Shown: positions 1 to 64,000, counted from the stretch's first letter. The stretch is 64,000 nucleotides of DNA from Octopus vulgaris (GCA_951406725.2 OX597830.1:11408001-11472000); one strand, 5' to 3'. Notes: generated from the sequence alone by a model not told the origin. Program-made: numbers and translations.

Positions 1-61
1 GTTGTATTGATGTCTTTTGACAACGTTTGTTGCTCTGACAGATAGTGTTATATTCCAAAGT

Positions 62-545
62 CACTGATAGAATGTTTCCATATAGTCAACGAAAGCCAGG
101 TACGAGGGCTTATCTTTGGCTAGGTATTTCTCTTGCAGCTGTCTTAGCAGAAATATAGCATCAGTGGTGCTTTTCCCAGGCACAAACCCAAACTGCATCT
201 CATCTAAACTCACTCTCTCCCTAATTAGTTGGGCTATGACCCTCTCCGTGACCTTCATTACCTGATCCAACAACTTGATACCTCTGTAATTATTTGTATC
301 TAAAGCATCACCTTTACCTTTGTAGCAGTTGACTATGGTGCTGCTACACCAGTCATTGGGTATGACTCCTTCATGTATCACCTGGTTAACTATACAGGTG
401 ACTAGGCTATAACCGACACTGCCAGATATTTTGAGCATCTCTGCAGTAATTCCTGATGGGCTGGAGGCTTTCCCTGTTTTCATACTCTTAATTGCTTTAT
501 CTACCAAGGTACTGTCAACTCAGATAGCTGGCCCCTCTGTTGGGT
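62..545 (-). mobile_element. RTE-clade LINE reverse-transcriptase fragment
   Basis: ORF 61..507 (GKASSPSGITAEMLK...NYRGIKLL...QFGFVPGKSTTDAIF..YLAFVD) is near-identical to the long RTE copy at 45.4-49.1 kb; truncated. Confidence 0.9.
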
Positions 546-704
546 TAACACAGACAGACAGAAAAGGATTTATGCATGAGATTATTATATATTTATATAT
601 ACATGCATTTTTCTGTTTCCTTTTTCTCAATATTAAATTACTGTACATCACACCTAACACTCTATACACACACATGTATGTATGTTTATGTATATGACAT
701 TTGA

Positions 705-920
705 GTGTGGCCATGCCGGAGTACCGCCTTTTAATTGAAGAAATCGACCCTTAGACTTATTCTTTGTAAGCCTGGTGCTTATTCTATTGATATCTTCTGC
801 CAAATCACTAAGTGACAGGGACGTAAACACACCAACATCGGTTTCTAAGCGATGTTCGGGTAGAACAAACACAGACACAAAAACACACATGGTCAGCCGA
901 AGGCTATAGTAGAAGACTAC
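705..920 (-). mobile_element. tRNA-derived SINE fragment (family A)
   Basis: Reverse complement of the family A 3' part (..GGCGGTACTCCGGCATGGCCAC) seen in the full copies at 14900 and 53312. Confidence 0.75.
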
Positions 921-1233
921 CTAGTTATGTCTTATAATATACTCCAATTAGTTTATTTGATTTAATTTACTAAACTTATTCTTTCATACTTTATAATCTA
1001 CGTATAAAATTACATTTTGCAGGTAAGTTGATCTAGCAAATTAAATGAATGTTATGTCATATAATTATTTATGGAAATTAAGAACTTTTGGTAAATCTCA
1101 TATTACCTCCCCTTAACTCATTAACACGAGGATTATATTACCTGAGATTATTTTTATATACAGGAATGACGTATTTTATTTCTGATGTATTAATTAAGCT
1201 TATTTTTCCATTAGTCTTATTATTTCGTATTAA

Positions 1234-1576
1234 TCTCTCTATATATAAACGGCAAAATGTCTGCATGTGTGTCCTTTATACAAACCCACAATTTTTAAGT
1301 TAGAGGGCTTGCACTTACTATGGTCATTCAAAACTGTCCAAGGGTGGTCGTGCACATCTTTACATTTCCCCAGTCACCCCGTAAAGCCATTAAAAAATCA
1401 ATAGAAGTGACTTTTTTGTGAATTTTCTATCCAAAACCCAATCAAAATGCCCGAAACTTGATACACCAATTGAATGCCAGCTAGCTGTGTGTGATTGGTT
1501 GGAGGTTTGGACAGTACTCGTGTGTATGTGCGCATGCACGCAGCTGTATATGCATGCACTAGCACTATAGTGCTAG
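1234..1576 (+). mobile_element. Non-autonomous Helitron-like element
   Basis: A|TC-TCTCTATATATAAA 5' end and CTAG|T 3' end inside the palindrome ACTAGCACTATAGTGCTAGT; the 5' end resembles the element at 54435. Confidence 0.55.
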
Positions 1577-1652
1577 TTAGTACTGAAATGTGCCAAGTTA
1601 ACAGCATATTGAGGTGATACCTGATCCACTGCTTAAATACATAAATAAATTA

Positions 1653-3917
1653 CACTGGTCAACAGCCAATTTTCATCAGGGATATTATATGGTGTTTTAT
1701 ATGTAGTTTTGTCTGCAGATTTCAAAAATGTAATCGGTTTCCTTCTATCAGGCACAGTTTTTCTGATGAGATAAGAGAGGTATATAACTCTCATCAGCAG
1801 TATTGCTACAGGTAAACGTCTTATACAGGTAAATTCTGACTTTTGTTTTATAACTATTTGTATTCATTTTGTAATTTAATGTTTTCATAATCTTTTCTTT
1901 TCATAAATTTCCCTTTCAGTTTAAGGTGCCAAGTCGCCATCATCATCAAATTCTACTCAGGATGTCAAGGCATTGCAAGAACAGTCCGGATATATTTTGT
2001 CATGTCTGTGGTTCATTTACCACCAAAGCCCAGCAACATGCCATCACAAGTGAAATCAAGAAGATCTACCAGTTATACTTTGGCTGCTCTCTCGGGGATC
2101 AAGATAAGGGTTGGGCCCCGTACATCATCTGCTCAGCTTGTTCAAATGGACTAAGGGATTGGCTAAATAAGAGGAAGAGAGCAATGCCGTTTGCAATACC
2201 TTATATATGGAGAGAGCCAAAGGATCATTTCATGGATTGTTATTTCTGTAACGTCAATGTATGTGGGTTTAACGTAAAGACCAAGATTGTGTATCCCAAC
2301 TTGGAATCAGCAAGAAGACCAGTACCACACAACAATGATGATCTTCCTATTCCAATACCACCAGAAAATGGCCTTCAGATGTCTGATGAAGATGTATTTT
2401 CTGAAGAAAATACTACTGCTGTGGAAGAAACTGAAGTGGATGCAGATTTCATGACTGAAAATGAAGATGTACCACAGAAATTTTCTCAAGGAGAGTTAAA
2501 TGATTTAGTTAGAGACTTGTCATCGTCGAAGGATAAAGCTGAACTATTAGCATTTTGCCTACAAGAAAAGTGTCTGCTTAAGAAAAATGTTTGTATTACT
2601 CATTTCAGGAAGAGAAATAGGGATCTGACTTCATGCTTCTCTGTTGATGGACCACTTTGTTTTAGTAACAGCACTGATGAGTTATTTCGCTGTTTGTTCC
2701 AAGAGCATGTTCCAGCTGAATGGCACTTATTCATTGATTGATATAAGAGAAGCCTCAAGGCAGTACTACTACACAACAGCAATAAGAAACCATCCATTCC
2801 CATAGGACATTCAGTGCACATGAAGGAGTGTTATGAAAACATACAAGTACTCCTCAAAGCCATAAAGTATACAAACTACAGCTGGAAAGTATGCAGAGAC
2901 TTGAAGGTGATTGGAATGTTGACGGGAATGCAATCTGGGTTCAGGAAATATTGTTGCTTTTTATGCCTATGGGACAGTCATGCAACTAACAAGCACTATG
3001 TTCAATCAGAATGGCCTTTACGAAAATCATACGAGCCAGGAGTTTCTAGCGTCCAGAGTAAGCCACTATTAAATCCAGAAAATGTCCTTCTTCCTCCTCT
3101 TCACATAAAGCTTGGCCTCATGAAACAATTTGTGAAGACACTTGCCAGGAAAAGCTCCAAAAATTTTGAATATTTGAAGGCTAAATTTCCAAAAATCACT
3201 GAGGCAAAACTGAAGGAGGGCATATTCATAGGTTCGCAGATAAAAGAACTCCTGAAGGACAACCACTTCCTCACAGCACTGGATGAGATTGAGCTTAAAG
3301 CCTGGGAATCCTTCAAATGGCTCTGTGAAAATTTCCTAGGCAACAAGAGATCTCTAGAGTTTAGAAATGGAGTGAAATGTCTTCTAGACTCCTACGCTGC
3401 AATGGGCTGTCGGATATCACTAAAAGTCCATTTCCTTGATCCACATCTGGACTTTTTCGCAGAGAACCTTGGAGCAGTGTCTGATGAGCAAGGGGAATGA
3501 TTTCATCAAGACATTGAATCGATGGAACAATGATATCAAGCATTTCGGGATGCAGGAATATTAGCTGACTACTTTTGGATGTTATACAGGGATGAACCTG
3601 AGACAAAACACCAGAGAAAGTTCAAATCCCAAAGATTTTAAGTTGTTATACATTTGAGTGTATTCTAGCTTATTTGTACACAATAATTTTAATTTCGTGC
3701 AATAAAAAGCCATGAAATGATCGTATCTTGTATTCAATATACCTTATATGGACATACTTTACGTATCCTATAAGTTAAAACAGCAGGTATCATTAACATG
3801 AAAATGTGACCTGATAGAGGAAATCGGACTTCAGCTTCGTAATCAGCATCAAAAATTAACCCAGATAAGTCAATTAGCAACTCTGATGATTAAAAAGTTT
3901 CATTTTGTTGACCAGTG
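1653..3917 (+). mobile_element. Complete Chapaev3-type (CMC superfamily) DNA transposon
   Basis: Termini CACTGGTCAACA...TGTTGACCAGTG, TTA duplicated on both sides (1650-1652, 3918-3920), further subterminal inverted similarity, internal transposase. Confidence 0.88.
1962..3641 (+). pseudogene. Chapaev3 transposase, single frame with 3 in-frame stops
   Basis: Motifs FCHVCG, GDQDKGWAP..IC..C, WREPKDH..DCYFC, WHLFID, DLKV, CCFLCLWDS, LLPPLHIKLGL, SDEQGE*FHQDI; stops at 2739, 3498 and 3531 lie in the same frame. Confidence 0.88.
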
Positions 3918-4412
3918 TTATCATTACCTCTGACTGCATTTTAAGATAAGCCCCATTTAAATTTGTTCAGGCTTAGCTGTCTCTTTACATATATTTTTGC
4001 CTACATCCCAGCTATGCATGAAGGCTCTTTATGTAATTCATTGTATTTTATTTTATCTTCAATTTATTTATTTATATATAAGTATTTCTCTTACATAATG
4101 TTTATTTTCTTAATATTACCCTTACCCACTTAAGTATGCTTCATAGCATATTTACTTGTGGTTTACTTAACGGAATGCAGTATGTCTGAAATTTAAAATT
4201 TTAAAAAATTCTTTCCTATCTAATAGTTTATTATTATTGTTTTTTACTTTAAAGGCTTCCAATAAATTTTCTTAAGGGATGAACGGATATAGTTTGTATT
4301 TCAATATTTTCTCTTCCCATATTACTATAGATTTGCTATTTATTCCTTTATTTAAATCAAATTTTATTGCATTATGATTATAAACATAAACAATAAGTTA
4401 TTATTATTATTA

Positions 4413-4718
4413 TTCTTTGTAAGCCTAATACTTATTCTATCGGTCTCTTTTACCGAACCACTAAGTTACGGGGACGTAAGCACACCACCATCGGTTGTCA
4501 AGTGATGGTCGGGGACAAACACAGACACACAAACATATACACACACACATACATATATATACATATATACGACGGGCTTCTTTCAGTTTCCGTCTACCAA
4601 ATCCACTCACAAGGCTTTGGTCGGCCCGAGGCTATAGTAGAAGACACTTGCCCAAGGTGCCACGCAGTGGGACTGAACCGGGAATCATGTGGTTTGTAAG
4701 CAAGCTACTTACCACACA
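4413..4718 (-). mobile_element. tRNA-derived SINE (family A)
   Basis: Reverse complement of the TGTGTGGTAAGTAGCTTG...GGTTCAGTCCCACTGCGTGGCACCTTGGGCAAG head and body. Confidence 0.85.
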
Positions 4719-4949
4719 ACCAATAAAACTGAAGCATCAGGGAGTGTTTATCCAACAGTGATGTTTATTAGTAAATAAAGTTAAAAGACTTCTTAGGCAC
4801 ACAATACTTTTGTCACCCTGATTTGCAAGAAGAAATTCAGTCAGAAAGGATACAGTACCAGAGACAAGATAGAAACAATCTCCCACCTGGTCATCCAAAA
4901 TGCTTGATACCTATTCTCAGCCTACTACATTCCCAATTTTAGAAGAGAA

Positions 4950-5311
4950 TCATCATCATCATCATCATCATTTAGCGTCCGTTCTCCATGCTAGCATGGG
5001 TTGGACGGTTCAACTGGGGTCTGTGAAGCTGGAAGGCTTCATCAGGCCCAGTCAGATCTGGCAGTGTTTCTATGGCTGGATGCCCTTCCTAACGCCAACC
5101 ACTCCGTGAGTGTAGTGGGTGCTTTTTACGTGCCACCCGCACAGGTGCCAGACAGAGCTGGTAAACGACCACGAACGGATGGTGCTTTTACGTGTCACCG
5201 GCACGGGGGCCAGGCGAGGCTGGCAACGGACACAAATGGATGGTGCTTTTACGTGCCACCGACACGGGAGCCAGACAGAGCTGGCAAACGGCCACGAAAC
5301 GGATGGTGCTA
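4950..5311 (-). mobile_element. 5'-truncated RTE LINE 3'UTR with (GAT)n tail
   Basis: (CAT)n followed by the conserved ..CCATGCTAGCATGGGTTGGACGG..GGATGCCCTTCCTAACGCCAACCACTC block and ~60-bp repeats, as found downstream of the RTE ORFs. Confidence 0.85.
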
Positions 5312-5339
5312 AAAATATGTTTCTTTACTGCCCACAGGG

Positions 5340-6780
5340 GGCTAAAATTGAAAAAGATGGCAGCTGCATGTTTCCCTTGGATAAACATTGTTGTCATGGA
5401 AAAGTGAGATTTGAATGTGTGTGTAGCTGTCATCTTTCTAAAGAATCTTGACCAGGCTTGCACAGTTTTGCTCAGCTTTGAACAGTGGCAGTCTTTATCA
5501 AATGGAAATTTATTAACAATGATATTCCCCAACATCTTGACTTTCTTTCTCTTCTCAGTGCCCAACAATATGGCCTCTGTAAAACCAGATTCACTGGTAA
5601 TTTGTTCTCTTAAGTCACCCACCTGCAGGCTCTTGCTTTAGTGTAGGTCAATGAAAGCATTGTTGTTGCTCTAGACATCAACAAAGCCTTTGACCATGTT
5701 TGGCATGCAAATCTATCAAAACTTCCCTATTACGAACTCCCTCCATCTCACATCTCTTACATTAGTACTTTTCTATCAGATTAGACGACTGCCATGGAGT
5801 TCATTAACAATGCTCTTTCTCTCCTGATCTGAGTCAACTCTAGTGTGCCTCGGGGTTTGATTTTGTCCTCATTCTCTTCCTTCTGTATATCAATGACCTA
5901 CTTGCTATCACCTCCAATAACATTTATTCAGACGACACTACCTTTCGCTCCTCTCTATTCTTCCCCAGCCATGCATTATTCATAAGAACCTAAATGCTAC
6001 ACTTCAAATTTGCACTAATTCTATGAAAGAAGACCTTGAAAAGCATCCTTCAGGAGTGGAAAAACAATGTTATTTCTTTCAACAGCAAAAAAAAAAAAAA
6101 AAAAAAAAGCAGCCCCCACCCCCCCCCCCAACCCAAAAAAAATAAGTACTACTTACATCAAGGAAACACTGTCATACCACACCTTCACTAAACATAAGCA
6201 GCACTTAACTAGAGCTCTCATAGTCACTCCAAATGCTGGATCTTATTATTACCAAAGATCTTTGCTGGTGAAAGCATATCTTTAACCCTTTAGTATTTAA
6301 ACTGGCCATATCCGGCCAAAATATTTAATCTGTTTTATGTTCAAACTGACCAGATCCAGGCTCTCACACCTACCCTACAATGTTATTCTACATTAAGTAA
6401 TTACACCATCAAGATCTTGAAGATATGAGATAATGCATGATTAATTCAAATCAATGGGAATCAATAAGCATTATGTTTGATAGAATAATCTGAACACTAA
6501 AGGGTTAACTAAGAATGCATCTCAAAGATTGGCCTTTCTTTTCAGGGTGAGAAAATATTTCATCCCGCATCAATAATTGACATTACAAAGTTTAAATAAA
6601 GTTTGCAACAGAGTATTTCTCCAACATCTGGGATGCTGCTGCTGCTACCCACATAGACCTCTTCAAGTGTATTCATTGGAAGACCATGTGATTGATTGGC
6701 ATAAAATCACTCACAGACATGCCCCACTCTATGTCCCATGAGCGTGCTATCTCCACCCTCTGCTTTTTCTATAAGTACTA
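5340..6780 (+). mobile_element. Degraded CR1/Jockey-like LINE RT remnant
   Basis: Disrupted frames give ALDINKAFDHVWHA, SSVPRG (SGVPQG-like), YINDL and SDDTT. Confidence 0.7.
6286..6504. mobile_element. piggyBac-type MITE
   Basis: TTAA|CCCTTTAGT ... ACTAAAGGG|TTAA; inserted within the LINE remnant. Confidence 0.8.
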
Positions 6781-7087
6781 CTCCCAGGAGTTATCTAGTT
6801 TTGTACTTCCACTCGGGCATTCCCAAGTCAATCAACACCTTTTCTCATTACCCCTGTTATGCTCATCTCTCCAGGCCTTGAACTAACCACGACTTGTAGT
6901 CCTTCATCCCCAGAACATTGGCATTTGAGAATCACCTTCCTGCTCATATCTTCCCTATAGATGTTAATTAGCAATGGTTTAACTGATCTCAGAAGGCCTG
7001 CAAATGCCAAGGGCACATGCCCCTTCAACAAGACCCATGCAACCCATTTTCGTTAGGTATTCACAGCCCTTAATCATCTATATACTA

Positions 7088-7302
7088 CGGCGAACTAGCA
7101 GAAACGTTAGTGCGCCAGGTGAAATGCTTAGCGGTATTTCATCTGTCGTTACGCTCTGAGTTCAAATTCCGCCGAGGTCGACTTTGCCTTTCATCCTTTC
7201 GGGGTCGATTAAATAAGTACCAGCTACGCACTGGGGTCGATGTAATTGACTTAATCCGTGTGTCTGTCCTTGTTTGTCCCCTTGTGGGTAGTAAAGAAAC
7301 AG
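7088..7302 (+). mobile_element. tRNA-derived SINE (family B)
   Basis: GGCGAACTAGCAGAA..GAGTTCAAATTCC (B-box)..GCCTTTCATCCTTTCGGGGTCGAT..GTGGGTAGTAAAGAAA; further copies at 43020, 50033 and 51101. Confidence 0.85.
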
Positions 7303-7474
7303 GTGTATTGATAGATGATGGAATCACCAACCAGAAGCCTTGCAACAGAATGAAGTCTGCTGAAGAAACCAAGGGCCAGGTAGTGGTGATAAACCAGGCA
7401 GTGTGAGGTGCCAGTCACTCCAAAACTAAAAACAAGGAATGAAACTGTGAGCCATATAAGAGGGGACCACTTAC

Positions 7475-7928
7475 CTTTTGAAGGAGGAGGACGTTCATTT
7501 CTATTAGTGTCATTGGGTGCAGGCTGAGGACTTCGGTCCAGGAATTCCAGAGCGGTTGCTTGTAGTTCGGTACTACTGACACAAATAGCAACATGAAAGA
7601 CAGTCCTAGCTAAATCATGATTACTTATTTGTTGAAAGAAACTATTAGAAATCTCTATGAATCTTCTTTTTTGCTTCTGTTCTGCTATAGTTTTAGGTTC
7701 ATCAATTTGAAGCAACAAACACAGCCGTTCAAAGATCTCCTTCAGTGCAGCATCAGCAGACATTTTAGCATAGTGCTCCTTCAAATGTGTATCATTTTGT
7801 TTCGTTACGAGAATGTAGCCACGGAATTTATTGAAAGCATTTTGTATTTCTTCAGTTAATTTCATTTTCATATCGTCAAAGACCTTTCTGGTAAGGGTTG
7901 AATCATCTTTCTGAGCACGTTTTATGAC
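7475..7928 (-). CDS. Coding exon 3 of LOTUS/NO VEIN-like gene (gene continues further 3')
   Basis: Acceptor cctttattgtag|GTC in phase 0 matches the previous exon; open frame VIKRAQKDD...PPPSK; donor AAAG|gtaagt (phase 1). Confidence 0.85.
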
Positions 7929-8154
7929 CTACAATAAAGGGTATTGTACAAGTGCATTTGAAAAAAAAAAACAAGTTAGCATTCTGTTGAAGATCAACTC
8001 ATGCTTAGCAAGTGTATAAAAAAAGGGACACTGTAATATTAGTACATTGAATTTAGTGAGCAGTTTCTCTGTAATTATAAGGGCACTAATTCGCTGGAGC
8101 ATGTATGTATTTAGATATTGAGAACTTTAGTATCAATATCTACCACATGATATA

Positions 8155-8954
8155 CAAAGTTGTATCAAATGTCCCTGGGCTAGTTCTGTAGTGCACCAAC
8201 AGATGGCAGCACACAGTTGCGTGCACAGTGAGAGTGAGCAGTGACCTTCGTGAGGCAGTGTGCCAAGTGACATCCCTGCGTTTACTTCACAGGTTAAGAA
8301 ATTTTTGATTTCCTGATCATGTGTATGCTGTAGTCTGTGATTCTTGTCATGGACAGGAACAAAGAGCCAACATGAAACTTTGCATTGAACTCAGGAAGTC
8401 TGCCACAGAGACATTGAGCAAGCTTACAGTGACAAAGCAATGGGCCATGCGCAATATTTTTGAGTGACACAGGCATTTCGAAAGCAGAAGAACGCCCCTG
8501 GAAGACAATGAATGATCTGGAAGACCTGCCATGTGTGTCACCCCCAGAAACATGGTATTGTGCATCAAGAATTGATGCCCCCACCCCACCCCAGGGCCAG
8601 ATTGTCCATCAAGAGCCCTACTGCAATGTTTTGAAGTGTTTGATGGAGGACGTTTGGGGAAAATGACCGAATCTGTAGAGCACAAAGAACTGGATTCTTC
8701 ATGATGACAATGCACCCTGTCACCAAGCTCTCCTCACTCGTGAGTTTCTTGCCAAAAACAATATGGTATCACTTCTACACCCACCCTATTTGCCAGATTT
8801 AGCACCTGCAGGCCAGATTCCAAAAGTGGCAGTAATGCTGAGATCAGTATATTGCTGCGCAAAGTGACTATTTTGAAGGAGGTATTAAAACTTAGGAAAC
8901 TAAGTTATTTTTTATTAAACATAACTAGTCCAGGAACCTTTTGATACCACCTTG
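8155..8954 (+). mobile_element. Internally deleted mariner/Tc1 element
   Basis: TA-flanked imperfect ~30-bp TIRs (CAAAGTTGTATCAAATGTCCCTGGGCTAGT / ACTAGTCCAGGAACCTTTTGATACCACCTTG); remnants WILHDDNAPCH and HPPYLPDLAP. Confidence 0.85.
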
Positions 8955-9599
8955 TAGACAGATTGGTACCTTTCGTGTTCGTACCTAGCAGTTTCAAATA
9001 CAAATTTACACAAACAAACTCAAGGTTCAAATGTTGGCAGTAAAACACATTTCTACCTGTGAATATTTTAAGCTCAGAGCCGATTTTCATTTCACAAAAG
9101 TAAAATGAGAAAAGAGGTGTAAAATTCTTTTTCAAAGAGTAATGGTTAAAGCCATTGTCTAGAAAACTTGATTTAATGCTCCGTAATGTTAACAAATAAG
9201 GCAGCAAGCTGGCAGAATTATTAGCACATTGGACAAAATGCCCAGCAGTATTTCTTCCAGCTCTTTATGCTCTCAGGTCAAATTCCACCAAAAGTCAACT
9301 GTGCCTTTCATTGTTTTGGGGTCAATGAAATAAAGTAGCAGTCAAGTGCTGGGGTTGATGTAATCAATTTGCTTCCTCTTCCTCCTCCCAAAATAGGGGA
9401 GGAGGAATGTTGGGATCTCAGTCATTTATATGCCATGAAAATTGCATAACTGGCTTATGAGTCCAAGGGCTTGATAAAGAAAATATAATCAAAAGGTTTG
9501 CCAAAGAGATATTAGTATGTGGAGAGACCAGCCATCCAAGTTGACAGCAATATGATAGACTGGTAAGGGATGTGAAAGAAAGGGGAGCAGCAGTTGGGA

Positions 9600-9920
9600 A
9601 AGACTATCTTAACAATGATAGTTGCCAAGACTCTTAAAATATCTGGCACAAAAGGATGGAGAATAGTCACTCAAATTGTAAATCAAGTAATACAAAGTAT
9701 CATACTAAGCAGCTAGCACTGCAAACTGCTACAAGTACAAGGAGAAATGTACTAGAGAGAGGTAACTACAAAGACATCAGAACTGTTGGGCAAAGTTATG
9801 AAAGTTACAGAAAAAGTTACTGAAAACCTAATTAGTGTAGATGAGATGCAATTCAGTTTTGTTTCAAGAAAAGGCATCACTGAAGCTATATTCCTTGTGA
9901 GACAACTGTAAGAAAAATAT
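9600..9920 (+). mobile_element. Highly degraded RTE RT fragment
   Basis: DEMQFSFVSRKGITEAIFLVRQL-like sequence homologous to the other RTE copies. Confidence 0.7.
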
Positions 9921-10617
9921 TGCACGTTGCTCCAGTTTACTCAGCTGGCAAAAATGAATTGTACCTGTATTTCAAAGGGCTGGACTTGTCACACTGAATC
10001 TCCCTGAGAACTACGTTAAAGGTACACGTGTCTGTGGATTGCTCAGTCACTTGCACATTAATTTAACGAACAGGCTGTTCCATTGATCGTTTCAGCTGGG
10101 ATTCTCGTCGTAACCGACGGAGTGCTCCTTTTTATAATGAGTATAAATTAGTTGTATGTTATGTAGTGTGTGACCATAACTAGAACAAGTTTTAAACCAA
10201 GGGATTAATAAAAGTAATTGAAGAATATATATTAATTTATGGACATTTAATTAATTTTATATTTTTACATATAATGTTGTAGTTTTAAATTATTGCGAAT
10301 TTAGAATTTTTCTCTGTAAATGGTATATTACATCATGTTTATTTGATTATTTTTTATTTTATCATTAAATACATACAACTATTTATTTATTGTATATCTA
10401 TTGTTTACATCATGTTTAACAAGATAGGCTTTTTACAATGCTAGATTGTAAGTTTAAAGTTTAAAATTTTTTTTAACTGGTTTTCATCAATAAGATAAGT
10501 CATGTTTTTGCTTTACATTAATATTGTTATACTTTATTGAATTATTTACTGTCAATATACAAATATTTATATATTTATTATTTTATTATAATATCTAAAT
10601 TTATTTATGTTATTTTT

Positions 10618-10713
10618 TTGACCTGAAGAGTGGCTAAATATTTTTTTATTGAATTACTATTAAATTTTAATATTATTGATTTATATATTTAGTCATGAAA
10701 CACGCATAGTCAA
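10618..10713 (+). ncRNA. Degenerate minimal hammerhead ribozyme (Penelope-type)
   Basis: TTGAC-CTGAAGA-G-TGGCTAAATAT...ATATTTAGTCAT-GAAA-CACGCA-TA-GTCAA; loop 3 looks like CpG-decayed ACGCGCGT. Confidence 0.6.
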
Positions 10714-11838
10714 TTTAATGTTTGATTTGTTATGAAATTTTTAGAATAATAATTGTAAGATATATAATTAATTTCTATGTTGTTATTATAGATAATAACT
10801 TCACTATTGATGGAATAACTAAATAGTGGTTGGTCTCTAAATTATATATATGTCGGATTGAAACATCTGTAGGATTTTTATCAGTTATTTTTGGTTGTTT
10901 TTTTTATCCAATTTCTTTTATTCTTATTCTTGTATGTATCACTTTTACTTTGCATGACACAAATAAAATGAACCAAGCATCTATTTAAATTTTCAAATTT
11001 TTCAAATTTTTTTTCTTGTGAAAAGATGTCTCCCATCATTCTGAAGACTTTGATGAAAAACACTGGAAAAAATCCCTGTCAAAATGCAGAAATTTCAACT
11101 TATGTGGGCTGTCTGATCTAAAACTTCATTTTCCAGAAACCCTTCTCCCTCACCCCTCAGAAAAATTTTTTCCAATATATCTTTACATACACTCAATCAA
11201 CAGGATATAAGCAATTTGGTGAAAGTTTCATTAAAAAGTATTTATTTTTCTGGAAGTTATGAGGCAAATAATTTGGTGGAGTATTAAACAGAAGTTATGC
11301 CTTTTTTCAATAAAACTTAACCTTAACAGATTAACGTTAACTATCTTCACCTGACAGTTGAGAAGTCAGTTCTAATCCTTTTGATACCAACCTGCCTGAA
11401 ACACACACTGGGTTCATAATCTAAAAAAGTTCCAAATTTAAACCTTTGAATAAAATTTCATGTTAATTGCTGTTCCAAATGTCAGCTTAATAAAAAACAT
11501 AATTATTTACTAAATTCTTCATTAGTTTCAAAATTAATTAAAAGAAAAGCAGTGTTAAGAGGGCTAAGAGAGCAATTAGTTGTGAAAACAAGTTTTCAAT
11601 GACATAAATACCCAAATTTTAAAAAATAAAACCCTTGCCCAAGCTATTATATGAAAACTGAAAGAAAACATAATAGAGATAAAAAGAAAATAATCAAAAA
11701 TAAAAGAAATAAAGCAAAATCAGTATTGTCACATAATTGTGTCATCAATTGATATGAAACTATCTGAGAGTCATTAATTTCTTGAAATAAGAAAAGGATA
11801 AACGATTCCAAAATTTAAATAAAGAAATGTATCCTTAC

Positions 11839-13184
11839 CCCAATAGCAAGTGGAAGGCTCCGCAAGCGAATTCCAAGGTGAAATGGATCACTGCAGTGAA
11901 AAGCCTTCGTCAAAAATGTCATAACTTCCTGCATTTCATGTTTTTTGTACCAATTATTCTCATTAAGAAAATTTCTTATATTATCTAAAACATCCATTGT
12001 AGAGAGTTCTGGGAAACTGTCTTCACCAGGAGGAAATTTAAATAAATCAAAAACAATTTGCATCTTATGTAAAGGTCCAAGTTTGAGGCTTTGAAAAGAA
12101 TTGCTTTCATTAACATAAAGTGCAATGCATTCTTCCAGTTCTTTCAGTGTACAGACAGACCGAACTGTCACAAAGGCTTGAATATAAGCGTTAACTTTAC
12201 AGACCAAACGATTATGATCATGAACTGACGGCAAATGATCTAAAGTACGAATACCAAGTTCTCGTAAGTTTTTTCTTCTAAGGCGTTGAAGGAAAAGATT
12301 TTCAATGGCTTGAATAGACACACATTCATTATTGTCAGAAAGTATTTCAATACATTCTTTGGCAATTTTGTCAAGACGTTCTTTAGTCAGAGTCTCTCCA
12401 GGGGCAATATTTAAAGGCGGTACTAAAATTTCTTTTTCATTCGTTTTTGGTGGGGGTAGTTTTGAGAAAGGTGCGAGGTGGAAGCTATCAGTGACATGTG
12501 GCTGTTGTTGCATGGCGGGAAATGCTGGCTCACCCCATTTAGGAGCTGACATTTGATTAACATTGGAGGGATAAAACATGTTATGGCTGGGAGTATTGTG
12601 TTCCTTCAAATAAATCATTATCATATTGTTCTGTACTAAAACACTAAAACACCGAAACTCAGGCAACTTAAAAAGTTCTTCAAAATTACTGACATTATAA
12701 TCTAACAAGTTAAATTTTGACTTGTGATACATTCTCTCATAGTTATCCAGCAGTTTCGGCAGTGGCATGCCCTGAGGAAAGTTCAGAAGAACGTCACAAA
12801 ATCTGTGTCTCACTTCTGCTAGAGATGGCTTTGATGGGTTACTTCTTATTGTTTCATTAAGTGAGGGAAAATGATACATGTTCTCGCCTAAGTAAGATGA
12901 GTTTCTGTCAATAGACGGTTCATTGAAATCACTCGAAGTTTTCTTCTGTATATATAACTCATTCTTGTCACTCACCTCTACCACAATATCAGAGAAATGT
13001 TTCAGAAATTCATATAAGTTACTGAAACCATAGGATGAGGGATTCACAAAATGTCTTTGCTTCTCAGCCACCTTATTCCAAAACTGATCACGTTTTACTC
13101 TACCTCTGTTCTCATCAAGTACTTCACATATGACTTTCTTAAGTTCTTCAATACTGGGTTTATTTACTGCTTTCATTTCATTCT
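11839..13184 (-). CDS. Coding exon 2 of LOTUS/NO VEIN-like gene (two LOTUS-like domains plus NOV N-terminal-like region)
   Basis: Acceptor ttctttccag|AG joins the phase-1 G of exon 1 in frame; 1346-nt open exon; motif KVNAYIQAFVTVRSVCTLKELEECI..SFQSLKLGPL resembles NO VEIN proteins; donor ATTGGG|gtaagg. Confidence 0.88.
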
Positions 13185-13494
13185 CTGGAAAGAAGAAAAT
13201 ATGTCAATTGAATGTTATTAATAAAAAGCAAAACTATCATTATCAGTAAATCAATCAGATTGTAGAAATGCAATCTAACATTTGGTAGATAACCCATGAA
13301 AATAGCAGGCAATGAATTCAAAGAGTTTCATCAGTCTCTTTGCCAAAAACTTTTATGACATTTAATGTAATCCGTCAGTTGATGTTGGTGTCATTAAAGT
13401 GTGTTCATATTTAGATGATAATAGTGTATAAGTATGCGTGTGAGTCTATGTCTCTGCATTGTGTGTGTATGTGTTTATAAATAGAAATAGTAGT

Positions 13495-13957
13495 TGTGAT
13501 ACCTGTGCCGGTAGCACATAAAAAGCACCATCCGAACGTGGCCGATGCCAGCGCCGCCCCGACTGGCTTCTGTGCCGGTGGCACATAAAAAGCACCATCC
13601 AAACGTGGCCGATGCCAGCGCCGCCCTGACTGGCTTCTGTGCCGGTAGCACATAAAAAGCACCATCCGAACGTAGCCGATGCCAGTGCCGCCTTGATTGG
13701 CTTCCGTGCCGGTGGCACGTTAAAAGCTCCAACTGATCGTGGCCGATGCCAGACCCCCCTGGCACCTGTGCAGGTGGCACGTAAAAAGCACCCACTACAC
13801 TCGCAGAATGGTTGGCGTTAGGAAGGGCATCCAGCTGTAGAAACTCTGCCAGATCAGACTGGAGCCTGGTGCAGCCCCTGGCTTCCCAGACCCCGGTCGA
13901 ACCGTCCAACCCGTGCTAGCGCGGAAAACGGACGTTAAACGATGATGATGATGATGA
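13495..13957 (+). mobile_element. RTE LINE 3'UTR with about five tandem ~60-bp units and (GAT)n tail
   Basis: Repeated GTGCCGGTRGCACATAAAAAGCACCATCC units followed by the conserved tail. Confidence 0.85.
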
Positions 13958-14450
13958 GTAACAAAGATGTACAAGTGTCAATTTATTACAGTCGTTTCAA
14001 GTGACTCCTTCAATTGATTAAAAGAAACATTACATCATTTGAAAGAAACCATTCTCTTCAGACGACCGCATAAACTTCAAACATAAAGAATGCAACCATT
14101 TCCTTAACATATTCACGTCAATAATGGAACTCAAAATATTTACATTGTTTCTTCGTTATATCTGTGGCAGAATGAGTTTAGAAAATAATGCATATCTCGT
14201 TAAGTCTATTATAATTTCGAGAGCAGCAGAGGAAATAGTGAGGGTCAGGATAAAAAGAGTAGTGACCTAGTTACTTACACTTAGAAGACTTTATGTAGAA
14301 TGTAGTCATCAACCATTCGGGATTAAATCAAATCCGTAGGGAGTTGTCAATTGTATTCTAGTTAATGGTAATAAATCAACTAATGTCAGACAATCTACTA
14401 GACCCTCACTGTACTGGAACCATATATCTATATATGTATGTGGGTGTATA

Positions 14451-14498
<48 letters not shown>

Positions 14499-14783
14499 CA
14501 CATACAAAAAAGGGTGAAATATAATTAATTTAATAAAATTAATAAATTTCACCTAGTAGATTTTTCGGTATGGAAAAGACCATATTTGGTAAGAATGATA
14601 TTAATTATAATAAAGGGTTAATTGCAACAAGTTGCTCAAAACTACATACCGAAAATATTAGAAATAGCAGCCAAATAGATCAATATTTCTCCTACTAATA
14701 AAAAAGTCTCCACAAACAAACAGAATTTGTAATCGGTATATGGTAAAGAGAAAGAAAATAACGAAATCCCAGCCTATGGATTA

Positions 14784-14841
14784 ATTATAGACGAATCGTT
14801 TCTGGATTAGAACCGAAGGTTCATTTCCTTGTCAATATGAT
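14784..14841 (-). ncRNA. Minimal hammerhead ribozyme, U3:A8 core variant
   Basis: Minus strand: ATCATA-TTGACAA-GGAaatGAACCttcGGTTCtaaTCCa-GAAA-CGATTCG-TC-TATAAT, within a Penelope-like terminal remnant (~14510-14875). Confidence 0.6.
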
Positions 14842-14868
14842 ATTTCCTATAAATCTAGAAATGCTAGG

Positions 14869-14899
<31 letters not shown>

Positions 14900-14901
<2 letters not shown>

Positions 14902-15303
14902 CATAGGAGTGGCTGTGTGGTAAGTAGCTTGCTTACCAACCACATGATTCCAGGTTCAGTCCCACTGCATGGCACCTAGGGCAAGTGCTTTCTACTATAG
15001 CCTCAGGCCAACCAAAGCCTCGAGAGTGGATTTGGTAGACGGAAACTGAAAGAAACCCGTCGTATATATGTATGTGTGTGTAAATGTTTGTGTCTGTGTT
15101 TGTCCCCACCAACATCGCTTGAGAACCGATGATGGTGTGTTTATGTCCCCATAACTAAGCAGTTCGGTAAAAGGAGCCCGATAGAATAAGTACTAAGGCT
15201 TACAAAGAAAAAGTCCTAGTTTCAATTTGCTTGACTAAAGGTGGTGCTCCAGCATGGCCACAGTCAAATGACTGAAACAAGTTAAAGAATAAAGAGTAAA
15301 AGA
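14900..15303 (+). mobile_element. Full-length tRNA-derived SINE (family A)
   Basis: A-box TGGCTGTGTGG, B-box GGTTCAGTCCC, internal (TG)n, 3' tail GGTGGTGCTCCAGCATGGCCACAGTCAAATGACTGAAAC plus AAAGAG repeats. Confidence 0.88.
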
Positions 15304-15665
15304 ATATATATATACATGTATGTGTGTATATGCATATATATGTATATTTGTGTGTATGGATGTGTGTGTATATGTGTATATATATATTTATATAAGTCTT
15401 ATGTAGAACCCATGTTTGGAAACCTTGTGATATACTTAGATTGTTGAAAAAATAGATAATATAGCCCCTGGAATGGACCTTTATATCTACCTTATATGAC
15501 TAATTTTTTTTAACAACCAAGGGAAATAACCCATAGCACCTGTACAATATTTTTTACACACTCGAGGGAAATAACAAATTTCATTGTTTATGTTCGATTA
15601 CTTTGAACATTGATATTTTGTGTCCTATTTCTAATTTTTGCAGACAATATCACTTTTATACTTTA

Positions 15666-16850
15666 CTAGCTTAAGGTGACCAGCTCTATGCGCGGGTGAG
15701 GGTGTAGTTGTTGCTTTCTGTTGCTTCCTTTCTGTTTCTTATCGCCACATTCTCCCTCTTTATTTCTCTCTCCTTTCTCTCTCACTTTCCCACTCTCTTA
15801 CTCTTCCTTTCTCTCGGACTCTCCCTCGCTTTCTCTTACTCTCTATCTTTATCTATCTCTCTCCCATTTATAAACAACAAAAGATCTTGAGTAAGTTGAG
15901 AAAGATAATATTTTGAAAGATCAATCATAAATATCAGGCAGTGACAACGGAAAGGTCTGCTTCAAGGCAAACAGCAAAACACTAACATTTAAAAGGGGCA
16001 GACGAACTTGTGAGCTGAATAAAAATAAAAAAATATTGGAAACCAAAGTTTGAAGGGATAGAATCTAAGGATAGTAGACTCACCATGGCTGGCATTCAAA
16101 ACATCTTAACGACGGACAGCAATGTACTGGCAGTTTAACAGGGTTAAAATTTTGGCACAAAATTTTGAACTTGATGTAAAAGAAAATTCCTAAACACCAA
16201 GTTTTGAAGTGATTCTTTCTTGCGACAGGAGACTCACCATGGCAGGCATTCAAAATTTCTTCATGACAGACGGCAACATATTGACGATTTAAAGGCTGTT
16301 GCAAATTTTTTAGCGTGATGTAACAGAGAATTCCTAAATACCCCCTCCTGTAAATTTTAAAACCTTTCCATCCCCATTTAGACCCCTTTTCACATAAAAA
16401 TCCAATTTGTATCAATGTAATAATTCACCGTTCTAAAGGACCCGTGGCGGGAAATTAAAATTTTTGCAGCTGTCAATGCTTTCTATCTATAGATACAGAC
16501 AGACGTACAGTGAGAGAGGTGATGGAAGAAAGAGTGACAGAGAGACGATGAAGCTGTCAAGCGTTGTTATAGAAAGAAAGTCGAGGGAAGGAAGGAAAGA
16601 GAGAGATGGAAGACAGGGTGATATGCGAAAGAGAAACGACAAACACTTGTCAAAGTGTGGGTTTTGTTGCCCTAGTAACCACAGCTTTTGAGATAGGGGT
16701 TTCTAACCTAGTCCACTCACTTCCTCGCCTCCTTTTACATGTCCCTGTAAATTTTGGAGCCAATCTGACCCCATCTAGTGCCCCTTAAACCGTTCCCATC
16801 CCAAAATGAGACAAACAAATTTTTTTGCATTTCAGCTTTATAGATATTGA
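15666..16850 (-). mobile_element. Non-autonomous Helitron-like element
   Basis: Minus strand A|TCAATATCTATAAAGC ... ACCCGCGCATAGAGCTGGT (hairpin-like)..CTAG|T; a second internal 5'-end-like motif lies near 16490. Confidence 0.55.
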
Positions 16851-16859
16851 TTTGACACT

Positions 16860-18230
16860 TGAGTATAACTGCCTTACTTAAAGCAGGTTATACAGATAAA
16901 GTCACTTACACTAATTCCATTCAATCTTATTCTACCTTTAGTAATGGAGACATGAAATCTAGTTGTAAGGATATAAACGATATCAATTTTAATTTATACG
17001 CCAACAGCAAACAGAGGAAGGGAGACAACCATTATTTAAACCTCTTTTTTCATTCTAAAGATAAATCGATGTCTTTTAAAGTTAGTTACACTAAAACTAA
17101 GGCAGCTAATAGCAAAACACTTTGGTTGATTATTCCTTATGGGAGGCAAATTAAATCTAATCTTCCTTTCCAGTTTCAGGAAGCTATTATTAGGAATTTT
17201 CCATAGAATTCTAGGTATTACTCTATTATCAACTCGCACACAGTTAGGATTGGTTTTTCTAACACAAAAAATCTCTTACAAATTATCTCCTCACATAATA
17301 TTAGTCTGTTAAATAGGAATCCATTAACTAATACTAACATTAATTTAGCTGATAACAACCATCCCACTAGAAATATTAATAACAGGGTTATTGTCTCTAA
17401 AGTTAATTCCAACAGAATTAAGTTTATGTCTAGTAATTCTAAGATCAGGAACTCTATATATCATTGAAAAATTACTTCAGGTACCGATGTCTTTTTTATA
17501 CAGATAGTTCTTCTCAGTTATCTAAAAGAATTTCTAATCATTACTCTACATTTAAGGATAATAATAAACGTAACAGTACAGGGCTTAGTAAATTAATTTG
17601 GTATCTAAAAGACCATAACAAACAATTAATTTAGATTGGTTGATTCTTTCCATTTCATTCCCATAAGATAAAGGCAAAGAGTTTTGTCAACTCTGTCATT
17701 TTGAACTATTTTTATTCTTTTTTCTAAGAATCCCCTTGTAAACACGGTTATAGAGCGTGTTTATCAATGTAAACATTGGCAGAAACATACCTTTAGTTCA
17801 TATAAGTGACATCAATCATTATATATAATTTGAACATTGATTTTCTTCTTACATTTCACTTCCACTAGATATAACTTTTTTCAAGACTTTAGGCTTTTAT
17901 TTAATTCACATATAGTTCTATATTTCTCATTTATTTGGTTTCTGTTTACTTCTTTCCTTTACCCCTCCTCTTTCTATAGGCTACCATTGACGTTATATCC
18001 GCTAACGTTTTTCAAAAAAAAAACTTAATAGCATTCCGTTCATCATTATACATATACATCATATTCTGTTAAAATGTCTTATTGATGAGTTTGTTTTATT
18101 TCTTTATTTCCCTGAAGAGAAGATTACATTGTTTTTCACAATTTTATTCCTTTGGAATAATACCAATGCTGTCTTTGAAACATGTGGTGGAAGTAAAAGA
18201 ATTTGAATAACACCTGCATTTAACCCCATT

Positions 18231-18235
<5 letters not shown>
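16860..18235 (+). mobile_element. Penelope-like element 3' part (degenerate GIY-YIG endonuclease plus terminal repeat)
   Basis: 17430-17830 is homologous to the GIY-YIG region at 40790-41210; a degenerate CTGAAGA...GAAACATGT hammerhead motif lies at ~18112-18190. Confidence 0.7.
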
Positions 18236-18280
<45 letters not shown>

Positions 18281-18282
<2 letters not shown>

Positions 18283-18780
18283 AGCAGTATAGCCCAGTGT
18301 TGCCCAGGATTAAGTTAGAATTATTAAGCTAATCAAGTGCTTTGTTTCAAACCAAACTAAGTAACACTGATGTCAAATTTGAGCAAAATCCGTTGAAATT
18401 GGTAAACTTTTGGCTGAAAACGGATTGCAGATAATTTGATTGGTAAATCCCATAACGATTTTTTTTTTTTGAGAAGTTAAAGCATTCATAGATCCCATGA
18501 GTCCTAAGTAACGCCGGCATCAAGTTTGAAGAATATACATCAAAATTAGTAAAAGTTATGGTTGAAAATGGGGTGTAGCCAATTTTAGTGAGAAATCCTA
18601 TAAGGAATCAGTTTATCAATTTTTCATCCTGAGTGAATGGAAAATACCAAAAAGAATCAGTTTATTGATTTTTCACCCCAAATAGGACTTAACCGAACAC
18701 AACACTGCTGATTCCAAAAATCTATATTTGTACTTTAAAGTTGGCTTTCACACCCAACCCAGTTCTGTAGAATCAGTGTT
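18281..18780 (-). mobile_element. Helitron-like element 3' part (extent approximate)
   Basis: Plus-strand CTAGCAGTATAGCCCAGTGTTGCCCAGG is the reverse complement of a hairpin plus CTAG 3' end. Confidence 0.45.
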
Positions 18781-19150
18781 GCGACAGGAATGCAAGAGTT
18801 TGGAGTTTGACAGGCAGATTGCACATGCTGGCCCTTTCAAAACCACCACCCCTATTATCTAACCCCACTTGGCCCATGGGTTTCGAGCCCTTTCAGCAAG
18901 GAAAATAGAACTCCCAAAAGGGCTGCCAGTCCTCTGTGCCAGAAGAGATTATGTTTGGATCACAACTAAGCCTTAACATAAGCCTAAGCTAACCTAGTGA
19001 AAGGGGGCTCAGAAGCCTCTGAAAAGCAGCGACTAATCCTGATCTAGACCTAACCCCTCCTAGGGTACTATCAGTCAAGTGATTCACACCCTGGAAAATT
19101 TATTTCAGTAAAATGTTGGGAGTGGGTAAAATTTCCGAGGCTTCCACCTG

Positions 19151-20252
19151 ATCAATACAAAATTTAAATCTAGAAAGGAACCCACCTATAATAGGGATAT
19201 ACAGGTTTTAGCAGATAATATTTGGAAGGTGGTGAAAAATATTAAATTTCATAAATACCCAAATAAGCACAATGAATATTTAAGAAATCTAGCTATTAGA
19301 ATAAAAGAAATGTGAAATATAGAAGGAATTATAGTACAATCAGATAAAACTAGGAACCTGTATAAACTAGATGTTAAATTATATGATAACCTATTAGAGA
19401 AATAAATAAATAAAAAGTATGAAATTGCTCCAGAAAATACTCTTTATAATATAAATAAATCCTCTAAATTAATCATGATGAAATATAAGTTATACAATAA
19501 AACTGAACCTTATGTACCTATGCACCCTAGAATTACTTTAAAAGACCATAAGCATAATTTTTATTCTGACCCAAAAGTTAGACTTATTTGTCCTTGTAAA
19601 TCAGATCTAGGTAAATTAAGTAAGATCATTTTAGATAAATATATTAATAGATTAAATGAAATTAATTACTTTAAACTTTGGACTAGTACTAATGATACTT
19701 TATAATGGTTTAATAATATTAAAGATAAAAATAGATATAAATTCATTAAAATAGATATAGATAATTATCATTCTTCTATAAATGAGACTGTACTAAACAA
19801 GGCCCTAATTTATGCAATGAATAAGGTTGGAATGACATATAATGAAGTTAATGTAGTTAAAGCAGCTAGGAAATCGTTGATTACATATAATAGTAAATTG
19901 TTGGCTAGGAAGGATACTAGGGACTATTATTTTGATATACCTATGGGGGCACCCGATTCTGCACAGGCAACAGATTTAGTAGGTATTTATTTATTTATTA
20001 TCGGAAGTTCAATTAGAAAAATTAAAGTTGGAGGGTGGTTTATATAGGGATGACCTTTTATTAATAACTAAGAATTGCATCAATAGAACACTAGAATTAT
20101 ATAAGAAGAAACTATATAGTTTTTTTTAAAAGACATGCATTAAGAATTATTATTGATAAAGAGAACTATAATGTTAATTATTTAGATGCTAATTTTAATT
20201 TAATAACAGGTAAAACCCAACCATTCCATAAAATTAATGAAAACCTTAGATA
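19151..20252 (+). mobile_element. Penelope-like RT fragment (left arm of a 1.1-kb inverted repeat)
   Basis: PRITLKDHK..PKVRLICPCKSDLGKLSK, FDIPMGAPDSAQATDLVG, then YRDD after a frameshift. Confidence 0.85.
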
Positions 20253-20377
20253 TATATATATATATATACACATGCATACATATGTGTATATGTGTGTATA
20301 TATATATATGAAAGAAATATATATATATATATATATATATAAATATATATATACATACATACATATATATATATACA

Positions 20378-20465
<88 letters not shown>

Positions 20466-20467
20466 TA

Positions 20468-20500
<33 letters not shown>

Positions 20501-20504
20501 GCAC

Positions 20505-20538
<34 letters not shown>

Positions 20539-20672
20539 GCACATATATATATATATATGCACATATATATATATATATGCACATATATATATATATATGC
20601 ACATATATATATATATATATATGCACATATATATATATATATGCACATATATATATATATATATATATGCAC

Positions 20673-20704
<32 letters not shown>

Positions 20705-20755
20705 GCACATATATATATATATATGCACATATATATATATATATATATATATATT
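20250..20755. repeat. (TA)n microsatellite with recurring ATGCAC interruptions
   Basis: Seen directly. Confidence 0.95.
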
Positions 20756-20928
20756 CTTAGCTACGTGGTTTCGGGTTCAATCCAACTGCGTGGCACTTTG
20801 GGTAGGTGTCTTCCACTATAGCCCCGAGCCGACCGGAGCTTTGTGATTGAATTCGGTAGGTGGAAGTTACTGCCGTGTGTGTATGTGTGCGTATAGCTGC
20901 TCAGTGCCTCTCTGAAAGAGAGAGAGGG

Positions 20929-20962
<34 letters not shown>

Positions 20963-21084
20963 GCATATATATATATATAAGTCTAAACCTCTTTTTCAGT
21001 GCAAATTATAATTATTTCATTTCATTATCATAAACGTCTGCATGTGAATCTCCTTAGGGATAAAACAGTGTAGATAAACGGAAA

Positions 21085-22035
21085 TTCAGACTGGATAGAT
21101 GAGTGGATGGAGTTCAGAGGACAACTATACAATCTAAGTAAAGAAGTTTTAGGAGTCAAGGAAAAGAAACATCAAGATTGGTTTGATGAAAGTGATGGAA
21201 ATATTCCACATTTGTTGGAAGGAAAACAAAAGGCATTGCATTTGTTACTCGCATATGATTCTGACCAAAATAGAGCTTTTTCCAAAGAGATAAAAGCAAA
21301 GATTCGATACATGCAGGAAACTTGGTTGCGGAAGAAAGAAGAGATAGAGGCTGATTCCAATGTTAAGAACACTAAGTCATTATATATTTTCCTTCAAGAG
21401 GTGTATGGGCCATCATGTCCTACTTTGGTTCATGTGAAGAATAGGAATGGTTTTTTATTGAGGGAGCCCAAAGACATCTTAAAACAATGGGAGGAACATT
21501 TCAATGAACTTCTGAAACGACCATCAGTTGTTGATGAAAAAAGTGTTGATATGATTCCACAGAATGCATTAATTGAACGCTTAGAGGACACTCTGTCAGT
21601 GGAGGAAGCAATAAAAGCAATATCAAAGCTGAACAATTATAAAGCACTGGGAGCTGATAGTCTGAATGGTACTACATGCTGGAAATGCTGACAGAAATAA
21701 TGCAGAAGATATGGGAAAATGAAGTTATGCCAAAAGATTGGAAGGATGCGGTCATGGGAGTTGTGTTCAAGGGTAAGGGACAAAAAGATGAATGCAATAA
21801 CTTTTGTGGTATTTGCCTGCTTGCTTACACCCGGCAGAGTTTTATCACATATAATGTTGGAGCGGCTGCAGATCTATGTGGTTAATGAGATTCTTCACAG
21901 AGCGGATTCAGAAATGGTAGGGTTACTGTTGACATCATGATCTCTGCACGGTAGTTACAGGAAAAGTGTGTGGAACAACAAATAGGATTTTATCAGGTAT
22001 TCAGTGATCTTACTAAGGCTTTTGACTCTGTTTTC
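21085..22035 (+). mobile_element. Degraded RTE (BovB-like) LINE fragment, second RTE family
   Basis: HQDWFDE, EVYGP, W.EHFNELL.RPS, KALGAD, MPKDWKDA, CNNF.GICLL, DLTKAFD. Confidence 0.8.
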
Positions 22036-22209
22036 TTGCATTAATTGTCAAAAAGCATGCAAGTCTTTGGCAGGCCTCAAAAGCTATATTCGTTCAGCTC
22101 ATGTATGATATTCTAGGACATAAAGAAGTCAAGCAATGGCTCTAATCGAAATCGAGTTAGTAACCTTCATGTATGTACATATGTGTACATCTGTGTGCTT
22201 ACACACATA

Positions 22210-22635
22210 TTTATAAGATCAACATCAATGGAAATTGTAGCTGTGATACCAGTGCCAGAGGCACGTAAGAGAACCATCCGAACGTGGCCGTTGCCAGTGC
22301 TGCCCCGACGGGCCTCCGTGCCGGTAGCACGTAAAAAGCACCATCCGATCATGGCCGTTGCCAGCCTCGCCTGGCCCCTGAGCTGGTGGCACGTAAAATG
22401 CACCATCCGATTATGGCTGTTGCCAGCCTCGCCTGGCACCTGTGCCAGTGACACGTAAAAAGCACCCACTACACTTACGGAGTGGTTGGCGTTAGGAAGG
22501 GCATCCAGCCATAGAAACACTGCCAGATCAGACTGGAGCCTGGTGCAGCCTCCTGGCTGCCCAGACCCCAGTTGAACAGTCCAACCCATGCTAGCATGGA
22601 AAGCGGACGTTAAGTGATGATGATGATGATGATGA
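22210..22635 (+). mobile_element. RTE LINE 3'UTR copy
   Basis: ~60-bp repeat units plus conserved tail plus (GAT)n. Confidence 0.85.
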
Positions 22636-22664
22636 TATATAAAAAGAAACAAATATTTACAAAC

Positions 22665-22914
22665 CTGCTTTTAACTTCACATATGAAATATTATTTGTTG
22701 ACACAATTTCAAGGTTATCATAATATTCAAATAATTCATTCATGCTCTTCACACCATATTTGTTTTTTGGTCCAATCCCTTTAATGTTGTGGTTAATAAA
22801 ATCCCAAAAATGAACTTTTTCTATACCTTGTGGATGTTGCTTTAAGAGGTTTACAATCTCTTGTTTCAGCCACATCCTTTTCTTCCCTTTAAGGGATGAT
22901 GGTGGATCTTCCAT
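22665..22914 (-). CDS. First coding exon of LOTUS/NO VEIN-like gene (LOTUS-like domain 1)
   Basis: Acceptor ttttttttccag at 22926, ATG at 22914 (gaaATGG), 250 coding nt MEDPP...YVKLKA-G, donor GCAG|gtttgt in phase 1 matching the next exon. Confidence 0.8.
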
Positions 22915-23886
22915 TTCTAATGGTACTGGAAAAAAAATTAACAAGAAATTTAAAATTAAAATTTGGAAGATATATTGTTCAAAGAAAGAGGCAAAAAAAA
23001 GTATTAGTTTAGATTAATATGCAAGCATCAAGTGCTGATCTCTGATTGTGGGAGGAACTTGAGGAAGAGGTAGACCCAGGAAGATGTGGGATGAAATGGT
23101 GAGAAAGGATCTTCAGACAGAGGAAATGACAAGGGACTAAGACTGCTAGTGATTTGCTATGCATATCAAGCTAAGTAAAATCATGGTTGTCCTTGCATAC
23201 AGGAATGTCTCCTACAACCCTCTTCAGCTGAGTGACCCTAATTCTGCAGGATTGTGGGTACTGGTGCCATGTATAAAGCACTTGTGCCAGTGCTGCATAA
23301 ATGCACCCAGTACACTTTGTAAAGTGGTTGGCATTAGGAAGGGCCTCCAGCCATAGAAGCCTTGCCATAACAAACAACTGGAGCCTGTGCAGCTTTTCAG
23401 CTGTCCAGTTCCTGTCAAACCATTCACAAAGTATATCCCATATTATTTTTTTTTGATTGCTGAACAGAAGCCCTCAACCTAGTTCAATGCATTCTAGCAC
23501 TTTAATTCCAGTTGAGTTGAAATTCATAAACTCATGTAGATGAACTCGATGGGGATAGGTCAGATAACTGCCACAAGATAAAGAAGTGAAAATTTTATCA
23601 TTAATTTTCATTTAGAAAAGAACATAATTTCTTCAACATTTTCATACAAGAAAAATTTCTTATAGTATGAAAATTCATCATGCTCATTACTGATTTAGGC
23701 CGAGGTGTAGCAAAAAAGTGCAAAGTGGAAAAAGAGGGTGGTGTACTGATAGATTTCCATGCGGTGAGAAGTCATATGGAAGACAAATTCAAGGCTTGAA
23801 ATATTGAAGAAAGTGCTGAAATTCTTTTTCCTATGTTATCTATCAACAATTTAACTGAGGGTGGGTGATTACTATTAGCATTAAAA

Positions 23887-25430
23887 TATCTAATGTTTTC
23901 ATTAATTTTATGGAATGGTTGGGTTTTACCTGTTATTAAATTAAAATTAGCACCTAAATAATTAACATAGTTCTCTTTATCAATAATAATACTTAATGCA
24001 TGTCTTTTAAAAAAAACTATATAGTTTCTTCTTATATAATTCTAGTGTTCTATTGATGCATTTCTTAGTTATTAATAAAAGGTCATCCCTATATAAACCA
24101 CCCTCCAACTTTAATTTTTCTAATTGAACTTCCGATAATAAATAAATAAATACCTACTAAATCTGTTGCCTGTGCAGAATCGGGTGCCCCCATAGGTATA
24201 TCAAAATAATAGTCCCTAGTATCCTTCCTAGCCAACAATTTATTATTATATGTAATCAACGATTTCCTAGCTGCTTTAACTACATTAACTTCATCATATG
24301 TCATTCCAACCTTATTCATTGCATAAATTAGGGCCTTGTTTAGTACAGTCTCAGTTATAGAAGAATAATAATTATCTATATCTATTTGAATGAATTTATA
24401 TCCATTTTTATCTTTAGTATTATTAAACCATTATAAAGTATCATTAGTACTAGTCCAAAGTTTAAAGTAATTAATTTCATTTAATCTATTAATATATTTA
24501 TCTAAAATGATCTTACTTAATTTACCTAGATCTGATTTACAAGGACAATTAAGTCTAACTTTTTGGTCAGAATAAAAATCATGCTTATGGTCTTTTAAAG
24601 TAATTCTAGGGTGCATAGGTACATAAGGTTCAGTTTTATTGTATAACTTATATTTCATCATGATTAATTTAGAGGACTTATTTATATTATAAAGAGTATT
24701 TTCTGGAACAATTTTATACTTTTTATTTATTTATTTCTCTAATAGGTTATCATATAATTTAACATCTAGTTTATACAGGTTCCTAGTTTTATCTGATTGT
24801 ACTATAATTCCTTCCATATTTCACATTTCTTTTATTCTAATAGCTAGATTTAAATATTCATTATGTCTATTTGGGTATTTATGAAATTTAATATTTTTCA
24901 CCACCTTCCAAATATTATCCTCTAAAACCTGTATATCCCTAATATACAGGGGTTCCTTCCTAGATTTAAATTTTGTATTGATATAATTAGTATTGTCTAC
25001 ATTGTTAAAATTAAATATGTTATAATTATTGTAGTAGCTTTCCATTTAATCCTATTAATAAAATCTTTAATATTATTAATGAGTTTCAAAATATATTCTT
25101 TTCTAGATGGTATAGGAATATCCGTCGAAGATGAATTTCAAAATAGTGGTTCTATCTTACCTGTAAGTTCCATAACTAACGAAATTGAGAGTTAAATACA
25201 ATCGACAAACGTTAGTTATAAATATAAAAAGTAATATTATTATTAATAATAGTAGGGAATATAATTCCAAACATACAGGGAAAAATTCAATTTAGCAATT
25301 CTATATCAAATTTCACAATATATAATATATGTATATAGTTTAGAGAAAAACCTCTATTAAACAATTCAATAATGAAAGATGTTATTCACACCATATAGAA
25401 AACATATACTATAAAAACCTTATTCTAAAA
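23887..25430 (-). mobile_element. Penelope-like element 5' part/RT fragment (23887-24982 is the right arm of the inverted repeat)
   Basis: ORFs 24089..24319 and 24431..24661 are nearly identical to 19817..20047 and 19475..19705. Confidence 0.85.
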
Positions 25431-25721
25431 TCAACAAAGTACATGCTGGTGGCATGTAAAAAACACTCACTACACTCACGGGGTGGTTGGCATTAGGAAG
25501 GGCATCAAGCTGTAGAAACACTGCCAGATCAGACGGGGCCTGGTGCAGCCTTCATGGCTTCCCAGACCCCGGTCGAACTGTCCAACTCATGCTAGCATGG
25601 AAAACGGACGTTAAATGATGATGATATATATATATATATATAATATAATTCGAGACAAAACCACTATTTTAAAATCAAACAAGGAAAGAAGTAATTTGAT
25701 ACTGATTAGAAGATCGAAATT

Positions 25722-25765
25722 CCACCTGAAGAATGTCAGTAGCAGACATGAAACAATTGTAGTGG
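25722..25765 (+). ncRNA. Intact minimal type-I hammerhead ribozyme
   Basis: CCAC-CTGAAGA-ATGTC-agtagca-GACAT-GAAA-CAATTG-TA-GTGG: helices I and II perfect, palindromic loop 3, GUA site; lies between ~53-bp inverted repeats (25637-25689 / 25808-25860). Confidence 0.8.
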
Positions 25766-27020
25766 CGGTTTATTTAATTTATATTAAAATTTTATGTATT
25801 GATTAAGTCTTTCCTTGTTTGATTTTAAAATAGTGGTTTTGTCTCGAATTATATTATATAATATTTTACTATAAAATTGGATTTAACCCTAAATCTGATT
25901 TTTTCCTGTAATTTTGGATTCATTCCCTAATATTTATTATTATATATATATATATATTGATACGAATGCAAAAAAAAAGACAAACAAAAAAACATCATTT
26001 CCCTTTTTCCATTAGCTGGGATCGAAACGGTGTTCTAGTTGTTCAGGTCAGTAGTATTTCCTTTGTTCCGTCAAGGAGCACAGTTGTTTATGGCCATAGG
26101 CACTTGACCTCTGGCCCTCTACGGTCACAGAGAGTTTAATGAAGACAAAGTTTTGGGAAGGGAAACATGCACTGTTACGTACGGTATACCTCTCTTTCTG
26201 GCTGGACGGCCTCATATATACGGGTAGCACTGAGGCAGTCAGAGAGAAAGAGACCGGACAGGGCAGACGTGGTCTGACAGAGACAAACAGGGGCAGAGAG
26301 AGAGAGATACATGGAGCGAGAGACGGACAACTGAACGACTGGCAAGTGATATAGTGGGATGCTGCGCCTAGCTGAAGTTACAGACGTAAAATGAAAGAAC
26401 TGTTGCCGGTAAATGGTTTTTTGTATGTTTTAAAGGAAACGAACTGTGATGTTAAATGTTTTAAGAAAAAAAAAAGAAAAACTTTGTGGTGTTAACTGTT
26501 TCAAAAGAAAAGAAGAAAAAGAAGAACTTTGTTGTTAAATGTGTTTCGTTGGAGGAAGAGAAAGAAAAAAAGAACTGTGTTGTAGACTGTGCTTTTAAAA
26601 GAAAAGAAAAGAAAAAAGAAAAGAAAGAAGCAAAAGGACTGTGTTGTTAAATGTTTTTTTGAGAAACAAACTTTGATGTTATACGTTTAAAAAAAGAAAA
26701 AGAACTTTGTGTTGTTAAATGAGGAAGGAAAAAAAAAACTTTCTAAAGAACTATTGTTGAATGGTTTGTTAAAAAAATTTTTACTTTGACTACGCAACGT
26801 TTTGTGTGTGTTATTTCTGTTGTTGTTGTTGGCTCTACTGACTACGTTTCGCTGCTTCACTGCCCTGAGTGGATTTCTGATTTCCTGAGCATTATCGCAC
26901 GCAAGCTTCTCTGGGCCAGCAAACTGCGGGCTGTTTGTGTGAGGACCTGTGGTGGCATCAATGTCCCTTTCTGTTTTATGTGTGGACCTGGCTGTATGTA
27001 TATTTGAAATCGAAAGGCTG

Positions 27021-27091
27021 TCCCACTGATGAAAACTGGCCTTCAGCGAATATTTTTTTTGCTGGAAATAGTTAGAAACCGTGGTCTGGGA
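27021..27091 (+). ncRNA. Minimal type-I hammerhead ribozyme
   Basis: TCCCA-CTGATGA-[AAACT..TTCAGCGAA..TTTGCTGGAA..AGTTA]-GAAA-CCGTGG-TC-TGGGA. Confidence 0.7.
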
Positions 27092-27337
27092 AATAATTGA
27101 GATGGTAAACGTTTTTAATTTTCATTCCTTTCGAGAATTTATCCTAATTTGGTGGTTTTGAGTTTTCTACTGCTCTTTCTAGCACAAGGCTTTCCTATTT
27201 GGAAGCTTCTTATTGTATTTCTATGTGAATAATATATAGTCTAATGACTAATTCGTTTTTGTGCTAGGCCACTGGGAATAATAATTTCTTATTACCCTAT
27301 TGTTATTTATTATGTTTATATATATATATATATATAA

Positions 27338-29430
27338 AATGTACAGACATACTCATCAAAATCCCTTCGCCGAATGATCTTAAACTTAGACCAATAATAG
27401 CAGGCCCAGCATACGAAACTCACCGCCTCAGCAACTTCTTAGACACACTTCTGAAACCTTTCCTTAAGTACATCAAAAGCTACGTAAGAGACGATATAAA
27501 CATGCTTAACCACTTCCCAAAAACAGTCAATGAGGAAACCCTACTAGTATCCTTCGACGTAATTAACCTTCATTCAAACATCCCTCACACCCTAGGAAAT
27601 GAAGCGATCACATTCTGGCTAAACAACTACCCCTTTGAACTTCCAACTCGCATAAATAAAGAACTCGTAATAGAAGGACTTAGATTTATTTTAGAAAACA
27701 ATTACTTTATTTTTGACAATAATTTCTACAGACAAAGATCGGGAACAGCGATGGGCACGCATACTGCGCCTTCTTTTGCCAACCTAGTAATGGGATACCT
27801 TGAAATAATACTCTACCAGAAAACACTCAAGAAATATGGAAACACTTTCTCCACCTATATCCAGAAAACTGGAAAAGATATCTCGATGACTGCTTCATCC
27901 TCTGAGATGAAAGTATAGAAAAACTTGAGGAATTTAAAATACTACTAAATGGAATTAACGAAAATATTCAATTCACGATAGATCATAACCAAGAAAAACT
28001 ACCATTTCTAGACATCCTCATTAAGAAAGTCGGCAACAAAATAGAGACAGATATCTATTATAAACCGACAGACTCAAAGCAGTACCTACCCTTTGACTCA
28101 TGCAATGCAAGACAAACTAGAATAAATGTCCCTTTCTGTTTAGCCAGAAGGATTTGTACCATAATATCAGACACAAGCACCCGACACACACGTCTCCAGG
28201 AACTCAGAACTACACTCATAAATAGGAATTATCCACAGCCCCTAATAGACAGTGCAATCCAACGAGCACTTAAATTAAGTATAGAAGACCTGAGACAACC
28301 AAAACCAAAAAAGAAAGAAAAATTTAAAAACCCTACCCTACATCTCTACACACAACCCATTTAACAATGAGGCCTTCAACACCATACTCCAAAGCACAGC
28401 CCTACTCAGGGGAGACCCAAAGATGAACCAAATCTTCCAAACGTACACCATCATAAAAAGTAAACGGCAACCAAAAGCCTTAAAAAAGATTTTAACCCAA
28501 GCTAAACTGCACCCAACAACAACCACAAAATCAGCAGTTAAAAAATGTGGAAAGCCCAACTGCAGAATCTGTGTCATCTTAGTAGAAGGTTTGGAATACA
28601 CATTAGAACAAGGCCATCATTTTACCATCAGAAAAAACGACACCTGTGCATCAGAAAACTTAATTTACATGTTAACATGCACAGGGTGCAAAAGGCGATA
28701 TATAGGCCATACAAAAAACAGCCTACAATAAAGGATGGCAGTACATAAGTCCCAAATTAGGAATCCTGAATACAGGAAAATACCTGTCAGTGGTCACATA
28801 GATAGATGTGCTTCAAACAAAAGTCCCAAATTCACAACTTTCCCACTTTACTAATTCAGTAACAACGTAACTTTCACTCAACGTCAAAATAAAGAACACT
28901 ATTTTATTAGAAAATTCGGACCAAGTTTAAACACCCTGGGCCAGGAACATTAAAACAATATATTGGTCTTCTGAAAAGAAAAATGGAATTCTACCACTAC
29001 CACCACGATCACTAATACTACTACTACAACCACCATGGTCACTACTATTACTACTACGATCAACAGTCTTCCTCTGCTGCTACTACTACTGCAGCCAATG
29101 AACTGCTGCAACTCCAACCACCACCACCACAGTCACTACTACTACAACCAACAATCACTGCTGCTACTGCTATTTCGGCCACTGGTCATTTCCCCAACTT
29201 TAGTCAACATATAAGACAGCTATTATGCTTCCCTCCAACAAAAAACCACCACGTGGATTCTGTTGAGACTAATAGGAAACAATTATGAACTTTTTTATGA
29301 CACTTAACTTTTAAAAATAATTTTGATAAGGTTCGTTTTTTCAAGAAGAACCGAAACATGTAAATTTTCTAAGAAAATTAAAATTTATCTTATATAGTGG
29401 CGTTTTCAAACTTCTTTTTTATAAATTTAT
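27338..29430 (+). mobile_element. Penelope-like element (RT plus GIY-YIG), disrupted
   Basis: LRPIIAGP, VSFDVINL, QRSGTAMG, RYLDD, LPFLD, CGKPNCRIC, NLIYMLTCTGCKRRYIGHT; frameshifts and stops. Confidence 0.9.
29319..29366 (+). ncRNA. Minimal hammerhead ribozyme, U3:A8 variant, at the Penelope 3' end
   Basis: AATT-TTGATAA-GGTTC...GAACC-GAAA-CATG-TA-AATT. Confidence 0.6.
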
Positions 29431-29446
29431 ATATATATATATATGG

Positions 29447-31121
29447 ATCATCATCATTTAACGTGCATTTTCAATGCTAGCATGGGTTGGACGGTTCGAC
29501 CGGAGTCTGGTAAGCCATGGAGGCTGCACCAGGATCTAGCAAAGTTTCTACGGCTGGATGCCCTTCCTAATGCCAACTGCTCCGTGAGTGTAGTGGGTGT
29601 TTTTTACGTACCACCGGTACAGGGGCTACAACAGGCTGGCAAATGGCCACGACTGGTTGGTGCTTTTACGTGTCACCAACACGGACGCCAGTCAGGCAGC
29701 GTTGGCATCTGCCACGTTTGGACGGTGCTTTTTACGTGTCACCGGCACAGGTGTCTTAACTACAATTTCCATTTGATTTTTATTTTGAAGTTATCACAGG
29801 ACGGCTTGCTGTATTTACCTTGGATCGTAGGGCGACCTGCTGTGCTTGAGGAGACCTATTGAGTCAAGTACATCGCCATCAACATCAAAAAAATCAAATG
29901 GAAATAGCAGTTCTGATACCTGTGCCGGTGGCACATAAAAATCACTGTCCGTACGTGGTCGATGCCAGCTCCGCCTTGACTGGTTTCCATGCCGGTGGCA
30001 CGTAAAAGGAACCAACCGATCGTGGCTGTCGCCAGCCTCCCCTGGCACCTGTGCCGGTGGCACGTAAAAAACACCCACTACACTCATGGATGGAGTGGTT
30101 GGCGATAGGAAGGGCATCCAGCTGTAGAAACACTGCCAGATCAGACTGGAGCCTGGTGCAGCCTCCTGGCCTCCCAGACCCCGGTCGAACCGTCCAACCC
30201 ATGCTAGCATGGAAAACAGACGTTAAACGATGATGATAATGATGATGACGTACTTGACTCAATAGGTTTCCTCGAGAACAGCGGGTCCCTCTACAATCCA
30301 AGGTTAGCCCAGCAGGCCGTCCTGCGAGCCATGAACTCACTTCATTTGTAGTGTCTTCACAGTCACAGCATATCTCAGGGGTCTCGGTCTTTGTCATTTC
30401 CTCTGTGAGGCCCTATGTGCCACTGGCACAGGTATCACAACTACAATATCCATACAATTTTTATTTTGATGTTGATGAACTTGACACAATAGGTCTCCTC
30501 AAGTGCAGCAGGCCATCCTGCAAGCCATGAACTCACTTCATTTGTTGGGTCTTCGAAGTCACAGCATATCTCCAGAGGTCTCGATCTTTTGTCATAACCT
30601 CTGTGAGGCTCATAGTACGAAGGTCATACTTGACCACCTCGTCTCATTTCTTCCTAGGTCTACCTCTGCCCCGAATTCCTTCAACAGTTTGAGAGTGGCA
30701 CTTCTTCACACATCTCTCCTCATCCATCCGTAGTACATGACCATACCAACGCAAGCGTCTCTCCTGCACGCTGCATCCGATGCTTCTTACATCCAGCATT
30801 TCTCTCAGGGTGCTTACACTCTGTTGTGCATAGATACTGACATTACACATCCAGCGGATCATGCTAGCTTCATTTCTTTCAAGCCTACACATGTCCTCCG
30901 CAGTCACAGCCCATGTTTCACTGCCGTGAAGCATGGCAGTTCGCACACATGCGTCGTACAATCTACCCTTCACTCTGAGCGAGAGACCCTTTGTCGCCAG
31001 AAGAGGAAAAAGCTTCCTAAACTTTGCCCAGGCTATTCTTATTCTAGTGGTAACACTCGCTGAGCATCCACCCCCACTACTAACTTGATCACCTGGGTAG
31101 TGGAAGCTATCAACTACTTCT
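29447..31121. mobile_element. Cluster of RTE 3' fragments in alternating orientation
   Basis: 29447-29790 (-), 29800-30250 (+), 30250-31121 (-, includes KGRLYDACVRTAMLHGSETW..RLRWYGHV). Confidence 0.85.
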
Positions 31122-31620
31122 GCTGTGACTGTGTTTACTGCGAGCTAGCAAATTTAGACAATAGCATCTTCTGGATACGTATTCTTTCGGCGGAGGTATC
31201 AAAAATCGAGTAGGGGAATCTGAGTGTGTGCGCTAGTTTATATAGGGTGGTGGTGGAAGTATTGGCGAGGCGAGTGGTAATCGAAATAGGGAGACACAGA
31301 CAGAGTGAGGCCAAGAGAGAGAGAGACAGAGTGAGCCAGAGAGAGAGGGGGGCTAGTGGTCAGAAACACGAGGGAGAAAAATATTCTTTTGGGATTTGTG
31401 TGGCATGATTAATGTAACAAGACAGCAAATGTTGATAATAGTAAAATAGAATTGAAAAATCTGAGAGCCAATCTAAGACAAAATAAGTGGCTGTGTGATA
31501 AACTTTAATAGATGAATGAATGAATATGTTGCAGCTAAGGAAATGCGTGAACTAAGGCTATCTTAAGGCAACAACAAGGAAGACGAAACTATATTTACAT
31601 GATGACATGGTACTGAAAGA

Positions 31621-31667
<47 letters not shown>

Positions 31668-32021
31668 GTATATATACGTATTTTTTTTTCGTATTTTACG
31701 TGTTTTTACGTATTTTCGTATTCTTATTCGTTCCCGTCCTTGTTTTGTATACATTCGAGGCTTTCTTCCAAGGAATCTAATGCGCTTGGCTTAGATTTTC
31801 CTTTGGGGCTGGCCAGGTCGGAGCAATCTCAAGATTAATCAGCCGAAATTGCGAAGATGATCCGGTTCTTGACTGAAGATGGAAGGCTTCGAATGTCCCA
31901 TTCGTTTTTTTGTATCGTCTTCTAAATGTTTTGCGTCCTTGTCCCAGTTTGTGTTTTTTTACATTTACCTATATATATATATATATATATACATACATAT
32001 ATATATATATATATGTATATA

Positions 32022-32532
32022 TCATCATCATCATCGTTTAACATCGATGGACGATTTTGACTGAGGGCTGGCGAGCCTGTTGGCTGCACCAGGCTCCAAT
32101 CTTGATCTGATAGTTTCTACAGCTAGATGCCCTTCCTAATGCCAACCACTCCGAGAGTGTAATGGGTGCTTTTACGTGCCACCGGCACGAGGGCCAGTCG
32201 GGCGATACAGGCAACAACCTCGCTCGAATATTTTTACACATGCCACCGGCACAGGTGCCAGTAAGGCGACGCTGGTAACGATCACGCTTGAATGGTGTCT
32301 TTTACATGCCATTGGCACGGAAGCCAGTTAGCCACTCTGGCAACGATCATGCTTGGATGGTGCTCCTAACACCCTACTAGCACGGACACAAGTGCCAGTA
32401 AGGCAACGCTGGTAACAATCACACTCGAATGGTGTCTTTTATGTGCCGGTTAGCCGCTCTGTCAATGATCACACTCATATGGTGCTCTTTGCACCCCGCT
32501 AGCACGGGTGCCAGTCATCGAATTTGATTTTG

Positions 32533-32573
<41 letters not shown>

Positions 32574-33820
32574 CGCACATATATATAGATACAATATATA
32601 TATATACACACATATATATATATAAATACACATATATATAGAGACAATATATCATCATCATCATCATCATCATTTAACGTCCGCTTTCCATGCTAGCATG
32701 GGTTGGACGGTTCAACTGGGGTCTGGGAGCCCAAAAGCTGCACCAGTCCAGTCAGATCTGGCAGTGTTTCTACAGCTGGATGCCCTTCCTAACGCCAACC
32801 ACTCCGAGAGTGTAGTGGGTGATTTTATGTGCCACCGACACAGGTGCCAGACGAGGCTGGCAAACGGCCACGCTCGGATGGTGTTTTTTTATGTGCCACC
32901 GACACAGGTGCCAGACGAGGCTGGCAGACGGCCACGCTCGGATGGTGTTTTTATGTGCCACCGACACAGGTGCCAGATGAGGCTGCCGAACGGCCACGAT
33001 CGGATGGTGTTTGTTACGTGCCCACAGCACGGAGGCCAGTCGATGCGGTACTGGCTACGGCCACGTTCGGATGGTTTTCTTGTGTGCCACGTGCCACCGG
33101 CACTGGTACCACAAAGATACAAATTCCATTGATGTTCATCTATTTTGATTTGTTTTGATTTTCACTTGCCTCAACAGGTCTTCACAAGTGTCACAAGAAG
33201 GAAGGTAAGCACAGGTGGACTGACTACGTCCCAGGTAAGGGCCACGGGTTATGGCCTGACTAGTCTTGCCGGGTCTTCGGATGGTGTTTTTATGTGCCAC
33301 CGACATAGGTGCCAGATGAGGCTGGCGAACGGCCACGATCGGATGGTGTTTGTTACGTGCCCACAGCACGGAGGCCATTCGATGCGGTACTGGCTACGGC
33401 CACGTTCGGATGGTTTTCTTGTGTGCCACCGGCACTAACCACAAAGATACAAATTCCATTAATGTTCATCTATTTTGATTTGTTTTGATTTTCACTTGCC
33501 TCAACAGGTCTTCACAAGTGTCACAAGAAGGAAGGTATGCACAGGTGGACTGACTACGTCCCAGGTAGGGGCCACAGGTTATGGCCTGACTAGTCTTGCC
33601 GGGTCTTCGGATGGTGTTTTTATGTGCCACCGACACAGGTGCCAGATGAGGCTGCCGAACGGCCACGATCGGATGGTGTTTGTTACGTGCCCACAGCACG
33701 GAGGCCAGTCGGTGCGGTACTGGCTACGGCCACGTTCGGATGGATTTCTTGTGTGCCACAGGCACTGGTACCACAAAGATACAAATTCCATTGATGTTCA
33801 TCTATTTTGATTTGATTTGA
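32022..33820 (-). mobile_element. Two RTE 3'UTR copies; the second (32652-33820) has a ~330-bp tandem duplication
   Basis: (CAT)n tails at 32022 and 32652; the block at ~33110-33440 recurs at ~33440-33800. Confidence 0.8.
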
Positions 33821-33905
33821 TTATATATACACATATATATAGATACAATATATATACACACATGTATATAGAGACAATATATATATACACATATATATAG
33901 ATACA

Positions 33906-33942
<37 letters not shown>

Positions 33943-34091
33943 TATATAAATACACATATATATAGAGACAATATATATATACACATATATATAGATACAA
34001 TATATATATATACACATATATATATACACACACATATATATACATACACATATATATATACATACACATATATACATACACATATATACAT

Positions 34092-34126
<35 letters not shown>

Positions 34127-34189
34127 CACACATACATATATACACACACATATATATACACATATATATATATACACACACATATATAT

Positions 34190-34220
<31 letters not shown>

Positions 34221-34818
34221 CTAGCAGAGATACCCGGCATTGCCCGGGTTAAATGCAAATGAAGAATTAGACTTTTCTGTTATATTTTCTAAATGAACTG
34301 GAATATCTATGTTTTGAATTTCATTAAAATTGCAGATGAGGGTTATCTCCCTTCTTACACACCCTAAAAAAAATTCTAATCATGATACTTGTATCCCATA
34401 CTACTGATCTTTATGCGCATATTCCCAAATTCCAGTCATATTGAACCTGTTAAAAAGATTTTGCTCCTGAAAAATGAAGGTCATGGAGCTCTAAAATGTG
34501 GGAGTTAAGGCCCCTGTTGGGGGTGGGTGTCTTAATGTCAACCAGAGAAGTTGAATTGTTGAGAATCTTTTTAACTTGGGTCTTATATCTATTGTTTGAA
34601 TTTCTTTGAAATAAGAAATATATGTTCACTGGGTTTGTAAAAGAGAGCAAAGCTACAGGAAACCAAAAGACGAATGATCACAATAAGCAGTCACCTATCC
34701 TACCCTAGTCGTTACCACTCCCAATGTAGGATTCCTCACCATCCTGCTAACAGTCACAGTCATAAAATGCATTATGAATCTATAGCAATTGGAAGGGCGT
34801 GACCCAACTGAAATAAAC

Positions 34819-34885
<67 letters not shown>

Positions 34886-35457
34886 ACGCACACAAACACA
34901 ATGATAAACTGATAGATACAACTGAGTGGGCAAACAAAAATATGAGACACTGCCTAGTGCTTTTTTATATTTTGATAAGTCTGGTACTTATTCTGTCAGT
35001 TTCTTCTTGTGAAACCAGTAAGTTATGGGGATGTAAATAAACAAACACCAGTTGTGAAGCAGTGATGAGGGAGAAACACAAAGACACACACATAAACTTA
35101 CATATATATACAATTGATTTCTTTCAGTTTCTGTCTACAAAATCCACTGAAAAGGCTTTGGTTGGTCTTAGGGTATAGCAGAAAACACATGCCAAGTCAC
35201 CAAACAGTGAGACTGAACTGAGGACCATGTGTTTTGGAACCAAGTTTGTTACCACATAGCCACACCTGCACCTATGTATATGTGTGTGTGGGGGGTGTAT
35301 GGGTGTATATATGTATGCATGTATATATGTGTACATAATGCATGTACATCTATATATATACATCTACACTTACATGTATACATATACATCTATATCTATA
35401 GAAATACAATACAAAATTTTCTGCTGCTTTAAATAAAGTATATATATATATATATGA

Positions 35458-35498
<41 letters not shown>

Positions 35499-35618
35499 TC
35501 CATATATATACATCTATATATATATACATAGTTAATCCAAAAATGAAAACACAACAACGCGAGGACGTGGAACAAATATAGTATTATTGGACGCTCAGGA
35601 AGGAAGGGAAGAAGGAGA

Positions 35619-35653
35619 GTTTAACGTTTCGAGCGGAGCTCTTCGTCAGAAAC
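35619..35653 (-). ncRNA. Minimal hammerhead ribozyme (second, damaged copy at 41614-41649)
   Basis: Minus strand GTTT-CTGACGA-A-GAGC-tcc-GCTC-GAAA-CG-TT-AAAC; palindromic AACGTT. Confidence 0.7.
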
Positions 35654-35892
35654 ATAGGAGAAGGAAAGATCCAGAGAAGGGAAGACAGAGGAAACAAAAA
35701 AAAAGGGGAAGACAGAGGGATAAAAAAAAATATATATATATATAGATATATGTAAATTTAAAATAAGGGTGAAAAATTGAATATTAATTTGATTAATATG
35801 AATTGAAAACCATTGTTGTAGCATATAAGACCATACCTGATTTTCTTCTAGCAAAATTGATATTCACTGTTAATGGTTCCTTCCTACTTCAC

Positions 35893-36086
35893 CTGAAACT
35901 ATAAAGTGAAACTATTAATACTTTCACTATTAATAGTGAAACTATTAATAGTGAAACTATTAAAGTGAAACTACTAAAGTGAAACTACTAAAGTGAAACT
36001 ATTAAAGTGAAACTACTAAAGTGAAACTATTAAAGTGAAACTATTAAAGTGAAACTACTAAAGTGAAACTATTAAAGTGAAACTAT
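35893..36086. repeat. 14-bp minisatellite (TAAAGTGAAACTAY)n
   Basis: Seen directly; shorter copy at ~41880-41976. Confidence 0.9.
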
Positions 36087-36319
36087 CTGACATTACAATA
36101 GAGAGATGTTATTGTTTCACTTTTAACAAGTAATACTGAAATAGTGGAGAAGATATGATGTTGCTGTGGGCTCGCACAAGGCAAGAAGCTAGAAGGTTGT
36201 TTTGCCCATTAAACTACATGGACCCTAAGTAAGGCATGTGTAAAATTTGAATGATATTGGTTGAGTAGTTCTCAAGTTTTAGGGATTCACAGACAGACAG
36301 ACATACATTCTCAGTTTTA

Positions 36320-37950
<1,631 letters not shown>

Positions 37951-38149
37951 TAAATTCTATATACATATGTATATATCAGTATACGTAATAAAGTACGATA
38001 TATACATTGGAAGCACATCGTTAGAGTTATCTATAAAAGATATATATCTATCCATATATATAACATATTAGGATAGAAATATACGGATGCCCCAAGCCAT
38101 AGTTACCGGTCTAGCAAAATAGAAGAAATTTGGGATTTAGAAAGACACA

Positions 38150-40775
38150 GGTGTGCTTCTTATGGGAGACTTCAATCTGCCCAATGTCAGATGGCCCGAG
38201 GGCCTTTCTCTCCCAGGAATGACAAGATGTGAACGAGGACAGGCGAGGTCCCTCCTGAACCTCATCAACACCCTGTACATGGAGCAGGTAATACTCCAAC
38301 CAACCAGGGCAGGTAACACACTGGATCTCTGCTTCACAAATGACATGGATCTCATCCATAATGTGAAAGTGACACCGACACTACTCTCGGATCACAACAT
38401 GATAGAGCTGACCATGTACGGGCCAAAAGAGAGCACGGACATGCAGCCTACAAGAAACCCTCAAAATCTTTCCAGCTTGAACTACCATAAGACAAACTGG
38501 AAACAAATTGAGAAAGAGATCCTCAAACAAAACTGGCCTGAATGTCTCTCCTCGCCAGACATCGACGTGAAACTTCAACAATTCATGTCTGTAATGCAAG
38601 CCATATGCTACAAATGTGTCCCAGAGAGAAAGGCCACTGTACACAAGAACAAAATCCCCAGAGAGAGGAAAATTTTAATGAGACGGCGTACGAAATTTTC
38701 AAATCGCCTAAACAAACAGAATGAAAGCAGTGAAAAGTCCGCCTAAAAATAAAACTGTTGGAAATCGAAAAATGTCTGCAACTCTCCCATGAAAAAGAAA
38801 GAGCAGACAAAGAAGCCTGGGCTATAGAAAACATAAAATCTAACCCCAGAGCTTTCTACAGGTATGCCAAAGAAACAGCTACAGTGCACTGTAGAATAGG
38901 GCCACTCCTCGAAAAGGATGGCACACTTACAGGAAAACCAATGAGGGTAAGTGAAATACTGAATGAGCAATTCAAGAGTGTTTTCACTCCACCCCTTGGG
39001 CATCTCCAAATCACCAATCCAACTGACTTTTTACCACTGCAGATATAAAATCAGAGGCGACGATAGATTACATCGATATAAAGGAAGACGATGTAACCAA
39101 GGCTATAGATGAAATGAAAACAGACTCAGCTACTGGCCCCGATGGATTCCCGGCAATCCTCCTAAAAGCATGTAAGAGAGTCCTAGCAAGACCACTGCAG
39201 TTCCTCTTTCAGAGCTTCCTTGCAGCTGGCAAACTTCCAGGAAAACTGAAGGAAGGTAAAATATGCCCCATTCATAAAGGAGGTAGCAGAGCGGAAGCCA
39301 AGAACTATAGACCTATCTCTCTGACCTCACACATCAGCAAGGTCATGGAACGAATAGTCAGAAGGAAGCTGATCACCTTCCTTGAAGAGAATGACTTGCT
39401 GCCCGACACCCAACATGGTTTCCGACCAGGGAGAAGCTGTTTAACTCAGCTCCTACAACACTATGACTGGGTGCTGAAACGGCTGCTCAACCACTCAAAT
39501 GTGGAAGTGATATATCTCGACTTTGCAAAGGCCTTTGATAAAGTCGATCATGGAATGATATGTCACAAACTGCGTGATCTCAACATAGTTGGAAAACTGG
39601 GAGAATGGCTTCATGACTTTCTGAAGGATAGAAGTCAGGTGGTAGTAGCCAATGGGGCCACCTCCATTAACACACAAATAGTGAGCGGTGTTCCGCAGGG
39701 CACTGTTCTGGGATCACTACTGTTCATAATGGCCCTCTCAGACATGCCCTCAGCCACGCAGAGAGCCACGATCACAAGTTATGCAGATGATACAAAAGTC
39801 TCACAGGCAATACAGAACCCTGAGGACACTAAACACCTGCAATGTGAGCTGGACGAAATATACAAGTGGGCTGAAAAGAATAGCATGCAGTTCAATGCTG
39901 GAAAGTTTCAAGCTTTATACTATCAGCATGCAAAACTGAATGCAATACCCAATGAATACACTGGACCCGGAGGGATTGCAATCCCAGAGGCACAATCAGT
40001 GCGTGACCTGGGTATTCACATGAGTGATGACGCGACCTTTCATGTACATGTTGCTAAACTGACAATGAAATGTAGACGGCTGGCTGGATGGATTCTTAGA
40101 ACCTTTAGAACAAGAGAACAAGAAACCATGATGGTCCTCTGGAAGACACTTGTCCTAAGCCACTTTGACTATTGCTCTCAGCTATGGTCACCATCCAGTG
40201 TCAAGTTGATCACAGAACTTGAGGCGATCCAACGAAGCTACACAAAGAAGATAGCCTCTATGCAGAATGTAAGCTACTGGGAAAGACTCAAGAGATTAAA
40301 ATTATATTCCCTGGAGCGTAGGCGGGAAAGATATGCCATAATATACATCTGGAAGATCCTGGAGGGAAGTGTCCTGAACTTTGGCATCGAGAGTTACGCA
40401 AATGCCAGAACTGGGCGCCACTGCGTGGTGCCTAGGACTCCAAACCTACCATCAAGATGTAGGACAAGATTCTGTGATAGCCTGGGCTTCCGAGGCCCAC
40501 AGCTCTTCAATATCCTCCCGAAGAACCTGAGAGACCTGCATGGGGTGGATACAGATGTCTTTAAAATGAAGCTGGATCTCTTCCTGTCAGGTGTCCCAGA
40601 TGAACCAACTTCACGGCAGGAGGGGCAGATGAGGGCAGCTGCATCGAACTCTCTCATGCACCAAATAGCAGTTGCTAGAAAGCCTCCATGAAGTGAAACC
40701 AAGTAGCAACACCAAATGGCGGTGCCCCAGCATGGCCACAGCTCATGAGCTGAAACTAGAATCAATCAATCAATC
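38150..40775 (+). mobile_element. CR1-group LINE, 5'-truncated (EN C-terminus plus RT), (AATC)n tail
   Basis: LLMGDFNLP, NTLDL, LSDH (APE endonuclease); two frameshifts (~38745, ~39030); then the intact RT frame. Confidence 0.9.
39114..40691 (+). CDS. LINE ORF2 reverse transcriptase (uninterrupted 525-aa portion)
   Basis: GPDG, NYRPISLTS, QHGFRPGRSC, YLDFAKAFDKV, SGVPQG, YADD, RDLG, SLERRRERY. Confidence 0.85.
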   Translation: MKTDSATGPDGFPAILLKACKRVLARPLQFLFQSFLAAGKLPGKLKEGKICPIHKGGSRAEAKNYRPISLTSHISKVMERIVRRKLITFLEENDLLPDTQHGFRPGRSCLTQLLQHYDWVLKRLLNHSNVEVIYLDFAKAFDKVDHGMICHKLRDLNIVGKLGEWLHDFLKDRSQVVVANGATSINTQIVSGVPQGTVLGSLLFIMALSDMPSATQRATITSYADDTKVSQAIQNPEDTKHLQCELDEIYKWAEKNSMQFNAGKFQALYYQHAKLNAIPNEYTGPGGIAIPEAQSVRDLGIHMSDDATFHVHVAKLTMKCRRLAGWILRTFRTREQETMMVLWKTLVLSHFDYCSQLWSPSSVKLITELEAIQRSYTKKIASMQNVSYWERLKRLKLYSLERRRERYAIIYIWKILEGSVLNFGIESYANARTGRHCVVPRTPNLPSRCRTRFCDSLGFRGPQLFNILPKNLRDLHGVDTDVFKMKLDLFLSGVPDEPTSRQEGQMRAAASNSLMHQIAVARKPP

Positions 40776-40789
40776 ATATAATATATATA

Positions 40790-41450
40790 AATTTATGTCA
40801 AGTAACTCTAAGATTAAAAATTCTATATACAAGTGTATAATCAGTACTCGTAATAAAGTACGATTTTACATTGGAAGCACATCGTTAGAGTTATCTAAAA
40901 GAATTTCTATCCATTACTCAACATTTAGGGATAGAAATAAACGGAATAGTACCGGTCTCAGCAAACTGATTTGGGATTTAAAAGACCACAATGAACAATT
41001 TCATTTAGAATGGTTGATCCTCTCAATTTCGATACCATATGACAAAGACAAGAAATTCTGTCTTCTCTGCAATTCTGAGCTATTTTTCATTATTTTTTTC
41101 TAAAAATACTCTAGTAAACACAGTTATAGAACGAGCATACAGATGTAAGCATTGGCAGAAACATACTTTTAGTGCATATAAGTAGTCTTTATCATTATAT
41201 ATAATTTAAACTTTAATTTCCTTTATATTTAACATTCACTATTAATATCCCTACTCTTTCTGTTAGCTACTTATGACGTTATATCATATAACGTTTTTTT
41301 AAACAATATTAATAGCGTTCTGTCTATTTATAAACACCTTTATAAACAAGGAGTTACAACATCTTTACTTGTGAGATTTTTGCTGCCCTGGTAACTATTT
41401 ATTTATTTTTCCGTGTTAATTGTTAACAAGGTAAAAATACACTCATCTAT
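40790..41450 (+). mobile_element. Penelope-like GIY-YIG endonuclease region and 3' end
   Basis: SIYKC...FYIGST....KRIS.H, STGLSKLIW.LK, FCLLCNSE. Confidence 0.8.
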
Positions 41451-41451
41451 T

Positions 41452-41485
<34 letters not shown>

Positions 41486-41487
41486 TA

Positions 41488-42132
41488 TACACATCCATAT
41501 ATATACATCTATAAATATATACATAGTTAATCCAAACATGAAAACACAACAACGCGAGGACGTGGAACAAATATAGTATTATTGGACGCTCAGGAAGGAA
41601 GGGAAGAAGGAGAGTTTAACGTTTCAATGCGGAGCTCTTCGTCAGAAACATAGAAGAAGGAAAGATCCAGAGAAGGGAAGACAGAGGAAACAAAAAAAAA
41701 GGGGAAGACAGAGGGATAAAAAATATATATATATATACATGTAAATTTAAAATAAGGGTGAAAAATTGAATATTAATTTGATTAATGAATTGAAAACCAT
41801 TGTTGTAGCATATAAGACCATACCTGATTTTCTTCTAGCAAAATTGATATTCACTGTTAATGGTTCCTCCCTCTCATATAATAGTTTCACTTTAATAGTT
41901 TCAGTATTAAAGTGAAACTATTAAAGTGAAACTATTAAAGTGAAACTACTAAAGTGAAACTATTAAAGTGAAACTATCTGACATTACAATAGAGAGATGT
42001 TATTGTTTCACTTTTAACAAGTAATACTGAAATAGTGGAGAAGATATGATGTTGCTGTGGGCTCGCACAAGGCAAGAAGCTAGAAGGTTGTTTTGCCCAT
42101 TAAACTACATGGACCCTAAGTAAGGCATGTGT
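41488..42132 (+). repeat. Direct duplicate of ~35495-36242
   Basis: Near-identical sequence (CATGAAAACACAACAACGCGAGGACG... to ...GGACCCTAAGTAAGGCATGTGT) ending at the gap. Confidence 0.85.
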
Positions 42133-42232
42133 NNNNNNNNNNNNNNNNNNNNNNNNNNNNNNNNNNNNNNNNNNNNNNNNNNNNNNNNNNNNNNNNNNNN
42201 NNNNNNNNNNNNNNNNNNNNNNNNNNNNNNNN
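42133..42232. other. Assembly gap (100 N)
   Basis: Run of n. Confidence 1.
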
Positions 42233-43847
42233 GTGTAAAACAACTTCCTGTAAACGAATTTGACAAAAACAAAATGCGCGCTCGCAAAAGGGTGGGGAGG
42301 AGAGGCTTCGGAAAATTCACATCGGATGTATTTGTGTATAACATATACATAAGGTATGCTTTTTTTTTTCTTTTTGTAGGTATGTGACATACCTACAGAA
42401 AAATTCTTTTGAAGAAATCCTTTGGAAACTGAAACTATTTATTCGGCAACTTCCGTAAAATATTTTTATTTTTATTTTTCAGCTGAATCGCCGATGTTTA
42501 CATATGTGTTCGTGTTACACATACACACATGCTCATAAACACATATATACACACAAAGAAAATATGTAAACATAAGCGATTCACCTGAAAAAATTTTAAG
42601 AAATGAAAAAGTTTTACGGAAACTGCCGAACAAATCAGTTTCACTTTTCGTAAAATTTCTACGAAAGATTGCCTAATGAAATATATAATCATAAGCGATT
42701 CAGATGGGAGGGAAAATTAAAGAAATAAAATTATTTGTACACGCTGTTGTTTATAATTTTGTCTTAAAATGTTAATGTTTCAAACTGCTCGAAAACTATT
42801 AAAAAAAAAACTTTCATTATATATATCAAGCGAAGTGGTTCCCATAGAAAGTAGATTGACGGGGTTGCAGTGTAGGACAATATTATTATATTGAAAAGAG
42901 AAACGGGGTGGAGGGCACACAAGCATCCTTCCTGCAAACATATTTAATACAAAAACAGAGTAATTGGGAAGCTTCACAATCTCTCACGGCGACGCCCCAT
43001 GCAATAAATATTACTAATACCTATTTCTTTATTACCCACAAAGGGGCTAAACACTGAGGGGACAAACAAGGACAGACATAGGTATTAAGTCGATTACATC
43101 GACCCCAGTGCGTAACTGGTACTTAATTTATCGACCCCGAAAGGATGAAAGGCAAATATGTTTCACTCTTGATCAATTTCGAACTCTACCCACAAAAAGC
43201 TGGGCCAAAACCCACTTTGGGGTTGAGATGGTTCTACTACGAACCAACACACAAATAGATTGAATTCAAAAGAAAGCCACGCGATTGATTCATGCACCAT
43301 CTACAAAAACGCGGTGTCTGAGAATAATGCCTTTCGGGGTTAACGATTTCAGTCAACCCACGAGAGCTTGGAGGGTACCCCAATACTCACAATCAACATT
43401 TTTTTCCATCCGAATCAACTATCTGCAATTGTTTCTCTACCAGCTTTTCTCTTCCTTTCACCGAACTGTCCTATCATTGTAAAAACTGCAACAAACACCT
43501 ACTACAATTCTCTACATGCTTCCTTTTTTTTTTCGTAGAAACATCATCGACCCAAAGAATCTCCAAAACAGAACATCAACATCATTACTTAGCGGTTGGA
43601 CAAAAAGAGAGACCCGATAGAATAAGTACTGGGCTTACAAAAGAATAAGTCCTGCGGGGTCGATTTGCTCGACTAAAAGCGGTGCTCCAGCATGGCCGCA
43701 ATCAAGTGACTTGAAACAAGTAAAAGAGTATCAATCAGTTTCATTTGGGAGGAGGCCTGGGGCAGGAACGAAAGGGTTTCGATTCCACACTTCGGTTTTC
43801 CCTCGTTATGTAAAATCAAAAAGAAAGAAGGAAAAACACCAACTTAC

Positions 43848-44050
43848 CAATATAGCAATTCCTGCTGGTTTACTTTGTTGACAAAATTAGCAATTCTGAT
43901 AAATTTTGATGCTGATATTTAATTTCTTCAGCTTACTTTCTTTCCGTTCAGAGACAATGTGTTGCTCTCTGTTGATGGAATTCTAAGAAATAAAGATAAA
44001 CACGGATGTGAAACATGTTTCTTCCGCTTTCAAAAAGCATCAACTTCCGC
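43848..44050 (-). other. Probable non-coding first exon of the LOTUS/NOV-like gene
   Basis: Strong donor TTG|gtaagt at 43847 (alternative AA|gtaagc at ~43936) in unique, CpG-containing sequence next to promoter motifs; 5' boundary approximate. Confidence 0.45.
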
Positions 44051-44400
44051 TGTGACGGGGAATCGTGAATCCAGCTCCAGTTTCTCTTTCGACCGATTCT
44101 GCGAATCTACAGCCAAATCGAAACCGTGTCAAAAGCAGAACACTGTGGTAAGAGCTTTGGTGGGAAGGCAAATACTTTCCAGTATTTGCTCTGGATCTTT
44201 ATGTTTTAATTTATCGACATCGATAAAATAAAGGATTAAATGAAGTAGGCGGGGGTCCAATTATACTGTTTCGTCCTCCTCTCCCGTCTCAAAGCCGCCG
44301 GAGGTGCGCCTCAATCATAAATCCTTATCGATAAATAAGTAGCAAATTGCGTTTTAAAATGAGGTCGATAAATTCGATTATCCTCTGTGTGTGTGTCCTA
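44040..44400 (-). promoter_or_regulatory. Candidate housekeeping-type promoter
   Basis: DRE TATCGATA at 44326-44333, DRE-like motifs at 44212-44225 and ~44364, ETS-type GCGGAAGT (minus, 44043-44050); local CpG retention. Confidence 0.5.
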
Positions 44401-44616
44401 GTTCTGCGAACAGCAATAAGCAGTGTTCACTTTATATGACATTTACTTCCTTACACACTCTGTCATTCCTTATACACATCTCAACCAACTCTTTACCATA
44501 TATATATATATATATATATATATAGTTGGGTACGATTAGTTAAATTTTGGTAGTAATGACTTATGTCCTCTTAGCGTGAGGCATTTATGTGTAATAATGC
44601 CCTCTATACAATATAA

Positions 44617-44656
<40 letters not shown>

Positions 44657-44663
44657 ATTTATG

Positions 44664-44708
<45 letters not shown>

Positions 44709-44733
44709 ATATATATATATGCGTGTTTGTATG

Positions 44734-44792
<59 letters not shown>

Positions 44793-45130
44793 AATAATAA
44801 TAAACACTGTGTACAGTGCTCAGGTGCACTACAACTGTATGTATGTATATATATATATATGCGTGTGTGTATGTATGTATATATATATATATATCGTCAG
44901 TAAACATAAATCCGAAAAGAAGCACACTCTAAGTTATAGAGCAGTATATATTAAAGTTAGGTAAGGGCATTTTGTGGGATTGCCTTATAGAAAGGCCTTT
45001 AGCCAACGAGGTTTTGAGATCAGATATGCCGTAAAACTACAACTATATCAGATGATATAGACGTGAAACCTAAAGTATTCCGATAAACCGGCCTTATCTA
45101 ACTTTTATATATAGATGTATGTATATATGT

Positions 45131-45378
45131 GGAGGCGCAATAGCCCAGTGGTTAGAGCAGTAGACTGACCGGGCGTTGTGAGTGTTTATTGAGCGAAAAG
45201 ACTTAAAACTCCACGAGGCTCCGGCAGGGGGTGGTGGCGATCCCTGCTGTACTCTTTCGCCACAACTTTCTCTCACTCTTTCTTCTGTTGGCCTGCCCGC
45301 TTAGCCAGCGGGGTGGCGTCATTTGAAGGCTAAAAGAATGCGAAGCATTGTGACCAGTGATGTGTAGCAAGATCTGGT
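45131..45378 (+). mobile_element. tRNA-derived SINE (family C), internally deleted
   Basis: tRNA-like head GGAGGCGCAATAGCCCAGTGGTTAGAGCAG. Confidence 0.6.
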
Positions 45379-47516
45379 CAGGCGCAGGAGTGGCTGTGTG
45401 GTAAATAGCTTGTTTACCAACCACAGTGTGTAGTGGGTGCTTTTTACATGCCACCTGCACTGGTGCCAGGCGAGGCTGGCATCGACCACGGTCGGATTGG
45501 TGCATTTTACGTGCCACCTGCACAGAAGCCAGTTGAGGCGGCACTGGCTTCGGCCACGATTCGGATGGTGCTTTTTATGTGCCACCGACACGGAAGCCAG
45601 TCGAAGGGGGCGCTGGCATCGGCCACGATTCGGATAGTGCTTTTTACGTATCTCCAGTCCAGGGGTCCTGGCATCTGCCGGGTGCCAGTCATATGATTGG
45701 TTCAATTTCGATTCCGATTTCGATTTCACTTGCCCCAACAGGTCTTCGCAAGCAAAGGGGGGTTGGCATAGGTGCCTGTCGTTGGATGAGGTTCGATATC
45801 GACTTCGCTTGCCTCAACAGGTCTTTGTGTGTCCAAGGGAGGAAAGGCATGCATAAGTGGGCTGCACTCACTTGTCCTGCCTGGTCTTTTCACGCACAGC
45901 AAATTTCCAAAGGTCTCGGTCTCTGGTCATTTCCTCAGTGAAACCTAAAGTTCGAAGGTCGTGCTTCACCACCTCGTCCCAAGTTTTCCTGGGTCTACCT
46001 CTTCCACGGGTTCCCTCCACTGCTAGGGATTGGCACTTTTTCACACACCTATCTTCATCCATTCTCGCCACATGACCATACCAGCGCAATTGTCTCACTT
46101 GCACACCACAACTGATGCTCCTTAGGTCCAACATTTCTCTCAGGGTACTAACGCTCTGTCGAGCATGCACACTGACATTACACATCCATCGGAGCATACT
46201 GGCTTCATTTCTCGCGAGCTTATGCATGTCCTCAGCAGTCACAGCCCATGTTTCACTGCCATGTAGCATGGCTGTTCGTACACATGCATCATACAGTCTG
46301 CCTTTTACCCTGAGCGAGAGGCCTTTAGTCACCAGCAGAGGTAAGAGCTCCCTAAACTTTGCCCAGGCTATTCTTACTCTAGCCGTTACACTTTCAGCAC
46401 ACCCACCCCCACTACTGACTTGGTCACCAAGATAGCGGAAGCTATCAACTACTTCTAGTTTTCCCCCTGGAAAGTGACGGAAGTTGTTTTCTGCAGATTT
46501 TCAGAGGTTAATGCTCCCGAGCATCTGCCACATACAAAAACTATCTTCCCAGTTAGCCTTCCTTTGACATTGCTGCACCTCTTATGTGTCCATAGCTTAC
46601 ACTGGGTACATCTTATAGAGTTTCTACATACACCTTTTCTACAGATCGAGCAGGGCCATCTTCCTGAAGACATTTGTGGATTGTCTACCTTCATACTTAT
46701 TACTACTTTGGTTTTTGCTAGGCTGACTCTAAGGCCCCTCGATTCTAGACCCTCCTTCCACACCTGGAACTTCTCCTCCAGTTCTGATAGTGACTCGGCA
46801 ATTAGAGCAAGGTCGTCAGCATATAGGAGCTCCCAGGGGCAACCTGTCTTGAATTCCTCCGTAATTGCCTGGAGGACTATGATAAATAGGAGGGGGCTGA
46901 GTACTGAACCCTGGTGGACCCCAACCTCTACTTTGAATTCTTCTGTGTACATGTTGCCAACCCTAACCTTACTTACAGCATCTCTGTACATGGCTTGCAC
47001 AGCCCTCACCAGCCATTCATCTATCCCTAGTTTCCTCATTGACCACCAGATAAGGGATCTAGGGACCCTGTCAAAGGCTTTCTCCATGTTAACGAAAGCC
47101 AGGTACAGGGGCTTATCTTTGGCTAGGTATTTCTCCTGCAGCTGTCTCACCAGAAATATGGCATCAGTGGTGCTTTTCCCTGGCATGAAACCAAACTGCA
47201 TCTCGTCCAAGTTGACTCTCTCCCTAATCAGTTGGGCTATGACCCTCTCTGTAACCTTCATTACCTGATCCAACAGCTTGATACCTCTGTAATTATTTGT
47301 ATCTAGGGTGTCTCCTTTACCTTTGTAGCAGTTGACTAGTATGCTGCTACACCAGTCATTGGGTATGACTCCTTTGTGTATCACCTGGTTAACTATACGG
47401 GTGACTAGGCTATAGCCGACACTACCAGATATTTTGAGCATCTCTGCAGTAATTCCTGATGGGCCTGGGGCTTTGCCTATTTTCATGCTTCTAATTGCCT
47501 TAACTACTAAGGAACT

Positions 47517-47712
47517 ACGGAAATGTACTCGCATAGCAAGTAATTTGATCTGAGATCGTGTGCTGAAACGAAAACAATTGCAGCATGGAAGGTGTTTATA
47601 AGCCATTTAAGAAACACACAAAAGCCATTCGATTCACTTCAACATTTAAGTTTAATTTGTCAAAATATTTTCGTCGCTAAAATCCGCGACCTGTTCACTG
47701 ACAAAAATCCGT
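47517..47712 (-). mobile_element. 196-bp hammerhead-carrying insertion with 6-bp TSD
   Basis: GGAACT duplicated (47511-47516, 47713-47718); ends ACGGA...TCCGT; interrupts the RTE ORF. Confidence 0.8.
47656..47705 (-). ncRNA. Minimal hammerhead ribozyme, G3:C8 core variant
   Basis: Minus strand TTTGTCA-GTGAACA-G-GTCGC-ggatttta-GCGAC-GAAA-ATAT-TT-TGACAAA. Confidence 0.7.
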
Positions 47713-49198
47713 GGAACTGTAACTCAGATTGCTGGTCTCTCTGTTGGGTCGACATTCGGCAGACTCTCTTTATCCCATTCATTTTTCTCATTCAGCAACC
47801 TTTCATAGTGGCGTCTCCAAGCCTCTCTTTGCATCCTCATTTAGCGCAAGTGAACCGTCATCCTTGCGAACACATTTCTCTCCTACCACGTCACAATTCT
47901 CTCTCACACACTGTCTTGCAACACGAAATACCTCAAGTCTTTCATCCTCATGGCGCAGAACATTGTCAAATTTTTTCTTATCTGCTTCGCCTCTGGCTAG
48001 ATAGACCCGTCTCCTAGCTTCCCTTCTGGCAGTCTGATACACTTCCCTGCTACCACCGTTCTTCCAGTCCTTCCAAGCCTGTTTCTTTTGTCTAATAGCC
48101 CTGTCAACAATATTGTTCCACCACACGTTATTTTGGGTCTTAAGGGGACTTTGCACCAGCCACAGATCTGGTCAGTGGCTTTCAGCAGGTTGTCCCTCAG
48201 AAGCGTCCAGTTGTCTTCTACCCCATGTGTAGCTATACCCCCTTCCATTTCGTCAAAGGCTTCAAGTAACATGTCTCTAAATCTCTGTCCATTCGCAGGG
48301 TCTTTAAGCTTCCAGACCCTTCTTCTCCATGTTGGTCGTCTTCTAGTCGCCCTCTTAGTCCTGATCCTAAAGTCACTAACTACCAGTCTATGTTGTGGGG
48401 TGCATTCTTCGCCTGGGAAGGTTTTGGCATTTATAAGCAGCCATCTTTCCCTTTTTCTGGCAAGGATGTTGTCGATTTGGCTAGTATGCCAGCCCGATCG
48501 GTAGGTGACCAGGTGGCTTGTCGGTTTCCTGAAGTTAGTGTTGCAAACCATAAGACTATTCGCATCACAGAACTCCAGCAGCCTGGTTCCCTCCTCGTTG
48601 CGGGAACCATGACCTGTAGCCTCCATGTACGCCATGGAAGCCCCCAGCATGTCGTCCAACATGCCCATTGAAGTCACTAGCCACAAAGAGAAGGTCCCTG
48701 TCGTTCATCAATGAGGTGGTCTGCAGTAGGGTGTCATAGAAACTGTCTTTCTGTCCATCGGGTAGCCCTGGCTGAGGGGCATAGGCCGATATAATGGTTG
48801 CTAATCTATGATGAAGCACTATTCTAATCTTAAGTATTCTGTCACTTACTCTGATTACCTCAATTACTTTATCTACCCATTTCTCAGCGATAAGTATACC
48901 CACGCCACCAACCCCGTCAGTGTTCCCTGCCCAGAAAATCTTGTACCTGTGTTCCTTGCCTGTGAGGAACCTAGCAGATCCCCTCTCCACCTTATTTCTT
49001 GCATGCAACATACATCAACACATCTCCATTCAAGCATCTCGACTATCTCGCCAGACCTACCTTTCAGTGTATATTTTTCTGGTGTAGAAGAAATGAAGAC
49101 AAGCCATGCTACTCTGGTGTTGGTTTTGCCATCAAAACAGAAATAGTCAGATCCTTTCTTTCTCTACCCAAAGGTATTTCTGATCGCATTATGACACT

Positions 49199-49375
49199 AT
49201 ACATATATACGACAGGCTTCTTTCAGTTTCTGTCTACCAAATTACACTCACAAGGCTTTGGTCGGCCCGAGGCTATAGTAGAAGATACTTGCCCAAGGTG
49301 CCATGCAGTGGGACTGAACCTGAAACCATGTGGTTGGTAAGCAAGCTACTTACCACACAGCTACTCCTATGCCTC
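49199..49375 (-). mobile_element. SINE family A 5' half
   Basis: Reverse complement of the head and body. Confidence 0.8.
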
Positions 49376-50032
49376 CTAGTTGCCAGAAAATTTTTCTCCT
49401 CTTAAAAGGATTTCATCCTTTGTATATACTGTTCAGTATTTACAGGTCGAAAAAAATTATCTTTCTATTTGTTATATAAATATACATAAATGTAAGATTC
49501 AGTGATCAAGGTCTAGGAAGAAAATTAGCTTTAGATTCTGATAGAATCTTCCGTACATTAATATGTACCTCCTTGTGGCAATGTAAACTTTCATTTAATC
49601 AAGATATCCTCAGCCTGAAGAGTAGCCTACAGTATACACCCCGCCTAGATATTCACCACTTCTGAGGTTCCGCTCACTAAATATATGTAGACTGGATCTT
49701 ATCTACTCCATTCCGTAACTCTTGTAATTATATATATATATAAATTACTGGAAGTCTCTTGCTAGATCTCTATACTTTTGCAACTATTGGGTGATGGCTG
49801 TTCAAGCACAGAACTTTTGAGTAATTGTGTTGTCCAGGTTCTCCAGTGGTGACAAAGTAAGTCTATCTAGACACAGCAGTGCTTTCCACAACAGGGGAAG
49901 GAGCAAGGAAAGAAGCCCCGAACATCACTTACTCACCTTAAACTTGGCAGCCCACTGCAACTGTTTGATTATTCAGTAACGCAGTCGAAACATGAAGAAA
50001 TCTAAGAATAATAACCTTGGTTCTTGAAATAT

Positions 50033-50250
50033 GTATTTCTTTACTACCCACAAGGGGCTAAACACAGAGGGGACAAACAGATTAAGTCGATTATATCGAC
50101 CCCAGTGCGTAACTGGTACTTAATTTATCGACCCTGAAAGGATGAAAGGCAAAGTCGACCTCGGCGGAATTTGAACTCAGAACATAACAGCAGACGAAAT
50201 ACGGCTATGCATTTCACCCGGCATGCTAACGATTCTGCCAGCTCGCCACC
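50033..50250 (-). mobile_element. SINE family B
   Basis: Reverse complement of 7088-7302. Confidence 0.85.
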
Positions 50251-50252
50251 TA

Positions 50253-50657
50253 TGTGCACTCTCCAAGACAGTCACTCAGCACCAGAATGAAAAACAGCAC
50301 TGGTTGCCCTCGAACTAAAGAAATACAACAGTGACGTAGCTGCACTCAGTGAAACTTGTCTTGCAGGATCATCACAGTTAAAAGAAAGTAAAAGTGGATA
50401 CATATTTTTCTGGTGTAGAAGAAATGAAGACAAGCCATGCTACTCTGGTGTTGGTTTTGCCATCGATACAGAAATAGTCAGATCCTTTCTTTTTCTACCC
50501 AAAGGTATTTCTGATCGCATCATGACACTAACGTTGGAGCTTGATCACAACACTTGTGCTATGCCCCAACCATGGCCAACACCAAGCAGGAAAAGGAATT
50601 TTACAACCAACTCCGCGATGACATCTCCAGTTGTCACCCTAGGGATAAACTTTTCAC
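50253..50657 (+). mobile_element. RTE (BovB-like) endonuclease N-terminal fragment
   Basis: ALVALELKKYNSDVAALSETCLAG..GYIFFW..SGVGFAI..ISDRIMTL..YAPT. Confidence 0.75.
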
Positions 50658-50658
50658 A

Positions 50659-51060
50659 TTAGCACCTATTACATGCGCAATCATCCTTTTCACCTGATTG
50701 CTGTTCTCTGGGTCCTGGGTGGATATGGTTCAACTGCTCCAGAATTCTGTGGTGCTCTTCTTCTCTGATGGTAGCTGGTCTTCTCTGTTCAGACATGGTG
50801 GGGCAGAATCTACTTGGGTCATAGTTTAGGTAATCATGATTGTGGGTTAGTCTTAGGAGGAGGCACAGTTCCCTCATGTCAACTTTACAGATTTCTACTT
50901 CGCACTCACAGATTATCTCAATGCATTTCTCCACAGCAAAGTCTCTGTCAATGGACAGATAGAGTGATATTACATCCATAATACCTACTACACAACCTGT
51001 GAGATCATTGGAGCGGTTACATTAACTGATACTACCAAAGAAGTCTTCTGTGCTCACATA
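50659..51060 (-). mobile_element. Divergent Penelope-like RT fragment
   Basis: VVGIMDVISLY motif (DVxSLY). Confidence 0.5.
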
Positions 51061-51100
51061 GATATCCAAGGATATTTCCATGAGTGGTTGTAATACCTGT

Positions 51101-51315
51101 TTCTTTACTACCCACAAGGGGCTAAACACAGAAGGGACAAACGGATTAAGTCGATTATATCGACCCCAGTGCATAACTGGTACTTATTCAATCGACCCCA
51201 AAAGGATGAAAGGCAAAGTCGACCTCGGTGGAATTTGAACTCAGAACGTAGCGACAGACAAAATACCGCTGAGCATTTCGCCCGGCATGCTAACGATTCT
51301 GCCAGCTCGCCGCCT
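51101..51315 (-). mobile_element. SINE family B with 20-bp TSD
   Basis: TGAGTGGTTGTAATACCTGT at 51081-51100 and 51316-51335. Confidence 0.9.
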
Positions 51316-51900
51316 TGAGTGGTTGTAATACCTGTGAGAAGTAGGGCAGTTTATAATTAGTTATAGTATCAACCCTGCAAACTGGCCAGGTTAAGGGGCA
51401 CTTGGACAGTCACACACACTCTCACAAACCCATTCGTTATACTCACCCTTACCTCCTCACCTAAACTACACATACAAACAATAATGTCTCAGACAGACGA
51501 ATTTGGCCTTTGGAGAGAATTGGAAGATAAGTCACAGGAAAGGTTATGGATAGCAACGAAAACACTCTGACGAGCAAAATAAAAAAATTGAAGAAAATGA
51601 TTGACTATTTAACCAACAAGTTAAACAAACAATTGATTAGTTAGTTGGATAGATATTTATCCAATTGACTAATAATAAAGGAATGGAATTGAATCAGTGT
51701 GTGTGTGTGTGTTATTATTGGTGTAACAACCCTCCCATGACACAGAAAAAATTTGTTTTGCCACATGAATTCACATAAAGAATCTTGGGAACCAAATACA
51801 ATAAACAATTACCATTTCTACTGAGTTTGTGGGGTAAATCCTCATCATGTTGTAGAATTTGTCATTGGGGTTATATAGGTACGTACATATATATATATAT

Positions 51901-52181
51901 ACCATCCGATCGTGGCCGTTTGCCAGCCTCATCTGGCACCTGTGTCGGTGGCACATAAAAACACCATCCGAGCATGGCCGTTTGCCAGCCTCGTCTGGCA
52001 CCTGTGTCGGTGGCACATAAAATCACCCACTACACTCACGGAGTGGTTGGCGTTAGAAGGGCATCCAGCTGTAGAAACATTGCCAGATAAGACTGGAGCC
52101 TGGTGCAGCCTTCTGGCTTCCCAGACCCCAATTGAACCGTCCAACCCATGCTAGCATGGAGAAGTGGACGTTAAATGATGA

Positions 52182-52186
<5 letters not shown>
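51901..52186 (+). mobile_element. RTE 3'UTR copy inserted in (TA)n
   Basis: Conserved tail plus (GAT)n. Confidence 0.85.
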
Positions 52187-52227
<41 letters not shown>

Positions 52228-52229
<2 letters not shown>

Positions 52230-53170
52230 CAGTTGTATACTGTCAACTTAACGTGACAGTCCCATAAAGGGAATCACACCACTGCTATTTAGCCCTAGGA
52301 AGCGCCAATGCCTGTCTAGACTTTGTAAACCTATATAATTTCAGTGAAGTAAATTCACTGATCACAAAAAAATAGAAATATTAAATTTCTAAATATCTCA
52401 GAGAGATATAAGCAGTGGTGGAACAATAGAGCAGTTGTATACTGTCAACTTAACGTGACAGTTCCATCAAGGGAATCACATCAACGCTATTTAGCCCTAG
52501 GAAGCACCAACGCTTGGCTTGCTAGCTGAAGATACCTGTCTAGACTACTGTGTACTGATGATGAGCAAGACTCAGAAACATGTCTCTGGATGCAGGCTTA
52601 GCTGGATGGGGGTGCTTGTCTCCCCCATGTAAACATAAGGACACAGGAAATGTGTCAAGGCCGACAGGAAGCATTGGTGCTTCCTAGGGCTAAATAACGG
52701 TGATGTGATTCCCTTGATGGGACTGTCACGTTAAGTTGACAGTATACAACTGCTCTATCGCTCCACCACTGCTTATATCTCTCTGAGATATTTAGAAATT
52801 TAATATTTATATTTATATATTTATATATATATAATACACCAATATATATATATATATATATAGGAGACAGAGGTAACAGCAAACAAATGTGTGAAAGTAT
52901 ATGGGAGCACCTGAAGGCCCCTTCAGAACCTGCTTTAACAACCACAAGTCCTTCAACATCCCAAAGAGACAATGCCACAACCCTGGCCAAGTACATATGG
53001 TCATTGAAGGTACCAATGAGTACAGCATAAAATGGTAAGATTCTAGAAAAATATAAAGCATACTTCAATAGCAGCAAGAAGTGCAGATTATGTCTAGCTG
53101 AGAAAAGAGCAATTTTAAAGAGTTCCCAACACTCAGGCATCTGCCTGAACAGTAGAAGTGAAATTTTTAA
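52228..53170. mobile_element. Penelope-like terminal repeats in inverted arrangement with hammerhead core, plus GIY-YIG fragment
   Basis: ~52375-52510 is inverted at ~52670-52810; CTGATGA-TGAG..CTCA-GAAA-CATG-TC at 52555-52584; TLAKYIWSLK and KKCRLCLAEK at 52880-53170. Confidence 0.7.
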
Positions 53171-53311
53171 CCCTTTCCCATATGAGGGAAGTACCTCCTA
53201 CCATACCTGCATGGTCCATCATGACTATAATCACCAGTCCTCCAGCTTCAACCTTCCTCACACCAATACCTGAGAATCCAGCGAAGTGTTTGACCAGAAC
53301 CTACACAAACA

Positions 53312-53707
53312 GGCCCAGGAGTGGCTGTGTGGTAAGTAGCTTGCTTAACAGCCACATGGTTCCGGGTTCAGTCCCACTGCATGGCACCTTGGGCAAGTGT
53401 CTTCTACTATAGTCCCGGGCCGACCAAAGCCTTGTGAGTGGATTTGGTAGATGGAAACTGAAAGAAGACCGTCGTATATATATATATATATATATATGTG
53501 CGTGTGTGTCTGTGTTTGTCCCCCTAGTATTGCTTGACTACCGATGCTGGTGTGTTTATGTCCCCGTCACTTAGCGGTTCAGCAAAATAGACCGATAGAA
53601 TAAGTACTAGGCTTACAAAGAATAAGTCCCGGGGTTGAGTTGCTCAATTAAAGGTGGTGCTCCAGCATGGCTGCAGTCAAATGACTGAAACAAGGAAAAG
53701 AGTAGAG
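53312..53707 (+). mobile_element. Full-length SINE family A
   Basis: Same A/B boxes and tail as 14900-15303. Confidence 0.88.
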
Positions 53708-54434
53708 TAAACACACATGCCCTGACACAGTGGATATCCACCCAATAGACCATTTTCCTCTACTATCACTATAAATCCCCATACACCACATGTATACATA
53801 AATACCGCAAGAATTTAATCAAAAAATAAAAAAGAAAACACGCTAACAAACACAGATGTTTATGCAATCTTTGGAACCCTCCCTCCAATCGGAATCACTA
53901 TACATATCGTACCACTACAAACATTCCATTTCTACAAGAGCAACAATCTTAAAGATACATTTCCCATAAACTCTTCCAGAAAACTTTTGCTAACTTGCAG
54001 CACCACCAGTGATGGTGTTTTTGCTACCAAGGGACATAATTCTTAACTTAACCATTGCTTGGTTCACATCGTTTTTTGAGGTTCAAATAGCTACAAGCAT
54101 TTCCAGAAAATTTTTTGCAGCTTTGGACATGAATTTCCCTTCTTTGAGCAGGTATGGGAGATTGTTTAACTGACACTTTGTAAGATTTGCATACTCCACT
54201 ACTAGAAACCTAGCACAGATCATAGCATCCCACAACACCCGTAGATTAAGGGAATTAGAAAACTCAAAGTCGACAGACATAGACAGGAATAGAAAGGGTC
54301 ATAATAAAAACAGTAAGGACAAGTTAAGACTAATAGGGAGGACAAGATCAATGTAATTGATACTGAAAATGACGAGGATAGTGGCAGTGGCGGTAACAGT
54401 AATACAATAGCAGTCATAATAAGAATAATGACAA

Positions 54435-54832
54435 TCTTTATATATAAAAGTGAAGTTGCGTGTCTGTCTCCTACGATTTAGATTCCTAACTACTCCCACA
54501 TTTTGCGGTGCAGTGTAACCAAAAGCGGGTATCTTATAGTCGTGATTCATATCGAGCCCTTCTGGGTATTAGCGCGTGTCTACGATGAGTCTACGATTTT
54601 AAAAATAATTTACCATCATTTTTTTCCATTTTAATGCATTTTTCGCTATTATATAAGGGAAGTAACTCTCTAAAAATGTCTACGATGAGTCAACGATTTT
54701 TTAAAAAAATTTACCATAATTTTTTTTCCATTTTTAATGCATTTTTTTGCTATTTTTTGGTTATAACTCTCTAAAAATGCTTATATAGTTATTTCCCTTA
54801 CAAACCCAAGCAACGCCGGGCGATACTGCTAG
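54435..54832 (+). mobile_element. Complete non-autonomous Helitron
   Basis: A|TCTTTATATATAAAAG ... CCCAAGCAACGCCGGG hairpin ... CTAG|T, no TSD; internal ~90-bp tandem duplication. Confidence 0.75.
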
Positions 54833-55410
54833 TAAATAATAAAAGTAATAATGACAATTGTAGGAATAACTCTAAAAGTAGCAGCAATAGAAAGGAAAGC
54901 ACTGGTTAAAACAGTAGAGGAGGTAGGGAATGTAAGTTAAATAAATCTTGCTTAGAAAGGAACATATTATATGAATTTGCAGTAGTTACACCCAGAACGT
55001 GACTTATAAATACATAGGATATTGCACCACATTTAAGCTATGGAATCATAACCATGTCATTTCGGTATAAGAACAGAGAAAATGTGATATCACTTAGCAA
55101 GTTAATATGACAACTAAGGGAGGAAAAGGTGGAATATGAAATGAAATGGGCAATCCTCAGTGGAGCTGATCCTTATGAAATAGGTAGAATCAGATGAAAA
55201 TTTTGCCTTGAGGAATCATTCCAAATACTAAAAACAGTGGGTAATGTTAACTGTAGGTAGGAATTAGGGATAAGGTGTAAACAATTTTTTTGATAAATCA
55301 TTTGGCAATTCCCTAGTTACCTTTAATGATATAGTGAGAGATATAGGTTGAAATGGGGATATAGGTTGACAAGGGGATAAATGTGAATTAAGTAATATTT
55401 TAGTGTATAT

Positions 55411-55816
55411 ACTCTTACTCTTTTACTTGTTTCAGTCATTTGATTGTGGCCATGCTGGAGCACCGCCTTTAGTCGAGCAAATCGACCCCAGGACTTATTC
55501 CTTGTAAGCCTAGTACTTATTCTATCGGGCTCCTTTTACTGAACTGCTAAGTAACGGGGACGTAAACACATCAGCATCGGTTGTAAAGCAACGCTAGGGA
55601 GACAAACACAGACACACAAACATATACACACACATACATCTATATATATATACATATACACGACGGGCTTCTTTCAGTTTCTGTCTACCAAATCCACTCA
55701 CAAGGCTTTGGTTGGCCTGAGGCTATAGTAGAAGGCACTTGCCCAAGGTGCCACGCAGTGGGACTGAACCTGGAGCTATGTAGCTCGTACGCAAGCAACT
55801 TACCACACAGCCACTT
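55411..55816 (-). mobile_element. Full-length SINE family A
   Basis: Reverse complement of 14900-15303. Confidence 0.88.
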
Positions 55817-56384
55817 CTAGGTTTTCTACTTATTCTATTTAGCTTCATTTTGCTATGCTTTAAAGACTTGATTTATTTTACCTGGATTATATTTTATATT
55901 TATAAGTATGTTTGTAAGCCTATGTATATGTGTGTGTGTATGTCTGGGTGTCTATGTGTAAATGTCTGTGTTCTTATATATGTACAGGATGCGATGGGTA
56001 AATTGTTGTCATATAAAATAATTTTAAACCCATGGAAATACACACACATATACACATACATAAAATATATATACAGATACACACCTATGTATATACACCC
56101 AGCCCCCCCCCACACACACACACACAAACCATCATATTCCCTTCCATATCAGCTAACTCTCAAGAGCATAAGGTTACCTAACACTCCATTGTATTCTATA
56201 CACAAAACCGATTCGTAAGATCAGCCATGATGGATATATGTTGTACACTTCAGGTAATATACCTGCTCTCTTGACAGATATATGAGTGTATCTTTTCCAT
56301 GACTTATGATCTCTTAGATGACTCATGCATATATATATATATATATGCATACACACACACACATATATACACAAACGGGAGATA

Positions 56385-57680
56385 CGCTATGCTGATGACC
56401 TTGCTCTAATAGCTGAATCACTACCAGAACTAGAAAAGAAGTATCAGGTGTGGAAGCAAAATCTTGAATAAAAGGGCCTTAGAGTCAGTCTAGCAAAAAC
56501 CCAAAGTCTTGGTAAGTAGGAAGGCAGACAAATCACAAATCTCTTCCGGTCGATGGCCCTGCTTGATCCATAGAAAAGGTGTAAGTAGAAACTCCATATG
56601 ATGTACATGGTGTAAACTATGGAGACATAAGAGGGACAATAATATCAAAGGAAGGTTTACTGGGAAGATAGTTTTTGTGTGTGGCAGATGCACAGGGGCA
56701 ATAAACACCGAAGATGTACAGAAAACAGATTCCATCACATGCCAGGAGGAAAAACTAAAAGTAGTTGATAGCTTCTGTTACCTAGGTGACCAAGTCAGTT
56801 GCGGAGGTGAATGCCCTGAAAGCGTAGCTGCTAGAATAAGAATAGCTGGGCAAGGTTCAGAGAGCTCCTACCTCTGCTGGTAACAAAGGGCCTCTTGCTC
56901 AAAGTGGAAGGTAGGGTGTATAATGCCTGTGTGTGAAAAGCCATGCTACATGGCAGTGAAACATGGACTGTGATTGCTGAGGACATGCATAGGCTTGAAA
57001 GAAATGAAGCTAGTATGATCCGCTGCATGTGTGTCAGTGTACATATATGACAGAGTGAAAGCATCCTGAGAGAAAAGTTGGGCATAAGAAGCATCAGATG
57101 TGGTGTGCAAGAGATGACTGCACTGGTATGGTCATGTGTTGTGTATGGATGAGGAGAGCTGTGTGAAGAAGTGTTATGCCCTAAAAGTGGAGAGAACCTG
57201 TGGAAGAGGTAGATCCAAGAAGACATAGGATTAAGTGATGAAGCATGACCTTTGAATGTTGGGTCTCACAGAGGCAATGACAAGAGACCGAGAACTTTGT
57301 GGAGATATGCTGAGCTTGAGAAGACCTAACAAGCTAAGTGAGACTATAGCCGTGGCCAATGCCAGTGTCACATGACTGGCCCATTTAAAAGTACCCCTTC
57401 AATCGTTGGAAAATATGCTGTGCTCAAGAAGACCAGTTGAGCCAAGTGAAATTGTTGTCATAGCTGATGCCAGTGCTGCCTGACTGGTACCTGTGCCAGT
57501 AACACGTAAAAGGTACCCACTATGTCCTCAGAGTGATTGGCGTTAAGAAGGGCATCCAGCTGTAGAAACCTTGCCAGATCAGATTGGAGATTAGTGCAGC
57601 TTCCTGGCATAACAGCCCTCAGTCAAACTGTCCAACCCGTGCCAGCATGGAAAGCGGATGTTAAACGATAATGATGATGA
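56385..57680 (+). mobile_element. Degraded RTE LINE 3' half
   Basis: YADDLALIAES, WPC..RKGV, VDSF.YLG, LHGSETW, 3'UTR tail. Confidence 0.85.
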
Positions 57681-57799
57681 TATATATGTATATATGTGTG
57701 TATAGATATATATGTATTAGAAGAAATAAGGCACACAGAAATCTGGATGGGTTTATAGTTATATATATATGGATATACATATACATACATACATATATC

Positions 57800-57934
<135 letters not shown>

Positions 57935-58045
57935 TAGAAGAAATGAGGTAATCAGAAGATCGGATGTTTCATATTTATAGATATTTATTTATATATTACA
58001 TTTTTTACATATATATATCATATCATTCAGATCATATCATTCAGA

Positions 58046-58645
58046 TTATTCTCGTTCGGTATCCTCTTTCCATAATTGTTGTAGTTTTTCTTTGTTTTGG
58101 TTATTGTTCCTTTCTGTTATCTCGGCCATTATGACGGTATCGATTGTTTTAATCTTATCTTCCTGGTGTGAGCTTCGTGTTTGTAGAAGGGAAATTTCCG
58201 TTTCTAGTCGGCAGAGGGCTAGGGTTGCACGTATTGTTGTTTCTTCTAGTGTTTCACCCCTTATTTCTTTGATGAGAAATTTTCTAGTGAGTATTGGGTT
58301 CTTCAGGTCCCGCCAGTTTTGATATATGTTGGCTCTGTTCTTACAGCGTATGCTTTTCCAATAAGCATATTTGCGTTGGTTTAGAAGTTTGTTCCAGTCT
58401 TGGGGTTTTGAAGGTTTTTCTTGGTTTGTGTCAGTTTTTGTTTCTTCGTCATTTGTTGTCCTTTGTGATTGGGGTGGTCCCGCCAGAAGATTTGTGTTGT
58501 CAGTTGTGTTTGCTTGATTATTTTTAGAGAGAATATTTTGTGTTTGGATTGTATTTGTTGTTAAAGCAATGTTTGCAAAGGGCATATCAATTTTTGAGAG
58601 AAGCGAATTCAACTTACTACAGGTTTCTGTGAATAGATCTTCCAT
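58046..58645 (-). other. 199-aa ORF fragment of unknown, probably TE-derived, origin
   Basis: Non-low-complexity ORF bounded by (TA)n tracts next to a Penelope element; no convincing splice sites. Confidence 0.35.
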
Positions 58646-58817
58646 GCTTCTGGTATTTCCCTGTTGAAGATGTGCTTCTGTCTTGTTTATTTCGGCATTG
58701 CATATTTGGCAGATTTGTGTTAGGTCTTCTGCGTATTTGGTATAAGCCTGTTTGGGGTCTGGTTCTGTTCCATTCCTTTCAATATTTTCTGTATTTTTGG
58801 TATCTTCTGTTTGTGGA

Positions 58818-58876
<59 letters not shown>

Positions 58877-58880
<4 letters not shown>

Positions 58881-61474
58881 AGAGGAAAAAATGATAAGGC
58901 AGAATGCTAAATTCAAAGTGAATTTTAATAAAAACGGGTGTATGAAAAATTTTTAAAAGAAATCAAACTGGCTTTCATTGCAAGCCAAATTTTCAAGATT
59001 TGGAAGGGAAAACATTTTTTTTTAAATTGAGGAAGGGGAAAAAAGAAATTTACAATGTTTTTTTCAAAAAAATAATAAATATATACAAAAATTAATAAAT
59101 AAGTATACCAATACATGCTTTTAGAGTTCAATATTAGTCCATGGAAAGACTTCTTTGGAGGATTAGGATGCATGCGTTTAAGTGTAGTGTTTTGTTTGAA
59201 AAGGTTGGATGTTTATGTGTCACAAACACTCAAAAACCTCATCACTCTCATACTCCAACACAGTCAAGGGCTCACGGAAAAAGAAAAGGATTACATCACC
59301 AATTTCAAATGCAAGCCCAGCCTCTTCTATAGCCTCCCTAAAGTCCATAAAAACAAATCCATCACTGAAGCCTGCAAAATCTCCTCTGACATTCACACCA
59401 ACATCAAGGCACTGGAGGACCTAAAACTAAGGCCCATCATAGCTGGCACCTTCTGCAAAATACACCGCTTGAGCAATTGCCTGGACATCCTTTTGAAACC
59501 TTTCCTTAGTCACATCATAAGTTTCATTAGAGATGATCTTGACATACTCAAGCACCTCCCGAAAGCAACCAACAAGGAGGCATTCTTGGTGTCCTTTAAT
59601 GTTATTAACCTCTATACCAACATCCCACATGAATATGGTATTGAGGCAATTGATTTCTGGCTGGGGAAACACCCAGAAGCATTTCCTAACCGCATTAACA
59701 AGACCTTCATTACGGAATCACTCAAGTTCATTCTGACAAACAATTACTTCCTCTTTGAAAACACACACTACCATCAAAAATGTGGGATCGCGATGGGTAC
59801 CAAAGCTGCACCAGTCCTTGTAGACCTCATAATGGGTTTCTTCGAACTATCACTTTATGAGACATCATGCCAGAATTTTGGACACCTTTTCCACATCTAC
59901 TTAATGGAAAACTGGAAAAGATACCTAGATGATTGTTTCATCATATGGAAATAATCTTATGGAAAATCTTCTGGAATTCAAAACCACACTTAACAACATA
60001 CATCCCAACATTCAATTCACTATGGAATTCAGCAAACATCATCTCCCTTTTCTTGATTTCCTAATTATAAAAACACCTAACAACCAAATCATAACAGACA
60101 TCTACCACAAACCTACAGAATCACAACAATACCTCCTCTTTAGTTCATGCCACCCAAAACACACCAAGATAAATATCCCTTTCAACTTAGCTAAAAGGAT
60201 TTGCACCATTGTCTCAGATCCAAAAACTTGAGAAATATGCCTTCAAGACCTCAAAAAAACACTATTACAGCGCCAATATCCCTCCACACTATGGAATAAA
60301 ACGTGCCAAGGAACTCGACAATAATACACTGAAAACTACCCAACACAGTAACACACCCAACCTCAAAATACTTCCACCCACAACCCCAAAAACATCGAAG
60401 CATACACCACAATCATACAAAACCTCCCCTTACTGTCCACAGACCCAAAAATGAATAATATTATCAATACACATAAAATCCTTAAATGCAAAAGGTAACA
60501 TAAATCATTGAAAAAAACTCTTAACAAATGCCAAACTTCACACACCACATCCACCCCCACCAGTTAAAAAATGTGCATGCCCTAACTATGGTACCTGCCT
60601 CTTCCTACTTGAAGGCTCTGAATTTACTTTCAAACAGGGAACAAAGTTTAAAATCAAGACCAACTTCTCTTGTTCCTCCAAGAACCTCATTTACATTCTT
60701 ACATGCGCCGGCTGCCAGCACAATTATATTGGACAACCGAGCCTTCCTTTATGCAGAAGAGTAGCAGTCCATAAAGAACAGATAATTCTCCCACAATACC
60801 GTTAAATTCCACTCAGTAGCCACATAGACTCTTGCGCTAGAAATAAAAATCCCAAATTTCATATATTCCCTTTCTACCAATGTAAAGACAGAATCTCTAC
60901 ACAAGAAAGAATCAACAAGGAGAATATTTTTATTGAAAAATTCCAAACGCTTCTTAATATGCATACTCCATGGTGACCGTATTCCTTTTTCTAGCATCCT
61001 GTCTGACAAAAAATAGATATAAGCATCATGTTTGACAAAAAATCCAGCATTCCAATTAAAGAGTATAAAATCCACAGAATTGTGTCCCCTTATTTACAGG
61101 AACTGGATAACTCCATTTCCTGTTTTGACACATAAACATCCAACCTTTTCAAACAAAACACTACACTTAAATGCATGCATCCTAATCCTCCAAAGAAGTC
61201 TTTCCATGGACTAATATTGAACTCTAAAAGCATGTATTGGTATACTTATTTATAAATTTTTGTATATATTTATTATTTTTTTGAAAAAAGAAACATTGTA
61301 AATTTCTTTTTTTTCTCTTCCTCAATTTAAAAAAATTTTTTCCCTTACCAAATCTTGAAAATTTGCCTTGCAGTGAAAGCCAGTTTGATTTCTTTTTAAT
61401 TTTTTCAAACACCCATTTTTATTAAAATTTACTTTCAATTTAGCATTCTGCCTTATTATTTTTTCCTCTCCTAT
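58877..61474 (+). mobile_element. Penelope-like element with ~350-bp inverted terminal copy
   Basis: FYSLPKVHK, LRPIIAG, GIAMG, RYLDD, LPFLD, NLIYILTCAGCQHNYIGQ; 58877-59225 is the reverse complement of ~61126-61474. Confidence 0.9.
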
Positions 61475-61515
61475 CATTTCTCCACATGCGGTTAACACAG
61501 CCCCATTTACTGACT

Positions 61516-61553
<38 letters not shown>

Positions 61554-62035
61554 TATATATATATATGTATACATATACATTCATTGTGTCTTGCAACCTT
61601 TTCAATAGTCTTGAATAGTGTAATAGGAATGCAGTGTAAATAACGAACAGAGTCATGACTATTGAAAAGGTTGCAAGACGCAACAAAAATTTTAGGAAAA
61701 TAAGAAATAAGTGGAAATTTTACCAGTGAGTGTGTTACATTATAAGCCACAAAAAGACACAACAGAATATGCTTCAACACATGAACTCATATAAAAAATC
61801 TTGTAAACCAAATCTGAAAACGAAATATATATATATATATATATATGGATAAATATATATGGATATATATAAATATATATGGATATATATGGATATATAT
61901 ATATTAATCAGCCGAAATTGCAAAGATGATCCGGTTCTTGACTGAAGATTGAAGGCTTTGAATGTCCCGTCCGTGTTTTTTGTGTCGTCTTCTAAATGTT
62001 TCACGTTCTTGTCCCAGTTTGTATTTTTTTACTTT

Positions 62036-62090
<55 letters not shown>

Positions 62091-62438
62091 GGATATATAT
62101 ATATGGATATGTAGTTGAAAAATTTCCTTATAGGTATAAATATACCAGAAACAAGTATAAAAAAAAAATGGAGAAAATGATGTTGAATCAAAATTACATT
62201 TAATACAAAATTGGATCCAATACATATGCATGTTTTGAAGGACAATACAAATATGCAAGAAAACAATTATAATCATAGTTATTATAATTAAATTTATGCA
62301 TTGTCCTTCTCATCAGTGTGAGGAATTTTGGGAAGAACATTAAAAAGGTTTAATAAAATAAAATGAATTAAGATACATAAGGGAGAATACAGATGGGGTA
62401 ATAGGATATATATATATATTATGTATATATATATATAT

Positions 62439-62439
<1 letters not shown>

Positions 62440-62471
<32 letters not shown>

Positions 62472-63463
62472 GTTTAACGTCCGTTCTCCATGCTAGCATG
62501 GGTTGGACGGTTCGACCGGGGTTCTGGGAAGCCAGAAGGCTGCACCAGGCTCCAGTCTAATCTGGCAATGTTTCTACAGCTGGATGCCCTTCCTAACGCC
62601 AACCACTCCGTGAGTGTAGTGGGTGCTTTTTACGTGCCACCTGCACAGGTGCCAGGCGAGGCTGGCAACGGCCACGGTCGGATTGGTGTATTTTATGTGC
62701 CACCGGCACGGAAGCCAGTCGAGGCAGTGCTGGCATCGGCCACGGGTCGGATAGTGCTTTTTACGTACCACCAGACCAGGGATCCTGGCTGGTTCAATTC
62801 GATTTCGATTTCGCTTGCCCCAACATGTCTTCACAAGCAAAGGGGGTTGGCATGGGTGCCTGTCGTACGGTCACATTGGAGTATTTTACGTGCCACGGCC
62901 ACGAGTCGGATAGTGCTTTTTACGTACCACCAGACCAGGGATCCTGGCTGGTTCAATTCGATTTCGATTTCGCTTGCCCCAACATGTCTTCACAAGCAAA
63001 GGGGTTGGCATGGGTGCCTGTCGTACGGTCGCATTGGAGTATTTTACGTGCCACGGCCACGAGTCGGATAGTGCTTTTTACGTACCACCAGGCCAGGGAT
63101 CCTGGCTGGTTCAATTCGGTTTCGATTCCGATTTCGCTTGCCCCAACATGTCTTCGCAAGCATGGGGGGTTGGCATGGGTGTCTGTCGTCGGATGAGGTT
63201 CTATATCGACTTCGCTAGCCTCAACAGGTCTTTGTGTCCAAGGGAGGAAAGGCATTCATAAGTGGGCTGGGCTCACTTGTCCTGCCTGGTCTTCTCCCGT
63301 ACAGAATATTTCCAAAGGTCTCGGTCGCTGGTCATTTCCTCAGTGAGGCCTAAAGTTCGAAGGTCGTGCTTCACCACCTCGTCCCAGGTTTTCCTGGGTC
63401 TACCTCTTCCACGGGTTCCCTCAACTGCTAGGGATTGGCACTTTCTCACACACCTATCTTCAT

Positions 63464-63466
<3 letters not shown>
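62440..63466 (-). mobile_element. RTE LINE 3' end with internal ~160-bp tandem duplication
   Basis: RGRGRPRKTWDEVV C-terminus plus 3'UTR plus (CAT)n. Confidence 0.88.
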
Positions 63467-63508
<42 letters not shown>

Positions 63509-63643
63509 TAGATATATATATATATATCTATATATATATTGATAAAAATGGTAAGACAACAAAAGAATGAAAGAGACCTCGATATTATGTAAATAGAGGA
63601 ATTTATCTGTAAATTTAATATGTGACAATTATTTGGTAGCCAT

Positions 63644-63704
63644 GATAAAACTCAGAGTTTCGGATGCCGAGGTGGAAATCCACGTTGCCATCTCTTCAGT
63701 TATC
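63644..63704 (-). ncRNA. Minimal type-I hammerhead ribozyme
   Basis: Minus strand GATAA-CTGAAGA-GATG..gtggatttccac..CATCC-GAAA-CTCTGAG-TT-TTATC. Confidence 0.7.
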
Positions 63705-64000
63705 CGGCCATCGGAAAAATAGTTATGAAAAATGACCATTAAACAAAGGGAAGTTACTGTGTGATTGACCGTTATTAAGACAAAAGAGGTATTTGAATGA
63801 GCGCTAAGTGAGGGGAGGGAGTAAAAATAAGCGGGTAAAAAGGCTCATAGTATTCATGTAAACGCACATGTTCATACCTACACATGTGGGTCCACACACC
63901 CACATGCATGCACCTAAAAGTATACACTCATCCACCCTCACTTGAAACATACACAACCTCACCCACACCATTTGCCAAATATATATATATATATATATAT

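Follow-up and report, generated by a model that had tools for sequence, protein, structure and literature searches.

A transcribed Octopus vulgaris locus carries the 5' end of a NO VEIN/Tiamat gene with three predicted minimal-type LOTUS repeats

The three coding exons found in the window, the 64,000-nucleotide stretch of Octopus vulgaris DNA that was analysed, almost certainly form the 5' end of a large, intact and spliced cephalopod gene of the NO VEIN (NOV)/Tiamat family. The encoded protein is probably an active ATPase-nuclease, judging from its catalytic motifs. We propose RNA-steered nucleic-acid surveillance as its role, a tentative reading to which we assign a probability of about 0.45. 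Plants, molluscs, and fish have retained this bacterial antiphage ATPase-DNase, which makes the family of current interest; the locus adds to it a cephalopod gene that is intact and whose 5' end is backed by transcripts.

All features reported here lie on the minus strand. Coding exon 1 (22665..22925; residues 1–83) contains the ATG at 22914, which is fixed as the start because an in-frame stop lies 12 codons upstream, and transcript contigs span 22665–22926 in all four runs. Coding exon 2 (11839..13184) encodes residues 84–532, and coding exon 3 (7475..7928) encodes residues 533–683, a helical linker of the NOV N-terminus showing 70% identity with Argonauta; intron 3 (1..7474) continues past the window edge. 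The sequence-only reading had described three exons splicing in frame at GT-AG sites, and this held: the spliced translation gave GT-AG ends with compatible phases of 1 and 0, all 11 of the 11 quoted motifs appeared in it in order, and the contigs supported both junctions. At the exon 1–2 junction, the loose ends of contigs coincided with the start of exon 2 in 4/4 runs (three studies). The exon 2–3 junction (7928/11839) was bridged by a contig of X1, one of the four runs, the other three having no contig there. A non-coding exon 0 (5' UTR; 43848..44110) was delimited by loose contig ends placed at 43849 in 4/4 runs, with the donor GTAAGT after 43848; its outer edge, estimated from a loose end of 255 nt or more, is put at 44110. 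The transcript support for junctions covers the first three, from exon 0 to exon 3.

Beyond the window, tblastn and the gene model placed 29 more coding exons at G000:C17:11407782 down to 11323563. The complete model has 32 coding exons, GT-AG ends at 31/31 introns, and a protein of 2,874 amino acids with the terminal stop only; the predicted mRNA of ~9,360 nt agrees with transcript contigs of 9,326 and 9,396 nt. Because this 2,874-residue frame is open and the contigs are spliced, the pseudogene and chance-ORF readings of the locus were both dropped. The protein was 62.9% identical to the Argonauta 'protein NO VEIN-like' over 2,913 columns and ~39% identical to the best other molluscan proteins. 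The NOV_C search detected one copy in the genome.

The sacsin-like GHKL ATPase and the DUF3883 nuclease that had been predicted from the window were both found in downstream exons. The ATPase core (exons 12–14, 11386261–11382374; Pfam, PADLOC) and the NOV_C nuclease (exon 32, 11324074–11323563; NOV_C search, Pfam, PADLOC) lie ~22 kb and ~84 kb before base 1 of the window, from which they had correctly been reported missing. The ATPase exon matched PADLOC TmtA with an E-value of 2e-27 and the nuclease exon with one of 3e-22; the proposed Pfam check gave 68 bits for the nuclease exon against NOV_C (cut-off 22.1). Pfam SACS matched one exon partially (E 2e-4) and the Argonauta orthologue at 52 bits. 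At the sequence level, the octopus protein is collinear with that of Argonauta, whose residues 1165–2862 match TmtA PDLC03972. The catalytic Glu/Asn and glycine boxes of a sacsin-type GHKL ATPase are present, as the residues E1239, N1243, G1310, G1312, K1314, and T1361 are invariant in 33/33 relatives. The C-terminal NOV_C/DUF3883 domain likewise has the active-site residues of a PD-(D/E)xK nuclease: E2751, D2786, and E2808 occur in 31 and K2810 in 32 of 33 relatives, two of which are partial proteins. It should be noted that the G1 box reads N-N-E-x-G, compared with D-N-G-x-G in HtpG; it is family-invariant yet non-canonical, which weighs against the surveillance role.

Three LOTUS/OST-HTH repeats had also been claimed, and profile tests bore this out. 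Repeat 1 (22669..22878; residues 13–82), repeat 2 (12940..13152; residues 95–165), and repeat 3 (12604..12822; residues 205–277) all belong to the LOTUS family by sequence, and repeat 2 by its predicted model as well. Pfam OST-HTH passed repeat 2 alone (24.2 vs. 23.8 bits), leaving repeat 1 below the cut-off (E 0.008) and giving no match to repeat 3. A jackknife profile built on 47 non-cephalopod repeats detected repeats 1, 2, and 3 at E-values of 4e-17, 1e-15, and 2e-7, with 0 matches in the reversed protein. The similarity between repeats 1 and 2 exceeded 2000/2000 shuffles; the pairwise similarity of repeats 1–3 and 2–3 was weak, being equalled by 29/2000 and 72/2000 shuffles, and repeat 3 is the most diverged. 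A NOV-LOTUS profile matched the canonical LOTUS of the O. vulgaris genome (probability 98.5, E 2e-15) and the TDRD7 LOTUS 2/3 (E 2e-8).

When exon 2 was folded from the single sequence (mean pLDDT 44), repeat 2 was the only confident part. The AF2 model of repeat 2 had a pLDDT of 66–88, and the top five hits of its fold search were all LOTUS domains, the best being TDRD7 (Z 10.3, rmsd 2.5, 75 aligned); its matches comprised the LOTUS domains of TDRD7, TDRD5, Tejas, Oskar, and MARF1. The model of repeat 3 resembles repeat 2 in the order of helices and strands at a pLDDT of only ~37–53, and repeat 1, searched against the PDB as a single sequence, gave no match. The winged-helix core of LOTUS/OST-HTH was recovered through repeat 2, and repeats 1 and 3 are assigned by profile homology. 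The outcomes that the sequence-only reading had named as contrary to it (a non-LOTUS fold, missing NOV ATPase/DUF3883 homology, unsupported junctions) were not observed, with repeat 2 the only one folded confidently.

That reading had also pointed to Vasa and germ granules. A germ-granule or piRNA effector recruited by its LOTUS repeats via Vasa/DDX4 would fit the best fold matches of repeat 2 (TDRD7, TDRD5, Tejas, and Oskar) and the listing of testis, in one preprint, among the zebrafish tissues with high expression. However, Vasa binding is reported to depend on a C-terminal extension of LOTUS (PMC5458760), and the extension motif, found in 2/2 TDRD5/7-like first LOTUS domains of the O. vulgaris genome used as controls, occurred in 0/53 and 0/121 repeats of NOV-type proteins. 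The best tail of a NOV-type repeat scored 13, compared with 49 between the two controls; these tails are rich in Pro/Gly/Ser (0.31 vs. 0.07) and lack conservation, and repeat 2 begins 12 residues after repeat 1. The extension forming helix alpha5 of eLOTUS was not recognised in the repeats; this helix is disordered without Vasa, and its absence from the AF2 model weighs little. On these sequence features, the octopus repeats are minimal-type LOTUS without the Vasa-binding extension motif. This type, together with an NLS-like motif beside the nuclease, weakens the germ-granule branch, which we consider very improbable.

Minimal LOTUS cores without the extension are reported to bind RNA that is G-rich or forms G-quadruplexes (PMC7498356), and bacterial Tiamat is described as an ATPase and ssDNase with a predicted dimer at both ends (10.64898/2026.09.30.754977). 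According to the same preprint, ATP hydrolysis, ssDNA cleavage, and antiviral activity were demonstrated only for the B. cereus Tiamat. In the surveillance role proposed here, the octopod protein may retain both the Tiamat ATPase/ssDNase and the LOTUS RNA-binding activities. It would likely be an ATP-driven clamp cutting single-stranded DNA, and its LOTUS array would likely bind RNA and steer the nuclease to RNA-bound sites. A bipartite basic motif adjoining the nuclease could permit nuclear entry, and the targets would be DNA strands exposed beside RNA, namely viral or retroelement intermediates and R-loops, in the soma as well as in the germline. RNA steering would be dispensable for the family as a whole, because plant NOV and 5/38 relatives have no LOTUS detectable by profile. 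The repeats are merely mildly basic (K+R vs. D+E of 10/7, 13/12, and 9/8 for repeats 1, 2, and 3), which counts against the proposed role.

A cytoplasmic P-body factor of RNA turnover, resembling MARF1, would use its tandem minimal LOTUS repeats to bind mRNAs and decapping scaffolds, with a nuclease that acts on RNA or is secondary. MARF1 is reported to couple multiple LOTUS domains to a nuclease and to bind 3' UTRs via LOTUS (PMC7279887), the octopus repeats are of the minimal type, and a P-body localisation was predicted in the preprint for 191/918 eukaryotic Tiamats, about half of them with LOTUS. The preprint's language-model tool gave P-bodies rather than the nucleus for many LOTUS-Tiamats, a point against surveillance in the nucleus; this prediction is extrapolated from human training data, which tells against the P-body role. 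We regard the P-body role as unlikely, since bacterial Tiamat reportedly left ssRNA uncut (10.64898/2026.09.30.754977), the octopus nuclease is PD-(D/E)xK and not NYN, and the protein carries the NLS-like motif. MARF1/Limkain-b1 is an analogue of the octopus protein, not an orthologue: it likewise joins tandem minimal LOTUS to a nuclease, and repeat 2 matches its LOTUS at Z 7.3, but the octopus protein has another nuclease fold, an extra GHKL ATPase, and no RRM or NYN.

The NLS-like motif is located in exon 31, at residues 2684–2698. The pattern KR-x(9-16)-K[KR], picked after the alignment was viewed, occurred just upstream of the nuclease in 12/31 proteins, compared with 4/3,400 random windows and 24/6,200 shuffles. 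A stricter bipartite-NLS pattern was found in 2/29 proteins only, and among the relatives checked the motif was missing from fish, skate, and most gastropod proteins. The suggested survey of LOTUS-NOV distribution yielded LOTUS in 33/38 relatives by profile, Pfam marking far fewer. Their number ranged from 0 to 3 (0–2 in other molluscs), and repeat 1 was kept at the N-terminus across molluscs. The gene is conserved from molluscs to fish and was not detected in ecdysozoans (insects, nematodes) or tetrapods.

These patterns also bear on the possibility, which we place on the unlikely side, that the protein resembles Arabidopsis NOV in being a nuclear factor exapted for housekeeping, aiding transcriptional or developmental programmes, with LOTUS as a variable accessory that has no guiding role. 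The single copy, the conservation from molluscs to fish, the NLS-like motif, and the variable LOTUS number agree with it, as do plant NOV, which is nuclear and essential and whose knock-down dampens defence-gene induction, and the broad expression of the zebrafish gene given in the preprint. Meanwhile, the catalytic-motif residues are retained by nearly all relatives, repeat 1 persists in molluscs, and such a patchy distribution is commoner for defence genes. A single conserved copy is more in keeping with housekeeping than with an arms race, which tells against the surveillance reading.

The LOTUS-NOV/Tiamat architecture is already published, and the locus represents no novel type of system. 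Two bioRxiv preprints of October 2026 (10.64898/2026.09.30.754977 and 10.64898/2026.09.30.755639) report such fusions from aquatic eukaryotes, molluscs and fish among them, with predicted RNA or P-body roles, so the locus does not stand as the discovery of an 'uncharacterised' factor: the fusion, its aquatic range, and the idea of RNA or granule targeting appear in these preprints. The words 'octopus' and 'cephalopod' are absent from the main text of 10.64898/2026.09.30.754977. Compared with the animal members carrying N-terminal LOTUS (zebrafish wu:fj29h11; Argonauta P0038), the octopus gene has an identical domain order end to end and the same Pfam LOTUS, SACS, and NOV_C; it has three LOTUS repeats, whereas the preprint gives four for zebrafish. 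Bacterial TmtA, a single-gene antiphage ATPase-DNase, shares the conserved catalytic motifs seen in the TmtA-matching octopus exons; the octopus gene differs in ~1,150 more N-terminal residues, 32 coding exons, and the lack of a defence-island context, and its antiviral role is only a candidate, as is the RNA-targeted or genome-defence effector of the sequence-only reading. The eLOTUS proteins Oskar, TDRD5/Tejas as well as TDRD7/Tapas have the same winged-helix core as repeat 2, in contrast to which the octopus protein has neither the Vasa-binding extension motif nor a Tudor or OSK domain. As far as the text of the two preprints goes, three points are added here: the non-Vasa type of LOTUS, its being commoner in molluscan members than Pfam implies, and the NLS-like motif in many molluscan members. 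They turn experimental attention away from germ granules, to RNA binding and to ssDNA substrates in the nucleus.

The block following the repeats (11839..12438; residues 333–532), earlier likened to the NO VEIN N-terminus, is compact and helical and comprises units U1–U3. Its search yielded 230 relatives at E<=0.001, animal NOV and plant-type proteins with SACS/NOV_C included, as befits the eukaryote-specific N-terminal motifs. Arabidopsis NO VEIN and plant-type NOV have this block, the ATPase, and NOV_C in common with the octopus protein; canonical LOTUS was absent in 4/4 plant-type proteins tested, and the preprints say likewise for land plants. The AF2 model of the block (pLDDT 95.8) has no wing hairpin, and it gave no PDB match above Z 4.9 and none at Foldseek E<=0.001, which implies neither a new nor a different fold. 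An Atlas feature search with residues 255–448 of exon 2 gave OST-HTH clusters at 0.88, suggesting a cryptic LOTUS in the block. When submitted without the LOTUS repeats, the block gave nothing related (best 0.78); the 0.88 therefore reflects context leakage, and this result was dropped.

The units U1, U3, U4, and U5 were mutually similar (U1–U5 probability 87, E 4e-6; U1–U4 probability 71), and when 67 windows were compared with U1, the top six lay on U3–U5, leaving aside two windows overlapping U1. The NOV N-terminus labelled 'unannotated' is made up of repeated HTH-like units, for which an origin from LOTUS is only a candidate. It is conceivable, though we think it distinctly unlikely, that in all eukaryotes the NOV N-terminus consists of five wing-less HTH units from LOTUS, an RNA-binding arm that joined Tiamat before the plant–animal split, with the LOTUS of aquatic animals a later extension, and that the protein is a nuclear RNA-tethered ssDNA nuclease for R-loops and viral or retroelement DNA. 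If true, the protein would tie DNA cleavage to RNA independently of Argonaute, in animals as in plants. The NOV N-terminal units did not match the canonical LOTUS profile, U1 matched NOV-LOTUS with a probability of 29 (E 6e-4), which one background window equalled, and in the fold search with the block model the Tejas LOTUS came no higher than rank 17 (Z 4.1), level with HTH folds such as TetR. The U1 profile matched 4/4 plant-type proteins at E-values of 2e-12 to 2e-6.

The 5′ end of a NO VEIN (NOV)/Tiamat-family gene lies on the minus strand of the window. Stop-to-stop frames and the splice-site listing placed coding exon 1 at 22914 (ATG) to 22665, coding exon 2 at 13184–11839 and coding exon 3 at 7928–7475, with GT-AG at the exon ends and compatible phases. 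The sequence-only reading had proposed that these three exons splice in frame, and both the splice-site listing and contigs of public runs bore this out; its quoted motifs were all found in the spliced translation (11/11). The start codon at 22914 is fixed because an in-frame stop lies 12 codons upstream. Exon 1 was exactly covered by contigs in all four runs, from three studies; in each run these contigs passed at one end into the start of exon 2 and at the other into a non-coding exon, whose end is at 43848. At the exon 2–3 junction, a contig from one of the four runs (X1) omits 3,910 bases with correct ends. Such exon-joining contigs are what RNA gives, though the library type of the runs is not on record. 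Provided that the transcript begins that far up, the 5′ UTR in this non-coding exon holds an upstream ORF of 30 codons (about 43950–44045, minus strand), which is in frame with the main ATG, yet stops ahead of it. Within the first intron, a gap of 100 Ns (42133–42232) touches no exon.

For the whole gene, 200 kb beyond the left end of the window were mapped with P0038, the 'protein NO VEIN-like' of Argonauta, and with a Dreissena relative. The resulting model has 32 coding exons, 8,625 nt and 2,874 aa, with a sole, terminal stop and GT-AG introns in 31/31 cases, transcript contigs covering the junctions up to exon 3; frame and homology decided the choice of the acidic exon 11 and of part of the boundaries in exons 28–31, which are of low complexity. 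The product is 62.9% identical to P0038 over 2,913 columns, and the predicted mRNA of ~9,360 nt is matched in length by two contigs (9,326 and 9,396 nt). NOV_C and the N-terminal block each gave at least one match genome-wide. The bivalves Mercenaria, Sinanodonta and Potamilus have two or three NOV paralogues each (P0008/P0009/P0010, P0013/P0016/P0017 and P0014/P0015, some on equally long contigs), versus the single copy found in the octopus genome.

The ATPase and nuclease predicted from the NOV-like N-terminus were located outside the window, in exon 12 (PADLOC TmtA, the bacterial Tiamat, E 2e-27; partial Pfam SACS match) and exon 32 (NOV_C, 68 bits; TmtA, E 3e-22). Among 33 relatives longer than 2,400 aa, Glu1239, Asn1243, the glycine box and Thr1361 of the ATPase were invariant, while the nuclease residues Glu2751, Asp2786 and Glu2808 were kept in 31 and Lys2810 in 32, two relatives being partial proteins. 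The G1 box differs family-wide from that of HtpG, having Asn and Glu at the positions of its Asp and Gly. Past the ATPase core lie four near-invariant arginines, one of which may be the transducer arginine. The GHKL and PD-(D/E)xK labels used here draw on general knowledge of these families, on the HtpG comparison and on 10.64898/2026.09.30.754977.

Three LOTUS-pattern repeats (aa 13–82, 95–165 and 205–277) had been read from the sequence, and their family membership was upheld by profile, the fold being confident for repeat 2 alone. Pfam OST-HTH exceeded its cut-off for repeat 2 only. Against a profile of 47 non-cephalopod repeats, which is not fully independent since the repeats were first gathered with a cephalopod seed, repeats 1, 2 and 3 scored E 4e-17, 1e-15 and 2e-7. 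The NOV-LOTUS family profile matched six canonical LOTUS domains of the octopus genome with a probability of 98.5 and, in the PDB, TDRD7 LOTUS 2/3 (E 2e-8). The predicted fold of repeat 2 (pLDDT 66–88) had as its top five among 48,161 chains the LOTUS domains of TDRD7, TDRD5, Tejas, Oskar and MARF1 (Z 10.3 to 7.3); that of repeat 3 is of low confidence, and repeat 1 is assigned by profile. By profile, one to three LOTUS repeats occur in 33/38 relatives; the 38 are those of 44 long relatives whose N-terminus was defined by the alignment. Pfam labels in the database mark OST-HTH on 5/42 relatives, and a Pfam search of the genome detected 0/3 NOV repeats. Further LOTUS genes of the octopus genome are L024 (C1:161.05 Mb), L025/L028 (C20:34.79 Mb), L023/L026/L027 (C2:36.87–36.89 Mb) and L029 (C23:28.47 Mb); they include two TDRD5/7-like genes with the eLOTUS extension, the multi-exon C2 cluster, which looks MARF1-like, and one more fragment.

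According to Jeske et al. (PMC5458760), Vasa binding requires a C-terminal extension that Oskar, TDRD5 and TDRD7 possess and MARF1 lacks. Two other LOTUS domains of the octopus genome match TDRD5/TDRD7 structures and have this extension, and a pattern and score were taken from them. By these measures the extension occurred in 0/53 repeats of NOV-type proteins and 0/121 in a larger set; the tails after the repeats are unconserved and Pro/Gly/Ser-rich. The repeats are therefore of the minimal type by sequence, and, together with the work of Ding et al. and the binding of G-rich/G-quadruplex RNA by LOTUS cores that lack the extension (PMC7498356), this makes RNA binding a better-supported inference than Vasa binding. 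Of the proposal of an RNA- or granule-targeted effector, the LOTUS identity stood; with the Vasa-binding extension not found in the NOV-type repeats, an effector recruited by Vasa to germ granules is very improbable.

The block said to resemble the NOV N-terminus indeed found NOV relatives, including plant-type proteins. With aa 333–532 as the query, 230 relatives were obtained at E ≤ 0.001 among 1.84 billion representatives; the 150 listed include four proteins that are plant-type as judged by sequence, with SACS in 4/4 and NOV_C in 2/4. AlphaFold2 (104 sequences) predicted a compact, almost all-helical block (pLDDT 95.8), for which Foldseek returned no match. The small helical units U1, U3, U4 and U5 (aa about 347, 472, 683 and 768) are alike by profile, so the region termed functionally unannotated in 10.64898/2026.09.30.755639 is an internal repeat. 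The U1 model is similar to generic three-helix HTH/winged-helix cores at Z 4–4.9, the Tejas LOTUS coming 17th with a score shared by other folds, and the similarity of the units to LOTUS is weak, at background level. An Atlas match of the block to LOTUS was gone once the LOTUS context was removed. LOTUS ancestry of these units is a lead, not a result; neither 'winged' nor 'helix-turn-helix' is applied to the N-terminal motifs in the main text of either preprint (754977, 755639).

Directly ahead of the nuclease, the octopus protein has a KR-x(9-16)-K[KR] motif. This pattern is of the bipartite NLS type. It was present in 12/31 proteins examined (three rows left out; the pattern was fixed after the alignment had been seen, and a stricter one gave 2/29), against 4/3,400 random windows and 24/6,200 shuffles; among those proteins it was absent from fish, skate and most gastropods. 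The motif is a localisation hint that the protein may reach the nucleus. A nuclear housekeeping role of the NOV kind is a rival reading that we consider rather unlikely. Plant NOV has been linked to virus response (10.64898/2026.09.30.755639).

The architecture of the octopus gene is already known and was recently described. The LOTUS-NOV/Tiamat layout is treated in two bioRxiv preprints, both dated 1 October 2026 (10.64898/2026.09.30.754977 and 10.64898/2026.09.30.755639), the latter reporting animal NOVs with LOTUS. According to the former, an N-terminal LOTUS occurs in 316/918 eukaryotic members, molluscs included, and the Tiamat assayed, that of B. cereus, has ATPase activity, cleaves ssDNA and nicks dsDNA, with no cleavage of ssRNA. 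By analogy with Tiamat, the octopus protein would form a dimeric GHKL clamp whose C-terminal nuclease acts on ssDNA, and, by analogy with other LOTUS domains, a minimal-LOTUS RNA-binding array would steer this nuclease. We give a probability of roughly 45% to the reading that such an RNA-steered, nucleus-capable clamp–nuclease acts in nucleic-acid surveillance. RNA turnover in P-bodies, as for MARF1, is unlikely; in its favour is the P-body localisation predicted for 191 eukaryotic members, and against it that the assayed Tiamat leaves ssRNA uncut (10.64898/2026.09.30.754977).

The window also holds remnants of mobile elements. Inside intron 3, positions 1875–3497 (plus strand) contain two long in-frame ORFs of 288 and 252 aa with one stop between them; they gave no Pfam match at E<0.07 and look transposase-like by eye, and the stretch is likely a decayed DNA transposon. 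LINE remnants occupy 38141–41100 (plus strand), inside the 20.9-kb first intron, with an endonuclease and RVT_1 at 38.1–40.7 kb and a GIY-YIG fragment at 40.7–41.1 kb, and 45871–49014 (minus strand), where a second RT element is upstream of the gene. Four retroelement-like fragments, at 19406–20100 (plus), 23775–24730 (minus), 27268–28728 (plus) and 59103–60802 (plus), look Penelope-type by eye, a weak RVT_1 match being obtained for the 59-kb piece only. The 19.4-kb and 24-kb fragments are near-identical and flank exon 1 in opposite orientation.
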